Below, piece by piece: positions 1-64,000 of a DNA stretch of 64,000 nucleotides. Both the position numbers and the translations under genes were made by a program. How positions within the stretch are numbered: the first letter of the stretch is position 1; each line of letters opens with the position of its first letter. The notes under the pieces were generated by a model. It had not been told where the DNA came from. It saw only the letters and a program-made list of their open reading frames with translations, and ran no database searches. The stretch spans positions 15,140 through 79,139 of the forward strand of contig JBAQUG010000499.1 of NCBI GenBank assembly GCA_049297395.1, in the 5' to 3' direction. The stretch comes from Victivallales bacterium (GTDB taxonomy: Bacteria; Verrucomicrobiota; Lentisphaeria; Victivallales; GWF2-50-93).

Positions 1-542
1 GCAGCTTTGGCTCTGGCACCCCCCGCAGAGGTTCCCACCTGGATGATTTGCATCAGGGCAGCCTTGGACAAGTGATCTTCAGCAAGATGGCCATGTACGG
101 CGCTGCGGGCGCTTTCAATAAGATTGGAAAGATCAAGAGCGGTACTTTTCGCGCCGGCAGGATTACTGCGCGCGGGCTTGAACTCCATGGCACCCATTCC
201 CCTCCTGCCCATATAGGCGAGACGGTCGAGAGGGGTGACGTTTCTTTTATCAATACCTTTTCCGGCCATCCACGCATCAATGAGGCTGTTGCCGAAGTCA
301 TCCGGGAGCGCATCAGCCAGCAATGCCGGCAGGCGCTTGAATGTAAGTTCTGGCAGGTCGGTGAAAATGAACGGCTCTCTGGCTCTTGACAATGGCATGT
401 TGAGCGGAGCCAGCTCAATGCCGGATGTAATGAAGGATGGTGAATACTCAAATGCGTAGTAGCCCAATCTTGGATCCATCGCAACCGCGCCGACAGTCTT
501 TCCCCAGACACGAACTTCTATGGCTGAAACCGGCTTATACAC
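1..542 (-). CDS. hipA: HipA-like kinase toxin, N-terminal part (gene continues beyond the left window edge)
   Basis: Absent from the ORF track. My translation of the minus strand from GTG (542-540) gives VYKPVSAIEVRVWGKTVGAVAMDPRLGYYAFEYSPSFITSGIELAPLNMPLSRAREPFIFTDLPELTFKRLPALLADALPDDFGNSLIDAWMAGKGIDKRNVTPLDRLAYMGRRGMGAMEFKPAR... This matches the HipA N-terminal region pattern. The GTG overlaps the hipB stop (GTGTATAA). Confidence 0.8.
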   Translation of the reverse strand, partial: MYKPVSAIEVRVWGKTVGAVAMDPRLGYYAFEYSPSFITSGIELAPLNMPLSRAREPFIFTDLPELTFKRLPALLADALPDDFGNSLIDAWMAGKGIDKRNVTPLDRLAYMGRRGMGAMEFKPARSNPAGAKSTALDLSNLIESARSAVHGHLAEDHLSKAALMQIIQVGTSAGGARAKA

Positions 543-846
543 TTGTCGTACTCCTGTTTCTGGATACACGTTGTCGGACAGAGTTGGACTTCAGCATCTG
601 CAAAGGGCTTATAGAGACCGAAGGTGCAAGAGTGCTAAGCCAGTTCTCCCGTTCCAAGGCGCGCAGAACCTTTATAAGGGACGTGAGAGTTGATCCCTTG
701 CCGGATTCCAGATTTTTTACGGCATTGAGCGCCACGCCAGCCTGTTCCGCAAGCTGTTTCTGATCTATGTTCTTTCGAATCCGCAAGGCACGCAATTGCC
801 GCCCCATTTCAGATTCCCATTCCCTGTACGTCATATTATTATTCAT
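535..846 (-). CDS. hipB: XRE-family helix-turn-helix antitoxin (HipB-like)
   Basis: 103 aa. HTH segment KNIDQKQLAEQAGVALNAVKNLESGKGSTLTSLIKVLRAL. Lies immediately upstream of hipA and overlaps it. Confidence 0.8.
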   Translation of the reverse strand: MNNNMTYREWESEMGRQLRALRIRKNIDQKQLAEQAGVALNAVKNLESGKGSTLTSLIKVLRALERENWLSTLAPSVSISPLQMLKSNSVRQRVSRNRSTTSV

Positions 847-959
847 TAATAGCCTTTTATAAAACTAATAAAATGATATAAGTTATATAATAGCCTTAAA
901 AAAGAATATTGCAAATTAATACATTAAACAGGGTGTTAATTCTCCATACTAAAAGGTGC

Positions 960-2060
960 TCAACTGTTAAGTTCTTTGTATAGATTAATTAGGAAGTCGC
1001 GGTTGTCGGCGGAAAGGTATCTCATCGTCCCGCCCATGCGGCTGAATGTCTTGCAGTAGCGCAGGTAATACGCAGGATTGTCCATCGGCGGCTCGCCGGC
1101 CTTGCTCCAGTCCCAGGTGCTCTTCGCAAGATCAACTATAAGCATGAAGTGCTTGTCGATATGCTTGCCCTTTTGAATGAAAAGATTCTGCGACATCGAT
1201 AGCGATTTCTCGAAGATCATCGGCGACATTACGGCCGAACCGACCGACATGTAGACTCCGCCGTCCAGGTTGCTGACCTGTTTTGCGAAGACCAGGAAAT
1301 CGCGGAGCGCTGTCCGGCCAATCGCGGCGCCATGATTCATAGGATGATTATAGATGATGTCGTGTCCGAACATCGGATGTCCGGTGAAGGACACTTTCAG
1401 CCTGTAGGCTGCGGCTTGAACGCTATATTTTTTGAATGGATGATAAATTTTCATTGTCCCGGAGGCCAATGAAAATTTATTAATAGTGAAGAGCAAGTCT
1501 GCTGCTGCAGCGGATTTTTCCGGATCTTTAATATTCCTGACGGCATTTTTAAGTTCCCTGCTGTCAGGAATATTAAGGCCTTCATTATGGATCATTTTGC
1601 CTACGGACTCGCCGTAGCCGAGGCCTTCATAGGCGCCGACGACAATTGCGAGATTTATAAAGAACCCTGTTTCCTGCCAGACCCCGAACTCGCCTTTCTT
1701 GACATTTGTACCGACATCCTCGCTCGTGTTGCCGTGGTAGGCGGATTCCCAGTCGTGGATTATTCCGGCGCCATTTGTCGCGAGATGGGTGATCCAGCCG
1801 TTCTCGATGAACTTTATAAGCACAGGTGAAAGACCGTTCTTGATCGAGTGCGCCCCGAAGGTCAGCATCACCGACTTCTTGTTTTTCCTGGCCTTCTTAA
1901 TCCTGTCGGCGGTCTCCTTCAGAAGTTCCGCGTCAGCTCCTTTGAATTTTCCGACCTTTGAATCGACAGTGAGGTGGTCCCGTTCGATGTTGACCTTGCT
2001 GTACCTGTCCTTCAATGATTTGATCTTGAGATTGTCCCTGTCTAATTTAGGATAAGGCAT
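960..2060 (-). CDS. Hypothetical protein with weak deoxyhypusine-synthase-like (DHS-like NAD/FAD-binding fold) resemblance
   Basis: 366-aa ORF with no competing frame. VMLTFGAHSIKNGLSPVLIKFIENGWITHLATNGAGIIHDWE parallels the DHS segment ...TSNLISSG...VDVLVTTAGGVEED, and GGVYMSVGSAVMSPMIFE parallels the second glycine-rich DHS block. The family call is from memory and is not verified. Confidence 0.55.
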   Translation of the reverse strand: MPYPKLDRDNLKIKSLKDRYSKVNIERDHLTVDSKVGKFKGADAELLKETADRIKKARKNKKSVMLTFGAHSIKNGLSPVLIKFIENGWITHLATNGAGIIHDWESAYHGNTSEDVGTNVKKGEFGVWQETGFFINLAIVVGAYEGLGYGESVGKMIHNEGLNIPDSRELKNAVRNIKDPEKSAAAADLLFTINKFSLASGTMKIYHPFKKYSVQAAAYRLKVSFTGHPMFGHDIIYNHPMNHGAAIGRTALRDFLVFAKQVSNLDGGVYMSVGSAVMSPMIFEKSLSMSQNLFIQKGKHIDKHFMLIVDLAKSTWDWSKAGEPPMDNPAYYLRYCKTFSRMGGTMRYLSADNRDFLINLYKELNS

Positions 2061-2107
2061 AATAATAAGTTCCTGTCTGTTGATATAAAGTATATAATTC
2101 TAAAAGG

Positions 2108-2171
2108 ACGCGTCAGCAGAGTGACGCGGCTACAGCCTGGATTTGTTGTAGCCACGGCACTCTGTTGCCGT
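2108..2171 (-). repeat. Degenerate copy of the 64-nt GC-rich hairpin repeat (same core as 24460-24523 and 36625-36688)
   Basis: ACGCGTCAGCAGAGTGACGCGGCTACA / loop GCCTGGATTTGT / TGTAGCCACGGCACTCTGTTGCCGT. This is the reverse complement of the other two copies, with about 5 mismatches in the right arm. It lies between the kinase-HAD gene and the DHS-like gene. Confidence 0.8.
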
Positions 2172-2214
2172 GTTCTTAGATTATGACTTAGTATTGGTTT
2201 TAAATTTCAAATAT

Positions 2215-2264
2215 CAAGTTCCAATTTCCAAACAAATTGTTTGTGATTTGGATTTTGGAACTTG
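2215..2264 (-). terminator. Candidate stem-loop terminator directly after the kinase-HAD stop codon
   Basis: Outer arms are a perfect 10 bp (CAAGTTCCAA ... TTGGAACTTG) and the inner arms are imperfect. The structure starts 4 nt after the TAA at 2268-2270 on the minus strand and is followed by AT-rich sequence. The stem is AT-rich, so this is only moderately convincing. Confidence 0.4.
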
Positions 2265-2267
2265 GAA

Positions 2268-4280
2268 TTAAATTTTTAAAAGTTCATACAAAAGCTCAGC
2301 CTGCGAATAATCCGGGATGATCATGTCCGCGCCGGCTCTTATCAGGCGGCGGCGCTTCTGTTCGTTCAACCCGAACCTGCGCACCTCGTCGCTAGCGATC
2401 CCGATCGCCAGTCCGCCACGCTTGTTGATCTCGCGGATCTCGACCGGTCCGTCGCCGAACGCCACAATCTGCTTCGCGTTCTTAGGACCAATGTCCCTGA
2501 CTATCCTGTCCATCACTATCTTCTTAGCTTCCTTCGTCACGTCGCCGACCGCGCCGTAGATCCTGTTCTCGAACAGATTGGCATATCCGAGGGCCTTGGC
2601 TTCCTCTATTACGTCGTCCTCGTCCGAACCGCTTGCCATATAGAGTTTGATTCCCGACTTGTGGAATTTTTCCAGGAAAGGGACAACCCCCTTGATTGCG
2701 AAGTCATCTATGTTGAGTTCGCCGCGTTTGAGCTTCTCGACCCGTTTTGTCACAAGTTCAAGAAGTCCTTCATTGTAGATCTTCTTGTAGCCGAATTCGT
2801 CTAGGACATCCTTTTCAGGAACGAAACCGAATTCCTTCACGAGTTTCACTAGACCCTGCATCTGGACGAGGGTCTGGACGCCGGTAGTGCTGTCGATGAA
2901 TTTCCTGACGCGGTTCAAAACCTTGTGATAGGTGGATTCGTCGGCCTTGGCGTAGACCGGACCCAGGATGGCCTTCATCATCATCGGTTCCATTATCTTC
3001 TCCCAGCCTTCGCGGAGTACGGAGATCGTGCCGTCGTGATCAAAGATGGCATGGGATATTTTTTCAATGCATATCGGTTCGCGCACAATCTCAATTTCCG
3101 AGTTCTTGTAATACTTCGCCGAACGGATATCATCGGCCTTTTCCGGAGTGAAGATGTAATCCGTGTCAGTCCCGATCTTCTTTATCTCCGCAGGAGACGC
3201 AGTGCCTGTCTGGTAGAGTTTCTGGACAGTGACGCCGGCGACGAAATTGCCGAATGTGGCGGCGGTCACAGGATCTGCTCCGCTGGCCATGGCGGCCGTG
3301 ATTCCGGAGAGCATGCTGTCGCCTGCGCCGACCGGATCGGTCTTTTCAATTATATGGAGGCCGGGAACCACGGTTGTTTGTAATGCGTCAGTCTTACCGG
3401 GGTCGGTTCCAGGACTTCTTTCCGAGGCACGAGGGAAAAGTACGGAACTGACCCCGCGTTTTTGTAAAGACTGACGCATTACGGTTGTCTTTTTGTCTTC
3501 AATTACCAGGCATCCTCTGTCGCCCCTGGTGACGAATACTGTCTTCTTCCATTTCATGGACAGCTTCATTCCTGCGGATTTCGCATCTTCCTCGGCTATC
3601 ACATCGTCAGGTTCGCAGCTGCGTCCGCAGAGCTTGGAGGCTTCATAGGAGTTGAGCTTCCTGATTGTGCCCTGGTAGAGATCGCTGCAGCTGCGGCTGT
3701 CGAGCATGAAAAGTTTCTTCTTGTTGTCGGATATCAGGTTCTGGAGCCCCTTCTGGAAAGTCCTGGAAAGATGTATGCCGTCGGAAACCTGCTGGTTGAT
3801 TATGACTGCGTCAAGACTCTTGATTTCCCTGGACAGGCAGGAAAGGAGTTTTGCTGCGACATCATCGGAAAGCTTATTGTAATTGCCGAAATCGATCCGG
3901 TTTCCTTCGACGCCGTTGTCAACCGGCTTGATGTAGACATGCGTGTTCCATTTTTCATCCTGTTCGAGAAGACTTTCATGACTGATGCCAAGAGTCTTCA
4001 TCAATGATCTCATCTGGTGGCCGAAAGGATCATGTCCGGTCACTCCGAAGACCGAGACCTTTTTCACGCCCATCGCCCTGAGGTTGTTCGCGACATTGCC
4101 GGCGCCGCCGAGGCTGTAGAGCTGGGTTTTGACGGGTTTCGTCGGAAGCTTAGTCTCCACCGAAATTTCCGACTTGTCCTTGTCGATGTTCCAGTACACG
4201 TCGAGACAGAAGTCGCCGATTATTCCGATGCGTGCGCCGACGATGGCTTTAAGGATTTTGTCCAAATCGATATTATGCAT
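2268..4280 (-). CDS. Fusion protein: PfkB-family (HldE/RfaE domain-I-like) sugar kinase + HAD-superfamily hydrolase
   Basis: 670 aa. N-terminal half: IIGDFCLDVYW, GGAGNVANNLRAMG, DPVGAGDSMLSG (PfkB signature). C-terminal half: HAIFDHDGTIS (HAD motif I), ...ASGSDEDD..., AFGDGPVEI. Carries a 37-aa in-frame insertion (see the mobile_element feature at 3380-3482). Confidence 0.8.
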   Translation of the reverse strand: MHNIDLDKILKAIVGARIGIIGDFCLDVYWNIDKDKSEISVETKLPTKPVKTQLYSLGGAGNVANNLRAMGVKKVSVFGVTGHDPFGHQMRSLMKTLGISHESLLEQDEKWNTHVYIKPVDNGVEGNRIDFGNYNKLSDDVAAKLLSCLSREIKSLDAVIINQQVSDGIHLSRTFQKGLQNLISDNKKKLFMLDSRSCSDLYQGTIRKLNSYEASKLCGRSCEPDDVIAEEDAKSAGMKLSMKWKKTVFVTRGDRGCLVIEDKKTTVMRQSLQKRGVSSVLFPRASERSPGTDPGKTDALQTTVVPGLHIIEKTDPVGAGDSMLSGITAAMASGADPVTAATFGNFVAGVTVQKLYQTGTASPAEIKKIGTDTDYIFTPEKADDIRSAKYYKNSEIEIVREPICIEKISHAIFDHDGTISVLREGWEKIMEPMMMKAILGPVYAKADESTYHKVLNRVRKFIDSTTGVQTLVQMQGLVKLVKEFGFVPEKDVLDEFGYKKIYNEGLLELVTKRVEKLKRGELNIDDFAIKGVVPFLEKFHKSGIKLYMASGSDEDDVIEEAKALGYANLFENRIYGAVGDVTKEAKKIVMDRIVRDIGPKNAKQIVAFGDGPVEIREINKRGGLAIGIASDEVRRFGLNEQKRRRLIRAGADMIIPDYSQAELLYELLKI
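3380..3482. mobile_element. Palindromic MITE/RPE-like mini-element inserted in frame in the kinase coding sequence
   Basis: Perfect 16-bp terminal inverted repeat GTAATGCGTCAGTCTT (3380-3395) / AAGACTGACGCATTAC (3467-3482). Inner imperfect pair at 3397-3410 / 3444-3456. Flanking 8-bp direct repeat ACGGTTGT at 3370-3377 and 3481-3488. The distance between the direct repeats is 111 nt, which is 37 codons. Confidence 0.7.
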
Positions 4281-4365
4281 TCTTAATTCCTATCCATTAT
4301 ATATTTTTTGTACTCAAAAAATATATTATATACGGTCTGCCGGAAAAATCATCACAACCGTGCTT

Positions 4366-5088
4366 TTATTTCAACTTGACAAGTTCCGCGCGGAATTTCA
4401 TGGAAAGACCTGCAATATCTTCCTTCTTAAGATAATCGCCCAAGGAATCATATATGCCCTTGTCAGTAATGTCCTGGATCTTCATCCTGAGGAAATCAAA
4501 GAAAGCCTCGACTCCTGAGCCTCTGAAATAATCCTCTTTACGGACAAGCTTCGAATAAGATGGTTTTTTGAGACGTTCTTTCAAGGTCTTGATGTCCGGA
4601 TAGATTCCCATTGTGAGATAAAACCAGATATCGTAGACATCCCTTATGAGCCGTCGTTCATTCCAGGCGGCCAACTTGTTTGCAAGGGCGACGGAATATT
4701 CAACCACAGGGATCAGCCGGGGCTGCAGGTCGAATTTCAGCGCAAGCTCCTTGTTGGAAATTATTTGTATAGGCACCTCCATTGCAACCTTGGCTTCGAT
4801 CTGGATTGAGGCATCACCCACCTTCAGGACAACGCGCAGACATTTAGAGTTGAGCGAGTATTCAATTTTAGCACCATCTATTTCCTTGAGAGCCGAGATG
4901 ACGTCTTCAACGATATCCTTCTTCGACTTGAAGGGAATGAAGACATAGTCCAGATCGTTTGTCAAACGCTCACAGCCGAGAATTCTCAAACTCATTCCTC
5001 CGCGCAGGACTGCCTTCCTGTCAAACTTCCTCGCAAACAGATCCATTACTTTTAAAAGCAGGGCTTCTTCCTTTATCATATTTTCCAT
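4366..5088 (-). CDS. abiEii: AbiEii/AbiGii-family nucleotidyltransferase toxin (type IV TA / abortive infection)
   Basis: 240 aa. LRGGMSLRILGCERLTNDLDYVF matches the GG..L...R.S.DLDF pattern of DUF1814/AbiEii. Overlaps the upstream abiEi gene by 13 nt. Confidence 0.75.
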   Translation of the reverse strand: MENMIKEEALLLKVMDLFARKFDRKAVLRGGMSLRILGCERLTNDLDYVFIPFKSKKDIVEDVISALKEIDGAKIEYSLNSKCLRVVLKVGDASIQIEAKVAMEVPIQIISNKELALKFDLQPRLIPVVEYSVALANKLAAWNERRLIRDVYDIWFYLTMGIYPDIKTLKERLKKPSYSKLVRKEDYFRGSGVEAFFDFLRMKIQDITDKGIYDSLGDYLKKEDIAGLSMKFRAELVKLK

Positions 5089-5666
5089 ATCCTCCTGAAA
5101 AAAGAGACAAAACGGCGGTCATATTTACTGAGATAGCCTGAAATGACCTTTGCCTTTAGTCCGTCCATATTTACATCGCTTTCCGGATCGAACGAAAATC
5201 TTCTGCCCTTGTAATAGAAGTAGCAGACATCAAGAAAAGCCTTTTCGGCTGAAGCGAACTTTATTCCATTGACGGTCTCGAATCCAAAATACAGGTCCGG
5301 GCTTATGCTAAGGTGCTCAACTATGCCTAGTTCACATTCGTAAACTCTCGGCCTTCCTATTTTGACAGCCTGGATTCTGCGGGCAGGAACAGACCCTATG
5401 ATGACTTTGGATGCCAGCACCGTACCAGTCGAAATATATGAATCAGGGTTGATACGCGCACTTATGGTCTCGAGCGCAGTGCCAGGCAAGGCGTATATCC
5501 CGCGCTTGACCTTGATCAGCACCTTGTCCTTTACGGCAGACTCGAGTTTCTTGAAAAGCGCAGCCTCGCTCTGTCCTCCAAAAACGACCTTCAAGTCCGG
5601 CATGGTTATTACGCCATCCAGTTCCGAACCCCATTTCTCAATATTTCTGACATCAATTGATTTCAT
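5076..5666 (-). CDS. abiEi: AbiEi-family antitoxin / transcriptional regulator
   Basis: 196 aa with an N-terminal winged-helix-like region (ITMPDLKVVFGGQSEAALFKKLESAVKDKVLIKVKRGIYALPG). Its position and overlap with abiEii fit the AbiE two-gene architecture. Confidence 0.7.
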   Translation of the reverse strand: MKSIDVRNIEKWGSELDGVITMPDLKVVFGGQSEAALFKKLESAVKDKVLIKVKRGIYALPGTALETISARINPDSYISTGTVLASKVIIGSVPARRIQAVKIGRPRVYECELGIVEHLSISPDLYFGFETVNGIKFASAEKAFLDVCYFYYKGRRFSFDPESDVNMDGLKAKVISGYLSKYDRRFVSFFRRIWKI

Positions 5667-5703
5667 TGACAGATACTATAATAAAGATATAGCAACTGTC
5701 AAT
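5664..5703 (-). promoter_or_regulatory. Candidate abiE promoter flanked by a 9-bp inverted repeat (possible autoregulatory operator)
   Basis: Minus strand reads CATTGACAGTTGCTATATCTTTATTATAGTATCTGTCAATG. TTGACA (5702-5697), a 16-nt spacer and TATAGT (5680-5675) make the promoter. The inverted repeat is CATTGACAG / CTGTCAATG, and its proximal arm contains the abiEi ATG. Confidence 0.5.
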
Positions 5704-5721
5704 GTATAACCTTTAAAAATA

Positions 5722-6750
5722 TCAGACTTTCTCCTGTCGGCACAACCTGCGGAGCAGGGGATAGATCTCCTCCGCAATCCGCATGAATCCGAGGTCGCTT
5801 GGATGGACGGCATCGAGAGAGCATTCATAATCGTCCCCTCCGAAGAGTCCGTCATGTTTGACATAGTACATGTTTTTGAATCCTTTGCCCTTTAAATTGC
5901 GGAATATGAGGCGCATTTCCTTCCATTTTTCAGCAAGTTCCGACTTGCGTGCCGGAAGAAGCCACGAATTGGAGTAGGGGCATCCGTCTTCCACGAAGAC
6001 AAGCGGTGTCCCAGGTCTTTTCCCACAGAGGAGCCGGAGGAAATTTTCGGCGCGTTCCCTGACAAGTCCCGGATCCATGTTCGGGAGGGGATCGAGGATG
6101 TATGCTTTGGCGTTTATTTCGGAAATTAGATTTGCCATGGACTCCTCCATCCTGGCATTGCCGGAAAAGCCGAGGTTGATCACCGGATTGTCCAGCCATC
6201 TGCCGAGAATCGAGGAATAAACCATGCCGGGCCGGGACGCATAGGCTCCATGGATTATAGAACTTCCATAGAAAACCAGGGGTTTCGCGCGGCGCGGCAT
6301 GACGGGCTTGAAAAATGAATGTCCAGGGATTCCGATCTCGAGTTCTTCGAGAGGATTTCTCAGGGGCAGATAAAGGATGAACCTGCGTCTTCCTGGTTCC
6401 ATTCCTTCGACGATGCATTGATTCTGGCTGCGTGCCGTTATCTTGCGGGCGGTTCCGGCCCATTTCCATTCGCCTGCGGATTTCGCATACAGATCAAGTC
6501 CGCTGACGGCGCATGAGGAGAAGTCCGGTTCATTCAATTGTTCAAGCTTGAGTTTCCAGCGTGCATGGATGGAGGAGGCGTCAGTTTCAAAAAGGACGGA
6601 CATTCCTGTAGGAGAATGGCTCAGATCCCAGACGGCGCTGGGTATGGTCTTTTCGGCCTTTGCTGGCAGGCGGTCGAAATACCGGATGGTGCCGCTCCAG
6701 GCTTTGCCTTCAATTCCCCAGTCCCTGATATTATGCCAAGATATATCCAT
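5722..6750 (-). CDS. SGNH/GDSL hydrolase with N-terminal GxDLY-type domain (carbohydrate esterase-like)
   Basis: 342 aa. SGLDLY, VFYGSSIIHG (block I Ser), LGFSGNARME (block II), DAVHPSDLGF (block V D..H). No signal peptide. Confidence 0.75.
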   Translation of the reverse strand: MDISWHNIRDWGIEGKAWSGTIRYFDRLPAKAEKTIPSAVWDLSHSPTGMSVLFETDASSIHARWKLKLEQLNEPDFSSCAVSGLDLYAKSAGEWKWAGTARKITARSQNQCIVEGMEPGRRRFILYLPLRNPLEELEIGIPGHSFFKPVMPRRAKPLVFYGSSIIHGAYASRPGMVYSSILGRWLDNPVINLGFSGNARMEESMANLISEINAKAYILDPLPNMDPGLVRERAENFLRLLCGKRPGTPLVFVEDGCPYSNSWLLPARKSELAEKWKEMRLIFRNLKGKGFKNMYYVKHDGLFGGDDYECSLDAVHPSDLGFMRIAEEIYPLLRRLCRQEKV

Positions 6751-6884
6751 TTTGTTTAACTCCCCAGTTTTTTAATAAAAATATGTTCATCAACTAGACA
6801 AATTATACATTTATAAATTATTATGTCAAACGGAAATCAACTGAATATGTTTGAAAATTAACTCATAAATAATTAAAATAGGCC

Positions 6885-6913
6885 TTGACATGTTAATTAT
6901 TTTATTGTAAGAT
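6885..6913 (+). promoter_or_regulatory. Candidate sigma70-type promoter of the GntR/LacI-hybrid regulator gene
   Basis: TTGACA (6885-6890), a 17-nt spacer, then TAAGAT (6908-6913). This sits 36 nt upstream of the ATG at 6949. Confidence 0.4.
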
Positions 6914-6948
6914 AATGACCGACAACACAACAATAATGGAACGATTTT

Positions 6949-8124
6949 ATGGAAGACATGCTTAAGGGAATAACGAAGCAGGACAGGCTAGTAAGCCATT
7001 TCAAATCCCTGATAAGTTCAGGTGTCTACAAGTCCGGAGATCTTATCCCGCCTGAAATCACATTGGCCAGGGAATTCGGCGTCAACCGCAGCACTGTAGG
7101 GAAGGCCCTCGCCTCTCTTGCGAGTTCCGGCCTGCTTATAAGAAAACAGGGAAGTGGAACTTTCGTTTCCCAGGATTTGAAAGAATCAGGTATTCACAGC
7201 AATTTATTCACCGCCGCCAATACTTCATCCGTCTGCTCGTCTATTGCGTTGATAACTTCAGTTGATAAATCAGATCCCGCCCATAAAGTAAATTTTTTCA
7301 GCCAGATATTGTCTGGAATTGACAAGAACATGATGGATCTTGCTCCAAACTGCAAAATGTCTTTTTACAACCTGTATCCGACATCACTGATAAGCATGAA
7401 GTTGCTTTCCTCCCTCAAAGGTCTGGAAACGTCAGGAATCATATATTTTGACACCTCTGTTGAACCTTCAAATATTCCAGCAAATATCATTGCGCTTAAA
7501 AACTCCGGAATCCCGTTCGTCGTGACCGGACATGCAATTCATTGTCCTGAAGTTGACTCGGTCACCATCAGCCAGTCAGATTTCGGATTTATCGCCGCAA
7601 AACATCTCCTTGACAAGGGGCATCGGAATATTCTTTATGTAGTTCCTGAATTTACATGCGAATGGCTTGAAAGAAGGATCGAAGGATTCAAGCAGGCCCT
7701 TATTGCTGCGGGAATGGAGCTTTCAGATAGAATGATCTTCAGGCATGGAAATGAAATTGCCCCTGTAGAATCCCTCGGTATCAAATCAGGGAAAGAAGCT
7801 GCTGAAATCATCACCAGGAAGATGATGAACTGTACGGGAATCGCAACTGTCAATGATGCATATGCGGCTGGCATGCTGGAGACGTTTAAGGATAAAGGAA
7901 TTGATGTTCCCGGACAGGTTTCAATTGTCGGCACCGACGACGACTTCAATTTCAGGAGCAGGAACATGACAACTGTCAGACAGCCGAACAGGGAAACAGG
8001 TGAAGCTGCCGTAGAAATGCTCCTTCGCAAGCTCTCCGATGAAAAAGAGAGGGGATGCTACGAAAAGCGCCTTGTAAAACCGAGGCTGATCGAAAGGAGT
8101 ACGACAGCGAGGGTGAATGGGTGA
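6949..8124 (+). CDS. Transcriptional regulator: GntR-type winged HTH + LacI-type (PBP1) sugar-binding domain
   Basis: 391 aa. ITLAREFGVNRSTVGKALASLASSGLLIRKQGSGTFV is a GntR HTH. The C-terminal ~300 aa follow the periplasmic-binding-protein-like pattern (IALITSV..., FVVTGH..., SIVGTDD). Confidence 0.8.
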   Translation: MEDMLKGITKQDRLVSHFKSLISSGVYKSGDLIPPEITLAREFGVNRSTVGKALASLASSGLLIRKQGSGTFVSQDLKESGIHSNLFTAANTSSVCSSIALITSVDKSDPAHKVNFFSQILSGIDKNMMDLAPNCKMSFYNLYPTSLISMKLLSSLKGLETSGIIYFDTSVEPSNIPANIIALKNSGIPFVVTGHAIHCPEVDSVTISQSDFGFIAAKHLLDKGHRNILYVVPEFTCEWLERRIEGFKQALIAAGMELSDRMIFRHGNEIAPVESLGIKSGKEAAEIITRKMMNCTGIATVNDAYAAGMLETFKDKGIDVPGQVSIVGTDDDFNFRSRNMTTVRQPNRETGEAAVEMLLRKLSDEKERGCYEKRLVKPRLIERSTTARVNG

Positions 8125-8520
8125 GTTGGAAGTTCGAAAGTTCTAAAATGCGGGAGATCGAAAGTTTTGTTGGAGTTTTTACCATTACAATTCCGTGTCA
8201 TCCCAGAGGATGACGGATGGATGGATTGTTGGATGAATGGATTATTGGGTTTGAATTCAAGATAAGGATAAAAAGGAAGGATTGGGAGAGAAATTCCAAA
8301 AGAGGCATTTCGGATTTTATGAATGTTCCTTTTTGTGTATATCTCTTTGATTTGCAACAATCCAATCGTCCATGGGACGGCAGTGATGCGCAGAATAAAA
8401 AAATGGAGGTACGTATTCAATAAACTATGTCGTTTACTTAATCCGTACTAAAACTGTTGATTTCGCATTTATTAGATGTAAACATTCACTGGACTAACAT
8501 AGTTCAGTGAATATTTACAA

Positions 8521-9270
8521 ATGGAGGGACAGATGAAAGCAAAATTATTTACCCGAAGAATGAAACAGATGAAAGGCAGGCATGCCTTTACTTTGATCGA
8601 ACTCCTCGTGGTGATTGCGATCATCGCAATACTTGCGGCGATGCTGCTGCCGGCATTGAAAAACGCCCGTAACCAGGCTCAAGGTATCATCTGTATAGGT
8701 AATCTTGGTCAAATGTATACTGCCACATCTATATACACAATGGATTTCAATGACTGCCTTCCCGGTTCGGCTGACCCACTTGCTGCTTGGCACACGGCAC
8801 GCCTTTCACTTGACACAAATGATTATATCAAAGGCTATAAGATGCGCTGTCCGTTGTATCCTTGGCGCGATAATGCCGATTATAATACAGATTACGTCAA
8901 CACGAAAAACTACCTGGCATGCGAGTATGGTGTCAATGCCTGGGTCTGGTGCTATTTCTATTGGATCGGCGGCTCTATCGTTAAAACCATGAAATTAAAT
9001 GAAATTTCCGAGCCGTCGAGAGTTGGTATGTGGGTCGATGGCGGTTGGAGCGATGGGCTACACAGACCCGGTGCCTGGCTATGGACCGCCGGAGGATATA
9101 GCAGCTTGACCGACCCTGCTATTTATCCTGTTAGTAAATGGCACGGCAATGGACTTAACATCGTGTCTTTTGACGGCCACGCCGCCCAAATGAGTACTGC
9201 TGACTTGACTGCTGTTGATGTTTCTGATAAAAGTAAGAATCAAAGCCCTTTCGCCCTGCCAAGGCCTTGA
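8521..9270 (+). CDS. Prepilin-type N-terminal domain / H-X9-DG pseudopilin-like protein
   Basis: N-terminus ...[36 protein letters not shown]-terminal [13 protein letters not shown] has exactly H-X9-DG. The ATG at 8533 has the better Shine-Dalgarno (GGAGGG at 8524-8529), so the start is uncertain between 8521 and 8569. Confidence 0.85.
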
Positions 9271-9356
9271 TATAGGTGAAATATTCATAAGCGAAGCTTC
9301 AGCTGTCTTAAATAACGGGACAGCAAAACTCGGGAAACGATAATTTGGGAGTAAAA

Positions 9357-12300
9357 ATGAAAGCAAACTTGATCCAGGTATTTTTGATGGCATCCACCAT
9401 TGTTTCATTGGCGTATGCCCGCGCCGAATCGTCTTCCATCACAGCTCCCAATAAAACCGTCACATTGCGCGGGTATGGCGAGGTGAGTGCGGTGTTTAGT
9501 GATGGACGGGCAGATTTCTTCTGTGAAGACGGGACAAAGGCGGACATGGTTCTAGGCAAGCTGCTTGCGGATCTATTCTGGGATGCCGGCGAATCCCATG
9601 TGGAGAAAAAGATTAAAATCGGCGGAGCCGAAATTATCCTGCACCAGTGGCAGCCTTACGGTGTGATGGTGGCGGCCGTCGTGGATAGACGTGTTGTGTT
9701 TATTGGCGCGGAAACGGAAGAGTCCCTGTTGCGGCTGGTGGAAAAAGAGCCGCTTATTTTGAAAAATGAAGCACGTTTTCATCCGCTTAAACCGTATCCT
9801 CTTTATCTGGACTTCTTCGACTTGCGTGCATTCAAGGCCTATACGCATGCAATGTCGTCGCCCCGGGGCGACGGACTTGCCAGCCACTGGAAGTTTATCA
9901 GGAAGTTCGGCATGGGGGGGATCGCCTTCCAAAACCCCTGCCTATGGATGAACAGCCCCGCGCCGGGCGTGGTAGAATGGGCGCCCGTAGACTATGAGAT
10001 GAACGAGGCGCGGCGCCAGGGCGGTTTGATCGTGTGCTGCCCCTACATCGGCGGCGAGGTGCCGCTCTGGATGTACAACCAGGCGCCATCCGACATGACT
10101 GCGGCCTCGCCGACCAGCCTCATCGGTGCATGGGGATGCGCGGGATGCGCGGGCGCACATTACGAGAGCTGGGGGATGCCGTTTGAAAAACGCCAGTCGA
10201 CCAGCCTTGCTTTCCTGCGTCAAATCATGGATCGCTACAAGGACAATCCCTCTCTTGGAGCGTGGCAGCCCTACACCGGCGAGCCGGGAGGCGAGTATGG
10301 ACTGCATGACCGCACCAGTGAATGCTGGGATTACTCTCCACGCGGGCAGGAATGCATGCGTCAGTGGCTCAAGGACGTCAAGGGGCTGAGCCTGATGAAG
10401 CTGGGCGAACGGTGGCATGGAGATCCCGGCTTTTACAAATCATGGAGAGAGGTGTGCGTTCCCGATGTCCATTCGTTCTTCGGGGATCTTGACAAGCGCT
10501 GCCTCCGTCTCTCGGACGGCTGGCGGTGGCGGAAAGCGGCAGATGATCTGACTCCGCCGAGCGCCAGCGCCCCCGGCTGGGTTCCCGTGGAAATGCCTCC
10601 ATCACAGCAGCAGGACTTTCTGCCGTGGGGCGCGGCGTTCTACCGGATCTCCTTTGATGGAGGCGAATGGACGAGGGCAAATGCCGGCAAAGAGTGGTAT
10701 CTGGTCTGCGCGGCCGATATCCGCTCGCCGAAAGGAACATCTGTGTGGCTCAACGGGAAATATTTTGGTGAGCATAACTGCAAGGCCGGTGATGGAGCCC
10801 TGGGTCCCTTCGGCTTAAAAGTCACCAGTCTAATTAAGGAGACGGGGAACGAGCTTGTTCTTCTGGTGCCGTCCGGCAATTCCCCCAACTCAGAGGGAAA
10901 ACTGTATGGACCGGTCTTCCTCAGCACCTCCGAACCGAAGTTCTATCCCTACCTGGGCATCCATCAGAATGCCCGCTATGTCGATCTTAAGGAATGGCAG
11001 GTATTCGGCATTTCGCGTCTGCACCGGCAGATGCTGGAGACAGTCCGGGCGATCGATCCGGAGCGGCCACTCATCCTTTCGCCGGGGTCATGCGTCGAAA
11101 TTATGGATCAGGCGGCCGATATGGCGGTAACTTTTGGTGCCGGCATGCAGATGACCGGACGCGAGGCGTGGTATCACCCGTGGTGGACGGGACTCGGACA
11201 TGTGGCCGGCTTTTACGGCACCAGCGAGCCGGGAGACACTGCCCGCGGCAAGTCGCTGAGCCGCCTGCTCGGCTGGATCATGATGGACGCCGACTCGAAC
11301 CATGATCTGTTCTGGACTCTCGAGGATTATATCAAGGAGGAGAAGGATAATGGATGGTTCAGCAAGAACCAGGCGGTCTTCCGTCTGTTCGGAAAATACC
11401 TGCGCGCCGATCCCAAAATCGTGATCCTCCGATCCGTGGTGTCCATGCGGCTTAATTCGCAGGCACCATGGGTGTGGGATGTCGGACGGGGCGAACTGCA
11501 GGGCCTGCATTTCGACAATGTCTACACGACGGAACGAGAACTGCTCAAGGGGCTGGTGGATCCGTATCCCGCTCTTATCGACTCCGGTACCGAGTTTATG
11601 GATGTCGATACGGTGGCGGCTCTCCGAAGCTACGTAGAGAAAGGCGGCACATTTGTCGCCCTGCACAACACGGGACGCCACAGCACGCTGGAGCCCGATA
11701 CGTGGCCGGTGTCCCAATTGACGGGCTTCAAAGTCGTGGCTCAGGGCAAGCGCGGCAAGATCACATTCCGTTCCACATCTGAGCCACTCTTCAAGGAATG
11801 GGCGGGCAAGGAGTTCGAGGGAGAGGGGATGGCGATGGACTACATGGGAGCCGATTCCGCGAAAGGTGCGGGGATAGGGCTTGAGGCAAACGCCTCCGGC
11901 GCCACCGTTCTCGCCACATGGGACGACGGCACCGTGGCGGTTGGCTGCCGCAAACTTGGCAAAGGCAGGGTCATCGTCCTTGGTTCGACGTTCTGGAGGA
12001 ACGGTAAGGATGTCTCAGGCGCATGGAAGTCGCAGGGCGCAGTCGAGGCGGCGTTCTTCGAGCGGCTCCTCGCCGACATCGGCGTCGCCCGCGATGCAGA
12101 CGCCGGATCTTCTTCCGTATGGGCTCGCAAATATGTCAGTAAAAATGGATTGCAGGACTGGCTCATTGCCTATAACAGCGCCGATGCAGCGCTGAAGACC
12201 GATCTATTCCTCAAAACGGCGCAGCCGCCATCGGAAGTCTTTGATCTGGTGGAGAGGAAGTCCGTACCGTTCGAAATCTCCCCCGATGGCTTGATAAAAC

Positions 12301-13331
12301 TCAGGGATATTTCCTTTTCCGGACACGCGGTCAGGGCATTCGCCGTAAAGCGTGCGGGATTTGCCGGCGCTCTTTCCGTCTGGTGGGGTGAGAAACTGAA
12401 ATACTGGAAGAAGAATAAGATTAATGAGGTTGATCTTGACGCCATCGGCTTCCCGAAGAATAATCCCGACGCGGTTGCGTTCGAGAAGTGGTCGTTCATC
12501 ACCGATCCCGACGGGAAGATGACCACGTCCGGCCAATGGATGACGCCCGGATTCGACGATTCGGCGTGGACGAAACTGCCAGCAGGCCCGTGGAACCTGA
12601 TAGACGAAAAGTTGAAGGACTACAGGGACGTAGGGTTGTATCGGGCTAAGTTTATAGTGCCTCGAGAATGGAAAGGGCGCAGGATAATTCTGAATCTCTA
12701 CGGTTTCAACAACCCCATCGTCCAGGACGAGGGCGAATTCTTTGTCAACGGGAAATCCATTACCACCTACAAGGCGCATGGCTGGAATCAAACATACAAC
12801 TATGATGCCACGGAAATGATCGTTGACGGCGACAACGCACTGACGGTGAAGGTGAAAGGCGGAAAAGAGCTCTCCGGAATATGCGGCACGGTGTGGTTTT
12901 CCGCTGAGCGCAAGCTTGAGCCGCTGATCGACCTTGCTGGCTCATGGCGCGCGGTAAAGGCGGATTTCGTCACCACCGAGACGGCGAGTATTCCGGGCAA
13001 GTTCACGGGAAGCCATCTGCGGCGGATTATTGACATTCCGGCGGAATGGAACGGGAAGAGCGTCTTCCTGCATTTCGAGTCGCCCTCCCAATGGGTGGGA
13101 AGTGTGGTCGTCAACGGCCATCCTGTCAACTACAACAGCTACCTGCATCCATTTGGATTGAGAACCGAGGTCAATATCACGCAGTTCATGAAATACGGAA
13201 CCTCAAATCTCATCGAGTTGTGGCCGTACCAGACGATCTCCTCGACCGGCGGCACAGGCGGTGGCGGCGGAGAGAAGGAGCGGACAGAGGCGATCTCAGC
13301 TATTGGAGTGGGTTGTGAAAGACAAAAGTAA
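9357..13331 (+). CDS. Large secreted multidomain glycoside-hydrolase-like protein (GH42-like clan-GH-A core, GATase1-like domain, several galactose-binding-like domains)
   Basis: The track ORF starts at TTG 9345. ATG 9357 follows GGGAG and gives the signal peptide MKANLIQVFLMASTIVSLAYA. LGAWQPYTGEPGGEYGL...CWDYSPRGQECMRQWLKDVKGLSLMKLGERWHGDPGFYKSWREV resembles the GH42 NE-block region with its ...C.C..C...F..WL...Y.....LN..W block. The three segments SAWTKLPAGPWNL..., LYRAKFIVPREWKGRRIILNLYGFN and IPAEWNGKSVFLHFES are GH2-N/galactose-binding-like. Family not verified. Confidence 0.6.
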   Translation: MKANLIQVFLMASTIVSLAYARAESSSITAPNKTVTLRGYGEVSAVFSDGRADFFCEDGTKADMVLGKLLADLFWDAGESHVEKKIKIGGAEIILHQWQPYGVMVAAVVDRRVVFIGAETEESLLRLVEKEPLILKNEARFHPLKPYPLYLDFFDLRAFKAYTHAMSSPRGDGLASHWKFIRKFGMGGIAFQNPCLWMNSPAPGVVEWAPVDYEMNEARRQGGLIVCCPYIGGEVPLWMYNQAPSDMTAASPTSLIGAWGCAGCAGAHYESWGMPFEKRQSTSLAFLRQIMDRYKDNPSLGAWQPYTGEPGGEYGLHDRTSECWDYSPRGQECMRQWLKDVKGLSLMKLGERWHGDPGFYKSWREVCVPDVHSFFGDLDKRCLRLSDGWRWRKAADDLTPPSASAPGWVPVEMPPSQQQDFLPWGAAFYRISFDGGEWTRANAGKEWYLVCAADIRSPKGTSVWLNGKYFGEHNCKAGDGALGPFGLKVTSLIKETGNELVLLVPSGNSPNSEGKLYGPVFLSTSEPKFYPYLGIHQNARYVDLKEWQVFGISRLHRQMLETVRAIDPERPLILSPGSCVEIMDQAADMAVTFGAGMQMTGREAWYHPWWTGLGHVAGFYGTSEPGDTARGKSLSRLLGWIMMDADSNHDLFWTLEDYIKEEKDNGWFSKNQAVFRLFGKYLRADPKIVILRSVVSMRLNSQAPWVWDVGRGELQGLHFDNVYTTERELLKGLVDPYPALIDSGTEFMDVDTVAALRSYVEKGGTFVALHNTGRHSTLEPDTWPVSQLTGFKVVAQGKRGKITFRSTSEPLFKEWAGKEFEGEGMAMDYMGADSAKGAGIGLEANASGATVLATWDDGTVAVGCRKLGKGRVIVLGSTFWRNGKDVSGAWKSQGAVEAAFFERLLADIGVARDADAGSSSVWARKYVSKNGLQDWLIAYNSADAALKTDLFLKTAQPPSEVFDLVERKSVPFEISPDGLIKLRDISFSGHAVRAFAVKRAGFAGALSVWWGEKLKYWKKNKINEVDLDAIGFPKNNPDAVAFEKWSFITDPDGKMTTSGQWMTPGFDDSAWTKLPAGPWNLIDEKLKDYRDVGLYRAKFIVPREWKGRRIILNLYGFNNPIVQDEGEFFVNGKSITTYKAHGWNQTYNYDATEMIVDGDNALTVKVKGGKELSGICGTVWFSAERKLEPLIDLAGSWRAVKADFVTTETASIPGKFTGSHLRRIIDIPAEWNGKSVFLHFESPSQWVGSVVVNGHPVNYNSYLHPFGLRTEVNITQFMKYGTSNLIELWPYQTISSTGGTGGGGGEKERTEAISAIGVGCERQK

Positions 13332-14107
13332 TGAGCAGGGGGAATCAAGTGAATATTCCAATCAAATTGGTGCTGATGACAGTGGGAATCCTTTTTATGA
13401 CGGATCTCATTCTTCTTGACAATTGCGCTTGCAAGGTGTGTGCGGAAGAAGTCAGGGGACCGGCTCCTAAAGAACCTGTTCCTGAAAGTCCTGTGAAAAA
13501 CAATGGTCCGGTAAACCTTTTGAAAAATGCGGGTTTCGAGGAATGGGGCAAAGGGAAAAATAGTCCATACGGCAAGGTTCCTCCACCTAAAATAAGTTCC
13601 GACGGTGTGCCGGACGCGTGGGAGTCATATCAGGCTCCTTACGAGTCGCCGGAGAAGCAGGAATTCAAGGCGGGTGGAAGCCTGGGCAAGGACACCGTGG
13701 TCAAACACGATGGCGGTGCTTCACTCCTGATGGAAAATAAATTTACAACCGACACCATCTGCATTCAGCAGGACATGGAAGTGGAGCCAGACACCAGTTA
13801 TATGCTCAAGTGTTTATTTAAAGGTGACAGTATTGAACTGAACAGCGGCGATGGTTGTGGTGCGATTGTCTGGGTGATTCCTGCATCTAAGAAGGATCTC
13901 TGGTCGCAGCAGGAATCCATGGCGAGAAATCCGCAGCCGAACAAGGGGAGTTTCGACTGGAGCACCTTCTCCTTTCGTATTGACACGGGTTCTGAGACGA
14001 ATTGGATGAAGATCGACTTTCAATTGCGCCGCGCATCAGGCAGATTATGGATGGATGACGTCCAGCTGATCAAGCTGGAAAAGATAAAAAGGGTGGAAAC
14101 TTACTAA
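13331..14107 (+). CDS. Secreted/anchored protein with CBM4/9-like carbohydrate-binding domain
   Basis: 258 aa with an N-terminal hydrophobic segment. NLLKNAGFEEWGKG ... GGASLLMEN ... GRLWMDDVQL is the usual CBM_4_9-type jelly-roll pattern. The start overlaps the upstream stop by 1 nt. Confidence 0.6.
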   Translation: MSRGNQVNIPIKLVLMTVGILFMTDLILLDNCACKVCAEEVRGPAPKEPVPESPVKNNGPVNLLKNAGFEEWGKGKNSPYGKVPPPKISSDGVPDAWESYQAPYESPEKQEFKAGGSLGKDTVVKHDGGASLLMENKFTTDTICIQQDMEVEPDTSYMLKCLFKGDSIELNSGDGCGAIVWVIPASKKDLWSQQESMARNPQPNKGSFDWSTFSFRIDTGSETNWMKIDFQLRRASGRLWMDDVQLIKLEKIKRVETY

Positions 14108-14153
14108 TATTAAGTGTTTTGAAAAGGAGATCAGCATATGAGAAACACAACGA

Positions 14154-15221
14154 TTGCCAGATCAGTTGCGACTGGCAGGGAAATTTATTTCTCTCTCCGG
14201 AGAAACTGCAATTCCGGATTTTGCTGTCAAGGATAATTTGCCTACTGAGGGCGGGCTGCTTACTCTCCCGTGGGATCGCCATTGGCCATCGGTCGCTGGA
14301 AACGCCGGGCTCCTGGAAAAATTCGCGGCTTTCACGGAAAGGAAGGTCAGCGGTTATTCGGAAATGGCCGTATGGCACAGCTGGCAGTCGCCGGCATACC
14401 TTGAAACATCCTATTACACTTACATCCGCCTGTGGATGACATGCAATTACAATCTCTCCCAGTCGGCATACGACGAAAGCCGTTTCTTCGATTATGCCAG
14501 TACATCCTCTCTCGAAAATGCGAAAGTCGCAGACGGAAAGATCCATCTTCCAGGCGGGACATACAGGCGTCTCACACTTCCTTTCGCAATTATACTGACT
14601 GAGAAACTCTGGAAGAAAATCAAGGAATGCGTGAAGGCTGGAGTCGAACTGGTCTTCATAGGACCGCCACCTCACAGACTTCTGGAAAGCGGCAGGGAAA
14701 TATCCGAGGAATTCTGTAGTTTGTGCGGAATTGAACATGTCGATTTCAAACGCTACCATTCCTGGCTCTCATCGCACAAGCCACTGCCGAAATTCGATGA
14801 CTGGGAACCTCAGATGATTGATTTTGCGTTCCCGGTGACCCCTCTGAAGGGTACCGATACATTGAAGGACAGCGACGGGGAGATTATAGGCGTGCGAAAT
14901 CCGCAGAAAGGTGTCACATGGCTGACCACTCCGGATCCGCGCGGGCTTTTCCACAGGAACATTCCCGCGATTCAGCCTTCTGGAATTGAGATAGAACATT
15001 TTGGACGATCGAACTACAGAATTCTCCAGGATCCAAAGAGACCTTCGGAATTCATACTTGTCTGCGCATCGCGCATGGATGAAGAGCTGCATGATGTTTT
15101 CAGCGTTGGCGGAAAGAAGATTGCATTGAAAGGCGGCTGCTGGGCCGCTTTGAGGTTCTCCAAAGGCCGCATCGTCGACAAGATGCTGGACAAGGATGTT
15201 AAATTCAATCAAGACCGCTGA
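14154..15221 (+). CDS. Hypothetical protein, probably frameshifted near its 5' end (see finding at 14138-14233)
   Basis: 355-codon open frame whose track start is a TTG with no Shine-Dalgarno. A strong AAGGAG followed by ATG at 14138 opens a different frame that closes after 32 codons. A (TC)4 tract at 14190-14197 lies in the overlap. Confidence 0.6.
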   Translation: MPDQLRLAGKFISLSGETAIPDFAVKDNLPTEGGLLTLPWDRHWPSVAGNAGLLEKFAAFTERKVSGYSEMAVWHSWQSPAYLETSYYTYIRLWMTCNYNLSQSAYDESRFFDYASTSSLENAKVADGKIHLPGGTYRRLTLPFAIILTEKLWKKIKECVKAGVELVFIGPPPHRLLESGREISEEFCSLCGIEHVDFKRYHSWLSSHKPLPKFDDWEPQMIDFAFPVTPLKGTDTLKDSDGEIIGVRNPQKGVTWLTTPDPRGLFHRNIPAIQPSGIEIEHFGRSNYRILQDPKRPSEFILVCASRMDEELHDVFSVGGKKIALKGGCWAALRFSKGRIVDKMLDKDVKFNQDR

Positions 15222-15346
15222 ATAGCAGGTCGAGAAACATATATGCCGGTCCGCAAAAACGTAACCGTTAAGGATCCGCTAAGCTGGACGGCATAGCCAC
15301 ATCTTGTGCGTTAAAGTATGGAGTCCCGAGCCCTCGGGCGGAGAGT

Positions 15347-16222
15347 TTATCCAACCTTGGTGTCTTTCTTCTTGCCCTTGCTCTGACCTTGCAGAAAGCT
15401 GTTCCTGTAGAGTCCGGGGCTCGTCCCCGTATTTTTCCTGAATATCCTGCTGAAATAGGCCTGGTCCGGGAACCCCGAGTTGATTGCGACTTTCGCAATC
15501 GGAACGTCGGTGTGCTGAAGCCAGTTCATCGCCTGTTTCATGCGGACGGATGTCAGATAGTCCACAGGGGAGAACCCGACCCGTTTCTTGAAGAGCCGGT
15601 AGAAATGGCCTTCGCTGTAGTCAAATTTAAAAGCCAAGTCCGAGATCGAGAAACTTTCCGAAAAATGATCGTTTATGTATTTCACCGAAGCCTCTATCTT
15701 GTCGTCGGTAGGACTTGCTCCGTCCTGCAGGGTTTTAAGGAAAAGGACAAAAACATCCAGGATCCTGGCGTCGAAGACCGGACCTGCAAGACGCGGCTTC
15801 CTCTGGGTGATGAACCAGAATTTTTCCACCAGGGCAGACAGCTCCTCCGAATTTGCGGATACGGGCTTTGCGATATTGCAGTTCTCCACGGCCTGTCCAT
15901 TGAACCCTATCCATACCGTATCCATCGTGGACTCCGAATCCTCGCAATGCGAGATGCCCGGAGGGACAAGGACGATATCGAAGGGATGAATCGATCTGTT
16001 TTCTTCACAGAGAAGATGTCCGTCTCCCCTGAATATGCAGATGAACTCCCAGAAACCGTGGGCCGTGGGGGTTTTTGATTTTCTTGGGCCTGCAAAGCGC
16101 TCCACGTACAGCGGGGTAAGCCATGAGGAGCGGCCGGGACTGCTATCTCCTTCCCATAAACTGCTGCTGAAATGGGAGGGACCCTTGTAAATGTTATGAT
16201 TGATCATGTCATAATTGTCCAA
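15347..16222 (-). CDS. AraC-family transcriptional regulator (cupin sensor + HTH_18)
   Basis: 291 aa. C-terminal SISDLAFKFDYSEGHFYRLFKKRVGFSPVDYLTSVRMKQAMNWLQHTDVPIAKVAINSGFPDQAYFSRIFRKNTGTSPGLYR. Start uncertain: TTG at 16222 or ATG at 16207. Confidence 0.85.
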   Translation of the reverse strand: MDNYDMINHNIYKGPSHFSSSLWEGDSSPGRSSWLTPLYVERFAGPRKSKTPTAHGFWEFICIFRGDGHLLCEENRSIHPFDIVLVPPGISHCEDSESTMDTVWIGFNGQAVENCNIAKPVSANSEELSALVEKFWFITQRKPRLAGPVFDARILDVFVLFLKTLQDGASPTDDKIEASVKYINDHFSESFSISDLAFKFDYSEGHFYRLFKKRVGFSPVDYLTSVRMKQAMNWLQHTDVPIAKVAINSGFPDQAYFSRIFRKNTGTSPGLYRNSFLQGQSKGKKKDTKVG

Positions 16223-16329
16223 ATATAATAATTGATTTATCCATAGAATAATACATCCTGATTCTGTATAATAAAGTCATAATATTAAAAAACATTCACG
16301 GGAAAATAAATATCAACCTGGAGGTTTCA

Positions 16330-17325
16330 ATGAAGGCTGCATTCAGGAAAAAAGGGAAATATTATATCAAGGATCTGGAGAGGCGCAAACTTGGCCTCGG
16401 ACAGATCAGGGTTGCGGTTGATGCGTGTGGAATATGCGGGACAGACATCCATTCCGATTCAGAGCAGGAGGAGATGTTCGGGCATGAGATCGCCGGAAGA
16501 ATCATTGAGACTGGAGAAGGTGTCAACTGGCTTAAAGCGGGGCAGAAAATAGTTCTGGACTCCGCGACGCCATGCGGCAAGTGCGACAACTGCAAGAATA
16601 CGAAGCAGGAGCTGTGTACCGACATCCAGAGCATCTGGTTTGTCCCGAGTTTCGGCTTTGCCGAGGAGATTATAGCTCCCGCTGTTTGCGCAATATCCTG
16701 TGAAGACATTGAACCCGCTGTCGCAAGTCTCCAGGAGCCTCTCGGAGTGGCGATTGATCTGGTGAGGCTTGCCGACATCCGACCTGAATCCAACGTTCTC
16801 GTCATGGGGCCCGGCCCCATCGGACTCATGGCTCTGGCGCTAGTAAAAAGAATGGGGGCGCGCAGGGTTTTCATGTCGGCATTCAAAAAAGAGAAGATCC
16901 GCTGTGAAATGGCGAAAAAACTCGGTGCCGATGAAGTGATTGATCCATCGGAATGCGAACTCACTGACAAATCGTTCGGATGCCAGATTGACAGGATTCT
17001 TGTGACAACGCCTCCGCCTACATTGAATGATGCATTCAAGGTTGCGGCAAAGGGAGGCATTGTCTCATTCATAGGGATCGGGCACGGGGAGAGGGCTTTC
17101 TGCAAGTTTGATGCAAACGCATTTCATTTCAAGAAACTCCAGCTGAGGGCGTCATTCGCTTCTCCGGCATTATACGGGCCTCTGGCACTCCAGTATCTCA
17201 GAGAGGGAGTTATTGACGGGAAGTCCCTTGTTTCACACCGGTTCCCCCTGGAGAAGATCGAGGAGGCGATGAAAGTCGCGTCGGATCCGGCCATTTCCCT
17301 GAAAGTGGTGGTCACTTCAAAATAA
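16330..17325 (+). CDS. Zinc-dependent medium-chain alcohol/polyol dehydrogenase
   Basis: 331 aa. CGICGTDIH and GHEIAGRIIETGEGV (catalytic Zn), CGKCDNCKNTKQELC (structural Zn), VLVMGPGPIGL (Rossmann). GGAGG lies upstream of the ATG. Confidence 0.85.
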   Translation: MKAAFRKKGKYYIKDLERRKLGLGQIRVAVDACGICGTDIHSDSEQEEMFGHEIAGRIIETGEGVNWLKAGQKIVLDSATPCGKCDNCKNTKQELCTDIQSIWFVPSFGFAEEIIAPAVCAISCEDIEPAVASLQEPLGVAIDLVRLADIRPESNVLVMGPGPIGLMALALVKRMGARRVFMSAFKKEKIRCEMAKKLGADEVIDPSECELTDKSFGCQIDRILVTTPPPTLNDAFKVAAKGGIVSFIGIGHGERAFCKFDANAFHFKKLQLRASFASPALYGPLALQYLREGVIDGKSLVSHRFPLEKIEEAMKVASDPAISLKVVVTSK

Positions 17326-17355
17326 AAGGGCAAACAGGTTTGGAAAGGGTTGGGG

Positions 17356-17403
17356 TGCGGGGAAGGGAAGAACCTTTCCTTAAAAGGTTTTTCATTCCCC
17401 GCA
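17356..17403 (+). terminator. Candidate stem-loop after the dehydrogenase gene
   Basis: TGCGGGGAA (17356-17364) pairs with TTCCCCGCA (17395-17403), with an inner pair AACCTTT/AAAGGTT, followed by TTCAAGTTCTTTC. Its right half belongs to a 42-nt motif repeated at 56761-56802. Confidence 0.4.
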
Positions 17404-17434
17404 TTCAAGTTCTTTCAAAAATGAGGTTGTTCCA

Positions 17435-18583
17435 ATGTCCATGAAAATTACAGGAAAACAGAGAATGTTGAATGCCTATCGGGGGAAATTCTCCGACAGG
17501 GTCGCCATCGCCCCTGAATTCTGGTATTATTATCCGGCGAAGCTCCTGGGCGTGGATATGATTGAATTCGAACGGAAAGTCCCCTTCCACCAGGCTCTCA
17601 AGAAAACTTTCGAAACCTATGGATGTGAAGGCTGGGGTGCGGCATTCCCGTCAATTCCAAACGACAAGGTAAAAACAGAGACCAAGGAAAAGTGGACTGA
17701 TAAAGATACGCTTGAGGTCAGACATGTCACCAGCACATCCGCAGGCAGGCTTGAATCAGCTTCAGTGTTCAGCAGGGAAGAACCGAGCTGGGCCGTCGAA
17801 CGTCCTGTGAAAAATATTGAGCATGATCTTGCGGCATGGGAAATCTGCGCCTTTGGCGGAAATCCTGAGGACATGGACGTTTCAGGAATGGTAAAGGCAT
17901 GGAATGAAGTCGGCGAAACCTATCTTCTTGAAGCATGGCTTGGCGCGCCGTTCTTTGATTTTTTCGCCGGATCCCGTGATGGCGGCTTCGAGACCGCCAT
18001 TTTTGATTTCATGGATCCTGATTTCGAGCCCAAGCTGCATGAACTTCAGCAGCGGCATATTGAAAGGATGGTTTTGGTCGCAAGAACAATCTGCGAGAAA
18101 ACTCCGTTTGAAAGTCTGGCCATCGGATGTTCCTGGAGCTGCAATTCGCTGATCGGCCCCGATCTCTGGAGAAAATGGGACAAGCCGGTCATAAAGGCTG
18201 TCGCAGACGAGATTCACCGGCATGACAAGCTTCTCCACATCCATTTCCACGGAAAATGCATGGAGACGGTTGCGGATTTCGCAGAAATTGGCATAGATTG
18301 CGTATGTCCGTTTGAAAGACCGCCGGGCGGAGATGTGAAGAATGCAGAAGATTTGAGGAAGGTTGCTGCGCTACTGAACGGAAAAACGACCATGAACGGG
18401 AACGTCCACACCGTCGAGACGCTTATCAAGGGTACTCCGGAGAAAGTGCGCTGCGAAGTTCGCGAAATCATGAAGGCATTCAAGGGGAATCCGCGTCTGA
18501 TTCTCGGCACAGGCGACCAGGTCGGACGCGAAACCCCTGAAGAGAACATAATTGCAATGATTGATGAAGGGAAGAGGACATGA
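17435..18583 (+). CDS. Uroporphyrinogen decarboxylase (URO-D/MtaA) family protein, paralogue 1
   Basis: 382 aa. N-terminus KITGKQRMLNAYRGKFSDRVAIAPEFW and C-terminus ILGTGDQVGRETPEENIIAM are typical of the family. No signal peptide. Confidence 0.75.
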   Translation: MSMKITGKQRMLNAYRGKFSDRVAIAPEFWYYYPAKLLGVDMIEFERKVPFHQALKKTFETYGCEGWGAAFPSIPNDKVKTETKEKWTDKDTLEVRHVTSTSAGRLESASVFSREEPSWAVERPVKNIEHDLAAWEICAFGGNPEDMDVSGMVKAWNEVGETYLLEAWLGAPFFDFFAGSRDGGFETAIFDFMDPDFEPKLHELQQRHIERMVLVARTICEKTPFESLAIGCSWSCNSLIGPDLWRKWDKPVIKAVADEIHRHDKLLHIHFHGKCMETVADFAEIGIDCVCPFERPPGGDVKNAEDLRKVAALLNGKTTMNGNVHTVETLIKGTPEKVRCEVREIMKAFKGNPRLILGTGDQVGRETPEENIIAMIDEGKRT

Positions 18584-19839
18584 AATGCGGTGGAATGATG
18601 GCAATAGGAATTGTCTTAGGACTGCAAACCTCGATGGCAGGGGGAAACATGGGTAATTTACATTTTCTAGATAGGTTTGACAATAGGCTGGCCGGATGGA
18701 CGCTTAACCAAGCAGGCGGAACGGTCAAAATTGCAGATGTCTCTGCTTCAGATAAATTGGAATTAGACGACAGATCGGAAACAAAGAGCGTGTCGGCAAA
18801 GACTCCATTTGCAGCCCCTTCAGCTAAATATATAGTGGAATACGATATGTGTTTTGCTGCCAATAATGCCGGGATATTCGAGCTGTTGGATGCTTCAAAT
18901 AATCCGATTGTCAATGTAAGCGGCGGAATGAAAAATAATACGTTGTCGTTCTCTACGGATACAGAGCCTGCCACAACTGTAACCTGGACAGACGCTACGT
19001 ATAATCAAGTGACCCTTGCCATAGATCCGGCAGCGAAAACTGTCAGATGCTACTGGATTGACAAATCATACTCCGCCAGCGCCTATAACCCTAAGAAGCA
19101 GGTGGCGGTCAAAAACTATTCAGGCGCAGCGGCTGCACAGTTATCTTTTAGGACAGATAGCACTAAAACAGGAAAGACATATATCGATGAAGTCAAGGTC
19201 TACGCTCCGGATTTTGCCATTGTAGGAGATTCCGCCTCTGACGGCAAGCCCAGATGGAGCAACGACCCCAGCACGGTGTATAGGCTGGGAGCTGCTGGTA
19301 AGCCGGATCAGACATCACCTCCACATTATCAATTAGGCCTTCTTTTAGGGAAAAAAAACTGGGTGGCAAATCTTGGTTTTGGAGGATCTCAATCATCGGA
19401 GATAGCATCCTTGGCTCAAACCCTGTTGTTGGACCAGGGTTTCCGAAGAATATGGATCAAGATAGGATTGAATGATTTCAACCGTGGTCTGTCAGCTGCG
19501 ACGGTAGAAAAAAATATTCAATCGGCAGTAAAGACCCTTATTGCAGGCGGTATAACTCCGAGTAATATATTCTTATGTAATTGTTATGGAGCATCTATGT
19601 TGACAGCGGCAAAGGACAATGAAAGGAAGGCATACAATACCTGGCTTGCCGCATATTGCCCCAGTGTTGGAATCAACCTGGTTGACAATGATGGAACAAT
19701 CACTGATTATACGGTTTCCCCGGTTAAACCTAAGCCGGCGTATGACATCGGAGATGGAGTGCATCTTACGAAAGCAGGTTCAGGACAGATGGCGCAGAAT
19801 GTCTACAAGCTCCTGAAAACCGCACGCCAAGACAAATGA
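18580..19839 (+). CDS. Secreted SGNH/GDSL hydrolase with N-terminal lectin/LamG-like domain
   Basis: 419 aa. ATGA overlap with the upstream gene, and a short signal peptide. FAIVGDSASDG (block I), LGFGGSQSSE (block II), DGVHLTKAG (block V). Confidence 0.75.
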   Translation: MKCGGMMAIGIVLGLQTSMAGGNMGNLHFLDRFDNRLAGWTLNQAGGTVKIADVSASDKLELDDRSETKSVSAKTPFAAPSAKYIVEYDMCFAANNAGIFELLDASNNPIVNVSGGMKNNTLSFSTDTEPATTVTWTDATYNQVTLAIDPAAKTVRCYWIDKSYSASAYNPKKQVAVKNYSGAAAAQLSFRTDSTKTGKTYIDEVKVYAPDFAIVGDSASDGKPRWSNDPSTVYRLGAAGKPDQTSPPHYQLGLLLGKKNWVANLGFGGSQSSEIASLAQTLLLDQGFRRIWIKIGLNDFNRGLSAATVEKNIQSAVKTLIAGGITPSNIFLCNCYGASMLTAAKDNERKAYNTWLAAYCPSVGINLVDNDGTITDYTVSPVKPKPAYDIGDGVHLTKAGSGQMAQNVYKLLKTARQDK

Positions 19840-19897
19840 AACAACTGTTAATGAGCAATCAGTTGCGGAGAATTAATATTAAAACGGAGGGCAAGAT

Positions 19898-20824
19898 ATG
19901 ACAGGCAAGGAAAGGATGTTGAAGACATTGCGGTTTGAAGAGCCTGACCGGCCTCCTCATTTTGAGGTGATGTTCGAGCTTGAAAAGGAGGCATTCGGCC
20001 TGGAGTTTCCAAATCGCACCCTGTGGGGGAAATGCTCCCCCGGCGAAAAAACAAAAATGATTTTGCAGTGCATGAAGATATATGAGAAGATCGTCGGGCG
20101 CTACTCCTGGGATGCGCTCGCAGTGTTCTGGCCCTGGAGCGATCCCGATGGCGTCATCGCCGCAAAAAAGACTTTCGGCAACGACATCCTGATCGGCAGC
20201 ATTGTCGGCAACACCATCTGGGCCATTGACAATATCAGCGACTGGACCGAGTTTGCTGTGACGCTGATGGAACAGCCCCAGGAAATACACCGGGTGGCGG
20301 CGGAGAAAAACGCGGCGGCGCTGGAGAAATATGCCAGCCTGATTGATGCCGGAGCCGATTTCATCCATATTGTCAACGATGTGGCGTTCAATGCAGGCCC
20401 GTTCATCTCCCCGGCGCAGTTTTCGGAGTTTGTGACGCCTTATTTGAAACAGCAGGTCCAGTACATCAGGGCCCAGGGAGTAATACCGTTCGTGCACACG
20501 GACGGCAACATAGACTCGATTTTGGATGACTACCTGTCTCTCGGCGCGGCATGTTTCCAGTCGGTGGATCCGATGGCGGGCATGGACATTGCGAAAACCA
20601 AGCAGCGCTGTCATGGGAAAATGGCATTGATGGGCAACGTACAGTGCAACCTCCTGCAGGACGGACCGGACGAGGCGATCAGGAAATCCGCGCTGTACTG
20701 TCTTGAAAATGCGTCGCCGGGAGGAGGCTACATTTTCGGGACTTCAAATACGATATTCCCTGGAATGCCTCTTGGAAATTATGAATACATGCTGGATATT
20801 TACAGGAATTTCTATAATAAATAA
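19898..20824 (+). CDS. URO-D/MtaA family protein, paralogue 2
   Basis: 308 aa. MTGKERMLKTLRFEEPDRPPHFEV..., ...GGGYIFGTSNTIFPGMPLGNYEYM. GGAGGG lies upstream of the ATG. Confidence 0.8.
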   Translation: MTGKERMLKTLRFEEPDRPPHFEVMFELEKEAFGLEFPNRTLWGKCSPGEKTKMILQCMKIYEKIVGRYSWDALAVFWPWSDPDGVIAAKKTFGNDILIGSIVGNTIWAIDNISDWTEFAVTLMEQPQEIHRVAAEKNAAALEKYASLIDAGADFIHIVNDVAFNAGPFISPAQFSEFVTPYLKQQVQYIRAQGVIPFVHTDGNIDSILDDYLSLGAACFQSVDPMAGMDIAKTKQRCHGKMALMGNVQCNLLQDGPDEAIRKSALYCLENASPGGGYIFGTSNTIFPGMPLGNYEYMLDIYRNFYNK

Positions 20825-20835
20825 AGGAGTTCCTG

Positions 20836-23319
20836 ATGAACAAGATCCACCTTATATGTAATGCGCACCTCGATCCCGTATGGCTGTGGGAGTGGGAGGA
20901 GGGCGCCGCCGAAGCGGTTTCAACTTTCAGGACCGCCGCCGAGCTGTGCTCCGAATCCGACAATTTCATTTTCAACCACAACGAGGCAATACTTTATAAA
21001 TGGGTGGAAGAATATGAGCCTTCTCTTTTCGCGAAAATCCAGAAACTTGTCAAACAGGGGAAGTGGCATATTGCCGGGGGCTGGTATCTCCAGCCTGACT
21101 GCAACATGCCTTCCGGAGAAACATTTGTCAGGCATATAGCCGCCGGAAGGAATTATTTCCGGGAGAAATTCGGAGTAGAAGTGAAGACCGCGATTAATTT
21201 CGATTCTTTCGGGCACAGCCGCGGCATTGTCCAAATCATGGCGCAGTGCGGATATGATTCGTATCTTTTCTGCAGGCCGTCGCAGAACGACTGCCAGCTG
21301 CCTGCCGATGTCTTTGTCTGGAAGGGTTTCAATAATTCATCCTTGCTGTGCAGGCGGATTTCAGGCGGATATAACTCCCATCTGGGGAAGGCCGTGGAGA
21401 AGATCAGAGGCGTTGTCGAGAAAGAGTCCGATAAAAAGATAAACATGATATTGTGGGGAGTCGGCAATCACGGGGGCGGCCCTTCTAGAAAAGATATTTC
21501 AGGCATTGAAACGTTTATCCAGGAGAAGTCGGATGAAATTGAAATCCTGCATTCGACCCCTGAAAATTATTTTTCCGGCTTGAAAAAACAAGGGGTGAAA
21601 AAAATCCCATCCTTCAGCAAGGATTTAAATTCATGGGCGGTGGGATGCTATACCTCCATGATCCGCATAAAGCAGAAGTTCCGCCTTCTTGAGAATGAAC
21701 TGTACATGACCGAGAAAATGGCTTCGTCCGCATATTTCCAGAAGCTTCTTGACTATCCGGCGGCGGAGCTTTCCGAAGCCCGGAACGATCTTCTTGCCGC
21801 AAGCTTCCATGATATTCTGCCGGGGTCTTCGATCCAGCCTGTGGAGGAAATGGCCATACGTCTTATGGATCATGCCCTTGAGAACATTTCACGGGTGAAG
21901 ACGAGGGCTTTCTTCGCCCTCGCATCCGGACAGGAGAAAACTCCGCAGGATGAAATTCCAGTGCTCGTCTACAATCCGCATCCGTTCAAGACCGACGCGG
22001 TAATAGACTGTGAGTTCATGCTTCCGGACCAGAACTGGAGCAATGAGGATAAATTCACCGATGTGGAAGTCTATTCGGACGGCGTGAAAATTCCGGCGCA
22101 GGTTGAAAAGGAAGCATCGAATCTCAATCTTGACTGGCGCAAGAAGATAGTCTTCCGCGCCGAGCTGAAAGCGTCCGGCATGAACAGGTTCAACTGCAGG
22201 CTGACCTTGAAGAAGGATCGTCCTGCCGCCAGCGTCAAGGACGTGGATGGAATTTTCAAGTTCGACAACGGCGCGATGGAATTAGGGATAAGCAAGAAGA
22301 CCGGACTGGTTGAATATTACTCGGTCGACGGCGTGAGATATGTCGGCGCCAGAGCTTTTGAACCGACTGTCCTTGTCGACAATGAAGATCCATGGGGGAT
22401 GCAGGTAAAGCGGTTTGACCGGATGGACGGCGTTTTCAAGCTGAGCAGTCCCTCTGAATGCGCCAGGTTCTGTGGAATTCAAAAGAAAACTCTTGCGCCG
22501 GTGCGGGTGATTGAAGACGGTGAAGTCAGGACTGTCATTGAAGCAGTTTTTTCGTTCGGCACATCTAGGATCTGCCAGCAGTACATAATACCGAAGAAGG
22601 GGAGCGGGTTTGAAGTGATGACCCGCGTGTTCTGGAATGAAAAGAACCGTTTCCTGAAACTGAACATTCCCGTCCTTATAAATTGCGCCGAGTTCCTAGG
22701 GCAGACAGCTTTCGGATACCACGGTCTTCCGGTGAACGGGGATGAGGCGGTTTCCCAGAAGTGGGTCGCCGTCAATTCCGACAGGCATTCCTTCTCCTGC
22801 ATAAACAACGGGACATACGGATCGAGTTTTGAAAAGGGGAACATGAGGCTGTCCCTGTTGAGGTCTCCTGCATATGCAGGCCATCCTATCTGCGACAGGC
22901 CGATAGTTCCGCAGGATCGGTTCACTCCGAGGATAGAGCAGGGAGAAAGGCTGTTCCACTTCTGGTTCAACGCCGGAACATTGGGGAAAAGGATGGAGTC
23001 CCTGGACAGGGAGGCGCTTGTGCAGAACGAGAAGCCGCCGGCGCTGTCCTTCTTTCCGCCGGGATCCGGAGCAAGGCCTTCCGAATTATGCAGGATAAGC
23101 GGCGGCAGCATCCAGCTTGTCAGCGCGAAAAAAGCTGAGAATGGCGGAGCTCTCGTTGTCAGGCTTTTTGAGCCTGCCGGGATAAGAACAGAGACTGTGC
23201 TGGAGTTCCCGTTTGCAGGGTTCAGGAAGAAACTCAAATTCAATCCTCTGGAGTTCAGGACATTCAGTTTTGATCCAAGGAAAAAGGAACTGCGGGATGT
23301 CAATGCGGCAGATGAATAA
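20836..23319 (+). CDS. Glycoside hydrolase family 38 alpha-mannosidase (cytoplasmic)
   Basis: 827 aa. N-terminal IHLICNAHLDPVWLWEWEEG and WGVGNHGGGPS are GH38 N-domain hallmarks. AAGGAG lies upstream of the ATG. No signal peptide. Confidence 0.75.
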   Translation: MNKIHLICNAHLDPVWLWEWEEGAAEAVSTFRTAAELCSESDNFIFNHNEAILYKWVEEYEPSLFAKIQKLVKQGKWHIAGGWYLQPDCNMPSGETFVRHIAAGRNYFREKFGVEVKTAINFDSFGHSRGIVQIMAQCGYDSYLFCRPSQNDCQLPADVFVWKGFNNSSLLCRRISGGYNSHLGKAVEKIRGVVEKESDKKINMILWGVGNHGGGPSRKDISGIETFIQEKSDEIEILHSTPENYFSGLKKQGVKKIPSFSKDLNSWAVGCYTSMIRIKQKFRLLENELYMTEKMASSAYFQKLLDYPAAELSEARNDLLAASFHDILPGSSIQPVEEMAIRLMDHALENISRVKTRAFFALASGQEKTPQDEIPVLVYNPHPFKTDAVIDCEFMLPDQNWSNEDKFTDVEVYSDGVKIPAQVEKEASNLNLDWRKKIVFRAELKASGMNRFNCRLTLKKDRPAASVKDVDGIFKFDNGAMELGISKKTGLVEYYSVDGVRYVGARAFEPTVLVDNEDPWGMQVKRFDRMDGVFKLSSPSECARFCGIQKKTLAPVRVIEDGEVRTVIEAVFSFGTSRICQQYIIPKKGSGFEVMTRVFWNEKNRFLKLNIPVLINCAEFLGQTAFGYHGLPVNGDEAVSQKWVAVNSDRHSFSCINNGTYGSSFEKGNMRLSLLRSPAYAGHPICDRPIVPQDRFTPRIEQGERLFHFWFNAGTLGKRMESLDREALVQNEKPPALSFFPPGSGARPSELCRISGGSIQLVSAKKAENGGALVVRLFEPAGIRTETVLEFPFAGFRKKLKFNPLEFRTFSFDPRKKELRDVNAADE

Positions 23320-24373
23320 ACCAGGGACAGTGCAAATGGCCGGGAACAGGCTCCAGATCAGCCTGAACCTCATGCCTGCATTCTTTTCCAAGCACATAGG
23401 GACGTCCTATGGCGACAGATATTATTTTGATCCCGCCTACAGGGCGGAGGTGGAGCGGGCGGAAGGAAGATACCTTTTTGAAATCCTCGGCCAGTTCGGG
23501 GTGGGGGACAAGGAGCCCAGGCCATCCTCGAATCTCTTTATCCAGCCGATAGATCTGGTAAAGGCGACGCAGGGCGCCGAGATCTACTGCCCCCCCGACG
23601 CCACCCTCGAAACACATGGGCATCCGTGGGCGGCCAAATCTCCCGATGAAATCAGACGTATTCCGGCGGCGGACGCGGCACGGCATCCTGTTGTGGACAC
23701 GGTTTTGAAGCAGTATGCCGAGCTCTCACTCCTCTACGGGGAAGATGCCGATATATTCGGAATAAAATCAGGGCGGATGGGGATACACGCCCCTTTCACA
23801 ACTGCGCATCAGCTTATGGGAGAGGAACTGTTTTTCCTGATGGTCGACAACCCGGAGGCGGCAGGAGCTGTTTTCCTGAAGATCTGGGAAATATACCGGG
23901 CCGTCTATTCAAGGCTGGCGTCCGAACTGAGGGTTCCGTCCCCCGTGCGCATCCACATGGGGGACTGTTCGGCATGCATGTTGTCGGAAGAACTTTACAG
24001 GAGCAGCGTGCTTCCTGTAAACCGGAAAATAGCGGGTGATTTTCAGACAGCCTCCTATCATTCATGCGGAGGCTCGACCCATCTGATTTCCGCTTTTTCA
24101 GAACTTCCGCCTCTGACTCATATAGAACTTGGTCCGGGGACTGATCTTGCACGGGCGGTCCAGCTGATGCCGAAAACTGCCATGAGTCCACTGGTGGATC
24201 CGGTCATAATCCGCAACGGCAAGCCGAAAGAAGTGGAATCATTAGTTGAATCGCTCACGTCTGAAACGTCGAACGCTCCGGCGGTGACATTGTGCGCATG
24301 GTCGCTCGACATGGAAACTCCGGTGGAAAACCTTCAGGCGCTTTATGGGACTCTTGAGGAAGGCATTACTTGA
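23297..24373 (+). CDS. Divergent URO-D-like protein, paralogue 3
   Basis: The track start at 23213 would overlap GH38 by 107 nt. ATG 23297 follows AAGGA with 8-nt spacing. The family call rests on overall length, IHMGDCSACMLSEE, and SYHSCGGSTH in the position of the H-x-C-G motif. This is the weakest of the six assignments. Confidence 0.55.
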   Translation: MSMRQMNKPGTVQMAGNRLQISLNLMPAFFSKHIGTSYGDRYYFDPAYRAEVERAEGRYLFEILGQFGVGDKEPRPSSNLFIQPIDLVKATQGAEIYCPPDATLETHGHPWAAKSPDEIRRIPAADAARHPVVDTVLKQYAELSLLYGEDADIFGIKSGRMGIHAPFTTAHQLMGEELFFLMVDNPEAAGAVFLKIWEIYRAVYSRLASELRVPSPVRIHMGDCSACMLSEELYRSSVLPVNRKIAGDFQTASYHSCGGSTHLISAFSELPPLTHIELGPGTDLARAVQLMPKTAMSPLVDPVIIRNGKPKEVESLVESLTSETSNAPAVTLCAWSLDMETPVENLQALYGTLEEGIT

Positions 24374-24374
24374 T

Positions 24375-24615
24375 CGTATAGGAAATTGTATTTTAGACAG
24401 GATAACAGGATAAACGGGATTTTAAAATGGATTTAAATATTGAGTTGCAATCAAAGAGCACGTCAGCAGAGTGACGTGGCTACAACAAATCCAGGCTGTA
24501 GCCGCGTCACTCTGCTGACGCGTTCCTTTCCCGATGAATGCAACTTGCTATAAATATCCTTGGAATCCTGTAAATCCTGTCCGAAAAGTTATTAAGCCCC
24601 GGCGAAGCCGGTTAA
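24375..24615 (+). repeat. 241-bp palindromic intergenic element, copy A (MITE/ERIC-like); core 64-nt hairpin at 24460-24523
   Basis: Near-identical to 36534-36781, differing by a few substitutions and an 8-nt indel. Core: ACGTCAGCAGAGTGACGTGGCTACA / ACAAATCCAGGC / TGTAGCCGCGTCACTCTGCTGACGCGT. The outer arms GACAGGATAACAGGATAAACGGGAT and ATCCTTGGAATCCTGTAAATCCTGTC are inverted copies of each other. Confidence 0.85.
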
Positions 24616-24721
24616 GTCCAGTAAGACTGGCCGTTCCAGCCTGCTTGTTGATGCAATCAGATGGAATCGGAAACAAGTTATTCAGAGTTTGCAATTAGCT
24701 TAACCAAAAAAAGGAGAGCAT

Positions 24722-25444
24722 ATGAAAACGAAACAGACAATAGTGGTGGCGGGAATCCTGGCAGCTGGATTTCTGGTGGAGTCGCTTGTGGCCGGAGAGA
24801 TCAACGTGAAGAAAGCGGACGGAAAGACTGTTGTGCAGGTTGTCGCAGGTTCACCTGAAGCTCCTGCCGTGCAGGCTGCAAATCCGAACATCCAGGTGGA
24901 ATGCCTGAAATCAAAAGACAGCCAGACCCCTTATCCGGTGCTGAAGGATGATCTTGTAAATGCAGGATCTCCGTCCCTGGCTAAAGTATTGTTCGATGAC
25001 TTTGCCCCGCATCAGGCGTGTAATGCCGCGGCATTGAATGACGGAAACACAGGAAATCCTTCGGATCAGAACGGTGTCACGTTCGATCTGGATGGCACAT
25101 GGACCACCACGTTCGTGCTGGACGCTTCCAAGGCGTCCAAGGGCTATGATATCAGCGAGATAAGAACCGTTGCAGGCTGGCCGCCGAGCCGCGCATACCA
25201 GAAATACGAGCTGTTGGTTTCCAAGGTTTCCGCGCCTGATAAATTCATCTCCATGGGGACGTTCAATGTGGATGCGGAAGGAGGAGCCTTGGCAAGTCAG
25301 ATTAAATTAACAGGAAAAGAGAGCCTGATCGAGACCAATGTGTCTTCAATAAAATTCAAGTTCATGGTTCCCAATCCAGCCGTTCCAGCAACCGAGACGG
25401 CCTACCGTGAAATTGATGTCGTTGGCAAGGCAAGCGAAAAATGA
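24722..25444 (+). CDS. Secreted hypothetical protein (possible discoidin/galactose-binding-like fold)
   Basis: 240 aa. AGGAG lies upstream of the ATG. Signal peptide MKTKQTIVVAGILAAGFLVESLVAGE. The function call is weak. Confidence 0.6.
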   Translation: MKTKQTIVVAGILAAGFLVESLVAGEINVKKADGKTVVQVVAGSPEAPAVQAANPNIQVECLKSKDSQTPYPVLKDDLVNAGSPSLAKVLFDDFAPHQACNAAALNDGNTGNPSDQNGVTFDLDGTWTTTFVLDASKASKGYDISEIRTVAGWPPSRAYQKYELLVSKVSAPDKFISMGTFNVDAEGGALASQIKLTGKESLIETNVSSIKFKFMVPNPAVPATETAYREIDVVGKASEK

Positions 25445-27177
25445 GAAGGAAGGAATTACCTACGATGAGACATGTAAATGCCGGGACACCCCGGATTGTT
25501 TCAGCAATTATGACCGTAACGACAATCCTGATCAACATGCCAACGGGGGTGGCGGCCCCGGCAGAAGTCACAGCCATGATTTCAGTCAGGGATATCAAGG
25601 GATCCTACACTATTCCATATATCCAGTCCGACCGGGATCTCAGGGTGAATGTTGATTTTTCGGATCCGGATGCGGCTTCAGCCGACCTGGTGCTCGAAGG
25701 GAAGGATTTCCGGGCGGACAGGAAGGCGGAAAAGGCATCGCCCTCCGCTTTTTTCACAGGACTGCCTTCAGGCGAATTCACGCTTAAAGTCGAATGGCTG
25801 AAATCCGACGGATCAAAACTGTCGGATACGGTTTACCGGAGAATCGGCGTCGGAGCCGTGCTTGCCGCAATCGGGGACAGCCTCACCGAAGGCTATCATG
25901 GACAGGGATTCCTGAAGGACAGCCTTGACCTGAAAGCATCGGATTTCCCTGCAGAGGCGGTGTCAAAGGACGGGCGTAATTTCCCGCAGTTTTCCCCGAC
26001 GACTTTTCATCATAAGCCTACGGTCAACTGTTTCCAGAGCTGGATGACGGGGTTGAACGACAGTTTGTCGGAAAAGTGGAAAATGCCGGTATTCATCGCC
26101 AATGAGGGGTGGGGAGGATACACGGCCGCAAATTACCTGTCGATGATGCGCGGGAATTCCGGCGGATGGGCTGATCGCATGCGTCTCCTGCGTCCTGATG
26201 CATGGCTGATCCATCTTGGAGTGAATGACGAGCGCGCCAAGGTTCCGCCTGCGGAATTCGCAAAAAACATGAAGGCGATCGTCGGAATACTCCTTGATGA
26301 ATACAATGCTGATCCTTCCCAGATATATCTGGCATATCCGAGCTATGATTACGCCGCAGGGGCGGAATCCATACTTCGCTCATACATCGTTGAAATCGAC
26401 AAGATAGTTTCAGACATGAATCTGCGCACAGGGCCGGATTATTTTGGAACTTTTTCAAAGGACAAGGCGAAATGGTATGGCGGCGATCCCGTGCATCCGG
26501 GCGTGGAAGGAATGGATCTGATGGCGGAATTATGGGCCTCCAAGCTTTCTCCAAATGTCCCAGCCCCTAAAAAGTCATGCCATTTCATGCAGAATCTGAA
26601 GAACGGGAAAAAACAGACCATAGTCACATACGGTACAAGCCTGACCGCAGGCGGAGCCTGGGTAGGAGCACTTCAGAACGCCCTTGACGCAAGGTATCGG
26701 GGACTTGCCACGGTGATCAACAGCGGAAAAGGAGCGATGTGTTCAATATGGGGGATTGAGAACCTACAGGAGCGCGTGCTTTCAAAGAAACCGGATGCCG
26801 TATTCATCGAGTTCTCCGTGAACGACGCCTATCTTCCATACAAGATGACTTTGGCCGGCTGCAAAAAGAACATCGACGCCATGGTCGAACGAATTCTCAA
26901 TGAAAATCCCGACTGCGAAATCATCCTGATGGTGATGAACCCCATGGTTGACGTACATTCGGAACGGAGGCCCGAGCTGGAGAAATTCAACGACATCTAC
27001 AGGGAAACGGCAAAGGATAAAGGTTTTCTCCTTGTTGATCACTATCCGGCATGGCTCAAGATCCTTAATGCGGACAGGAAGGAGTTTGACGGTCTTGTTC
27101 CGGATGGCGCACATCCGAGCCCTGAAGGATGCCGCAGGATTGTGAATCCTAATATTTTGAAGGCGATTGGAATGTAG
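25441..27177 (+). CDS. Tandem double SGNH/GDSL hydrolase (two esterase domains)
   Basis: 578 aa. Domain 1: AAIGDSLTEGYHG, EGWGGYTA, GGDPVHPGVEG. Domain 2: IVTYGTSLTAGG, FSVNDAY, PDGAHPSPEG. Start is either the ATGA overlap at 25441 or ATG 25465. Confidence 0.8.
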   Translation: MRRKELPTMRHVNAGTPRIVSAIMTVTTILINMPTGVAAPAEVTAMISVRDIKGSYTIPYIQSDRDLRVNVDFSDPDAASADLVLEGKDFRADRKAEKASPSAFFTGLPSGEFTLKVEWLKSDGSKLSDTVYRRIGVGAVLAAIGDSLTEGYHGQGFLKDSLDLKASDFPAEAVSKDGRNFPQFSPTTFHHKPTVNCFQSWMTGLNDSLSEKWKMPVFIANEGWGGYTAANYLSMMRGNSGGWADRMRLLRPDAWLIHLGVNDERAKVPPAEFAKNMKAIVGILLDEYNADPSQIYLAYPSYDYAAGAESILRSYIVEIDKIVSDMNLRTGPDYFGTFSKDKAKWYGGDPVHPGVEGMDLMAELWASKLSPNVPAPKKSCHFMQNLKNGKKQTIVTYGTSLTAGGAWVGALQNALDARYRGLATVINSGKGAMCSIWGIENLQERVLSKKPDAVFIEFSVNDAYLPYKMTLAGCKKNIDAMVERILNENPDCEIILMVMNPMVDVHSERRPELEKFNDIYRETAKDKGFLLVDHYPAWLKILNADRKEFDGLVPDGAHPSPEGCRRIVNPNILKAIGM

Positions 27178-27198
27178 CATAACAAAAGAGGTATATCC

Positions 27199-28257
27199 AT
27201 GAAAGTTGTTGCAAGTGTGATTGGCTGCGGAAACATTTCAAAGTTTCATTTTTCCGGGCTCGAAAAGTCCGGTGTGGAAGTCAAATGGGTCTGTGATCTC
27301 TCGGAGAAGAACGCAAAGCCGTGGGCGGATAAGTTCGGTGCGAAATACAGCGCGGACTACAATGATGCGCTCAAGGATGCCGAAGTCAATCTCATGGTCA
27401 TAACCCCGTTTTCATTTCTTCACAGGAAAATGTGCCTGGACTCGATCAATGCCGGGAAGTCGGTGATATGTGAAAAGACCCTTGCCGAAAATCCGGATGA
27501 CGCGCTGGAGATCGTGAAGGCTGCCGAAAAGAAAAAAACGATATTCTACACATCCTATATGAAAAGATTTATTCCGGCTGCGGAAAAGGCGAAGGAACTG
27601 ATGCCGTCGCTCGGCAGAATCATGTCAACCCATATCCGGGCGTACCAGTGCTGGGGCGAACTCTGGACGAAGACCCAGACGGAAGGTTTCTTCCACACTC
27701 CTCCTGGAGGCAAGTCCATGGTCGTGAAAAATTATGGAGGCGGAATCCTTGTCTGCGGAGGAAGCCACATCCTCGACCTTGTCTGCTTCTTCCTCGGCAG
27801 ACCCCACAGGCTTTACGCCACAATGCATGGACCGAAGGGCGGTGATTTTGATATCCAGACCGCCGCACTCATGGAGACTGAAAATGGAATTGTCCACTAC
27901 GAAGCGCTCGCGCATCCGTTGAACAAGATAGGTTTTCTCCGTGACGGCTGGGATGAAAAGGTTGAGATCAACGGCGTGAACGGCAGACTCGAGATCTACA
28001 GTGCCGCCTGGGATCAGGTTGCGAGCAAGGCTTCCATGCTTGTCCATTACGACAACACGACGGGTAATTCGACGGAATACCGTTTTGCGCCCGAATCCCC
28101 CTTTGACAGGGCGGTGGCTTTTTTCTGTGCGAATATCGCAAAAGGCACGCAGGGAAGCCAGTCCCGCGTCACCGGCTACGATGTGGATGAACTGATAGCC
28201 CATATCAAGAAGAGCTCTGAAACCGGGACGGCATTGCAGATAAAATACCGCTGTTGA
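27199..28257 (+). CDS. Gfo/Idh/MocA-family NAD(P)-dependent oxidoreductase
   Basis: 352 aa. MKVVASVIGCGNISKFHFSGL (Rossmann) and VICEKTLAENPDDA (EKP-type motif). Confidence 0.8.
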   Translation: MKVVASVIGCGNISKFHFSGLEKSGVEVKWVCDLSEKNAKPWADKFGAKYSADYNDALKDAEVNLMVITPFSFLHRKMCLDSINAGKSVICEKTLAENPDDALEIVKAAEKKKTIFYTSYMKRFIPAAEKAKELMPSLGRIMSTHIRAYQCWGELWTKTQTEGFFHTPPGGKSMVVKNYGGGILVCGGSHILDLVCFFLGRPHRLYATMHGPKGGDFDIQTAALMETENGIVHYEALAHPLNKIGFLRDGWDEKVEINGVNGRLEIYSAAWDQVASKASMLVHYDNTTGNSTEYRFAPESPFDRAVAFFCANIAKGTQGSQSRVTGYDVDELIAHIKKSSETGTALQIKYRC

Positions 28258-28292
28258 AGTTTTCATGTCCCACATAGTATGAGGTGGACTTA

Positions 28293-29834
28293 ATGCAAGA
28301 GCATCCGAACGTGCTGATTTTCTGTGTTGACCAGATGCGGGCGGACCACATGGGTTGCGCCGGCAATAAGAGTATCCGCACCCCCAGCCTCGACAGGCTG
28401 GCGGCGGACGGTGTAATATTCAACCGGTCATACTGCAACAATCCCGTGTGCATGCCGGCACGGGCCACAATGTTCACGTGTCTGCTGCCCAGGGACCATG
28501 GCGTAAGAATGAACGGACAGTCCCTCCGCAAGGACATTCCAACTATGCCGGGAATTCTCCGGGATTCAGGATATTCCACCCATGCCTGCGGCAAGCTTCA
28601 CCTCACGCCCTGGGTTCCCGATGTATCCCCTCCTGATGTTTATTCCTATCCCGAATGCATGAAATACTGGAACGAAGGGCTCCTATCTGAATTTCCGGTG
28701 CCGTACTATGGCTTTGAAACAGTTGATTTTGTCGGAGGGCATACATGCTATGCCTATGGACCCTACGTCGAATGGCTTGAGAAACAGGGTGGAAACCGTG
28801 GAATGCTGACGGAATCATCTGCTTTGCAGCCGCCATCCGGCGCCCCGCAATGCTACAAAATGTCGCTCCCGGAGGAACTTCATTACAACCGTTTCATCGC
28901 GGATTCCGCCATCAGGAAAATCAGGAGGTCGCAGGGAAACAGGGAAAACCCCTTCTTCATATGGTGTTCTTTTCCCGATCCTCACCTGCCGGTTGCCCCG
29001 CCAGCGCCATACTGCGACATGTATGATCCCGGCGACATGCCACCGCCAAAGTCCGGCAAAGGGGAAATTGACCGCCTCCCATCGGTCTATAAACAGGTTC
29101 TGGATGGCTCCTTCCGGCCCAACGGCACTCTTAACACCGGAGTAGAGGACAGCCACTGGCAGGAAATGATAGCCCTGACATACGGCATGGTAACTCATGT
29201 CGATACGGAAATAGGCCGCGTTGTGAAGGCTCTTGACGATACAGGGCTTTCCAGCGACACGCTTGTAATTTTCACATCGGATCATGGAGACATGATGGGA
29301 GACCATGGATTGCTCTGGAAGGCTTTTTACACCTTTGCCGGATGCATACGGACTCCCCTGATAGTCAAAGTTCCAGGGATCACTTCCGGACATAGAAGCG
29401 AAGACTTGGTTTCACAGCTGGATCTTCTGCCAAGCATACTTGATATCTGCAATATCCGCGACCCTGCCGACAGCTGGGTCGAAAAGAAAACTCCATTTTC
29501 ACGCGGAGCGATACGCCCGCTCCTTTCACGTCCGGGACGAAGCTGGAAGGAACTCCTGGGCCGAGAGTCAACTTCCGTCCGTCCGCCTGTCGTAATAGAA
29601 AATGATGACCTTACCACAGGTTTCAAAGTAAGAAGCATCGTGACAAAAAACCACCGTCTCACCATCTATCCTGGAACGGCGGACGGGGAGCTTTTTGATA
29701 TTGCCAGCGATCCCCATGAATTAATGAATCTCTGGTATGATGAACCGGAAATAAAAAAAGAGCTGGTATGCCAATTGCTGGATTCCTATTCCCTCTCCAC
29801 CCCTTCCTATCCGGTTCCGCCATGGAACTCCTGA
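28293..29834 (+). CDS. Cys-type (formylglycine) sulfatase, no signal peptide
   Basis: The track start is GTG 28284, but ATG 28293 follows GAGGTGG. VLIFCVDQMRADHMGCAGN and CNNPVCMPARATMFT (C-x-P-x-R core), ...FTSDHGDMMGDHG. The N-terminus MQEHPNVLIF has no hydrophobic leader. Confidence 0.85.
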   Translation: MQEHPNVLIFCVDQMRADHMGCAGNKSIRTPSLDRLAADGVIFNRSYCNNPVCMPARATMFTCLLPRDHGVRMNGQSLRKDIPTMPGILRDSGYSTHACGKLHLTPWVPDVSPPDVYSYPECMKYWNEGLLSEFPVPYYGFETVDFVGGHTCYAYGPYVEWLEKQGGNRGMLTESSALQPPSGAPQCYKMSLPEELHYNRFIADSAIRKIRRSQGNRENPFFIWCSFPDPHLPVAPPAPYCDMYDPGDMPPPKSGKGEIDRLPSVYKQVLDGSFRPNGTLNTGVEDSHWQEMIALTYGMVTHVDTEIGRVVKALDDTGLSSDTLVIFTSDHGDMMGDHGLLWKAFYTFAGCIRTPLIVKVPGITSGHRSEDLVSQLDLLPSILDICNIRDPADSWVEKKTPFSRGAIRPLLSRPGRSWKELLGRESTSVRPPVVIENDDLTTGFKVRSIVTKNHRLTIYPGTADGELFDIASDPHELMNLWYDEPEIKKELVCQLLDSYSLSTPSYPVPPWNS

Positions 29835-29864
29835 AGTCTGACACCTGCGGGCGTTCATTCCTGC

Positions 29865-29918
29865 GGCAGGCCTCACCGGCTTTACGCCACAATGCATGGA
29901 CCGAAGGGCGGTGATTTC
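29865..29918 (+). pseudogene. 18-codon relic of a Gfo/Idh/MocA paralogue
   Basis: Matches 27796-27849 at 50 of 54 nt, including a 40-nt perfect block (27809-27848 = 29878-29917). All four differences are synonymous in the oxidoreductase frame (GRPHRLYATMHGPKGGDF). The homology is lost on both sides. Confidence 0.7.
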
Positions 29919-30802
29919 TTTTTGATTGCCAGGCCGTTCCTGATTTTCCTGTATTGCCGAGGGGAGACTCCCATTATCCTCCTGAACTGCTTGGAGAAAT
30001 AATTGCCGTCGGAAAATCCGCAGTTGAATGCGGTTTCAGTGATATTGCCCCTGCCCGACCACATGAGTTCCACAGCCTTCCTGATCCGCAGCCGGATGAT
30101 GTGCTCGAGCGGAGATGCGTGAAATATTTTCTTGAACATCCTGAAGAAATGACGGTCCGACATTGCCGCGCGGCGTGCGAGATCCGCAACAGTCGAATGC
30201 TTCGTGTAGTTCTCCTCCATCCACGCAACCGCCTCGCTGAACCGCAGCAGTCCGTCCGTTGAATTTTCAGAGGAAGTCGGGTAAATCCTCGAAAGAAATA
30301 CGATCAGCTCAAGCAGATACGCCCGGCTTACACAGTCGAAGCCCGGAGGACGCATCTCCATCTCATGGCGCAGGCGTTGAATCTTTTCCACAACTTCCTT
30401 CAGGTGGGCGCTGTCCAGACGCAGGAGACTGCGAAATTCGATGCCACTCCTTCTCGCGGGCTCAAGAATAAACAATGCCTGGTAGCCCGGCATCGTTTTG
30501 AGCTTTTCCAGTGGGAAATTGAAGATCTCGGGGCGGTACATGACGTTCATTATCCTGAAATCCCTGGTGGCATTCTTAAACCCATGCTCCTGGTTGCCTT
30601 GGAGAACATACACATCCCCGCTGGAGACATGGTATGTTTTTCCCTTAATGCAATGTTCCGCCCGTCCAGCAAGGACGATGACGATTTCAATGTAGTCGTG
30701 GGTGTGCAGCGGATACCCGGACGATACGAGATTCTGGACGCTTATCTTGCAGAAATCGTATTCCTTCTCAAAATGCGTCTTTGCTGATATCCTGTGTGTC
30801 AT
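29882..30802 (-). CDS. AraC-family transcriptional regulator (cupin + HTH)
   Basis: 306 aa. HTHDYIEIVIVLAG (cupin) and TVADLARRAAMSDRHFFRMFKKIFHASPLEHIIRLRIRKAVELM...TETAFNCGFSDGNYFSKQFRRIMGVSPRQYR. The last ~12 codons are antisense to the oxidoreductase relic. Confidence 0.85.
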   Translation of the reverse strand: MTHRISAKTHFEKEYDFCKISVQNLVSSGYPLHTHDYIEIVIVLAGRAEHCIKGKTYHVSSGDVYVLQGNQEHGFKNATRDFRIMNVMYRPEIFNFPLEKLKTMPGYQALFILEPARRSGIEFRSLLRLDSAHLKEVVEKIQRLRHEMEMRPPGFDCVSRAYLLELIVFLSRIYPTSSENSTDGLLRFSEAVAWMEENYTKHSTVADLARRAAMSDRHFFRMFKKIFHASPLEHIIRLRIRKAVELMWSGRGNITETAFNCGFSDGNYFSKQFRRIMGVSPRQYRKIRNGLAIKKKSPPFGPCIVA

Positions 30803-30962
30803 GGCAGTATCGTACCGATATTTGTCACTATTGTCAAGGTTTATACCATTTCAGTCCATATTTTAATAAGCATTAATATGGCAATCCATGAAGACAGGAG
30901 GTGAAGATGGTGTTTGAAGAATCAGTTGTTTTTAAACGTGAAAACAGAAGGAGTATGAAACA

Positions 30963-33900
30963 ATGAAAATATTTTTATGGAATCAACTTTCAGCACTTGG
31001 AAAAACCGCCAAGCTACTACATCCCGTCTCCTCGCACCTCTTTTCCTTGATCGTTTTCTTTTCAACCTTGCTGGGCTTGGGCATCCCCCAGAGCTTTGCC
31101 CAGGGCGAACGCGGCGCCGCTTATGATAAATTGGGTTTTTATCCTGGCACCTTCAATATCGAAAATCCGGAGGGCTACAACAACCTGCTTGACATAGAAC
31201 AATGGCTGGGACGCAAGATTCCGTTCATAGTACAGATGTCCGATTGCCGTAATGCCGATTCCATGATGTATTCGGTCCTCGGTACAACCCCAGCCTGGAA
31301 GGCAACAGGTGAGCCCGTCACTTTGGTAATGAATGTTCCCTTGGCCTTCAAGGGCGGCAACGGATCCACCCCCGCTGGACAGGCTCTCGTGCGGCAGGGG
31401 CTCATCGATACCGCCAATGGGATGCACGACGCCCAATATTTACGATTCGCCCAAAGCCTTAAAAACGACGGGTTTGCCAATGCCATTCTTCGACTGGGGC
31501 ACGAATTTGATGGATACTGGACAGGTTGGTCCTGCATAGGGAATTACGACGTGTTCATCTCCGCCTGGCGGCACGTCCATGATATTTTTAAAGGGGTCAG
31601 TCCAGGTTTCCTTTTTGATTATAATGGCACTGTATTTTCATTCCATGCACCCGCCAATGCCTATGCTGGCGACACCCGGACACGCGCTGAAGCGGCTTAT
31701 CCCGGCGATGCCTATGTTGATGTGGTGGGATTGGATCTTTACGACCGAAATATTGGTCCCCCCTGGTATGATTATTTCAAGCAAGGCTGGAACGACCCCG
31801 AGAAGACTTGGAAAGATAAATTTATGCCGACTCTCGTTCATCATCGTGATTTTGCGGTTTCCAAAGGCAAGACTGTAAGCTTTCCCGAATGGGCGGTGCA
31901 GGCCCACGCAGGTATTTATATCTATACCGGCGGCGATGATTCCGCTCTTATCCGTAACTTTTACAACTGGATGAGCAGCCTGCCTCCCAGTGGTCCAGGA
32001 TCGCTCAAGTATCATAGTTACTTCTGGCTTGGTCCCCAGCCCAACGCAAGCAATCCAAATCTCAGCTATGGAACACTAATGCTCACAAGCCCTCAGCTGG
32101 CGGAATCCGCTTTGATGTTCAGTCAGCTTTATGGTGCCAAGTGGGTCACTGGCCAGATCGGAGATTCAAGCGGTACCGGAAGCGCTCCGGTGCTGGACGA
32201 CCTTATGAGTGGAAGTTTCACGCTCAGCAGTTCTGGCGGCGGGGTGACGGGAGCAGCGGATGATTTCCAGTATGCCTGCCAATCATTGACCGGTGACGGG
32301 CAGATTATCGCGCAGGTCACCAGCATCCGCAACAGCGATTTTTCGTCTTCCAACCCCCTGGCCATGGCGGGAGTGATGATCCGGGAGGACGATTCAGCCG
32401 GCTCCAGGAGCGCGCTTCTGGGAGTCGCTCCCGGCAAGGTGGCGTTTGTGACCCGGCTTGCTCCAGATTCTTCCAGCTCTATCGCGACGAGTGCGCGTTC
32501 AGCCCTGCCTTACTGGCTCAAACTCGTCCGCAATGCAGATGAATTTAAGGCTTACACGTCGGCTGACGGGGAGGATTGGACCATGGTGGGTTCCGCGAGC
32601 ATTCCCATGCAGGGAATTGTAAAAATAGGACTGGCTGTCAGCTCCAACCATATAGGAGTTCTAAATACCTCCACCTTCCGCAACGTCCAGGTAACCCGGT
32701 GGGATGCGACGGACGTCTTTCCCTACGATGCCGACTCTCCAGATTATTTTTCAGGCATTGTCAAGCATTATCCGGACTATGGCTATACGCGCGGGAGCAT
32801 CGGCGTCCCCAGCAGCGAGGCTGTCGACCAGGCCGGCGGCACTATGACAATATCTGCCAGCGGCAGCGGGATCGGCGGCGTGGCGGACTCCTTCGATTTT
32901 GTGCATGAAACACTTGTCGGCAATGGACAGATTGTGGCCAGGCTCCTCGGCGTTTCGCAAATCAACGCATCGTCGAAAGCAGGGCTCATGATCCGTGAAA
33001 AGCCCAGCGAAGGTTTCTCCGCGGGTTCCAAGAGCGTGCTGATGTCCTATGCGCCAGGCAATGGCTTTGTCCTTACAAGCCGTTCGACTGAAAATGGCGG
33101 ATCTTCCACCTGGGCCGGCGGCTGGGCGTACTTGCCTTATTGGCTCAAACTCGTGCGCTGCGGGGATCGTTTCACCGGTTACAAATCACCCGACGGAGTT
33201 ACCTGGACAATGGTGGGATACGCCGATGTTTCCATGGGCGCCGCCGTTGAGATCGGACTTGCAGTCACCTCGCACGACAAAACGCTTTCGGCTACATCGA
33301 ACTTCGACAACATCCGCGTCGATCGCTGGAGCAGTTGCGACATTGGAGCAATCGGAGTCCCCGGCAGCGAGACGTTTGATCCTGCCACGGGAACTTATGG
33401 GGTGACAGGGAGCGGCGCCGGAATTGGCGGAACCTCCGATGCATTCCGTTTCGTCTACCAGGCCCTCGACGGGGACGGGGAAATTGTGGCCAGGATCCGC
33501 GGCATTTCGCGAATCAACGACTCGTCGAAGGCCGGGCTCATGATCCGTGAAACGCTTTCCGCCGGTTCCAGGAGCGCGCTGATATCCTATGCGCCAGGCA
33601 GTGGATTTCTCCTTACAAGCCGTTCGACTGAAAATGGCGGATCTTCCACCTGGGCCGGCGGCTGGGCGCCGGATCCGGTCTGGCTCAAACTCCAACGCCA
33701 CGGAAACCTTTTTGTGGGATATAAATCCGCTGACGGCATCGCCTGGACCTATGTCGGCCAATATTCCATTCCCATGACGCAAACCGTCTATGTCGGGATG
33801 GCAGCGAGTTCATGCAGCAAATGGCTGCTCGGCTCGGCAACATTCGACAGCATGAAAGTCGACACGCTGTCCAATGACAACGTGGGCGCTGCGTCGGGCG

Positions 33901-34439
33901 GCGGCAAGACGTTCGATCCCGCAACGGGCGCCTACACGGTGAAGGGTGGCGGCAGCGCAGGAATTGGAGGTACAACCGATGCTTTCTATTTTGTTCATCG
34001 CACTTTGGCTGGCGATGGTGAAATTGTGGCCAGGGTCGGCGATGTTTCGCAAATCAACGCATCGTCGAAGGCAGGGCTCATGATCCGTGAAACGCTTTCC
34101 GCGGGTTCCAGGAGCGCCCTGATATCCTATGCGCCGGGCTATGGCTTCGCCTTCACAAGCAGGCTTAACGTGTCCGGCAGCTCATCAACCTGGGGCGGTG
34201 GCTGGATGCCGGGGCCCTATTGGCTCAAACTCATCCGCTGGGGAAATCGTTTCACCGGTTACAAGTCGCCCGATGGAATTACCTGGACAATGGTGGGATA
34301 TGCCGATATTCCGATGGCATCCACCACTGAAATCGGTCTGGCGGTAAGTTCGAGCGATGCGGCTAAAATCGCCACAGCAACTTTTGAAAATGTGAGTATC
34401 ACCTTGACTCCCTACCATAAGACCAACATCTTCTGGTAA
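30963..34439 (+). CDS. Secreted GH26-like (clan GH-A) glycanase followed by four tandem ConA-like/DUF1349-like domains
   Basis: 1158 aa with a signal peptide. ILRLGHEFDGYWTGW resembles the GH26 acid/base block (..HE.NG.W), and VSFPEWAV is a candidate nucleophile. Four ~160-180-aa repeats follow, each with GIGG..D.F.FV...L.GDG.I.A......N..SKAGLMIRE. Family not verified. Confidence 0.65.
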   Translation: MKIFLWNQLSALGKTAKLLHPVSSHLFSLIVFFSTLLGLGIPQSFAQGERGAAYDKLGFYPGTFNIENPEGYNNLLDIEQWLGRKIPFIVQMSDCRNADSMMYSVLGTTPAWKATGEPVTLVMNVPLAFKGGNGSTPAGQALVRQGLIDTANGMHDAQYLRFAQSLKNDGFANAILRLGHEFDGYWTGWSCIGNYDVFISAWRHVHDIFKGVSPGFLFDYNGTVFSFHAPANAYAGDTRTRAEAAYPGDAYVDVVGLDLYDRNIGPPWYDYFKQGWNDPEKTWKDKFMPTLVHHRDFAVSKGKTVSFPEWAVQAHAGIYIYTGGDDSALIRNFYNWMSSLPPSGPGSLKYHSYFWLGPQPNASNPNLSYGTLMLTSPQLAESALMFSQLYGAKWVTGQIGDSSGTGSAPVLDDLMSGSFTLSSSGGGVTGAADDFQYACQSLTGDGQIIAQVTSIRNSDFSSSNPLAMAGVMIREDDSAGSRSALLGVAPGKVAFVTRLAPDSSSSIATSARSALPYWLKLVRNADEFKAYTSADGEDWTMVGSASIPMQGIVKIGLAVSSNHIGVLNTSTFRNVQVTRWDATDVFPYDADSPDYFSGIVKHYPDYGYTRGSIGVPSSEAVDQAGGTMTISASGSGIGGVADSFDFVHETLVGNGQIVARLLGVSQINASSKAGLMIREKPSEGFSAGSKSVLMSYAPGNGFVLTSRSTENGGSSTWAGGWAYLPYWLKLVRCGDRFTGYKSPDGVTWTMVGYADVSMGAAVEIGLAVTSHDKTLSATSNFDNIRVDRWSSCDIGAIGVPGSETFDPATGTYGVTGSGAGIGGTSDAFRFVYQALDGDGEIVARIRGISRINDSSKAGLMIRETLSAGSRSALISYAPGSGFLLTSRSTENGGSSTWAGGWAPDPVWLKLQRHGNLFVGYKSADGIAWTYVGQYSIPMTQTVYVGMAASSCSKWLLGSATFDSMKVDTLSNDNVGAASGGGKTFDPATGAYTVKGGGSAGIGGTTDAFYFVHRTLAGDGEIVARVGDVSQINASSKAGLMIRETLSAGSRSALISYAPGYGFAFTSRLNVSGSSSTWGGGWMPGPYWLKLIRWGNRFTGYKSPDGITWTMVGYADIPMASTTEIGLAVSSSDAAKIATATFENVSITLTPYHKTNIFW
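32200..34410 (+). repeat. Four intragenic tandem domain repeats (unit about 540 nt)
   Basis: Approximate units: 32200-32700, 32806-33330, 33358-33863 and 33890-34410. The 58-nt block 33071-33128 is identical to 33611-33668. Confidence 0.85.
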
Positions 34440-34471
34440 GCGGGCCGGTCTAATTGCAAAAGTCGGATTTT

Positions 34472-34512
34472 AACGGAGGGCGGGTTTTCCAACCCGCCCT
34501 CCGTTGCTTTTG
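34472..34512 (+). terminator. Rho-independent terminator
   Basis: AACGGAGGGCGGGTT (34472-34486), loop TTCC, AACCCGCCCTCCGTT (34491-34505), then GCTTTTG. Lies 33 nt after the stop of the 1158-aa gene. Confidence 0.85.
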
Positions 34513-34623
34513 AATCGAATTTTGCAAATGGCCCGGATACAAGGAAAACTATGACATTGAAATAAACATGAAATAAAAAAATTCTTTTTTTTTATCTTGG
34601 ACATCTTGCATTATTTTTCCGTT

Positions 34624-34640
34624 TGCGTTATAATAACGCA
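34624..34640. promoter_or_regulatory. Perfect 17-bp palindrome, candidate LacI-family operator overlapping a -10-like TATAAT
   Basis: TGCGTTAT-A-ATAACGCA, 40 nt upstream of the LacI-family ATG at 34680. Confidence 0.5.
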
Positions 34641-34679
34641 TATTGGCAGTTATAAAATCGCAATTTACTGGAGAAGGAC

Positions 34680-35846
34680 ATGGCGGTCACATTAAAGGAC
34701 ATAGCGGAGGAGATGGGTGTAAGCGCCATGACAGTGTCCCGTGCGTTGCGCGGGGTTGACAGGATAAGTTCCGGAACCAGGAAGCGGGCGCGGACGCTGG
34801 CGGTGCGGATGGGATATCAGCCGGTCGACGGCGTGATGTTCCGGCCTCCGATGCGTGCCGGAAAAGCCGCACATTCCCTGAAAATACTTCTGCCGACGGT
34901 AGTGCGGAGGATCGGCGAGGAAGGGGGGGCCTGGTGGAATGACAGGATGGTGTCCGCGATGAAGAAACGGCTCGAACTATATAACGGAAAACTGGTTGAG
35001 CAGCATTTCAACGGCATTGAGGAACTGGTTGAGGAATACAGGCACGGACGTTTCCACGGCATTGCATTGATGCAGCCCCTTCCAACCCCGTGGATCAGGC
35101 GGCTTATGAAGTCGGGGCCGGTGGTTTATGCAGTCGAATACGACTACCAGACAGGTGTCGACAGCGTATATTCCAACGAACACCGTTCAACCTCCATGAT
35201 CAAGGATTATCTGAGGAGCTACGGCCACAGCAATATCGCATGGTTTGGAATAATAGACAGGAACGCCCCCCATCATGCGGTCTGGGACGACTGCTTGGAA
35301 GGGGGGTATCCCGAGGAGAGGGATGCTTTCAGCGTCCATGGTGCAAGGCATGCCTCGTGGGCGAACCACATCTACTGCCAGAGGCCGGATCACGGGCAGA
35401 AGCTGATCCTCATTGAACGCGACTGGAAGCTCAGGGGCCTGGAGGATGTCGTCGGAGAAGCCTTGAAGATTATTCTGTCCGCATCCCCTGAAATAACGGC
35501 GGTCGTATGCTCATGTGATCCGGTTGCGCTGGAACTTGTCAGGCAGTTGAAACAGAAGGGGATCGAAGTTCCCCGGAATATCAGCCTGATAAGCTATGGA
35601 GGATCGGAGGAAGTCAGGCGCAGCAGTCCGCCGATAACTTCGGCGACGATGCCGATGGAGACGATCGGGAGAATGATTCCGGAACTGATAGAGAGGCGCC
35701 TTGCCGATCCGGATGCCATCCCCGTCAGCATGCAGTTTGAAACACCTCTCTTTGAAGGGGCCAGCGTGGCGGAGCCGGGATGCCGCAGGTCCGGAAAGGT
35801 CCGCGGCAGGAAGACAGGGATTGATAGTGAAAGGAGGGAGAAATGA
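34680..35846 (+). CDS. LacI-family transcriptional regulator
   Basis: 388 aa. [23 protein letters not shown] (LacI HTH) with a PBP1-like C-terminal domain. GGAGAAGG lies upstream of the ATG. Confidence 0.85.
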
Positions 35847-36487
35847 AAAGGCGCGTGTTCACACTGATAGAGCTTTTAGTTGTGATTGCGATCATCGCAA
35901 TCCTGGCGGCGATGCTCCTGCCCGCGCTGAAAAAGGCGAAGGATACCGCCAAAACCAGTCTTTGCCTGGGCAACTTGAAGCAGCTATACGTAATTGGAGA
36001 CATATACCGCGAGGACAACCTGAACTGGGTTTTGTTCTGGGATTCTGACTCATCCTATTGGTACCATCGACTTTTCCCGAACGAGAATCCTGCCGTGGGA
36101 AATTTCATGACAGGGCCGTTTGCGGCCGGCGCCAAAAATCCTCCCGGCTGGCAGTGCATGCAATGCCCTTCAGGGACGAATGGATATGGAGTGGGCTGGA
36201 AGTATAGCTATGCAGTGAATGCCGGTATCTGCGGCTGGCCGCCGCCAATGTACAGGGTTCCTGGGCACAAGGGGCCAGCCTATCCCAAAAAACCTGAAAT
36301 CATCCCATGGCTCGTTGACGGTGAAAACTGCTGGTTCAATTCTGCCGATCTGGCAACCTATGTCTATCCCAAGCATAACAATCATAACAACGGAGCCAAT
36401 GTCAACTTTTTTGACGGACACGCGCAATGGGTTGGAGGGACGGACATTCGAAACGTCCTCTACGGTAACATAACTAGCTGGCAATGA
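35843..36487 (+). CDS. Prepilin-type N-terminal domain / H-X9-DG pseudopilin-like protein
   Basis: 214 aa. [37 protein letters not shown]-terminal [13 protein letters not shown] (H-X9-DG). ATGA overlap with the LacI gene, and AAGGAGGG upstream of the ATG. Confidence 0.9.
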
Positions 36488-36504
36488 TTCCTGAATTCTT
36501 CTAG

Positions 36505-36528
36505 GTTGCGGGCAAAGCCCCCCCTTAA
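36505..36528 (+). repeat. Short GC-rich motif GTTGCGGGCAAAGCCCCCCCTTAA (family also at 50538-50560 and 50900-50920)
   Basis: The reverse complements of the other two copies read GTTGCGGGCAAAGCCCTCTTAAG and CTGCGGGCAAATCCCCCTTAG. All three lie within 3-70 nt of a gene 3' end. Confidence 0.6.
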
Positions 36529-36533
36529 ATATA

Positions 36534-36781
36534 CGTATAGGAAATTGTATTTTAGACAGGATAACGGGATAAACGGGATTTAAAATGGATCTAAATAATA
36601 AGTTGCAATCAAAGAATCAAAGAGCACGTCAGCAGAGTGACGTGGCTACAACAAATCCAAGCTGTAGCCGCGTCACTCTGCTGACGCGTTCCTTTCCCGA
36701 TGAATGCACCTTGCTATAAATATCCTTGGAATCCTGTAAATCCTGTCAGAAAAGTTATTAAGCCCCGGAGTAGCCGGTTAA
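36534..36781 (+). repeat. 248-bp palindromic intergenic element, copy B; core hairpin at 36625-36688
   Basis: Collinear with 24375-24615. Ends 23 nt before the ATG of the 980-aa glycosidase gene. Confidence 0.85.
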
Positions 36782-36804
36782 ATACTTCATAAAGGAGAGG
36801 AAAT

Positions 36805-39747
36805 ATGATTGGAAAGACAATGAGAATTGCGGTCATGGCGATGTCATGCTTGGCCGCCGCTTTCACATGCATGGCGGCGGAGAAGCAGATGGTGCTGACC
36901 GGCGACACGAACCGGCCCGAGCTAAGCACATTCATTCCGGGTGAGAAGATCACTCTGGAATTCACGGTCAGAGGCGCAGCTTCTTCCGACACGGGGCTGA
37001 AACTGCTTCTCGACATAGTGGACGAACATGGCCGGAGCGTGGAGAAGAAGGAAATCCCAGTTCAACCAGACGGCACTGGAGCATGGAAAACCACCGTGGA
37101 GACACCAGCCTCCAAGCTCGGATTCTACCGGGTGAAAGCCAAGCTTTCCAATGGCGTGGAACTTCCCAAGATTGGAACCCGACAGGCCGGCTATCTGACC
37201 TATTGTGTGGTTCCTGATCCGAGCCAGCGGAAGTTCTACCCGCAGGCGGAAACGCATTTTGGAATTGCAGGAGGCACTGCGGCAATGCAGCCTTATCTAG
37301 GTGTTCGATGGGTTCAGCATGCGGGTTATTGGCGTTTCATCGAACCGAAAGAAGGGGTTGGATGCCGTGAATATTTTGAAAAACAAAAGAGTATTCAGCC
37401 CAAGGCGAAGGGAGATTCCTGGAAAACCTACGGTGAAATATGTGTCTTTTCCTGGCCTGAATGGGCTACCAAGGGTAAACAGGGAGATCTTACCCCCGAC
37501 GGGGAAACGGCCTGGCGGAATTACTGTCTGGAACTTGGGAAAAGGTTTGCAGACAGCGAGGCGAACGGTGAAATGAGCGGACATGTCTACCAGGTACTAT
37601 GGGAACCCGTCTATCCGTGGGGGCATAAAGGAACTGACGAAGGACTCGTTCGCGGTGCGGAGATCGCATACAAGGCATTGCACGAAGCTGATCCGAAGGC
37701 CGTGGTGATCGGCCCGACCGGCGCCGGCATCCGGAATTCCGACCTTGAATGGAACCGCAATCTCCTCAAAAAGGGAATGGGCAAGTATCTCGACGGCTTT
37801 TCCATTCATCCCTACATCTCGGTGCCGGAACGTGACGGGCTGGTGGAAAACATCAGGACATTGAAGGGGATTATCCGTCAGGCGCTCGGCAAGGATCTTC
37901 CGCTCTATGGAAGCGAGCAGGGATCCCAGACCAAAGAGGATCCCTCCAAGGAACTGGAACAGGCGCAGTTCCTGGTCCGCTCCAGTCTGATCATGCTGGG
38001 AGAAGGGTTTCAATATAATTTCATCTTTTTCGGCCAGGATTATCCTTCTGAGCCTGGCTACGGTCTTTATTACAACTTCGATCCTGCCAAATATGTATGG
38101 GGCGGCGGCCCAGGCAGCCCCAAGCCAGTAGTCCCCTCCTATGCGGCGATGACCTTCCTCCTGGATGGACATCAGACTGGAGGTGCGATCGAATGGCTGG
38201 GCAAGACGGCGCTGGGATATGTTTTCGAGAGGCCCGGCAGCATTGTGCTCGCCCTTTGGGATTACGGTGACAATCCCAGGGAAGTTTCATTGCCTGTAGG
38301 AACCAGGCAGGTCGATATTTACGACTGGATGGGGAACATGAGGACAGTTCCCACCCCGGACGGCGAACTGAAGATCACCCTGACACCGGAGCCAGTCTAT
38401 GTCAAAGGAGCCTCTCCAAGGTTCTGGAGCAGGACGGCCGAAAAACCGTTGAAGCTGAAGGATGAGCGGGTACGGGCATATCCCGGCGGACAGGTTGTCG
38501 TTTCGGGTGAAGTCACGGCCTCCGGCGACAAGCCGATCAAGGGAGTGGTCGCGCTGGAAACCGACAGGAAATTGCATGCGCGACGCATGGAGGTTCCGGT
38601 TTCGGCCGAAGAAAGTATGTTTTTCTGGAACAAGAAGAGCCAGTCTTTTGATTTCGTATTGGACATCCCCATGGATCTGCCATTGGGAATGTATCCCGTC
38701 AAGATCACGCTGGAGGACGGGAGCGGTCCCTTGTCCGGCATCGCCCTGCCGCTTGAGGTGCTCTCGCCGATATCAATTGCCTCGGTCGAGCCGGTCTTTC
38801 TCCCTGGCGGCAGGAAGGGACTGAAGATCAACGTGAAGGAAATGCAGGGAAGAAGCGCCCAGGCAGGCATTCAAGCCCGCCTCAACGGCGTTCCGGAAAG
38901 CAGGAAGAGCGTGGAGACCAGGATTCAGGCCAACGAGGAGAAAAGCGTGATAATCGCTTATGACGGCCTTGAGGTCTTGCCGGCGCGTATGTACAAGGTG
39001 CCGGTTCAGCTTACGCTTGACAACGGCTTCAAGGTGGAAAAGGAATTCTCCGTCAACCTGATGAGCATTCCGCATCTGTCCAAGCCACCGGTGATTGATG
39101 GAAGTCTCGCGGACTGGACGGCCATCCCCCCCATCGAAATGCATGGCAGGGAATGGGTGGTGCGTTCGCCGGAATACTACAAGGACGGTTTTTCCGCGAC
39201 GGCGCGGTTTGCCTGGGATGAACAGGCTTTCTATCTGGCATTCGAAGTGACGGACGATGTCTTCCTCCAGCCCTATGCCGGATTTGACACCTGGAACGGC
39301 GACTGCATCCAGCTGGATCTGGACCTGGATCCGCGGAAGCTCGTGCTTGCAAGCGGCAATCTCCTTCTCGACAACGACAGCAGTTCCAAGCGGCGCCACA
39401 CGGAGATCGATCTGGCTCTGACGAAGAACGGCTCCGAGGCATATCGGACTCTGACATTTGACCCAGGCAAGTTGCCCATCGCATTGCTCCCGGCCGATAA
39501 AATCAAGCTGGCCGTGGTCAAGACAGGAGATGGGAAATTGATTTACGAGGCGGCCATCCCCTGGGAAACCCTCGGTCTGACAGGCAGGCCCAAGGCGGGC
39601 GACGCTATCGGGATTGCCGCCGCCATCAACGACCGGGATGAAGTCAATCCCAAACAGGCCGACGTGACGGCCATCGGTCTCTTTGACGGAATGGCGGGAG
39701 CGAACAAGAATCCAGAGAAGTTCGGATATGTCGTACTGGGGGAATAA
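36805..39747 (+). CDS. Secreted clan-GH-A-like glycosidase with C-terminal CBM9-like domain (paralogue A)
   Basis: 980 aa with a signal peptide and AAGGAG upstream of the ATG. YQVLWEPVYPW (acid/base-like block), FSIHPY, LYGSEQG (nucleophile-like block). C-terminal PPVIDGSLADWTAIPPIEM...ARFAWDEQAFYLAFEVTDDVF is CBM9/DOMON-like. Paralogous to the genes at 53784-56684 and 56804-60475. Confidence 0.7.
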   Translation: MIGKTMRIAVMAMSCLAAAFTCMAAEKQMVLTGDTNRPELSTFIPGEKITLEFTVRGAASSDTGLKLLLDIVDEHGRSVEKKEIPVQPDGTGAWKTTVETPASKLGFYRVKAKLSNGVELPKIGTRQAGYLTYCVVPDPSQRKFYPQAETHFGIAGGTAAMQPYLGVRWVQHAGYWRFIEPKEGVGCREYFEKQKSIQPKAKGDSWKTYGEICVFSWPEWATKGKQGDLTPDGETAWRNYCLELGKRFADSEANGEMSGHVYQVLWEPVYPWGHKGTDEGLVRGAEIAYKALHEADPKAVVIGPTGAGIRNSDLEWNRNLLKKGMGKYLDGFSIHPYISVPERDGLVENIRTLKGIIRQALGKDLPLYGSEQGSQTKEDPSKELEQAQFLVRSSLIMLGEGFQYNFIFFGQDYPSEPGYGLYYNFDPAKYVWGGGPGSPKPVVPSYAAMTFLLDGHQTGGAIEWLGKTALGYVFERPGSIVLALWDYGDNPREVSLPVGTRQVDIYDWMGNMRTVPTPDGELKITLTPEPVYVKGASPRFWSRTAEKPLKLKDERVRAYPGGQVVVSGEVTASGDKPIKGVVALETDRKLHARRMEVPVSAEESMFFWNKKSQSFDFVLDIPMDLPLGMYPVKITLEDGSGPLSGIALPLEVLSPISIASVEPVFLPGGRKGLKINVKEMQGRSAQAGIQARLNGVPESRKSVETRIQANEEKSVIIAYDGLEVLPARMYKVPVQLTLDNGFKVEKEFSVNLMSIPHLSKPPVIDGSLADWTAIPPIEMHGREWVVRSPEYYKDGFSATARFAWDEQAFYLAFEVTDDVFLQPYAGFDTWNGDCIQLDLDLDPRKLVLASGNLLLDNDSSSKRRHTEIDLALTKNGSEAYRTLTFDPGKLPIALLPADKIKLAVVKTGDGKLIYEAAIPWETLGLTGRPKAGDAIGIAAAINDRDEVNPKQADVTAIGLFDGMAGANKNPEKFGYVVLGE

Positions 39748-39784
39748 CAGTATATAAATCTCAAACAATAGAAAGCAAAATAAC

Positions 39785-39998
39785 GTAACCGTTAAGCTGG
39801 GACATCCCCTGCCAGCTTGCCTGGCAGGAGTAGAAGATTATTCAGGCTAAAACTGGAGAATCAATCCCCTTTCCGCATCCGGCGGTACAACACCGCCGGA
39901 TGCGGAAAGGGGTAGTGCAGGCGGAAGCAATAACTGGCAATCTTTATTTCCTGCCGGGCAAGCCGGCAGGGGATATAAATACCCAGCTTAACGGTTAC
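39785..39998. mobile_element. 214-bp MITE-like palindromic element
   Basis: Perfect 17-bp terminal inverted repeats GTAACCGTTAAGCTGGG (39785-39801) / CCCAGCTTAACGGTTAC (39982-39998). Sub-terminal hairpins at 39808-39828 and 39951-39971 mirror each other with compensatory changes. Central perfect 20-bp stem at 39866-39885 / 39893-39912. Confidence 0.75.
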
Positions 39999-40051
39999 AA
40001 AATTGACTACTAGCGAATAAAACAACAATTTGGAAACTGAGGGATTGAATT

Positions 40052-41806
40052 ATGAACGTTGCATCAAGAATATTTTTGGCAATTGGCATTGCGTCAATGG
40101 GTTTGTACTGCATCCCGTCCCATGCGGCGGACGAAGTGGCGGAGCGCCCTGTCAGCATCAGCTTTTCCGGGATACTGGGACAGAGCCAGGCGGCGGACGC
40201 TGAACCATTGCCTTTTGTCGGCGCCGGCGGCGTGTTTTTTGACAAAAAAGGAAATCTATGGACAGCGTCTGGGAATGAATTGTTCATGTTTTCCAGGGCA
40301 GAAGGGAAATCATGGGCGTGTTCGAAGAGGATTGCCCTGCCGTCCCCTCTTCTGGGGCGTGCTGGAATTCGCTGGGACGGCGAAAGGGCGTTTTTCGCCT
40401 GTCCCGATGGCAAACTCTATTCATTCGATCCGGAAACCCAGGCAGTGACATCTTTTGCCAAGACCGGGGATTTTTCGAGCAGCATCTCCGCATTTCTTGC
40501 GGTTGTTCCGGCGGGACTTACGAAAGGATATGCCGCCAAGGGGAAAATATTCCTGCTGGACGGAATCCAGGTTCAGGCTTTCAAGGAAGACGGTTCCCCG
40601 TCCGGCGTAGTCCTGAAGCTGGAGCTGCCAAAGGACACCGCACGTTATTGCGCCATTGGCATTGAACCGCATACCGGCGACCTGCTTGTTGCCAGCTATT
40701 GGCCAGGCTCGAAGATTTACCGGTTTGATGTTTCCGGCCAACAGGTGACGAGCGCCGGGTGGCCTCGGAGCGGCGATGCAAGCGGCATCGTTACGCTCAA
40801 GGAAACGGCCTGGGCAGTGCTTTTGGGCGGCGGAGCCGTCTCACTCCCCCTGGATCGGGACAAGACCGAAGCATCCACAACTGAATCCTGCTATACCATG
40901 TATGCCAGCGGCATGGCGGAGGATCCGGATGGCGGACGCTGGATTGCATGTTCCCAGGGACTGGTAGAATTTGACAAAAATGGTCACGCCACAAAACGGC
41001 GCCTGGGGGGCGTGGCGGGTGTTCAGTCCATGTCCGCCGCCGACGATGGCACGCTGATCGCCCTGGTGGAAAACGGACAGCGCATAATCCGGCTTGCCAT
41101 AGATGATGAACCGGATGCAGTTTTCACCTCCAATGCCAACGAACCGTTCCGCACAGGGGCGAGCTGGAGCAACAAGGCGTGCGGGCTTGCATGGAATGGC
41201 AAACAGTTCCTAGTGCTGGATCAGACCAGCCGGCAACTTTGGCGCTTCGATCCATGGCATATGCTTTTCGGGGAAAAACCTTGGAACGAGGCCACCCAGC
41301 CCGGGCAGTTTTCAAATCCCAGCGCTTTGACGTCAAACGGGATCCGGACCTGGATCGTGGACGGAGGGAAGGTGCTGGAAGTCAATCTTCTGCCCGGGGA
41401 AAAGGCCGTTCCTTGCCCGGTTGATCTGACCGACAGTGAAAGTTTGGGCGGGATTGTTTCGCTGTCCACGTCGTCGGATGGCAGCCTGCTGGGGGTGGCA
41501 TCCAAAAACAAAGTCAGAGCCTACATGCGTTCTTCCACAGGTTCTTATGCCCCTCTGTGGAATGCCGTCGAGGGATTCCAATCCATCAGTGGCATGTCCG
41601 TGGTCAAGGATGTACTGTTTGTGGCGGATAAAGGCAGACGCTCTGTCACAGGGCTTTCACTGAAGACTGGAAAAACAGTGGCGGTCCTGGAAGAGGGCGC
41701 AGTTAAAGGCGGCATGATGCCTGCCTGCATCACCGGTTCATCCCCCTGGCTGCTGGTGGCGGACGAACAGGGAAGGCGCATACTCCGCTTCAAGATCGCA
41801 AATTAA
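40052..41806 (+). CDS. Secreted hypothetical protein, probable beta-propeller-type repeat protein
   Basis: 584 aa. Signal peptide [25 protein letters not shown]. Repetitive beta-strand-like segments are spread throughout. The fold call is an inference only. Confidence 0.6.
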
Positions 41807-41823
41807 AAATTAAGGAGGATAGC

Positions 41824-42531
41824 ATGAGAACACAATCCAGGACAGAATTCACACTGATAGAATTGCTCGTTGTGATTGCGATCATCGCAATCCTCGCGGC
41901 GATGCTGCTGCCCGCCCTGAAGAATGCAAAGGACACCGCCAAGGGTATTGTGTGCGGTAGCAGCATGAAGCAGATATTCTACACATTTTCCATGTACAAC
42001 GACGACAACAACGATTATTTCACGCCTCATCAGGTGTCGTTCCCATCGGTGGGCAAGATATATTGGGCTGACTTCCTGAAGCCGTATGTAAATGACCACA
42101 CACCTGTGCCAGGCGTAGACCCTGCCTACTACTTCTTAGACTGCTCCCCCGTTCCTAAAGGATTCCTCTGCCCCAGCATGCCTGAAAGACCACCGTACAT
42201 TAACTACTATCCCACCACGTGCTATCTCGGTATCGGCTACAACGACAGCGGCCTTGGAAATGTGATATGGGCGCGCACCATCAGACGCGCACAAATCCGG
42301 CAGCCAAGCAAGATCGTGCTTGTCGGCGATTCAAATTATTCTCCGGTCGGGGGTGGGGCGCCCGCCGGGTTTAATAGGCTCGGCATGGGCGATTGTATTT
42401 ATTTCTACCGTCATGCTAAATCGGCCAACATCTGTTTCACGGACGGCCATGTTGAACCGCAGAAATACGGATGGGTGATAGCAGCCTGGGCAAACTTCTA
42501 TCAGAAGTATCCGCTGATGGAAGCCTGGTAG
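41824..42531 (+). CDS. Prepilin-type N-terminal domain / H-X9-DG pseudopilin-like protein
   Basis: 235 aa. [40 protein letters not shown]-terminal [13 protein letters not shown] (H-X9-DG). AAGGAGG lies upstream of the ATG. Confidence 0.9.
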
Positions 42532-44934
42532 ATGAGGGAAGGCATGAGCACTGTCCAACTAAAATCAGAATGGGAACTTTCATTCGCAGATCCGGAAACG
42601 GGGGCTGACCGCACTGTTTCCGCTGAAGTTCCCGGAAATATCGCAGCTGATCTGATGAGAGGGAGGATTATTCCCGATCTTTATGTCGGCGCAAACGCCC
42701 TTGTATCGCAGAAATGGGAACGCACTGATTTCACCTACGCGACAAAGTTTGCCGCACCGGCATTGGATGACGGCGAACGGCTTGAACTCCTGTTCGAAGG
42801 GATAGATACCGTGGCGGATATCGTCCTCAACGGCAAAATAGTCGGCATTGCCGACAACATGTTCATTCCGCATGCAATAGATATTACACGGACGGTAAAA
42901 GAGGGGGGAATCAATTCGCTGGAAGTGCGGATCCACAACATAATTGACGCTGCCGCCTCGAAGGCGAAGGAGTGGGGAGCCGAAGGGTTGATGTTCAACA
43001 CGATGCTTGTCAACGGCGGCACCGGATATGAATCGCTTTACGTGCGCAAGTCGCGGCATATGTTCGGCTGGGACATCGCCCCGCGGATACTTTTCGGAGG
43101 AATATGGCGTCCGGTCCATCTGCGTGTGCGCCGGCAGGAGGAAATACTCCCGGATGAATTCTATTGGGCGGTGACATCGTGCGACGTGGAAAAAAAGCGG
43201 GCCATGGTCAATGTCGGCTGGGGTGTGTCGCTTGATCCGTCGCGTTCATGGGGGAAATACGAACTGGCGCTCTCCGGCTCATGCGGTGAAAGCTCATTTT
43301 CGCGGACGATACCGGTGCGCTTCACGCACGGGATCATCCGAGGGATCTCCATTGATCAGGCCAAGTTCTGGTGGCCGCACGGATACGGCAAAGCAAATCT
43401 CTACGATCTTACGCTCACACTTAAGCATGATGGAAACACAGTGGATGAATATAAGACTCGGGTCGGCGTGAGGACGGTCGGACTTGACTTCAACTGCGAA
43501 CCGGGACATCCGGAAAAGAACCGCTTCCAGTTTGTGGTGAACAATACACCGATCTTTGTCCGCGGCAGCAACTGGGTTCCCGCCGACGCCCTGCATGCCT
43601 GCGACGAAAAGCGCATTCCTGAAATACTTGACCTGTTCCGGGACAGCGGCTGCAACATTGTCCGGATATGGGGAGGAGGCGTCTACGAAGATCATGCATT
43701 TTTCAACTACTGCGACGGACATGGGATTCTTGTCTGGCAGGATTTCATGTTTGCCTGTGCAAGATATCCCCAGCATGAGGAGTTTCTTGGCGCCGTCAGG
43801 CGGGAGGCGGAAACGATTATCCGGCGGCTGCGCAACCATGCCTCGCTCGCGCTTTGGGCGGGCGACAATGAAATAGACGACATGCTTGTCTGGGGTAAAG
43901 CTGGAAGGGCGATGCCGTCCGACAATTCAATTTCCCGCAGTGTCCTCGCATCGGCGACGGTGCGTTTCGATCCGTATCGTCCATATCTGCCGAGCTCCCC
44001 TTATATTTCCGACGAATCGTATCGCATGGGCGGATCCAATCTCCAAATGCCGGAACAGCACCTGTGGGGGCCGCGCGGCTACTTCAAGGCTGATTTCTAC
44101 TCCCGGAACACTGCGATATTCGCAAGTGAAGTAGGATATCATGGAATGCCTGCGAAGACGAGCATGGAGAAATTCCTTTCGCCTGACAAGGTCTGGGGGA
44201 CGTACAACAACGATGAGTGGCTGGTGCATGCCACCGAACCGAGCGGCCGGACGGATGGCGAATGCGCCAGACGCAACTTTCTCATGCTCAACCAGGCGAA
44301 GTCCTTCTTCGGGGAAAACTTCAAGGCCGATGACCTTGACAAGTTCGTCCTTGCCTCGCAGATCGTCCAGGCGGAGGCTAAAAAATACTTCATCGAGCAT
44401 TTCCGCCTGCGCAGACCGAAGAAGACAGGCATCATCTGGTGGAACATGATCGACTGCTGGCCACAGTTTTCGGACGCAGTAGTGGATTACTATTATTATA
44501 AGAAGCTTGCATACCACTATATAAAGGCGTCCCAGCAGGATATGCTCCTGATGATGGACGGGCCTGCTCAGGATCACTGCGCGTTACGGGTTTCAAACGA
44601 CACGTTGGAATCTGTTTCCGGAACCTATTCGGTGCGCGATGCGGAGACGAATGAGATTGTGTCATGTGGGGATTATGCAGCCGACTCCAACGGCGCATGC
44701 GATGTTGCCCGCATCCCTATTTCACAGGACGACCGCCGCCTGTTCATCATTGAGTGGTCCTGCAACGGGAAGACATGCAGGAACCATTATTTGACGGGCC
44801 GTCCACCGTTCTCATTTGAGAGATATGCCGGATGGCTGCATATCCTGCAGAAGGAAATATACAATGAATTTCCGCTTGACCTGCATTGCGATAGCATAGG
44901 GAGAACGCATGATGACCTCAAAAGAAACAGTTAG
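42532..44934 (+). CDS. Glycoside hydrolase family 2 beta-mannosidase (cytoplasmic)
   Basis: 800 aa. WELSFADPETG...VPGNIAADLMRGRIIPDLYVGANA and IVRIWGGGVYEDHAFFNYCDGHGILVWQDFMFACARYP match the GH2 beta-mannosidase pattern. The ATG at 42544 follows GAGGG and is an alternative start. No signal peptide. Confidence 0.8.
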   Translation: MREGMSTVQLKSEWELSFADPETGADRTVSAEVPGNIAADLMRGRIIPDLYVGANALVSQKWERTDFTYATKFAAPALDDGERLELLFEGIDTVADIVLNGKIVGIADNMFIPHAIDITRTVKEGGINSLEVRIHNIIDAAASKAKEWGAEGLMFNTMLVNGGTGYESLYVRKSRHMFGWDIAPRILFGGIWRPVHLRVRRQEEILPDEFYWAVTSCDVEKKRAMVNVGWGVSLDPSRSWGKYELALSGSCGESSFSRTIPVRFTHGIIRGISIDQAKFWWPHGYGKANLYDLTLTLKHDGNTVDEYKTRVGVRTVGLDFNCEPGHPEKNRFQFVVNNTPIFVRGSNWVPADALHACDEKRIPEILDLFRDSGCNIVRIWGGGVYEDHAFFNYCDGHGILVWQDFMFACARYPQHEEFLGAVRREAETIIRRLRNHASLALWAGDNEIDDMLVWGKAGRAMPSDNSISRSVLASATVRFDPYRPYLPSSPYISDESYRMGGSNLQMPEQHLWGPRGYFKADFYSRNTAIFASEVGYHGMPAKTSMEKFLSPDKVWGTYNNDEWLVHATEPSGRTDGECARRNFLMLNQAKSFFGENFKADDLDKFVLASQIVQAEAKKYFIEHFRLRRPKKTGIIWWNMIDCWPQFSDAVVDYYYYKKLAYHYIKASQQDMLLMMDGPAQDHCALRVSNDTLESVSGTYSVRDAETNEIVSCGDYAADSNGACDVARIPISQDDRRLFIIEWSCNGKTCRNHYLTGRPPFSFERYAGWLHILQKEIYNEFPLDLHCDSIGRTHDDLKRNS

Positions 44935-45880
44935 AAGGGCGATTGCCCGAACCGGTCCCGGGCGATTGCCATTGCTCTTCGGAGTAACACACCAGGAAAA
45001 ATCCGATATTCTCGGCGAGATGTTCCATCCGGCGGACAGTTTTCACCCGCCTCAGGCGAATATTGATGAGTGGGGGATAGAATGGGAATCGCTGGATCAG
45101 ACACTTGGACAGCCGAAGAACACCCCGCTTGCTTCATGGGACATGCTTTCAAGTTATGCCGCTCCCGATCCGAACGCCGCCGGAAGATACGATCATCTAC
45201 GGGCGTTTGTCGGGCGGAATGCCGATAAATATCTCATGGCGACATTGGGCATCAGCGGATTCAACCGAACGATGTATATCCGGGGGTACGAAAATACGAT
45301 GGAGGATTTATACCTCAACCGGGACAGGATCGAACAGCTCCTGGACATGGTGTTTTCATTTGAGACCGAGGTAATAAAAAATTATGGTAGATTCGGGATT
45401 GATGCGGTCAGCTTTTTCGATGACTGGGGCATGCAGGAATCGCTCATGATATCGCCTGAACTCTGGCGGGAAATGTTCAAGCCGAGGTATCGCAGGCAGT
45501 TTGATCTGGCTCATCGCCTGGGCATGCACGTCTACTTCCATTGCTGCGGAAACATTTATTCCATCATCGGGGATCTGGTTGAAATTGGCGCGGACGTCCT
45601 GAATCTGAACCAGCCGGATCTGCTAGGCATCGAGAGGATGGGAAAGGATTTCGGAGGCAGGGTGTGCTTCAACTGCCCCGTCGATCACCAGCGGCTGGCG
45701 CTGGACGGAAGCCGCGACGAGATATTCTCCTATGTCAAACGCCTATATGAAAATCTCGGATGCTTCAATGGCGGGTTCATCGGACTCATAGAGGACTACC
45801 GTTTCATGGGACAGAAAGATGAGAGCTATGAAAATATAGTGGAGGCCTTTGAGTGCTTAAACAAAGAGAGACACTCATGA
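44909..45880 (+). CDS. URO-D/MtaA family protein, paralogue 4
   Basis: 323 aa. MMTSKETVRRAIARTGPGRLPLLF..., VYFHCCGNIYSIIGDLVEIGADVLNLNQP (H-x-C-G). Overlaps the GH2 gene by 26 nt. Confidence 0.75.
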   Translation: MMTSKETVRRAIARTGPGRLPLLFGVTHQEKSDILGEMFHPADSFHPPQANIDEWGIEWESLDQTLGQPKNTPLASWDMLSSYAAPDPNAAGRYDHLRAFVGRNADKYLMATLGISGFNRTMYIRGYENTMEDLYLNRDRIEQLLDMVFSFETEVIKNYGRFGIDAVSFFDDWGMQESLMISPELWREMFKPRYRRQFDLAHRLGMHVYFHCCGNIYSIIGDLVEIGADVLNLNQPDLLGIERMGKDFGGRVCFNCPVDHQRLALDGSRDEIFSYVKRLYENLGCFNGGFIGLIEDYRFMGQKDESYENIVEAFECLNKERHS

Positions 45881-47019
45881 CACTGATAAAGAAAATGACA
45901 TATCGCGAACGATTTCATGCAACAGTAAATCATAAGCCCGTAGACCGTGTGCCGTTTGATCTTGGCGCTACAGCACATACGACCATTGCAAGCCAAGGCG
46001 CAAAATTGAAATTCCAGCGGTTTCTTGGCATCCAGCCTGTTGGCTGCGGCAATGACTGGTACCATCTGGACGAAAGCATACTGAGACATTTTGATATTGA
46101 TTTCAGGGCCGTGGGAAATCTTCTTGAGCCGCATGGCGGCGTGGCAAAAAAGATATCTGACACTGAGAATGTCGATTCCTGGGGCATAAGGCGTGTGTTT
46201 ACAGGACTATACTGGGATATCGTTGAGCCGCCGCTGAAAGGAGCCGCAATAGAAGATCTTGAAAAATATCCGTGGCCACGCGTGGAGAATATTTCCCGGA
46301 AAGAAATTGATGCTTACAGGAGGGAAGCGAAACGGCTATATGAGGAAACACCGTATGTGGTCTGCGCCCTGCATCCGGTGCTTGGTGTGCTTGAACTCGG
46401 ATGCTGGATGTGCGGTTTCGATGACTTTATGCTTAAAATGGCCATGGAACCGGATTTTGTGCGCAGGTTCTTCGACATAATTTTGGACTACCAGAAAAAA
46501 ACAATTGAAATCTATTATGGCGCTATTGGCGAGTTTATCCACGTGACAACAAGCGGCGATGATTTCGGCACACAGAACGGACCGTTTATTTCCCCGGATA
46601 TGTTCTCGCAGCTTGTCGCTCCGTACTATAAGGAACGCATTGCTCACACCAGGCGTTACACGAAAGCCAAGTATTTCCATCACACTTGTGGTGCAGTATT
46701 TCCGATAGTCCCGCATCTCATAGATGCAGGAGTGGACATACTCAACCCGATACAACCTGGAGCTAAAGACATGGAGCCAGCAAAATTGAAGGCCGCTTAT
46801 GGCGGGCAACTCACTTTCTGGGGTGGTATTGACACACAGCATGTATTGCCTGAAGGTATGCCAGAGGATGTGGAGCGGGAGGTGTTTCACGTTCTTGACG
46901 CCATGGGTGGAAATGGTGGATATGTGCTTGCGCCTGCGCACAATATCCAGGTGGATGTGCCACCGCGGAACATCGCTGCAATATATGAAGCCGGCAGGAA
47001 ATATCATGCAGGCAAATAA
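45877..47019 (+). CDS. URO-D/MtaA family protein, paralogue 5
   Basis: The track start is GTG 45853. ATG 45877 forms an ATGA overlap with the upstream stop. MTYRERFHATVNHKPVDRVPFDLG, YFHHTCGAVFPIVPHLIDAGVDILNPIQP, GGNGGYVLAPAHNIQVDVPPRNI. Confidence 0.8.
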   Translation: MTLIKKMTYRERFHATVNHKPVDRVPFDLGATAHTTIASQGAKLKFQRFLGIQPVGCGNDWYHLDESILRHFDIDFRAVGNLLEPHGGVAKKISDTENVDSWGIRRVFTGLYWDIVEPPLKGAAIEDLEKYPWPRVENISRKEIDAYRREAKRLYEETPYVVCALHPVLGVLELGCWMCGFDDFMLKMAMEPDFVRRFFDIILDYQKKTIEIYYGAIGEFIHVTTSGDDFGTQNGPFISPDMFSQLVAPYYKERIAHTRRYTKAKYFHHTCGAVFPIVPHLIDAGVDILNPIQPGAKDMEPAKLKAAYGGQLTFWGGIDTQHVLPEGMPEDVEREVFHVLDAMGGNGGYVLAPAHNIQVDVPPRNIAAIYEAGRKYHAGK

Positions 47020-47037
47020 ACAGGAGGTTTCAGTAAC

Positions 47038-48168
47038 ATGACTTCACGTGAAAGAATTAAAACGGTGCTCAGAGGGGAAATCCCCGACTGCGTTCCGGTG
47101 GATCCCGACATTTCGAACATGATCCCGTGCAGGCTGACGGGCAAGCCGTTCTGGGATATCTATGTCCGCCAGGATCCTCCGCTGTGGAAGGCCTACATCG
47201 ATGCTGTGAAATATTTCGGCATTGACGGCGGGGTGGGAAGCTTGTACAGCGTGGACATATTCGAGGATGACAAGTGCGACAAACCGGAAAACCGCATCGT
47301 GCATCGCAACGAGGACGGGAGTTTCGTCACACAGGAATATTTTCCAAAGAGCGGCACATGGAGCGAATTCGTGGTAGTGCATACCGCCGACCAGCCGCCG
47401 CCATCGTGGCTGCGTCCGCAGACGATAGGCCTTCCACCCGTGCCGTCGACATGGGAGCCTGTAACTGGTGTCAAGGAATGGCCTACGGGAATAGAGCTCT
47501 GGAAGCTGGTGAAAAAAGAAATGGGGGAGCATGGCGTTGTACCAGTATTAAGCGGCATGTGTACGCTTCTGCTCAACGGAGCCGAAGGCATCTATGAATA
47601 TTACGATCATCCGGAAAAAACGCATGAGCGCCGCGAACAGATGATGGATGCCGTTGAAAAGCGGATGAACATCATCGCAGGTCTTGATGAAAAGCCCGAT
47701 TTGATTCTTTGCGGCGGATCGGGCACGCTCGTGTTCCAAACTCCGGATTTTGTACGCGAGATGGTCATCCCGATGCTTAAGAAGACTGCCGGGATGGCAT
47801 ACGATCTTGGCATTCCAACCCATGTCCATTCGTGCGGGCCGGAAAAGGAACTCGTCAAAATGGTTGCCGAGGAGACCAGGGTCACTGTCATAGATCCGCT
47901 TGAAATGCCGCCAATGGGAAACTGCGACCTGAAGGAGTTGAAGCGCCTCTACGGGAAAAAGATTGTGCTCAAGGGAAACCTGCACACCACTGATGTCATG
48001 CTCAGGGGCACTGTCGACGATGTGGTGCGCGCCAGCAAGAAAGCCATTGACGACGCCGCTGAAGGCGGAAGATTCATTCTTTCAACAGGCGACCAGTGCG
48101 GCAGGGATACTCCCTTCGAAAACATCCATGCCATGGTGGAGACCGCAAGGACTTATGGGAGGTATTGA
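47038..48168 (+). CDS. URO-D/MtaA family protein, paralogue 6
   Basis: 376 aa. AGGAGG lies upstream of the ATG. MTSRERIKTVLRGEIPDCVPVDPD, THVHSCGPEKELV (H-x-C-G), ILSTGDQCGRDTPFENIHAM. Confidence 0.8.
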   Translation: MTSRERIKTVLRGEIPDCVPVDPDISNMIPCRLTGKPFWDIYVRQDPPLWKAYIDAVKYFGIDGGVGSLYSVDIFEDDKCDKPENRIVHRNEDGSFVTQEYFPKSGTWSEFVVVHTADQPPPSWLRPQTIGLPPVPSTWEPVTGVKEWPTGIELWKLVKKEMGEHGVVPVLSGMCTLLLNGAEGIYEYYDHPEKTHERREQMMDAVEKRMNIIAGLDEKPDLILCGGSGTLVFQTPDFVREMVIPMLKKTAGMAYDLGIPTHVHSCGPEKELVKMVAEETRVTVIDPLEMPPMGNCDLKELKRLYGKKIVLKGNLHTTDVMLRGTVDDVVRASKKAIDDAAEGGRFILSTGDQCGRDTPFENIHAMVETARTYGRY

Positions 48169-48489
48169 GAGATGTAATTTCAAAACTAGGAATTCAGGAG
48201 TCAGAATCCAGCGGCCTACTGCAGTGGCCGCAGTTTTATCAGCGTGAAACTTAAGTAGTTTTTGTCTCCGCATTGCGCGGGACAAGCGTCGCTTCGCTCG
48301 GCTATGCGATCTCCGAGCGCAAAAGACAAAGAGGCCGATTGCGCCAAGGATGTCGCAAGCTACTCAAATCAAGTTTCAAAGGAGGAGACAGAATTAAAAT
48401 TGAACTCAAATTCGGTTTTATTCTGAATCCTGACTGCTTTTGCAATTGACAGACATGAAAATAAAAATACCAATCACTAAACAAAGGAT

Positions 48490-50535
48490 ATGAATATGTC
48501 GTTTCCCAACGGAAGATGGCATGGCGATGAATATTATTTCGGACTTCACTATGATCTCCATGCGAAAAAAGAGGACACCGATCTGGGCGCCCGCTGCGGC
48601 GAGGCGGAACTTTCCGCCGCCCTGGAACTCATGGGGCCGGACTTCGTCCAGACCGACTGCAAGGGGCATCCGGGTTTTACCAGCTGGTTCAGCCGTGTTC
48701 CCGATGCGACAGTGTCCCCGGGAGTAGTCAAGGACGCGATGGAACAATGGCGTGCCGCAACCAGGAAGCTCGGCCTGCCGCTGCACTGCCACTATTCGGG
48801 AATCTGGGATAAGGCCGCAGGCGCCAAGCACCCGGAATGGGCCGTAGTCCCGGCTGCTGTAAAACCTGGCGACAAGACATCTGAAGGGCAGAACGCCGGC
48901 GCCCCAAAGGGCGAGAAGATGTGCCCGAGAAGCCCTTATCTCGAAAAACTCCTGATCCCGCAGATGCTGGAGCTCATTGACAATTATGGCGTGGACGGTT
49001 TCTGGGTCGATGGTGATCTATGGGCCGTGGAACCATGCTACTGCGGCGCATGCCGATCGGAATTCACACGCCGTACGGGTATCGTGGAACCGCCAGTCGC
49101 CTTTGATGATCCGGACTGGCCTGCATGGTGGCGTTTCACGCGCGACAGCTTCAATGAATATGTCACCCGCTACTGTGACGCCGTGCACCGGCACAAGCCA
49201 GGAGTCCTGGTCTGCTCCAACTGGCTGCAGACCTTCCGCGAGCCGGGCGAGCCCAAGGTTCCGACCGACTGGATCAGCGGAGACAATTCCTGGGTGTGGG
49301 GCATGGACGGATCCCGCTGTGAAGCCCGTTTCATCTCAACCCGCGGCAAACCCTGGGACATCATGCTCTGGGCTTTCTATTGTTCCCATGGCATGGGGAA
49401 ACCCGATTCGCCGTGGTCTGAAAAACCGCCGCAGATGCTGATGCAGGAAGCTGCAATCCTCCTGTCGTTCGGAGGGAACGTGCAGTTGTACGAACATCCG
49501 CGCGGACTTCGCAATGGACAGTTCGTGCCATGGCAGATGCGGAACCTCGGCGAGGTAGGCGCTTTTGTGAAGGCCCGCCGTAAAATCTGCCAGGGAACTG
49601 AAACTCTGCCCCAGGTGGCGGTACTGCATTCCGAACACCACATCCGCTCCCTTCCCACCGGATCCAACCTCATGTGGTCACTCGACGTGGCTCCGGTGCA
49701 GGGCGCAGTGTTCAGCCTGGCCGAAAACCATGTCGGCGTGGACATTCTCGACGAATGGGCCCTTCTTCAAAGGCTGCCCGAGTTCCCTGTAGTGGTGGTG
49801 CCTGAACGCCATAAGATATCAAAGGCCATGGCTGACGCCCTCCGTGACTATGTCCGCGGCGGCGGACGTCTTATGGTGACAGGTGCCGACAGCGCTGAAA
49901 CCTTCGGCGATGACTTCCTCGGCGCGCATACTGGAAAAATAGAGGAGAACAAGGCTTATTGCATACCCGCCTCATACGGGGCGGTGCCGCTGTACAGTTC
50001 CAGATGGGGGCTTCTGACTCCGACAAGCGGTAAACCGCTGGGCAGTCTTCTGGAGACGGAACTTACGGATGAACGCGTCCTTCCACATCCCCATGCCGTG
50101 CTGAACCAGGTCGGCAAGGGCGCGGTACTGTATGTCCCGGCAAACCTGTTCCGTGATTTCCAGAACAACCGTTATCCACTGACACGCGCCTATGTAGGGG
50201 AATGCCTCCGCATACTTAATCCGGAAGGTTTTGATGTTTCGGTCAAGGCGCCCACCTGCATCGAAGCAGTTCTGCGCCGGAAAAACAATCAGCTGCAGGT
50301 TCATCTGGTCAACCGTTCTTCCGGCATTCCCAACAATCCAGACAACGGAGCCATAGATGAAATACCGAATGTCGGGCCGATTACCGTTAAAATCCGAGGA
50401 CAGAAAAAGCCGCCGCGTGCAGTGAGAATGGCATTTTCGGAACAAATCCCGGACATCCGCCACGATCCTGAAACGGGCATGCTCGAAATCCGGATTCCCG
50501 GCGTTTTCATACATGATGCGTTGCTGGTGGAATAA
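48490..50535 (+). CDS. Cytoplasmic putative glycosyl hydrolase (GHL6-type TIM barrel + GH42-M/GATase1-like domain)
   Basis: 681 aa. YYFGLHYDLHA...PDFVQTDCKGHPG..., then VVVVPERHKISKAMADALRDYVRGGGRLMVTG. The family call is from memory of the GHL6 pattern and is not verified. Confidence 0.55.
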   Translation: MNMSFPNGRWHGDEYYFGLHYDLHAKKEDTDLGARCGEAELSAALELMGPDFVQTDCKGHPGFTSWFSRVPDATVSPGVVKDAMEQWRAATRKLGLPLHCHYSGIWDKAAGAKHPEWAVVPAAVKPGDKTSEGQNAGAPKGEKMCPRSPYLEKLLIPQMLELIDNYGVDGFWVDGDLWAVEPCYCGACRSEFTRRTGIVEPPVAFDDPDWPAWWRFTRDSFNEYVTRYCDAVHRHKPGVLVCSNWLQTFREPGEPKVPTDWISGDNSWVWGMDGSRCEARFISTRGKPWDIMLWAFYCSHGMGKPDSPWSEKPPQMLMQEAAILLSFGGNVQLYEHPRGLRNGQFVPWQMRNLGEVGAFVKARRKICQGTETLPQVAVLHSEHHIRSLPTGSNLMWSLDVAPVQGAVFSLAENHVGVDILDEWALLQRLPEFPVVVVPERHKISKAMADALRDYVRGGGRLMVTGADSAETFGDDFLGAHTGKIEENKAYCIPASYGAVPLYSSRWGLLTPTSGKPLGSLLETELTDERVLPHPHAVLNQVGKGAVLYVPANLFRDFQNNRYPLTRAYVGECLRILNPEGFDVSVKAPTCIEAVLRRKNNQLQVHLVNRSSGIPNNPDNGAIDEIPNVGPITVKIRGQKKPPRAVRMAFSEQIPDIRHDPETGMLEIRIPGVFIHDALLVE

Positions 50536-50537
50536 AT

Positions 50538-50560
50538 CTTAAGAGGGCTTTGCCCGCAAC
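50538..50560 (-). repeat. Short GC-rich motif copy (see 36505-36528)
   Basis: CTTAAGAGGGCTTTGCCCGCAAC, 3 nt after the stop of the 681-aa gene. Confidence 0.55.
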
Positions 50561-50899
50561 CCAAACTCGAAATCCGAATATCGAAATTCGAAACAAACCG
50601 GGAATTAATGAATTTTCAAATGTTTCAAACATTGTTTTAAGAATTGATGTTTTCATTATTTCGAGATTGTTTCGGTTTTCGTGCTCCGAGTTTCGAGTTT
50701 TATATACGCTTAAAGCATAGAAGTGTGAAACAAAGACACTAAGTTTTTCCCTGCGGGAAAAATGCGCCCCTGGCGCGTTGGTATGATGGTTGTACCAGAG
50801 TATGGCGTTTTCGATGAAAACGCCTCGTGAGCCAGTTTCATCGAAACTGGCATACTGAAAACATCGGCAAAAACGTTTGCTATAATTTTTCGTAAGGGG

Positions 50900-50920
50900 C
50901 TAAGGGGGATTTGCCCGCAG
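50900..50920 (-). repeat. Short GC-rich motif copy (see 36505-36528)
   Basis: CTAAGGGGGATTTGCCCGCAG, about 65 nt downstream of the stop of the minus-strand gene ending at 50987. Confidence 0.5.
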
Positions 50921-50986
50921 TTGGAGTGAGCTCAACCGGGGCGTGATTTCGTTGGCAGTAGTCCGCCTGGCGGATTTGCGCGTTCT

Positions 50987-52432
50987 TCAGCCCTTTATCC
51001 ACACCCCCCTTCCAGTACCGCCACGAGGAGTTGTATTAGGATAATCGTGGTTGATTTTCTGGGTTACAACCTCGACCAGAGTGTTCATGTCAGGGCAGGA
51101 ACAAGTAGAATCTGCAAGAGATATCTCAAGTCCTTTTACCATGCAAATGCTGTCCGGTGAAAACAGTTCAACCCACTTGGAGGGGTCTTTTCCAAATTTA
51201 TATGTTTGTGAACCAGGCCCAATACGTATTAATTTATTGTTTGAGGACAGCGGGAAATCCGCAACAACATCTTTTATCGAGATTCCATCTATGTTCAATG
51301 CAATCTGGAATACAGGTTCGTCTGGTACTGCGGCAAGTCGGATATCCCTGAAATACAGATTAGACATATGCCCGATAGGATCCGCATAATCATTATCCCG
51401 CCCCAGTTCCAAATTAGGCTGATCATACATCTTGAACGTCTTGATGCCTGATATACCATGGAACACACAATTTTCGATATGACAGTCCACCCTCTTTTTG
51501 TCCGGGAAGTTTTTCATTCCAGCTAAAAGCCTGATTTCAGACTGACTATCAGGACGATTTGCACTGACTCCATTTACGTCTTCTACAAAAATATGATGAA
51601 TCGGACCAAATGTCATGCTGGTGTTTTTCCAATCCCATGCAGTTAAGGCGACGATATCGTCACCCATCGTCCCTGCGGCATTGCGGATATTTCGGACAAC
51701 ACCATAATCTGCGGGGCCATTGATATGCACGCCATCACGCCGATGATCTTCAAAGCGTATGTTCTCAACAAGAAACTGGCTGCAATTGCTGAATTGAACA
51801 CCATGAAGCCGACATTCACGGAATGTGACATTTGCGATGCGAACATTGCGCACATTGCTGAACTGGAACGTGCCATTCGTGCAAAATGCGTCATTGGTTC
51901 TTCCACCCGCTTCAATAGCTCCGCCGAGATTGCCATTTAACTCACCGCGCGCCGTCGCCAACGTCGACCATATCCCACCATCGACAACGATTCCCGTATC
52001 AGGATTTTGCAGGCCGACCTCTCCACGCTGTCCACAGATGATGTGTTTATTGCGTATCATGGAGCAATTGCTGCCTGGCTTAAGGATGATCCGGCCTTTT
52101 CCCTTTACGATCAGGTGATTATCAGACTTTAGAACGATAGGCCTGTCAATGTAATAGGGTTCATCCCGTTCTGGAATTATTACATTGTCATGCGTATCCA
52201 GGGTCTTTTGTATTGCATCAGACCATATCTGGCCATTCACATTGACTTTCTGCATCTGCCCGTCGTCGGCGCAGTGCATTTCTGTCCAGGAAGAAGTTTT
52301 GACGAGATCCCGGTATTGATCTACTTCATATCCCTTCACTTCCAAGTCCGAAGCAGACAAGGATTTTACGGCATCGAGTATTTCGCCAATCAATGATTTT
52401 TCGCGACTCGCAGGTGTGATTTCACTTTTCAT
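50987..52432 (-). CDS. Right-handed beta-helix protein, GH28-like / pectate-lyase-superfamily glycosidase
   Basis: The track ORF extends to 52516, but that N-terminus overlaps the upstream gene. ATG 52432 (MKSEITPASRE...) gives an 11-nt overlap. Repeating ..N..I.N..F blocks, HRRDGVHINGP and TMGDDIVALTAWDW resemble the GH28 DG/GDD motifs. Confidence 0.65.
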   Translation of the reverse strand: MKSEITPASREKSLIGEILDAVKSLSASDLEVKGYEVDQYRDLVKTSSWTEMHCADDGQMQKVNVNGQIWSDAIQKTLDTHDNVIIPERDEPYYIDRPIVLKSDNHLIVKGKGRIILKPGSNCSMIRNKHIICGQRGEVGLQNPDTGIVVDGGIWSTLATARGELNGNLGGAIEAGGRTNDAFCTNGTFQFSNVRNVRIANVTFRECRLHGVQFSNCSQFLVENIRFEDHRRDGVHINGPADYGVVRNIRNAAGTMGDDIVALTAWDWKNTSMTFGPIHHIFVEDVNGVSANRPDSQSEIRLLAGMKNFPDKKRVDCHIENCVFHGISGIKTFKMYDQPNLELGRDNDYADPIGHMSNLYFRDIRLAAVPDEPVFQIALNIDGISIKDVVADFPLSSNNKLIRIGPGSQTYKFGKDPSKWVELFSPDSICMVKGLEISLADSTCSCPDMNTLVEVVTQKINHDYPNTTPRGGTGRGVWIKG

Positions 52433-53711
52433 TCCGCAGCTCTCCCTTTGGTAGACGCCAACCAGGATATTCAGGTATTTCCACCGTGTCAGAAGATACC
52501 ATGGCAGCTGTCTCATCCTCGATTAGCAGATAGGCGACGACCTGCTCTCCGTCCTTCGGAGCCGGTATGGAACAACAGTAAGCGCCATCATCAACAGTTG
52601 CGTCGAACGCTTCCCATTTGGCGTCATTTGTCTGTCTGCTGGTAAAGTCCTTCAACGGCATACGCTTCACGTACCATATGGACTTCGTCACACGGGAAGG
52701 CGCTTTTACTGCGCAGGATAAACGGAGTCCGCTTCCTTTGGCGACTGCAAGCGGAGTCCCCGCCTCCGGAAAGGGCGGCGACATTTTGAAGACAGCCTTA
52801 AAGTATCGCAATGGGATTATCTCGTTCCCAACCTGGGTGTGGTTGTCGTTCGGCAGCATGACCAGCCGCTTATCACCCGGAAGCCCGCGCCATGTGGCTA
52901 GCACCGGCGGCATTTCGAACCAGACATCATCTGTGCCGCTGAGCATCATGACGCTGGCCCGGCAGTCCTGCAACCCGTTTTTCGGATCGAATGCGGCCAG
53001 CCATGCATCCTGCTTTTCGGCGGGAAGCTTCCATAATCCCGCAAACCAAAGACTTCCTTTTCCAAGTTCACGGATGTAGCCGCACCCGTATTTGACTGCT
53101 GCGGCCTTTATGTGCGGTTCCAGGCCCAGGGCGAGGAGCGAGATATGGGCTCCTGCTGACATCCCTGAAAGACAGAGCCGGGTCCCGTCCACCTCCGGAC
53201 GGCTGGAAAGGAACTGAAACGCCCTCCGTACAAACAAGGTTCCAATGCAAGCCAAATCCCTGCTCAGCCTGTCCGAGCAGTGGCTGCCCACCCATTCGAA
53301 TGCAGATGTGGTTTGTCCGTCCTTCATGAAGGGGGGATGCCCCCACCAGTCAATGGAGATGCAGCAGAATCCGTTGTTCGCATAATAAACCGCTGCGCTG
53401 GGATTCAATGGTCCGGGGCTTGCGCCATGGAGCTGCACCACCCCCGGATAGCTTCCAGTTTTTTTCGGACGGGCGTAATATGCGTAGATCGTCGTTGGTT
53501 TCCCTTCAATCTCCGGACCAGGAATAAAAAGTTCGGAAACATTTACTGTCCCGTCAGATGTATCGGAAATGATCTTTATTCCGGATTGGGATGAGAATTC
53601 AGGAACAGAGAACATTGCCTCCCTGTCCGATGATTCAACGTTGACGGACATGAGCAGTGATCCGGCGAAAAGCAGCAAGGCGGCCTGTGACATGATCGAT
53701 ATATTCATCAT
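52422..53711 (-). CDS. Secreted alpha/beta-hydrolase esterase (acetyl-esterase/dienelactone-hydrolase-like)
   Basis: 429 aa. AAGGAG lies upstream of the ATG, and there is a signal peptide. GVVQLHGAS, nucleophile elbow LSGMSAGAH (G-x-S-x-G), LSGTDDVWF. Confidence 0.7.
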   Translation of the reverse strand: MMNISIMSQAALLLFAGSLLMSVNVESSDREAMFSVPEFSSQSGIKIISDTSDGTVNVSELFIPGPEIEGKPTTIYAYYARPKKTGSYPGVVQLHGASPGPLNPSAAVYYANNGFCCISIDWWGHPPFMKDGQTTSAFEWVGSHCSDRLSRDLACIGTLFVRRAFQFLSSRPEVDGTRLCLSGMSAGAHISLLALGLEPHIKAAAVKYGCGYIRELGKGSLWFAGLWKLPAEKQDAWLAAFDPKNGLQDCRASVMMLSGTDDVWFEMPPVLATWRGLPGDKRLVMLPNDNHTQVGNEIIPLRYFKAVFKMSPPFPEAGTPLAVAKGSGLRLSCAVKAPSRVTKSIWYVKRMPLKDFTSRQTNDAKWEAFDATVDDGAYCCSIPAPKDGEQVVAYLLIEDETAAMVSSDTVEIPEYPGWRLPKGELRNEK

Positions 53712-53783
53712 ATGTTCTCCTTTCAGCCTTCCATGAAATTCCAGTTCAATCCCGCAATCTGATTCTTTCAGGGAAGGTATCTC

Positions 53784-56684
53784 CTATTTTAAATCAATTA
53801 TTCCGAAGTCTTCGGGCTTTGACCAGCCCATTCCTCCAAAAACATCTATGTATTTTCTTGGAGTCTCCATTCCTGTGGCGCGGTCGATGTCGACATTGTT
53901 CAAGAGGACGCCAAATCCCAGGATCCCTTCGGATGGCGGAGAGGAAAGCCCCTTCTCAATCTGGCTCCATGGAATTGAGATCTCATAGAATGTCTCGTCT
54001 CCCTGATGGACGATCCCCCAGGAGATCTCGCCTTGTTTCAGTATTCCTTCCGGGAACGCATTTCCCATTTCCCTGCAGCCATTTTGAGCCCCCATCACCG
54101 AGTTGAGGCCGAAATCCAGCTTCTGCCATGTCTTCCATCCTGTTCCGTCCGGGTGGACGGCCAAACCTATCTGGATTGAGTCCTGCATCCAAAGTCCGCT
54201 GGGATGCCTGGTTTGGACATGGCTCCTGTCGTACACCTTGAAACCGAGGTAGAGGTTGTTCACGTCGTATTGCACCCCGACCCTCAGGGCCATGGCGGCG
54301 GAGAGTTCGGGATTGGCCTTGTCGGAAGCGGCGTTGAAAAGCTCCAGCAGCCAGTCGTTCAAGTTTCCGTCGATCTTTGGTGGGGCATTGACAAGTCGTC
54401 GGGCTTGAATGACGGGCTTAGGCAAGGGTGCTGGGAATGAGCATTCCGCGCCATTCGTATCCTTGAATACCAGGGATGGCTTGCCGGTTTTAGGAAGAGC
54501 CACTCCGTCCTTCCGCAGATCGAAGCTGACTTTGGTGCTCATGCCCTGGGACAGAGTAAGAGATTTTCCGGCATAGGCTTTCCCATCGACGGAGAGGCTC
54601 AGTGTCCCGGAAATATCGGCCGGTCTTCTGTTGCTGACATCGAAGGCTAGCGCGCCTGGTATCAATTCCTGCGATGGAGCAGCTGCGATTGATGGTTTCA
54701 CGTCGAGCAACCGGGTGGAAACAAGAACCCCGGTTTCAGCGTTGAAGACTCCGACCAGCTTCCTTCCTTCAGAAGCATTAACGGGAACATCCAGCTTTCC
54801 AGCCTCGCCAGCGTCAATCCATGCTCCGTCGGTGAAGAGTCGCAGCTTGATCTTTCCAGCGACGGCATCCAATCTCAGGCTCTCTCCTGGGAAGGCCTTC
54901 AATTGATCCGCTTTTCCATCAAACGGCAGAGAGACGGGATCGATTCCCCGCAGCCATATGGGAATTGCTCCAACCTCCATGTCCGCCATGCCGTCCCTGC
55001 AGGCGTGTTCTTTCGCATTGCCCATCGGATCAAGCACGCTGATGGTCCTGAGGTTTCCGGATGGCATTCTGATTCTCATCTTCTTTTCGTTTTTTGTCCA
55101 GAGGCAAAGGATACGCTCGCCCTTGCGATCAAAGGCATAACCCAGGACACCGGGGTCGAGATACTCTATGGCCCCGAGCGACTTTGTGCCCTCAAGCAGC
55201 CTTGTTGCCATGGCTGCGGCCATGAATATCGGTTTCGGTGCCACATGGGTGGCTCCAAAGGTGGGATTGGGCAGCGTCAGATTGTAGAGAAGCCCGCATC
55301 CGGAATTGCTGGAGTGGTCGGCCGTATAGAAATAAAAAGTGCAGTCCGCTCCCTCTCCAAGTGTTATCAGATGGCCGCGCATGAAATCTGCGGCTTCAGT
55401 CCGAAGGGCGTCTGGATCAACGCTTGGAGGCTTGCGCCAGTCGACACCCCATTCGGTGTTGATTATCCTCGCTCCAGATGGAAGATAGGTTCTCGTCATG
55501 GATACAAGCTCCCGCATGTCATCGACAAGAGATTGGCGCGAGGCGTCATCGTTGGCCAGGGCCACCACGTAGATATGGGTGAGAATGCCGTCAAGGTATT
55601 TGCCAAGTCCTTTGGCGAACAGGCGTTTCAGAAGTGCATTGCCCGTCCTCAGCACGCCATAGTTTGGGCCGAGGAGAAGCCCTTTGGGATCGTTCTCCCT
55701 GATGGCCTCTCTGGCGACTTTGTACATCATGATGAAATCCTCGTCGGATCCCTTCCAGTGCCAGTCCGGTTCCCAGTGCAGCTGGTAGTAGTTGTTCGCC
55801 TGGTCCGGGAAAAGCGCATCGCGCCTGGCAACCTGTTCGGTGACAAGCCTGGCAACCAGTTTCTTGTAAATCCCGAAATCTTTAGGGGCGAACTGCTGGC
55901 CCGTCCTGGTGTTGTCGAACGCCGGGGGTACCGAGCCTTCCGGAACTTTCCAGAGCCAGGGCGGGATGCCGTGCAGGTCGACAAGCAGGCTTAGTCCAGC
56001 TTTTGATTCACAGGTCTGATAAAAGTTTTTCGGGTTGAGTTCCGGCTTGTATGAATCCTCTCCTTTGAGGAAAAGCTCGCCGATATGCCTGTTTATGTAG
56101 ATCCATTTCGCGCCAAGAAGCGGATATACAGGATCGACATAGCCGCCCTTCATCAGTTCACCGCTTGCTATGAAATTGGTGCCTTGTGCGCCAAAGCGTG
56201 AGTCGTCAGGGTGCGCCAGGGGGAGGCGTTCAATTGCCGGAAGCACGCCGTAGGCCACAAGCCCTGCCGGCCTGCTGCCATACTGGAGAATGCTGTCGCC
56301 GGAACCCCTCAACCCTATTTTGACCTCGAAATAGCCAGCTCCCGCATCTTTCAACTTTAGAATCGAGGACCATCGTGATATTCCATGAGGAACCTCCAGT
56401 TCCCCCTTGTCGATGACGTTTCCGTTATAGTCGTTGACGCTCCACTGGAGACTGTCTGGCTGTGTCCTCCTCCCATCGACGGCGACCCAGAGAGAGACCT
56501 GTTCTCCCATCTCGTAGACTGGACAACGTGTATTTGACATGAACTCGGCGAGAACCTGTATTTTCGGCGTGGGGGACGGCGCCGTTATCGGCTCACCAGT
56601 ACTTTGGGATTGAGTCTCAGCCCCGGTAACGAGCAATGAGGCCATGCATATGATGGCCGCCAATATGACAGTTATTTTCGACAT
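53784..56684 (-). CDS. Secreted clan-GH-A-like glycosidase with C-terminal CBM9-like domain (paralogue B)
   Basis: 966 aa. Signal peptide MSKITVILAAIICMASLLVTGA. YQLHWEPDWHW, LTHIY, IINTEWG. C-terminal PPKIDGNLNDW...QYDVNNLYLGFKVYD. Collinear with the 36805-39747 protein. Confidence 0.7.
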   Translation of the reverse strand: MSKITVILAAIICMASLLVTGAETQSQSTGEPITAPSPTPKIQVLAEFMSNTRCPVYEMGEQVSLWVAVDGRRTQPDSLQWSVNDYNGNVIDKGELEVPHGISRWSSILKLKDAGAGYFEVKIGLRGSGDSILQYGSRPAGLVAYGVLPAIERLPLAHPDDSRFGAQGTNFIASGELMKGGYVDPVYPLLGAKWIYINRHIGELFLKGEDSYKPELNPKNFYQTCESKAGLSLLVDLHGIPPWLWKVPEGSVPPAFDNTRTGQQFAPKDFGIYKKLVARLVTEQVARRDALFPDQANNYYQLHWEPDWHWKGSDEDFIMMYKVAREAIRENDPKGLLLGPNYGVLRTGNALLKRLFAKGLGKYLDGILTHIYVVALANDDASRQSLVDDMRELVSMTRTYLPSGARIINTEWGVDWRKPPSVDPDALRTEAADFMRGHLITLGEGADCTFYFYTADHSSNSGCGLLYNLTLPNPTFGATHVAPKPIFMAAAMATRLLEGTKSLGAIEYLDPGVLGYAFDRKGERILCLWTKNEKKMRIRMPSGNLRTISVLDPMGNAKEHACRDGMADMEVGAIPIWLRGIDPVSLPFDGKADQLKAFPGESLRLDAVAGKIKLRLFTDGAWIDAGEAGKLDVPVNASEGRKLVGVFNAETGVLVSTRLLDVKPSIAAAPSQELIPGALAFDVSNRRPADISGTLSLSVDGKAYAGKSLTLSQGMSTKVSFDLRKDGVALPKTGKPSLVFKDTNGAECSFPAPLPKPVIQARRLVNAPPKIDGNLNDWLLELFNAASDKANPELSAAMALRVGVQYDVNNLYLGFKVYDRSHVQTRHPSGLWMQDSIQIGLAVHPDGTGWKTWQKLDFGLNSVMGAQNGCREMGNAFPEGILKQGEISWGIVHQGDETFYEISIPWSQIEKGLSSPPSEGILGFGVLLNNVDIDRATGMETPRKYIDVFGGMGWSKPEDFGIIDLK

Positions 56685-56803
56685 GTTGGATAGTCTCCGT
56701 AATAATTTAAAAATTGACTTATTGAAATTATTTTTCTTGATTTCTCAATACTTCCAAAACTTTGAATAACCTTGAATGCGGGGAAATGAAAACCTTTTAA
56801 GGA

Positions 56804-59800
56804 TTATGGCCTCAGAAGAGCGGTGATAGCTGAGTCAGTCATCCCTATGATGTATCGAGGACATTGGCCTGCTGTAATTGTCAGATCCCCGCCGCTCGTG
56901 GCTTGTGTGGTTGGATTTCCCATGAAATCACAGAGGGTGACTGATGCCGCCCCCGTCGCTATGGTGACGCTCCGGTCGACATTATCCTTGCACCAGATGG
57001 CGACGACGTTTTCATCGGCCCGTTTGAAGGCATATCCGTAAATGGCGCTCGACATCGGGAAGATCAGCCGTCCGGTGGTTGTCGTTCCATCGATAAGGCG
57101 AGTGAGCGCGCAGCCAGCCATGAAGGCAGGCTTCGGAGATACGTTAGTCACTCCGTAGCCTGAGCCCATGGTAAGATTGAACAACAAGCCAGCTCCGGCG
57201 TTGATACCGGTGCCTGCCGGATTTCCCCCATCTGTATTATAGAAGAACCAACTGGTACGGCATCCTTCGCCCAGGAAAATCAGATGTCCTCGGACGGTAT
57301 ACGCCGCATGTTTCAATATCATGTCGGAAGTCACGCTCATATAGGGAGCGCGATAATCCATGCCCCACTCCGTTTGGTGCATCTCGGCTCCCGTCTTCAA
57401 ATACGTCGCCATCAAACTCTTGATGGCGGCGAGGCTGGCCTCCAGATTCCCATACTCAGGAACATATTGGTTTGGATCGTCATCAGGATTGCCATTTTTA
57501 CGGTAATAGCCATGAAAGCTTACGCCGTCTGGAATGCCGTCGAGACCCAGCCCCGTATTCTGCAATGCGGGCAGCAACTCTGTGAGTTCAAGAACCGCGT
57601 TTTCAGGCATGGCATAGGTCGGCATGAGAACCTTTGCGTTGGGATCCGCCTCGTGAATCCCCAATGAGACCCGCCCGTACTGCATGGCGGCTTCTTCAAC
57701 CGTTCCCTTCCAGTGCCATTCTGGCTCCCAGTCAAGCTTATAGTAGACAGGGAGATCCACACCGAACCGGGCGTTCTGCCTGTAGGCCATTTCTGCGGAA
57801 AGGACTTCCGCGTAGTTTTGATATTGGACGGGGTCGCGAAGAGCGAATGCTTGATCCTCGAAACCTGGGTAACCGTAAGTTTTTGGATCAAACCCCACGG
57901 GGACATCGTAAGACCATGTCGGCCTTTTATAGAGATCGAACATAGGATACAACCCATTGCGGACGATGTAATCCGTGGCTCCTCGATTGGCGGCCATAGT
58001 GGCGGCAGTCGCCTCTCCTGGGATATTCGGCTCACGATTCGCCCACTGATATGAGGAATTATAGGCCCAATGCGTGCCAAGTGTGGTATAAACCGGGTTT
58101 ACCCAGTCGGCGGGCGCGGAGGGGAGCAGGAAATTGCTGCCGGTAAGGCCAAATCGGGAATCGCTCGGATGCGCCAGTGTGAGCGCTGAGAACGTTGGCA
58201 GTATGCCGAACGATGCCATGCCGAGAGGCCGAGTTCCAAGAGCCGGCAATATCGCCACGCCGTTGGCAATTTCGGCTTGCACCTCCATATATCCAGAGGG
58301 AAGCCCGCTCATCTCGACGGGATGTGTCGTGGAGAGCTCCAAACCTTGGGCCGTTATTGTGCCTGACCGCAAAACGTTCCTGGCGTAATCTACGACCATC
58401 CAGTTAATCACGCTAGGCGCCGCGGTGGTGCGCGTCACGTTGAACAACATGTTTACCTTACTGTTAGCCGCAAATACTGGGAACGTTGGAGAACTGGGAA
58501 AATCGACGCTCAGTGATTCCGTGGGAAGCGTGTTTACGGCGACATCATCGAGGTAATAGGCGCCAATAGCGCCACTGCCGGGGCCGAAATAGATCGAGTC
58601 GAAGTTGACTAGACAATTGCCGCTGACAAAGCCAACGCCGCCCAGTGAGCCCGACGTTCCATTAGATGCCGTCCAGTTGATGTCATACGTCTCTAAATCA
58701 AGAGAGATGTTTTTGAAAGTCATCGTGTAAGTGACACCGGCCATAGGTCTTTTTGCCGTGGAAAACCCCGGCAGATATGACCAATTACCTTGGGCATCCC
58801 GGTATGACATGCTGTTTAGCGAAAAATCAATCGCCTTGTATAAGTCATGGCCTGGATTCGCGCTGCTGCTGCATAGCTTGAATCTGTAACTATTTGCCGC
58901 CCCCAGCGAAGTGAAGTTGAATTTGAAGGAGACTTCGAGATTCTTCGTTGTGGGCGAAAATGTTTGATAGAGGGTTTGAGTCCCTGCGGCTGTTGTGTCG
59001 TTTATGTAGAGTTGGTTTGATCCATTGCGGCTTTGGACGGTCGCCGATCCACCCGTTGTCTTCACCACCCAGGGAGATACAGGCGCATTGCCGATCATGT
59101 AAGCCGACCAATCCTCAGAGACGAGAGATGCCTCCTTGACCACGACATCATCAAGGTAATACGCGGCAATAGCGCCACTGCCTGTGCCGAAATAGACCGA
59201 GGCGAAGTCGAGTAGATAATTGCCGCTGGCAAAGCCAACGCCGCTCAGTGAGCCCGACGTCCCATCGTCTGCCATCCAGTTGATGTCATAGGTCTCTGAA
59301 TCAAGCGAGATGTTCCTGAACACCATCGTGTAAGTGGCACCGACCGTAGGTCTTTTTGCCATGGAAAACCCCGGCAGATATGACCACTCACCTTCGGCAT
59401 CCACGTATGACATGCTGTTTAGCGAAAAATCAATTGCGCTATATAAGTAATTGCCTGGATTCGCACCGCTGCTGCATACCTTGAATCTGTAGCCAGTCGA
59501 CGCACCCAACGAAGCGAAGTTGAACTTGAAGGAGACTTCGAGATTTTTCGTTGTGGGAGCAAATGCTTGATAGAAGGATTGAGTCCCATCGCATGTTGGA
59601 TCGTCTATGTAGAGTCGGTTTGATCCATTGCAGCTTTGGACGGCCACCGATCCCTCCGATGTGTTCACTACCCAGGGCGCCTCAAGCGTGTCTCCGATCG
59701 CGTAAGCCGACCAATCTTCAGAGACGATTGGTGCCTTGACCACGACATCATCGAGGTAGTAGGAGCCAATAGCGCCCTTGCCGGAGCCGAAATAGACCGA

Positions 59801-60475
59801 GGCGAAGTCGGGTAGACAGTTGCCGCTGGCAAAGCCAACGCCGCTCAGTGAGCCCGACGTCCCATCAGACGCCATCCATTTGATGTCATACGTCTCTGAG
59901 GCAAGCGAGATGTTTTTGAACGTCATCGTGTACGTGACACCGGGCGTAGGCCTTTTTTCCATGGAAAACCCCGGCAGATATGACCAACCTCCGGCAGCAT
60001 CATTGTATGACATGCTGTTTAGCGAAAAATCAATCGCGCTATTGAAGTAAGCGCCTGGACTCGCGCTGCTGCCGCATACCTTGAATCTGTAGCCAGTCGC
60101 CGCGCCCAGCGAAGCGAAGTTGAACTTGAAGGAGACTTCGAGCTTCGACGTTGTGGGCGCGAATTCTTGATAGAAGGATTGAGTCCCAGCGTCTGTTGGA
60201 TCGTCTATGTAGAGTCGGTTTGATCCATCGTTGCTTTGGACGGTCGCCGATCCACCCGTTGTCTCCACCACCCAGGGAGACACCGGAACGCTCCCTGGCG
60301 CGTAAGCAGACCAATCTTCAAAAACGATTTCGTCCGCCCCCCTAAGCAGGGGATTTATTAAACAGAGCAAGCCGAGAATGCAAAAAAGCCGGCCAAACTT
60401 TTTGGGGACCATATTCATGGCATTGTAATACTTTAGGATTAAAAGCTGGCTCAACAGATAACTTTTCATTTTCAT
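56804..60475 (-). CDS. Secreted protein: three 200-aa tandem lectin-like repeats + clan-GH-A-like glycosidase domain (paralogue C)
   Basis: The track start is TTG 60496. The ATGs at 60475/60469 follow AAGGGG, and those at 60418/60412 are alternatives. Catalytic-domain blocks: YKLDWEPEWHW, SFHGYY, MHQTEWG. Confidence 0.7.
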   Translation of the reverse strand: MKMKSYLLSQLLILKYYNAMNMVPKKFGRLFCILGLLCLINPLLRGADEIVFEDWSAYAPGSVPVSPWVVETTGGSATVQSNDGSNRLYIDDPTDAGTQSFYQEFAPTTSKLEVSFKFNFASLGAATGYRFKVCGSSASPGAYFNSAIDFSLNSMSYNDAAGGWSYLPGFSMEKRPTPGVTYTMTFKNISLASETYDIKWMASDGTSGSLSGVGFASGNCLPDFASVYFGSGKGAIGSYYLDDVVVKAPIVSEDWSAYAIGDTLEAPWVVNTSEGSVAVQSCNGSNRLYIDDPTCDGTQSFYQAFAPTTKNLEVSFKFNFASLGASTGYRFKVCSSGANPGNYLYSAIDFSLNSMSYVDAEGEWSYLPGFSMAKRPTVGATYTMVFRNISLDSETYDINWMADDGTSGSLSGVGFASGNYLLDFASVYFGTGSGAIAAYYLDDVVVKEASLVSEDWSAYMIGNAPVSPWVVKTTGGSATVQSRNGSNQLYINDTTAAGTQTLYQTFSPTTKNLEVSFKFNFTSLGAANSYRFKLCSSSANPGHDLYKAIDFSLNSMSYRDAQGNWSYLPGFSTAKRPMAGVTYTMTFKNISLDLETYDINWTASNGTSGSLGGVGFVSGNCLVNFDSIYFGPGSGAIGAYYLDDVAVNTLPTESLSVDFPSSPTFPVFAANSKVNMLFNVTRTTAAPSVINWMVVDYARNVLRSGTITAQGLELSTTHPVEMSGLPSGYMEVQAEIANGVAILPALGTRPLGMASFGILPTFSALTLAHPSDSRFGLTGSNFLLPSAPADWVNPVYTTLGTHWAYNSSYQWANREPNIPGEATAATMAANRGATDYIVRNGLYPMFDLYKRPTWSYDVPVGFDPKTYGYPGFEDQAFALRDPVQYQNYAEVLSAEMAYRQNARFGVDLPVYYKLDWEPEWHWKGTVEEAAMQYGRVSLGIHEADPNAKVLMPTYAMPENAVLELTELLPALQNTGLGLDGIPDGVSFHGYYRKNGNPDDDPNQYVPEYGNLEASLAAIKSLMATYLKTGAEMHQTEWGMDYRAPYMSVTSDMILKHAAYTVRGHLIFLGEGCRTSWFFYNTDGGNPAGTGINAGAGLLFNLTMGSGYGVTNVSPKPAFMAGCALTRLIDGTTTTGRLIFPMSSAIYGYAFKRADENVVAIWCKDNVDRSVTIATGAASVTLCDFMGNPTTQATSGGDLTITAGQCPRYIIGMTDSAITALLRP
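58532..60328 (-). repeat. Three intragenic tandem repeats (600-603 nt each)
   Basis: GACATGCTGTTTAGCGAAAAATCAAT recurs at 58806, 59409 and 60009. The protein units are aa 57-256, 257-457 and 458-655, each beginning ..EDWSAY and ending YYLDDV.V. Confidence 0.85.
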
Positions 60476-60555
60476 CGCCCCTTTTTTAAGATTCAATAAA
60501 ACGAGTTTGAATTAGAAATAATCACTTTAAAAAACAATAGGTTTCATGGACTCCT

Positions 60556-62043
60556 TTATTCCTTCAACGTAGGCTGATAGACTACAATAGCCTTCAAGCC
60601 GACTGGCCCATCTCCATTGGGAATGATCTCGAGCGTGTGAGAAGAGTTTGCGAGTCCCTGGGCAATGGTAGCCCTGTCTTCTTTAGAAGAATCGATTGAC
60701 AAGTTCGGACGCCAGACATCAACACATTTGGCAACTACGCTCCACTTGACTTCGAAGCCGGGTTTTGGCGCCTCCTTGAAATTTATAAAGGCAGATGTGA
60801 CAGTGAACAATTGCGGATCAATGAGCATTCTCCCGGATTTCGAAGTGAATTTCGCCTTGTTGTTTCCGCTGCCGTCCGGACCGGTGACAGAGCCCTTGAG
60901 GTCGTATTCGAATTCCGTCACGTTGTCATTTATCTTGGTGAAGGAGAGTGTCCAGTCTTCGGCGACAGGAGCCGCTCCGCTCCCAATCTCCACGCGTTTT
61001 AATGCCGGCCACCAGCATTTTGGAGCCTGGCTCGGACGGGTGGCTGCGTATACACCGGGAATCGCAGAAGGGATTTTCCCGTCTATGAGGATTTTCGCTG
61101 TTCCGGGTTTCTCTTCCTTGACTGGCATCGCTAAAAGGTCGATACGGTTGCCTTCGAATTGAAATTTCAAAGGTTTGGACAATATCTCCCCCTGGGACGG
61201 GAGCTCGCCCTTGTCGGATTTCCAGCGTTCGCCGTCCGCCCCATATACCTTTACCGTTTCACGCCAATAGGGCTTCTGTTCAGGATTGAATTTAAAATGT
61301 TGGCAGACAAGGCGTGCCATGAGTTCGTGCCCCTTGGCGTTCAGATGAATACCATCGGAGAGAAATTCCATTTGACGTCCTCCGTTGGACTCAACCTCCT
61401 TTTTCCAATCCGGACGTATGTCGGCAACTTCATACGCATATTTGTCGGCTAATTTTCGAATCACCTTGGATTCACTGTCATGGACACTCATGTTTTTCTC
61501 TCTGTCTGAATCATCCTTTCCTGCCACATGATGGGTGAGCACCAGCATTTCAGCGGTGGTTCGGATTTGCAGATTCCGGTAGAGCCTCTCCAGCGTACAC
61601 ATCTTCCCTGACGCACCTTCAGTGCCTCCATATGCATGGAATATGACAAGATCAGGGTAAAATGGATAGAGATCCGATTCCGCAGTATCAATAAGACCAT
61701 AGGCATTAAACCCACCAATTGCCCGGTTTTCCAATTCCAAGTCGGCATTCGGAAAGTCTGTCTTGAGTTTTTTGACAATTGCTTCGCACCAGGGGCCGCC
61801 GCTGATAGACTGTCCGTAAATGAGGATGCGCACCTTGTTATGCCGCTCTGGTGTCGAGGTTCCCAGCAGGTTCATTGTCCGCTGTATGCGACTACCATAA
61901 GACATGCCGGACGGCGTTGGCTGTATGTCACCGGCAGACGGCTCCGCCGCTTCTGCCAACAGACAGAATCCGGTGGCAATTAATGTCATCAATACTCCCA
62001 GTTTGATTCCATTTCTCATATCGTATCCCTTCGTTATACTCAT
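60556..62043 (-). CDS. Secreted SGNH/GDSL hydrolase with C-terminal beta-sandwich-like domain
   Basis: 495 aa. RILIYGQSISGG (block I), AIGGFNAYG (block II), DGIHLNAKGHELM (block V). The ATG at 62019 (MRNGIKLGVLMTLIATGFCLLAEA) follows GAAGGGA and may be the true start. Confidence 0.75.
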   Translation of the reverse strand: MSITKGYDMRNGIKLGVLMTLIATGFCLLAEAAEPSAGDIQPTPSGMSYGSRIQRTMNLLGTSTPERHNKVRILIYGQSISGGPWCEAIVKKLKTDFPNADLELENRAIGGFNAYGLIDTAESDLYPFYPDLVIFHAYGGTEGASGKMCTLERLYRNLQIRTTAEMLVLTHHVAGKDDSDREKNMSVHDSESKVIRKLADKYAYEVADIRPDWKKEVESNGGRQMEFLSDGIHLNAKGHELMARLVCQHFKFNPEQKPYWRETVKVYGADGERWKSDKGELPSQGEILSKPLKFQFEGNRIDLLAMPVKEEKPGTAKILIDGKIPSAIPGVYAATRPSQAPKCWWPALKRVEIGSGAAPVAEDWTLSFTKINDNVTEFEYDLKGSVTGPDGSGNNKAKFTSKSGRMLIDPQLFTVTSAFINFKEAPKPGFEVKWSVVAKCVDVWRPNLSIDSSKEDRATIAQGLANSSHTLEIIPNGDGPVGLKAIVVYQPTLKE

Positions 62044-62109
62044 TTACCTATCAAAATGTACAAATCTATTAAGAGTGAAAATATTACCACATGTCTTGGA
62101 GATGCGCAT

Positions 62110-63147
62110 TCATGCTTTCCTCCTCCCATATGGGGAAGTAGTTGAACCGCGTATTATCAGTTCAGGCTTCACAAGGATTGTTTTTTTATTATTATACTTC
62201 TTGATTTTACCATTCAATTGCTCGAATAGGAGTTCGACGGCGTTCCGCCCTGTCAGATCCGGATCCTGATTGAAAGTGCTGAGGGGCGGAATGGAATTCC
62301 TTCCCAGCTCAAGATCGCCAAAACCGAGAACCGACAGATCCTGCGGAATACGTAATCCAAGTTTCATGGCGACCTTGTATACCTCGCAGGCGACATTGTC
62401 ATTGCCGGCGAAAACTGCCGTGGGCCGCGATTTTGAAAGAAGCATCTCCTTCAAGGCCTGTGGATCTGGAATGAATGATTCCAGTCTGCAGAGGATTTCC
62501 TTTATGCCTCCATGCTTTGACAGGGTTTCAGAAAAGCCGGACTTCCTAAGTGCTCCGGTTGTGATGCTCGCGTTACCGGGAGCGTGGGCTATCACCTTAT
62601 GTCCAAGTCTTATAAGGTATTCAGCGGCCATGCGACCGCCGGCATAATCGTCAACCCCTGAAAAAGGAATAGGAAGGCTCTTCAGATCCACGTCGGCCAT
62701 CACGATGGGCAGACCGCGTTCAGCGAGGTTTTTGAAATAGTCCATAGTGGCAGAATAATTTACAGGGCGCATGATGACACCATCCACCCGTCGTTCGAGA
62801 AAAGCCTTGAACACATCCTGTTCACCAATTCCACCTTTTCTGGGAAAGAGAAGGATGGAGGCGTAACCTTTTTCCCATAAGGAGTTAATGATGCCATTTA
62901 TAAGCCTTGCGTGGAAATTGTCGCTGAGTTCAATTGAAACACCTACTGTATGTGTTCCTTCCCCGCGTATTCCTTCGATGAGGAGATTAGGCCGGTATCC
63001 AAGCCTGCCTGCGGATTCGAGAACCTTGTCCTTGGTCTGTTCAGATATACGAGGATCATTTTTAAGGACTCTGGAGACAGTGGAGATGGCCACGCCGGTT
63101 TCTCGGGCGATTTCAGACATTGAAGGTATATATCTTCCTTTTACCAT
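62110..63147 (-). CDS. LacI-family transcriptional regulator
   Basis: The track ORF extends to 63384, but the HTH starts right after the Met at 63147 (MVKGRYIPSMSEIARETGVAISTVSRVLKND), which is preceded by GGAGGGAATC. Confidence 0.85.
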   Translation of the reverse strand: MVKGRYIPSMSEIARETGVAISTVSRVLKNDPRISEQTKDKVLESAGRLGYRPNLLIEGIRGEGTHTVGVSIELSDNFHARLINGIINSLWEKGYASILLFPRKGGIGEQDVFKAFLERRVDGVIMRPVNYSATMDYFKNLAERGLPIVMADVDLKSLPIPFSGVDDYAGGRMAAEYLIRLGHKVIAHAPGNASITTGALRKSGFSETLSKHGGIKEILCRLESFIPDPQALKEMLLSKSRPTAVFAGNDNVACEVYKVAMKLGLRIPQDLSVLGFGDLELGRNSIPPLSTFNQDPDLTGRNAVELLFEQLNGKIKKYNNKKTILVKPELIIRGSTTSPYGRRKA

Positions 63148-63164
63148 GATTCCCTCCAGGAGTG

Positions 63165-63178
63165 TGCAAATATTTGCA
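63165..63178. promoter_or_regulatory. Perfect 14-bp palindrome, candidate LacI-family operator
   Basis: TGCAAAT-ATTTGCA, 18 nt upstream of the LacI-family start at 63147. Confidence 0.45.
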
Positions 63179-63271
63179 TAAAGGGGAAAATACAATCGGT
63201 TGGACGGCATGTCAAGGACGGCTTGAAAATTTTTCCAAGAATTAGTTTCGACAAGACAAAAATCATCTTCT

Positions 63272-64000
63272 TTATTCCCTGACATGGCCCACCCGGCTCG
63301 AATTGATTGTACGGGAGACTCCGTTGAGAATCTCCCTGGAATAGAAAACATAGTAATAGTTGTAAGGTTCCACATGCCCGTCAATGTGGAGGACGTTGCT
63401 GGACTTTGAATGGGGGAACAGCATCTTGTTGTAGCTGCCGCTCACCGATGCCGGCATAGGGGAGCCGGGATCGGTTCCGTCGACTGAGACGGAGCTGGCA
63501 TCGCTGCATACGATAATCTTGTCCGGACGCCGGACCATCGTCAGCCGCAGTAAAGGCATTACTATGTTGTTGACGTCGTCCGGAGATGTCCAGCCCATGT
63601 AGAAATTCCAGCCAATATTGGGAAGCTGATGGCCGCTGGCATCGGTCGGGAACTGGTTTTGCACGCAGCTGCGCTTGAGGTTGTCGTCGCGTAGGAATGC
63701 ATTGGCATCGGACGACCATGTGTGCATGCCCTGGACACCCATATAGTCGACCAGCCGGATATGCCATGAGTAGGTATACGCGTTCGCCACCCCGGCTGGA
63801 GGTGTGAATTTGCCATAAGACCCCGGAACGACGTAGTCGTCGTTGTCGCTGGAGTACATATGCGATCCGATCCCCAGCTGTTTGAGCTTATTGATGCACT
63901 CGATGCTGTGTGCCTGGTCGCGGGCCTTGGAAAGTGCGGGTAGCAGCATGGCTGCTAAAATTGCGATGATCGCTATTACTACGAGGAGCTCTATCAGTGT
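63272..64000 (-). CDS. Prepilin-type N-terminal domain / H-X9-DG pseudopilin-like protein (5' end beyond the window)
   Basis: Reading the minus strand to the window edge gives [29 protein letters not shown]..., so the track start at 63949 is an internal Met. C-terminal [13 protein letters not shown] (H-X9-DG). Confidence 0.85.

Follow-up and report, generated by a model that had tools for sequence, protein, structure and literature searches.

Introduction

Coxiella QMITE2, the Neisseria Correia elements and the enterobacterial ERIC sequences are all small, non-autonomous elements that are bounded by terminal inverted repeats (TIRs) and accompanied by target-site duplications (TSDs), and in these respects they resemble the element described below. 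Correia elements duplicate TA, and REPs are not known to make a target duplication of a fixed 8 bp. In termini, TSD length and host range these elements are unlike our family; QMITE2, for instance, has 150-190 bp and direct repeats of 7-11 nt. Bacterial MITEs are mostly intergenic and only occasionally fused in frame to open reading frames (PMC5896051, PMC10969869); such fusions have nevertheless already been termed "not unusual" (PMC10969869). A known case of palindromic sequences within genes is that of the Rickettsia palindromic elements (RPEs). Like the element studied here, they measure roughly 100-150 bp and can lie in frame in enzyme genes, where they add a surface peptide compatible with the fold of the host protein (PMC10969869).

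Among the larger insertion sequences, members of the IS66 family are flanked by 8-bp direct target repeats (PMC3281130, PMC11946415), which are regarded as characteristic of the family, and have inverted repeats of about 15-30 bp that start with GTAAGCG (PMC11946415). Examples of such ends are GTAAGCGTCCGG in ISPsko1 (PMC12888890) and GTAACTGCTCAGCA in ISDge4, which also shows an 8-bp direct repeat (PMC12898284). The IS66 elements described so far come mostly from Proteobacteria, Firmicutes and Bacteroidetes, whereas the hosts of the elements reported here are PVC-group bacteria and environmental metagenome-assembled genomes (MAGs). We analysed a palindromic element that interrupts, in frame, the kinase domain of a PfkB-HAD fusion gene on a 64-kb stretch of Victivallales DNA (hereafter the window).

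Structure of the element and its family

The element is 103 bp long, reads GTAATGCGTCAG...CTGACGCATTAC at its two ends on the + strand and is nearly wholly self-complementary (Table 1). A preliminary description of the region, made from its sequence, had placed a perfect 16-bp inverted repeat exactly where we find it. The inner repeat pair that it proposed also exists, except that its left arm begins 1 nt later than position 3397. The strength of the hairpin at positions 3370-3488 is far beyond chance: the predicted folding energy of this 119-nt stretch is -53.8 kcal/mol in the mRNA sense (z -8.1) and -59.7 kcal/mol for the + strand (z -7.1), and in both cases none of 200 shuffled sequences was as stable. 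A hairpin of -54 kcal/mol within the mRNA could lower expression. As for other roles of the element in gene expression, promoter and terminator searches gave only weak consensus matches, none of them convincing on the gene strand, and an Rfam scan of the whole 64-kb window at gathering thresholds gave no match.

Table 1. Positions of the element, its repeats and the host gene in the window
Feature	Position	Strand	Remarks
Host gene, 670-aa fusion of PfkB (HldA-like sugar kinase) and HAD phosphatase	2268..4280	-	Pfam PF00294, PF00702
37 extra codons, aa 268-304, MRQSLQKRGVSSVLFPRASERSPGTDPGKTDALQTTV	3369..3479	-	Without stop; absent from all aligned homologues
TSD copy 1, GGTTGTTT	3372..3379	+	AAACAACC on the gene strand, downstream of the element; family register
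MITE	3380..3482	none	Boundaries from 38 independent copies, all with GTAA start and TTAC end
Left TIR, GTAATGCGTCAGTCTT	3380..3395	+	16 nt; first 13 nt (GTAATGCGTCAGT) conserved in the family
Inner stem and loop	3398..3456	none	Arms 3398-3410 and 3444-3456, 13 nt, 92% complementary
Right TIR, AAGACTGACGCATTAC	3467..3482	+	100% complementary to the left arm
TSD copy 2, GGTTGTCT	3483..3490	+	AGACAACC on the gene strand, upstream of the element; family register

We then searched for further copies. Within the 64-kb window there is no second one, neither by matching the 16-mer with up to three mismatches, nor by blastn-short with the whole element, nor by blastn with all 38 copies of the family. 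A search of genome contigs with the exact 25-mer of the left end also gave no match, and a gapped two-arm pattern, GTAATGCGTCAG-N60-90-CTGACGCATTAC, was used next on genome and metagenome collections. This pattern retrieved 12 genome and 29 metagenome loci, compared to an estimated 0.1 or so expected by chance. These 41 loci represent 37 further distinct insertions, so that the family comprises 38 copies of 84-114 bp including that of the window. Their hosts are Lentisphaerae, Verrucomicrobiota and other MAGs and metagenomes, with four copies in the Lentisphaerales MAG CAYLNH01 and three in the Verrucomicrobiota MAG JBEKIA01; the MAG JBAYFV01 likewise carries more than one. All copies share the 13-nt termini, the first 12 nt being fixed by the search pattern and position 13 being a T in 68 of the 76 arms, while the interiors fall into unrelated subfamilies. 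The closest sibling of the window copy is 89% identical across all 103 nt and lies in a non-coding context of another Victivallales MAG (L010). Moreover, a truncated member of a sister subfamily occurs at positions 6724-6802 of L002, a locus from an organism closely related to that of the window.

The 38 copies also define the target duplication. In 17 copies the 8 bp immediately next to the termini are the same on both sides; they match at seven of eight positions in nine further copies and at six of eight in five. Thus, at least six of eight positions agree in 31 of the 38 copies, compared to about 1% of control flank pairs; the remaining seven show no clear duplication. Because the duplications of the family abut the GTAA and TTAC ends directly, the true TSD of the window copy is the pair GGTTGTTT/GGTTGTCT, which adjoins the inverted repeat and matches at seven of eight positions. 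In the preliminary description the 8-mer ACGGTTGT had been taken for the duplication. It is indeed present at 3370-3377 and 3481-3488, 111 nt apart, but as a TSD it is out of register by 2 nt, its first two bases (AC) matching the final two nucleotides of the element by chance. The copies found beyond the window share the termini of the window copy, and most of them are flanked by their own 8-bp duplications.

The window copy is the only one of the 38 that clearly lies in frame within a gene; the others appear to be mostly intergenic. Some are spanned by long stop-free frames, which we considered as candidates for further in-frame insertions. Five of these frames contain no Pfam domain, and in two more the only domain (serpin and Creatinase_N, respectively) lies downstream of the element, which is hence located 5' of the real start. 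These frames are artefacts of GC-rich sequence or 5' regions.

The insertion in the PfkB-HAD gene

Together with one copy of the duplication, the element adds 103 + 8 = 111 nt to the gene, that is 37 codons, and the minus-strand frame runs through them without a stop, as had been noted before. Only one of the six combinations of element orientation and reading frame is free of stop codons, and it is this combination that is present. The encoded peptide is rich in S, P, G, R and T, again as described, and its junctions with the rest of the protein read ...EDKKTTVMR and TDALQTTVVPGLH... If aa 268-304 are deleted, the sequence ...EDKKTTVVPGLHIIEKTDPVGAGDS is restored, and the homologues are continuous at this point. 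For the alignment that had been suggested as a check, we took the best 120 homologues, which are 630-662 aa long except for two of 407 and 609 aa, and aligned 58 of them. All 58, at 54-91% identity, lack exactly the 37 residues 268-304.

The empty site can also be seen at the DNA level. The closest orthologue (L001; 86% nucleotide identity) contains a single ACAACCGTG and reads ...AAGAATACAACCGTGGTC... with the uninterrupted codons GAC AAG AAT ACA ACC GTG GTC. The site is uninterrupted in all four loci from related genomes (L001 to L004), each of which has one copy of the target sequence. A search of 5.8 billion proteins with the insert peptide yielded no candidate, so that no further in-frame member of this subfamily has been recorded.

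We subsequently asked where the additional residues would be located in the enzyme. In the AlphaFold model of the complete protein (mean pLDDT 88.8), the kinase domain superimposes on the HldA structures 4e84 and 4e8z with TM scores of 0.84-0.85, the insert being present. The sole segment with a pLDDT below 50 comprises residues 270-296. The insert emerges at the tip of a β-hairpin, between the strands 257-262 and 300-305. It is therefore predicted to form a disordered surface loop, a point that the preliminary description had listed for checking.

These data bear on the possibility that the insertion inactivated or crippled the kinase, the open frame being accidental, the loop not tolerated and the gene decaying or redundant. 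The location gives some weight to this reading, since the strand pair that houses the insert comes after the nucleotide-binding loop TRGDRG, and the insert precedes the catalytic motif DPVGAGD by 10 residues; the mRNA would in addition carry a strong hairpin, and a recent insertion might not yet show signs of decay. On the other hand, the full 670-aa frame is intact, and every column that is invariant among the 58 homologues is retained in the host protein. The dN/dS ratios against three orthologues are 0.058-0.064, compared to 0.084 between orthologues, pairwise values that mostly reflect the time before the insertion. Furthermore, the TSD has since acquired one substitution, which is synonymous, while lesions are absent from the gene. 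The model is confident for the remainder of the protein, the insert being looped out at the hairpin tip, and the 64-kb window contains no paralogue that could compensate for a loss. We therefore regard inactivation as unlikely. Instead, translation of the element most likely yields a disordered surface loop, rich in S, P, G, R and T, which is tolerated by the enzyme.

The putative mobilizing transposase

The element carries none of the genes tnpA, tnpB and tnpC, and its mobilization would depend on a transposase encoded elsewhere. An IS66-type enzyme is the most likely candidate, because both the ends of the element (GTAA...TTAC) and the length of its duplication (8 bp) agree with those of the IS66 family. 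With ISCro1, ISPsko1 and ISDge4 the element has in common the GTAA start, a GCGTC-type core and a directly abutting 8-bp TSD. To our knowledge, IS66 is the only described family in which a start with 5'-GTAA, the core GCGTC and a TSD of exactly 8 bp abutting the repeat occur together. The annotated copy of ISCro1 that we inspected has the ends GTAACCGG... and GTAAGCGACTCGTCAG..., adjoined by a perfect 8-bp TSD (GTAGAAAT). The correspondence is not complete: the termini of our element read GTAATGCG, not the canonical GTAAGCG, and have one T more than GTAAGCGTC (PMC11946415, PMC12888890). A very similar sequence, GTAACTGCTCAG, is found in ISDge4, a member of the ISBst12 group of IS66 (PMC12898284).

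We searched for the transposase itself by tblastn. For TnpC, real sequences from ISCro1 and an Aminobacter IS66 element were used as probes; the TnpB probe was validated by its 65-80% identity to the annotated tnpB in at least 5000 plasmids. Neither TnpB nor TnpC homologues were detected in the window or in 45 loci (approximately 380 kb). The same DNA contains no GTAA...TTAC unit of the size of an insertion sequence, and lone arms occur only as remnants (for example at position 6413 of L012 and in the truncated copy in L002). Between the arms of L012 there is no transposase gene, the encoded proteins being of the TPR, YmdB, SDR and DAG-kinase types. In viral contigs the two-arm pattern had no match, and a search with the extended arm hit a single chance occurrence that lacked a partner arm. 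Overall, no autonomous partner with matching termini was found in the window, the 45 loci or the viral contigs.

This leaves some room for a mobilizer outside IS66, since 8-bp duplications are also made by other families (such as IS6, ISL3, IS256 or IS1595), and an undescribed family could be responsible as well. The missing TnpB/TnpC homologues and full-length partner in the DNA searched point in this direction, as does the departure of the terminus from GTAAGCG. Against it stand the combined termini and TSD, which we also observed on ISCro1, and the similar end of ISDge4. Taken together, a transposase other than IS66 appears rather improbable, and we consider an IS66-type enzyme, on the basis of terminal sequence and TSD length, the most likely mobilizer.

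Discussion

The explanation that we favour, and consider highly probable, is that a non-autonomous, IS66-like MITE has inserted in frame into the PfkB-HAD gene and added a loop that is tolerated by the enzyme. The insertion of a MITE had been proposed in the preliminary description, and the gap in the homologues, the empty site, the family copies and the loop prediction all back it.

Three further readings were weighed. Palindromes can arise during amplification or assembly, and the exact host protein is absent from the collection of 5.8 billion proteins, as might be expected if a fold-back chimera or a mis-joined repeat had been introduced into the gene. Such an assembly or sequencing artefact would neither create a TSD nor preserve the reading frame, and it is made very unlikely by the precise family boundaries, by an 8-bp TSD that agrees with the family in length and register, and by 37 independent insertions of homologous elements in unrelated assemblies. 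It is extremely unlikely that the element is a repeat of the REP/BIME type (mobilized by RAYT) or of the RPE type rather than a DDE-type MITE. Like the RPEs, it is a palindrome of about 100 bp that lies in frame within an open reading frame (PMC10969869), and the analogy drawn before holds to this extent. It fails for the behaviour of the family, which is mostly intergenic: RPEs insert in frame very frequently, in nearly half of the cases or more, and encode conserved peptides (PMC10969869), whereas one of our 38 copies is clearly in frame. In addition, the family differs from RPEs by its clear TIRs, its fixed 8-bp TSDs in most copies and the unrelated interiors of its subfamilies, and the host phylum is unrelated. 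Finally, an ancestral or lineage-specific, non-mobile protein segment (derived by duplication, slippage or loss elsewhere), as might be suggested by the duplicated TTV tripeptide and the in-frame, stop-free sequence, is incompatible with the family copies and the empty site: the segment is missing from all homologues examined, including one with 91% identity, its peptide is common to no other protein in the 5.8-billion-protein search, and copies of the DNA element are also found in non-coding sequence, for example in L010. The TSD, the non-coding family copies and the empty site likewise rule out an intein, an intron or an ancestral loop.

For the MITE insertion we envisage the following course of events. 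The element, which codes for no transposase, would have been mobilized in trans, by a cut-and-paste or copy-and-paste reaction, through a DDE transposase that recognizes GTAATGCGTCAGT, the conserved 13 nt at each end, and cuts the two target strands at positions staggered by 8 bp. Insertion into the sequence ...AAAAAG/ACAACC/GTGGTT... of the PfkB-HAD gene would have duplicated 8 bp. The gene would have survived through the coincidence of three circumstances, namely an added length that is a multiple of three, the single stop-free combination of orientation and frame, and a site at the tip of a β-hairpin; together these account for the gene having stayed open. Of these points, the data show directly that the element was inserted, that an empty site exists, that the copy belongs to a family with a regular TSD, that the frame is open and that a loop is predicted; that the loop is translated and retained, that the enzyme still functions and that the partner is of the IS66 type is inferred.

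A broader proposal is that all elements with GTAATGCGTCAGT ends belong to an undescribed IS66-type MITE superfamily distributed across Lentisphaerae, Verrucomicrobiota and other environmental phyla, whose subfamilies share only the 13-nt ends for transposase recognition and have unrelated hairpin interiors, and that the window copy has been exapted as an expressed surface loop of PfkB-HAD, as a PVC counterpart of the RPE phenomenon. We put this forward tentatively and regard it as possible rather than likely. A literature search of limited coverage returned no description of the MITE family, consistent with the earlier remark that in-frame palindromic elements were not known from PVC-type genomes.

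The insertion in the window is a clean but fairly ordinary example of a known phenomenon and involves no new mechanism. Its value lies in the evidence that comes with it (the empty site as a control, the TSD and the structural rationale), in a phylum whose mobile elements have barely been catalogued. It offers a textbook-quality natural case in which a MITE has added a peptide to a conserved enzyme apparently without breaking it, the function being probably retained. The signature of the family points toward IS66-type transposases as the mobilizers. In PVC bacteria and in MAGs from peat and sediment, such elements can cause spurious-looking insertions, broken contigs and unusual gene models, and the combination of GTAATGCGTCAGT ends with an 8-bp TSD provides a simple flag for the annotation of these genomes.

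An in-frame insertion in the PfkB-HAD gene

The 670-aa PfkB-HAD protein had been proposed to contain a 37-codon insertion derived from a miniature inverted-repeat element (MITE). Among 5.8 billion proteins searched, 3703 homologues were identified; the top-ranking 120 measure 630-662 aa, except for two shorter ones (407 and 609 aa). In alignments of 21 and later 58 homologues (54-91% identity), exactly residues 268-304 are missing from every sequence, as the preliminary description had suggested. We then compared the corresponding DNA of four loci (L001-L004), obtained for the three most similar orthologues. L001, the nearest locus (86% nucleotide identity), reads GAC AAG AAT ACA ACC GTG GTC, compared to GAC AAA AAG ACA ACC (111 nt) GTG GTT in the window. 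L001 is a clean empty site. Judged from the homologues and this site, the 37-codon segment is an insertion.

The perfect 16-bp inverted repeat was recovered at the coordinates originally reported, together with an inner 13-bp pair of 92% complementarity. The 119-nt stretch folds into a single long hairpin (-53.8 kcal/mol, z = -8.1 for the mRNA-sense strand; -59.7 kcal/mol, z = -7.1 for the + strand), and none of 200 shuffles folded as well. We found no second copy of the element within the 64-kb window, no Rfam match for it and no exact match to a 25-mer of its left end in the genome collection.

Coordinates of the features described (window positions unless a locus is named)
Feature	Position	Strand	Context
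366-aa gene	960-2060	-	downstream of PfkB-HAD
PfkB-HAD gene	2268-4280	-	670 aa, PfkB and HAD domains
8-mer ACGGTTGT	3370-3377, 3481-3488		spacing 111 nt
Target-site duplication by family rule	3372-3379, 3483-3490		GGTTGTTT / GGTTGTCT
16-bp inverted repeat	3380-3395, 3467-3482		perfect
Inner 13-bp pair	3398-3410, 3444-3456
AbiEii toxin gene and 196-aa ORF	4366-5666	-	directly upstream of PfkB-HAD
Second palindromic repeat	2102-2212	rc	intergenic, immediately 3' of PfkB-HAD
Second palindromic repeat	24419-24615		intergenic, just upstream of ORF 24722-25444 (+)
Second palindromic repeat	36615-36781		intergenic, just upstream of ORF 36805-39747 (+)
Tandem repeats, three units each	32855-34357, 58533-60035
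130-nt repeat, four copies	8587, 35858, 41848, 63885
Truncated family copy	L002 6724-6802		intergenic
52-nt mini version	L032 1126-1177		~580 nt from full-length copy, same contig
Copy with inverted flanks	L041 6705-6830

The element family and its target sites

Other copies, whose existence had been named as a check, were found with the two-arm pattern GTAATGCGTCAG-N60-90-CTGACGCATTAC. It requires only 12 nt per arm and matched 12 loci among species-representative genomes, plus 29 from metagenomes; the estimated chance expectation in the genome collection is ~0.1 matches. After de-duplication, 38 distinct insertions of 84-114 bp remained, the window copy included. They originate from peat, sediment and groundwater samples, with four copies in a Lentisphaerales MAG, three in a Verrucomicrobiota MAG, and further hosts among Victivallales, Lentisphaeria and one MAG labelled Acidobacteriota. 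Every copy has GTAATGCGTCAGT at each terminus, with a loose SWYGG after it, and folds strongly. Their interiors represent unrelated subfamilies: a peat group of 19 members, two groups of four members each, the window copy with L010 (89% identity), and nine singletons. These copies place the element in a mobile family.

In L002 (GCA_965085625), which comes from a close relative of the window organism, a truncated member of the L039 subfamily lies ~3 kb upstream of the PfkB-HAD orthologue. Over 79 nt its identity is 88.6%, with arm GCAATGCGTCAG present and the other arm missing. This sister-subfamily copy indicates that the family is resident in the lineage of the window organism. The mini version in L032 (GTAATGCGTCAGTGATGG…CGACTGACGCATTGC) looks like an internal-deletion derivative.

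Of the 38 copies, 17 have identical 8-bp flanks directly next to GTAA and TTAC, nine match at seven positions and five at six, while a match of six is reached by only ~1% of mismatched control flank pairs. The 8-bp target-site duplication (TSD) initially described for the window is indeed present, but the perfect 8-mer is off by two bases, because AC at 3370-3371 is by chance identical to the terminal AC of the element. The empty site is compatible with both registers, and the choice follows that of the family. In the register so assigned, the two copies differ at a single position, a synonymous change in the gene (CAG to CAA). A few copies lack the 8-bp TSD (L041, L012, L015/L026 and L044). 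The flanks of the L041 copy are inverted (CAAGTTAA / TTAACTTA), thereby extending the palindrome outward. This arrangement may stem from nested insertion, recombination between copies or a palindromic target.

A putative IS66-type mobilizer

The IS66 family has inverted repeats "starting with GTAAGCG" and characteristic 8-bp direct repeats (PMC11946415). ISPsko1 ends with GTAAGCGTCCGG... (PMC12888890) and ISDge4 with GTAACTGCTCAGCA next to an 8-bp repeat (PMC12898284); 8-bp repeats also flank ISPpa5a and ISPpa7 (PMC3281130). The ends of the 2,699-bp ISCro1 annotated on an E. coli plasmid (GTAACCGG... and GTAAGCGACTCGTCAG...) adjoin the perfect 8-bp TSD GTAGAAAT. The 5'-GTAA ends and 8-bp duplication of our family correspond to this published hallmark. 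From the terminal sequences and the TSD, we infer mobilization by an IS66-type transposase, a putative rather than demonstrated membership.

A TnpB probe, validated on at least 5000 plasmids with annotated tnpB (65-80% identity), gave no tblastn match in the window or ~380 kb of fetched loci, and neither did two real TnpC sequences. No IS-sized GTAA...TTAC unit was present in these sequences, only housekeeping genes lie alongside a lone arm in L012, and nothing was found in viral contigs.

Consequences for the host protein

The 103-bp element and the 8-bp duplication add up to 111 nt, or 37 codons, and the frame is open throughout, as noted previously. Only one of the six orientation-by-frame combinations is stop-free, and exactly this one is present; family-wide, 51 of 228 are open. 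The copies examined outside the window are apparently intergenic or within spurious GC-rich frames (L006, 5' of a serpin gene; L032, 5' of a Creatinase_N gene; L010, between small ORFs). No predicted protein in a large protein collection shares the insert peptide. Length, sole open frame, the contexts of the other copies and the unmatched peptide together indicate that in-frame insertion is a rare, filtered event. The family shows no preference for it, which sets it apart from the Rickettsia palindromic elements (PMC10969869). Length plus 8 is divisible by three in 21 of 38 copies (~13 expected), but these are not independent, since many belong to one 103-nt subfamily.

An AlphaFold2 model based on a 59-sequence alignment (mean pLDDT 88.8, pTM 0.84) falls below pLDDT 50 only at residues 270-296. 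This segment loops out from between strands 257-262 and 300-305 and precedes the DPVGAGD motif by ~ten residues, in line with the surface loop considered earlier. The modelled kinase domain can still be superposed on the Burkholderia heptose-7-phosphate kinase HldA (target-normalised TM 0.84-0.85). All columns invariant among homologues are kept, and dN/dS against three orthologues (0.058-0.064) is not higher than between orthologues (0.084). The window contains no paralogue of the gene. Model, conserved columns and dN/dS together fit a tolerated surface loop in a protein that may be expressed and active. The mRNA hairpin of -54 kcal/mol could carry a cost.

Neighboring repeats and genes

A second dispersed palindromic repeat (…ACGTCAGCAGAGTGACGTGGCTACA…TGTAGCCGCGTCACTCTGCTGACGCGT…) has a core of ~80 nt and a stem of ~29 bp. 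Its two copies upstream of ORFs have ~240 nt in common (96-97% identity), and 10 of 12 positions agree between its stem end GGAACGCGTCAG and the MITE terminus GTAATGCGTCAG. The AbiEii toxin gene (PF08843, E = 6.6e-13) and its 196-aa partner, which has no Pfam match, are kept in this arrangement in L002, L003 and L004, but not in L001. The conserved 366-aa gene follows PfkB-HAD in the window, L001, L003 and L004, and lies two genes downstream in L002. Its Pfam matches are only sub-threshold (deoxyhypusine synthase, 24 bits at a cutoff of 27; ArgZ-like Rossmann fold), and a functional partnership with the kinase-phosphatase is possible. The tandem repeats (~540-600 nt, 61-94% identity) are probably repeated protein domains; the separate 130-nt repeat may be a shared gene N-terminus.

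Relation to known elements

Functionally, the element works like Rickettsia palindromic elements and other in-frame MITE fusions, which a 2024 review calls "not unusual" (PMC10969869) and of which Coxiella QMITE2 provides further examples (PMC5896051). In mechanism, it resembles an IS66-type MITE. Neither IS66 nor a PVC phylum appears in the review, and a full-text literature search for "miniature inverted-repeat transposable" with Verrucomicrobia/Lentisphaerae gave nothing relevant. The earlier impression that such elements are undescribed in PVC-type genomes is consistent with the literature covered, and the family appears to be undescribed in the limited literature searched. A specialist would not be surprised by this finding; it is solid and well documented, and helps the annotation of PVC and peat MAGs.

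Follow-up and report, generated by a model that had tools for sequence, protein, structure and literature searches.

What do members of the uroporphyrinogen decarboxylase (URO-D) family do when their genes lie among genes of carbohydrate metabolism? The question is raised by a locus of a Victivallales bacterium, in which three such genes, here named U1, U2 and U3, are interleaved with genes encoding a dehydrogenase, an esterase and an alpha-mannosidase (Table 1). The whole stretch of DNA analysed, 64 kb in length, is called the window. A full-text literature search found no paper on such URO-D/carbohydrate clusters, yielding analogies only, and no paper linking the URO-D family to carbohydrate metabolism was found in the literature searched.

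Structure of the locus and the conserved module

The open reading frames and Pfam matches agree with the gene order and families given in the initial annotation, from the regulator to U3, and the described arrangement of a divergent regulator and a compact plus-strand block is seen. The ATGA overlap reported at 18580 is real (18580-18583). The gap before the GH38 gene is 11 nt (20825-20835) instead of 12 nt. The 23-nt overlap placed at 23297 hinges on the ATG at this position and is probably a start-codon artefact. The true start of U3 is most likely at 23336. It yields the 345-aa protein given by NCBI, JGI and ENA (100% identical to MFZ2657826.1 of NCBI), the 358-aa form occurs in Logan only, and the orthologues of U3 are 340-350 aa long. 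With this start U3 follows the GH38 gene after 16 nt, and thus the overlap disappears. The cluster had also been taken to end at 24373. However, a conserved partner, the Gfo/Idh/MocA oxidoreductase gene, is situated further downstream.

Table 1. Features of the locus, with positions in the window
Feature	Position	Strand	Role in the module	Basis
AraC/XylS-family regulator	15347-16222	-		Pfam HTH_18 4e-22, HTH_AraC, AraC_binding 1e-4
Divergent promoter region, AT-rich, AraC/Zn-ADH intergene	16223-16329	.		sequence reading
Zn-ADH, medium-chain dehydrogenase	16330-17325	+	core	Pfam ADH_N + ADH_zinc_N
U1 (URO-D 1)	17435-18583	+	core	PF01208 8.7e-17, 61.6 bits
SGNH/GDSL esterase, predicted exported	18580-19839	+	accessory	Lipase_GDSL_2 7e-12, residues 216-400
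U2 (URO-D 2), 308 aa	19898-20824	+	core	PF01208 3.7e-29, 102.3 bits
GH38 alpha-mannosidase, Ams1/Man2C1 type, predicted cytoplasmic	20836-23319	+	accessory	Pfam GH38 N, middle, C
U3 (URO-D 3)	23336-24373 (ORF 23213-24373)	+	core	PF01208 9.4e-10, 38.5 bits
REP-like palindrome, 32-nt arms	24453-24528	.		inverted repeat, 88% complementary
Predicted exported protein	24722-25444	+	accessory	no Pfam/NCBIfam match
Two-domain SGNH/GDSL esterase, predicted exported	25441-27177	+	accessory	Lipase_GDSL_2 3.5e-35, two stretches
Gfo/Idh/MocA NAD(P) oxidoreductase, predicted cytoplasmic	27199-28257	+	core	Pfam GFO_IDH_MocA
Sulfatase, 26 nt past the Gfo gene	28284-29834	+		Pfam Sulfatase 5.5e-51

The regulator belongs to the AraC family (HTH_18, 78.7 bits; AraC_binding, 22.3 bits with the cut-off 21.1). 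It probably starts at the ATG at 16207 in place of a TTG; the 291-aa form with the TTG start is absent from the protein collection. The best sigma-70-like match in the region between the regulator and Zn-ADH is TTGATC-18-TATAAT at 16200-16229, a consensus match only. In scans, promoter-like sites are somewhat more frequent than in shuffled sequences (21 vs. 11.9), and terminator-like sites are at the chance level (15 vs. 14.8). The REP-like palindrome following the U3 stop codon is predicted to fold into a hairpin (-62.6 kcal/mol, z = -9.9), and its core sequence recurs at three intergenic sites of the window. This hairpin is possibly a terminator or an mRNA-stabilising element. The region is perhaps part of an AraC-regulated catabolic operon that covers approximately 15347-28257 and may extend to 29834, in which case transcription would end with the sulfatase gene.

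Genomic neighbourhoods were compared in 39 loci containing U3 orthologues, which come from Victivallales, Lentisphaerota, Kiritimatiellae, Verrucomicrobiota, Armatimonadota, Spirochaetales and Planctomycetia. Of these loci, 24 also contain U2 and 22 contain U1. All three occur together in 19 loci from several phyla, and thus the co-occurrence is beyond chance. U2 lies at most 600 bp upstream of U3 in 16/39 loci. Zn-ADH orthologues were observed in 13 loci and full-length Gfo orthologues (57-73% identity), often immediately before U1, in 16; homologues of the regulator (33-38% identity) are divergently transcribed upstream in 11. The Gfo-U1 and ADH-Gfo-U1 adjacencies were found again in an independent metagenome set, and intergenic spacing inside the module is often less than 40 nt. 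The conserved core consists of the AraC regulator and, divergent from it, Zn-ADH, U2, U3, the Gfo/Idh/MocA oxidoreductase and U1. This module recurs in about six phyla and appears to be previously undescribed. U1 is also found by itself in glycan loci of other, unrelated kinds (for example, GH123/GH20 and DUF3604).

Fold and metal-ligand positions of the URO-D paralogues

All three proteins score above the PF01208 gathering score of 23.9 bits and belong to the URO-D superfamily. The AF2 models of U1 and U3 (pLDDT 95.4 and 95.7) have the methyltransferase MtaA as the top Foldseek match (4ay8, 6.6e-13, for U1; 7e-13 for U3), followed by UROD and, for U3, MetE. Against 4ay7/4ay8 and UROD, TM is 0.63-0.71 with E of about 1e-12 to 1e-13. 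U3, whose place in the URO-D fold had been left in doubt, thus has this fold; alignments of U3 and U1 match in hhalign with 95% probability. Among PDB structures, Foldseek found for U1 and U3 only MtaA, UROD and MetE, and no carbohydrate enzyme of this fold. Identity to MtaA in the structural alignments is 14-16%. In sequence searches of PDB, U1 and U2 had only marginal matches and U3 had no match; the best matches of U2 are UROD enzymes (2e-5), with a weak match to CdmB.

The scores with the NCBIfam models for characterised enzymes are far below the cut-offs. The HemE model TIGR01464 (cut-off 303 bits) gives 23.6 bits for U1, 40 bits for U2 and no match for U3. The MtaA/CmuA models TIGR01463 and PRK06252 (235-244 bits) give 43 bits for U1, 62-65 for U2, 27.6 for U3 and 38-66 for U4-U6, the other URO-D proteins of the window. 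The best models for all six paralogues are of the MtaA type, yet with 28-66 bits only, and with the HemE model none of the six exceeds 40 bits.

The annotation of these genes in NCBI and JGI is "uroporphyrinogen decarboxylase (family protein)", and indeed HemE/UROD shares with U1-U3 the domain PF01208, the fold and the name. However, the explanation that they are ordinary hemE copies for heme biosynthesis, or that URO-D and carbohydrate-active enzyme genes are adjacent by chance, is effectively refuted. None of the three proteins reaches the HemE equivalog cut-off, and their conserved site of the metal type has no counterpart in UROD. There are six paralogues within 64 kb and no other heme genes nearby, and the module is syntenic across phyla with the dehydrogenases and the regulator.

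The motifs HFHGKC, HTDGN and YHSCGG, which the initial annotation had assigned to the active site of U1, U2 and U3, respectively, are all present and fall into the same alignment column. They do differ between the paralogues, but the column corresponds to the zinc-ligand position of MtaA/MetE and not to the active site of a decarboxylase. Mapping onto MtaA gives His270/His272/Glu294/Asp361 in U1, His200/Asp202/Asp224/Asn284 in U2 and His242/Cys244/Glu264/Cys320 in U3. Thus the pattern His-x-Cys...Glu...Cys of the MtaA zinc site is seen in full in U3, whereas its positions are occupied by H/H/E/D in U1 and H/D/D/N in U2. Glu264 of U3 is replaced by Q in 6/39 sequences. The invariant residues of U2 are D161, H200, G203, D224, D230 and G246. 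In the alignment, the four positions that hold the metal ligands in the MtaA/MetE barrel are kept by all three proteins, with different residues in each.

Each paralogue belongs to a separate orthologous family, which is found in several phyla and has invariant residues of its own at the metal-ligand positions, in line with the suggestion that they are not functionally uniform. The alternative of ancient subfamilies or recent duplicates, posed for the six paralogues of the window, can be decided in favour of the former: pairwise identity of 20-26% and separate orthologous families rule out recent duplication. U1 has 909 homologues, with 63-89% identity and several phyla among the 120 matches listed, and U2 has 1519 representatives at E<=1e-10.

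The original activity of the fold is decarboxylation. One possibility is that U1-U3 are true decarboxylases, cofactor-free or metal-assisted, acting on beta-keto sugar acids made by the dehydrogenases, for instance to obtain a pentose from a hexuronate or hexonate. Decarboxylases often act after a dehydrogenase, and the UROD matches of U2 point in the same direction. However, this is improbable. U1 and U2 score 24-40 bits with the HemE model against the cut-off of 303, the conserved residues are at the metal positions of MtaA and not at the substrate-binding positions of UROD, and uronate-specific enzymes (lyases, uronate isomerase) are not recurrent among the module neighbours. The GH38 context, in turn, points to neutral mannose.

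Methyl transfer and the corrinoid question

The methylcobamide:CoM methyltransferases MtaA, MtbA and MtsA (Zn, PDB 4ay7) are among the closest known enzymes. They have the same TIM-barrel and lead the structural matches of U1 and U3; their four metal ligands fall on the positions described above, where U3 has the same residues. Accordingly, one has to consider that methylated sugars, for instance the O-methyl-mannose of algal or invertebrate N-glycans, are demethylated anaerobically or undergo some other alkyl or thiol methyl transfer, with the URO-D paralogues acting as MtaA/MT1-like enzymes. The corrinoid carrier and its activase would then be encoded elsewhere, or a free cobamide would be used, or the methyl group would be passed directly to a thiol as in MetE, with the dehydrogenases acting on the sugar ahead of the methyl step or following it. 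This explanation is consistent with the invariant His/Cys/Glu/Cys of U3, a site of the MtaA/MetE zinc kind, and with the MtaA-type models being the best NCBIfam match of all six paralogues. Moreover, P450-type sugar demethylation is a route of aerobes and is unavailable to many of the hosts, which are anaerobic glycan degraders.

A precedent for several divergent MtaA-like proteins per locus is provided by the type 1 mlp clusters of Kountz & Balskus, in which Mlp1-3 are kept together and spread horizontally in non-methanogens (PMC10418091). Mlps share about 30% identity with MtaA-type enzymes, are found mostly in Firmicutes and are linked to methyl-sulfur or methyl-selenide metabolism (PMC10418091). 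The module resembles these clusters in that several divergent URO-D paralogues are conserved together, but it has none of their other features and contains Zn-ADH, Gfo, AraC, esterases and GH38 instead. A type 1 mlp cluster is defined by a corrinoid protein and Ram/RACE accompanying two or more MtaA-like paralogues, which have about 30% identity to enzymes of the MtaA type. Here there are three paralogues, but no corrinoid protein or RACE was seen, and identity to MtaA is 14-16%. The URO-D-fold MT1 enzymes OdmB, VdmB, MtvB, CdmB and CmuA cleave methyl groups at C-O or C-halogen bonds, some with Zn and some without (PMC13222342). However, their substrates are aryl methyl ethers or methyl halides, and they always work within a system of MT1, corrinoid protein and MT2; neither is seen here.

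All non-heme members of the URO-D family known so far depend on a B12 partner protein. In known systems the corrinoid protein is nearly always co-located (PMC10418091). We observed no such protein in the 39 module loci or the window, using a motif search and a census of the 25 most frequent families, a procedure that a divergent or distantly encoded protein would escape. The B12-binding motif DxHxxG..SxL..GG is absent from the six-frame translation of 763 kb, and the families recurring among the 329 neighbour ORFs include no B12-binding domain. Neither in the loci nor in the window does the module come with genes for a corrinoid protein plus activase. The window has no Rfam match and thus no cobalamin riboswitch. 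Instead of the corrinoid protein, activase and CoM context of MtaA/MtbA/MtsA, the loci are those of glycan degradation with two dehydrogenases.

Two further observations are in favour of methyl transfer. Firstly, a full-length RACo corrinoid activase is encoded beside the module regulator in the locus L045. However, it is on the opposite strand, beyond the regulator, it is absent from the sibling locus L038, and it was found in 1/39 loci overall. Since L045 is the only case, we treat this association as weak evidence. Secondly, a canonical URO-D-thioredoxin fusion is encoded 7 kb from U3 in L041. On the other hand, U1 and U2 have no cysteine ligands, the scores fall short of the MtaA/CmuA cut-offs by a factor of 4-8, the identity to MtaA is low, and methyl transfer leaves the two strictly associated dehydrogenases unexplained. 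Together with the lack of a linked corrinoid protein and of a riboswitch, this makes the demethylation or methyl-transfer explanation rather unlikely, although it is the main rival of the reading preferred below.

Accessory genes and a candidate pathway

The initial annotation had counted GH38 and the esterase at 18580 as parts of the unit, but both are accessories outside the conserved core. GH38 has the N-terminal, middle and C-terminal domains of the family (3e-55, 6e-16, 1e-20), matches Ams1-type alpha-mannosidases in PDB (7e-49) and has no signal peptide in its translation. GH38 genes of at least two subfamilies are found inside or beside the module in about ten independent loci (among them L008, L009, L010, L011, L028, L051, L067, L068, L078). 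They are the commonest enzyme family beside U1 (4/104 ORFs), immediately adjoining it in L067, L068 and L078. As this is a minority of loci, GH38 was rejected as an obligate member.

The esterase at 18580 has a hydrophobic N-terminus and an N-terminal region of about 200 aa outside Lipase_GDSL_2. A tblastn search (E<=1e-8) found no relatives in any fetched related locus, and for this reason the gene was rejected as a core member; it is likely a lineage-specific accessory. In contrast, GDSL esterases as a family are the most frequent neighbours of the module, and homologues of the two-domain esterase occur in 5/39 module loci. Partial homologues of the exported protein preceding it were found beside module genes in L004 and L011. 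Sulfatases are near the module in 3/119 neighbour ORFs, and D-lyxose/mannose isomerase and a PfkB kinase are encoded in several module loci. The recurrence of GH38 and SGNH esterases as accessories supports the link to mannosides that had been proposed as plausible. The GH2 protein at 42532, described as a cytoplasmic mannosidase near the other URO-D cluster, is indeed beta-mannosidase-like and has no signal peptide.

Zn-ADH contains the catalytic (C..GHE..E) and structural (CxxCxxC(x7)C) zinc ligands of its dehydrogenase family. Among the NCBIfam models it matches Tdh, IolM and idonate-5-DH best, with scores far below the cut-off in each case, and its top PDB matches are Tdh, ketose reductase and sorbitol DH; it is probably of the polyol/threonine dehydrogenase type. 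The Gfo protein has the motifs GCGNIS and CEKT of the Gfo/Idh/MocA family. Its top NCBIfam match, IolG, is below the cut-off, as is the LgdA equivalog, and its PDB matches include DgpA and 1,5-anhydrofructose reductase. Both enzymes appear similar to those oxidising ring hydroxyls of sugars or cyclitols, such as IolM, IolG and DgpA.

Pathways combining Gfo dehydrogenases with TIM-barrels are known for levoglucosan (LgdA-C), C-glycosides (DgpA-C) and in Thermotoga (IolG/IolM/IolN/IolO), the last set pairing Gfo with a Zn-ADH. In the AL/BT1-3 clusters of Nasseri et al., oxidation by Gfo is followed by elimination and hydration in metal-dependent TIM-barrels, and such enzyme sets break bonds beyond those cleaved by ordinary glycosidases (10.1101/2024.03.25.586180). 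The module likewise has a Gfo dehydrogenase and several barrels that are putatively metal-dependent, but the resemblance is in logic alone: the barrels of AL/BT are xylose-isomerase-like or DUF1080, whereas here they have the URO-D fold, and AP_endonuc_2 and DUF1080 are absent from the module in the window.

The reading we prefer, with a probability of about 0.5, is that the core enzymes form a metal-dependent redox pathway in the cytoplasm, which processes a modified carbohydrate derived from mannosides. Which substrate and which metal are involved, in what order the steps follow and what reaction each URO-D paralogue catalyses are points that we infer. The exported SGNH esterases would deacetylate a mannose-containing glycan outside the cell. 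The fragments would be imported, and the cytoplasmic GH38 would release a modified mannose or a mannosyl-aglycone product, which the five enzymes of the core would turn into an ordinary sugar. The two dehydrogenases may introduce and later remove a keto group, with the URO-D-fold barrels acting on the keto intermediate as metal-dependent catalysts of the lyase, hydratase or isomerase type. By analogy, the logic would be that of the oxidation-elimination-hydration pathways with Gfo and metal-dependent TIM-barrels.

Several facts count against this redox pathway. All characterised members of the URO-D fold are decarboxylases or methyltransferases, with no lyase, hydratase or isomerase known (PMC13222342, PMC10418091). 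The putative thiol-activating zinc site of U3, of the MtaA/MetE type, points toward alkyl transfer and not toward carbonyl chemistry. Further points are RACo in L045, the minority of loci with GH38 and the occurrence of U1 alone elsewhere.

A tentative suggestion, which we regard as doubtful, is that U1-U3 may be a new branch of the UROD/MtaA group that functions without a corrinoid protein and, together with the dehydrogenases, frees the mannose or related sugars that GH38 releases of ether modifications in an oxygen-independent manner. The most attractive target would be O-methyl groups, removed by redox-assisted elimination or by direct Zn-mediated alkyl transfer. If true, this would give anaerobes a counterpart, missing so far, of sugar demethylation by P450.

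The module is small, with five soluble enzymes, and thus easy to test. Glycan-degrading PVC bacteria and Armatimonadota are rich in URO-D genes that carry the annotation uroporphyrinogen decarboxylase, with six in this window alone, and we flag this as systematic misannotation. If the module is a real pathway, it represents a new activity for a fold whose known activities are so far limited to decarboxylation of porphyrins and methyl transfer with corrinoids. It may also explain how uncultured anaerobes of lakes, sediments and digesters use decorated mannose glycans, such as algal and fungal N-glycans and mannans.

Gene order and junctions of the cluster

The cluster lies on a 94,258-bp contig of a Victivallales (Lentisphaerota) MAG. 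An ORF listing and Pfam scans of the window confirmed the seven genes of the initial annotation and their families, and all three URO-D paralogues (U1, U2 and U3) score above the PF01208 gathering threshold. Of the junctions, the ATGA overlap at 18580 is confirmed, whereas two others are corrected. The gap before the GH38 gene, in which an AAAGGAG ribosome-binding site lies, is 11 rather than 12 nt long. The 23-nt overlap before U3 requires an ATG at 23297. A start at 23336, leaving a 16-nt gap, is likelier, since it is given by NCBI (MFZ2657826.1, identical to U3, 345 aa), JGI and ENA, a 358-aa protein being called by Logan only, and since U3 orthologues are 340-350 aa long.

Features of the window in and around the cluster
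Feature	Position	Strand	Remarks
AbiEii-type nucleotidyltransferase toxin	4366-5088	minus	Type IV toxin-antitoxin (Pfam 6.6e-13), amid carbohydrate genes
Prepilin-type N-terminal methylation-motif proteins (three)	8521-9270; 35843-36487; 41824-42531		Amid glycan genes
Exported 1328-aa protein	9345-13331		Upstream of AraC; weak GH42, GH2_N and BetaGal_ABD2 matches
Two exported/unknown proteins	13331-14107; 14154-15221		Follow the preceding gene; no family match
AraC regulator	15347-16222	minus	ORF, Pfam
Zn-ADH	16330-17325		ORF, Pfam
U1 (URO-D 1)	17435-18583		ORF, Pfam
SGNH/GDSL esterase	18580-19839		ORF, Pfam; hydrophobic N-terminus
U2 (URO-D 2)	19898-20824		ORF, Pfam
GH38	20836-23319		ORF, Pfam
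U3 (URO-D 3)	23213-24373 (ORF)		ORF, Pfam
Palindrome	24453-24528		Both arms
Exported unknown protein	24722-25444		Precedes Gfo gene
Two-domain SGNH esterase	25441-27177		Precedes Gfo gene
Gfo orthologue	27199-28257		57-73% identical to module Gfo genes; no signal peptide
Palindrome core site	36627-36686		Both arms
Palindrome core site	2111-2126		Single core match
GH2, then U4, U5, U6	42532-48168		Second URO-D cluster; GH2 cytoplasmic

Within 16330-24373 the intergenic gaps range from -4 to +109 nt, the widest separating ADH from U1. The 348-nt spacer 3' of U3 holds a palindrome with 32-nt arms (predicted RNA fold -62.6 kcal/mol, z = -9.9). Its core, CGTCAGCAGAGTGACG, has five exact copies at three intergenic sites of the window, against 0.04 expected. 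Since the core recurs at two other intergenic sites, the palindrome is a dispersed REP-like element, with a possible role in terminating or stabilising the transcript upstream of it.

The URO-D paralogues and their site residues

All six URO-D paralogues of the window, U4, U5 and U6 being those of the second cluster (44909-48168), score 24-66 bits with NCBIfam models whose cut-offs are 235-303. These scores led us to reject U1-U3 both as HemE and as recognised MtaA/CmuA methyltransferases; a role in heme biosynthesis is effectively excluded. PDB sequence searches with the paralogues gave marginal matches only. AlphaFold models were built on the family alignments (pLDDT 95.7 for U3 and 95.4 for U1). 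The top Foldseek match of both is the zinc methyltransferase MtaA (4ay7/4ay8; E ~1e-12 to 1e-13, TM 0.63-0.71), followed by UROD structures and, for U3, also by MetE. As judged from the models, U1 and U3 firmly belong to the UROD/MtaA fold. The initial annotation had made its reading depend on paralogue 3 having this fold, and the structural search places paralogue 3 in it. The U1 model has an additional beta-sheet insertion at approximately residues 80-122.

Pairwise identity among the six paralogues is 20-26%, the nearest window paralogue of U1 being U6 (25%). U1, U2 and U3 each have an orthologous family of their own: 909 matches for U1, 1519 representatives for U2 (E<=1e-10) and 168 matches for U3. 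The best 120 U1 matches listed are 63-89% identical to U1, and the named ones come from Lentisphaerae, Planctomycetota, Sumerlaeota, Verrucomicrobiota and Kiritimatiellae. Sequence comparison thus indicates that U1, U2 and U3 are ancient subfamilies rather than recent duplicates.

The motifs HFHGKC, HTDGN and YHSCGG, noted initially in paralogues 1, 2 and 3, are present and share one alignment column, in which the second cluster has HCCGN, HTCGA and HSCGP. By the HMMER alignment of U1 with MtaA and the U3/U1 profile alignment, this column corresponds to the His-x-Cys zinc-ligand motif in MtaA; the remaining two ligand positions (Glu, Cys) align as well. The U3 family has His242, Cys244, Glu264 and Cys320, with His and both Cys invariant and the third position Glu in 33 of 39 sequences and Gln in six. 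The U1 residues, His270, His272, Glu294 and Asp361, are invariant save one Cys at 272, contributed by U6, which was included in the alignment. In U2 the residues His200, Asp202, Asp224 and Asn284 are near-invariant. These differences suggest a single site architecture with three different chemistries, and so favour the earlier proposal that the paralogues are not functionally uniform.

A module conserved across phyla

Scanning with the U3 alignment, one genome per species, yielded 42 loci, all in MAGs, from Victivallales and other Lentisphaerota, Kiritimatiellae/Pontiellaceae, Verrucomicrobiota, Armatimonadota, Spirochaetales and Planctomycetia. When the window proteins were mapped onto these loci (denoted by L numbers), a recurrent order emerged: a divergent AraC gene, then Zn-ADH - U2 - U3 - (SGNH) - Gfo/Idh/MocA - U1, here called the module. 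The window's ADH, Gfo, U1, U2 and U3 proteins fall within the accessions MFZ2657821-29. Among the 39 loci with full-length U3, U2 is present in 24, U1 in 22, all three paralogues in 19, Gfo in 16, ADH in 13 and AraC in 11; these counts are lower bounds, as many contigs are short. In the window, the position of the Gfo orthologue means that the functional unit extends past 24373, where it had been thought to end. A sulfatase gene starting 26 nt past the Gfo gene may be part of the same unit.

The SGNH gene at 18580 has relatives in none of the fetched related loci, and window-type GH38 occurs only in L008, L009 and L028; both genes are accessories, not core. ADH and GH38 are missing from L001, a closer relative (U1 88% identical) with the order AraC, U1 - unknown - U2 - U3 - SGNH. 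When metagenomes were scanned independently with the U1 alignment, the Gfo-U1 and ADH-Gfo-U1 adjacencies were seen again, and U1 sometimes stands alone. At three loci (L006/L007 11167-12711; L050 9128-10699), U1 orthologues without U2 or U3 are directly followed by a DUF3604 gene, which suggests a role of U1 outside the three-paralogue module. The solitary orthologues of L006/L007 are surrounded by GH123 and GH20 genes.

In Pfam censuses of neighbouring ORFs (119 and 106 around U3, 104 around U1), the commonest U3 neighbours are GDSL esterases; others are LacI/GntR-type regulators, sulfatases, PfkB kinases and D-lyxose/mannose isomerase. The U1 list is headed by ABC permeases (5) and GH38 (4). 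A second, distant GH38 subfamily is found inside or immediately next to the module in L010, L011, L067, L068 and L078. Overall, GH38 of at least two subfamilies accompanies the module in about ten loci, far above expectation for so rare a family. In the window, GH38 belongs to the Ams1/cytosolic type and has no signal peptide, and the GH2 ahead of the second URO-D cluster, likewise cytoplasmic, resembles beta-mannosidases. Taken with the recurrence of GH38, this supports the mannoside-related substrate proposed initially, as a recurrent, non-obligate association.

Several other neighbours were observed. The GH2 of the second cluster matches PDB 9nfe (E 7e-164) and beta-mannosidase 5n6u (1e-96), and orthologues of U4 and U6 are also paired in the metagenome loci L104, L112, L116 and L126. 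In L004 (11216-13097), a U1 orthologue (83% identical) behind AraC regulators heads a block with D-lyxose/mannose isomerase, class II FBP aldolase and FGGY kinase; Lyx_isomer and PfkB are again found next to the module in L009, L010, L011 and L042. Prepilin-type methylation-motif proteins account for five of 119 neighbour ORFs. PFL-like glycyl-radical enzymes (PF02901, PF01228) account for three of the 119 ORFs that flank the module in L008-L031, which points to strictly anaerobic hosts.

Candidate pathway and the corrinoid question

The strictly associated partners in the module are two NAD(P) dehydrogenases, ADH and Gfo. The nearest named relatives of ADH (IolM, Tdh, idonate-5-DH, sorbitol DH) and Gfo (IolG, DgpA, 1,5-anhydrofructose reductase), none reached at equivalog cut-offs, are oxidisers of sugar or cyclitol ring hydroxyls. 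In known pathways a Gfo enzyme adds a keto group, metal-dependent barrels carry out elimination and hydration, and the sugar is then regenerated by a reductase (10.1101/2024.03.25.586180); the composition of the module mirrors these pathways and suggests an analogous one. Exported esterases would deacetylate a mannose-containing glycan, cytoplasmic GH38 would free a modified mannose or mannosyl-aglycone, and the five-enzyme core would turn this product into a common sugar through redox-assisted, metal-dependent chemistry. We consider this the best-supported explanation and give it as a whole, with its putative substrate, metal and individual reactions, a probability of about 0.5.

The main rival explanation is that methylated sugars are O-demethylated or undergo alkyl transfer; its strongest argument is the intact MtaA/MetE-type site of U3. 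The characterised non-decarboxylase enzymes of the URO-D fold are all methyltransferases using a corrinoid protein, and an activase is usually encoded beside the two (PMC13222342; PMC10418091). The evidence runs against a corrinoid partner for the module. No B12-binding motif was found in 763 kb (window and loci), the recurrent neighbour families of the Pfam censuses include no B12-binding one, and neither a cobalamin riboswitch nor any other Rfam match is present in the window. There are two exceptions. Locus L045 encodes a full-length RACo corrinoid reductive activase (348-2591, minus strand, 4e-78; Fer2, linker, middle and ASKHA domains), the sole corrinoid-related gene seen near any module. 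It adjoins a GntR regulator (2315-3463) and a module variant (3590-11038) with four URO-D-like genes and an extra SDR; the sibling locus L038 lacks the activase. In L041, from a Victivallales MAG, a canonical full-length URO-D domain (PF01208 1.9e-59) is fused to a thioredoxin-like domain (17855-19480), with the U3 orthologue about 7 kb away. We regard methyl or alkyl transfer as rather doubtful, and decarboxylation of a keto sugar acid as less likely still.

In the literature searched, we found no paper linking URO-D-family genes with glycan loci. The nearest described system, the mlp cluster, likewise has three MtaA-like paralogues, but it also includes a corrinoid protein and an activase, lacks dehydrogenases and differs in taxonomy (PMC10418091). 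The module is uncharacterised and widely conserved, and is built of divergent members of a known superfamily. Its structure is solid, its function is what we infer, and the biochemical prize could be large.
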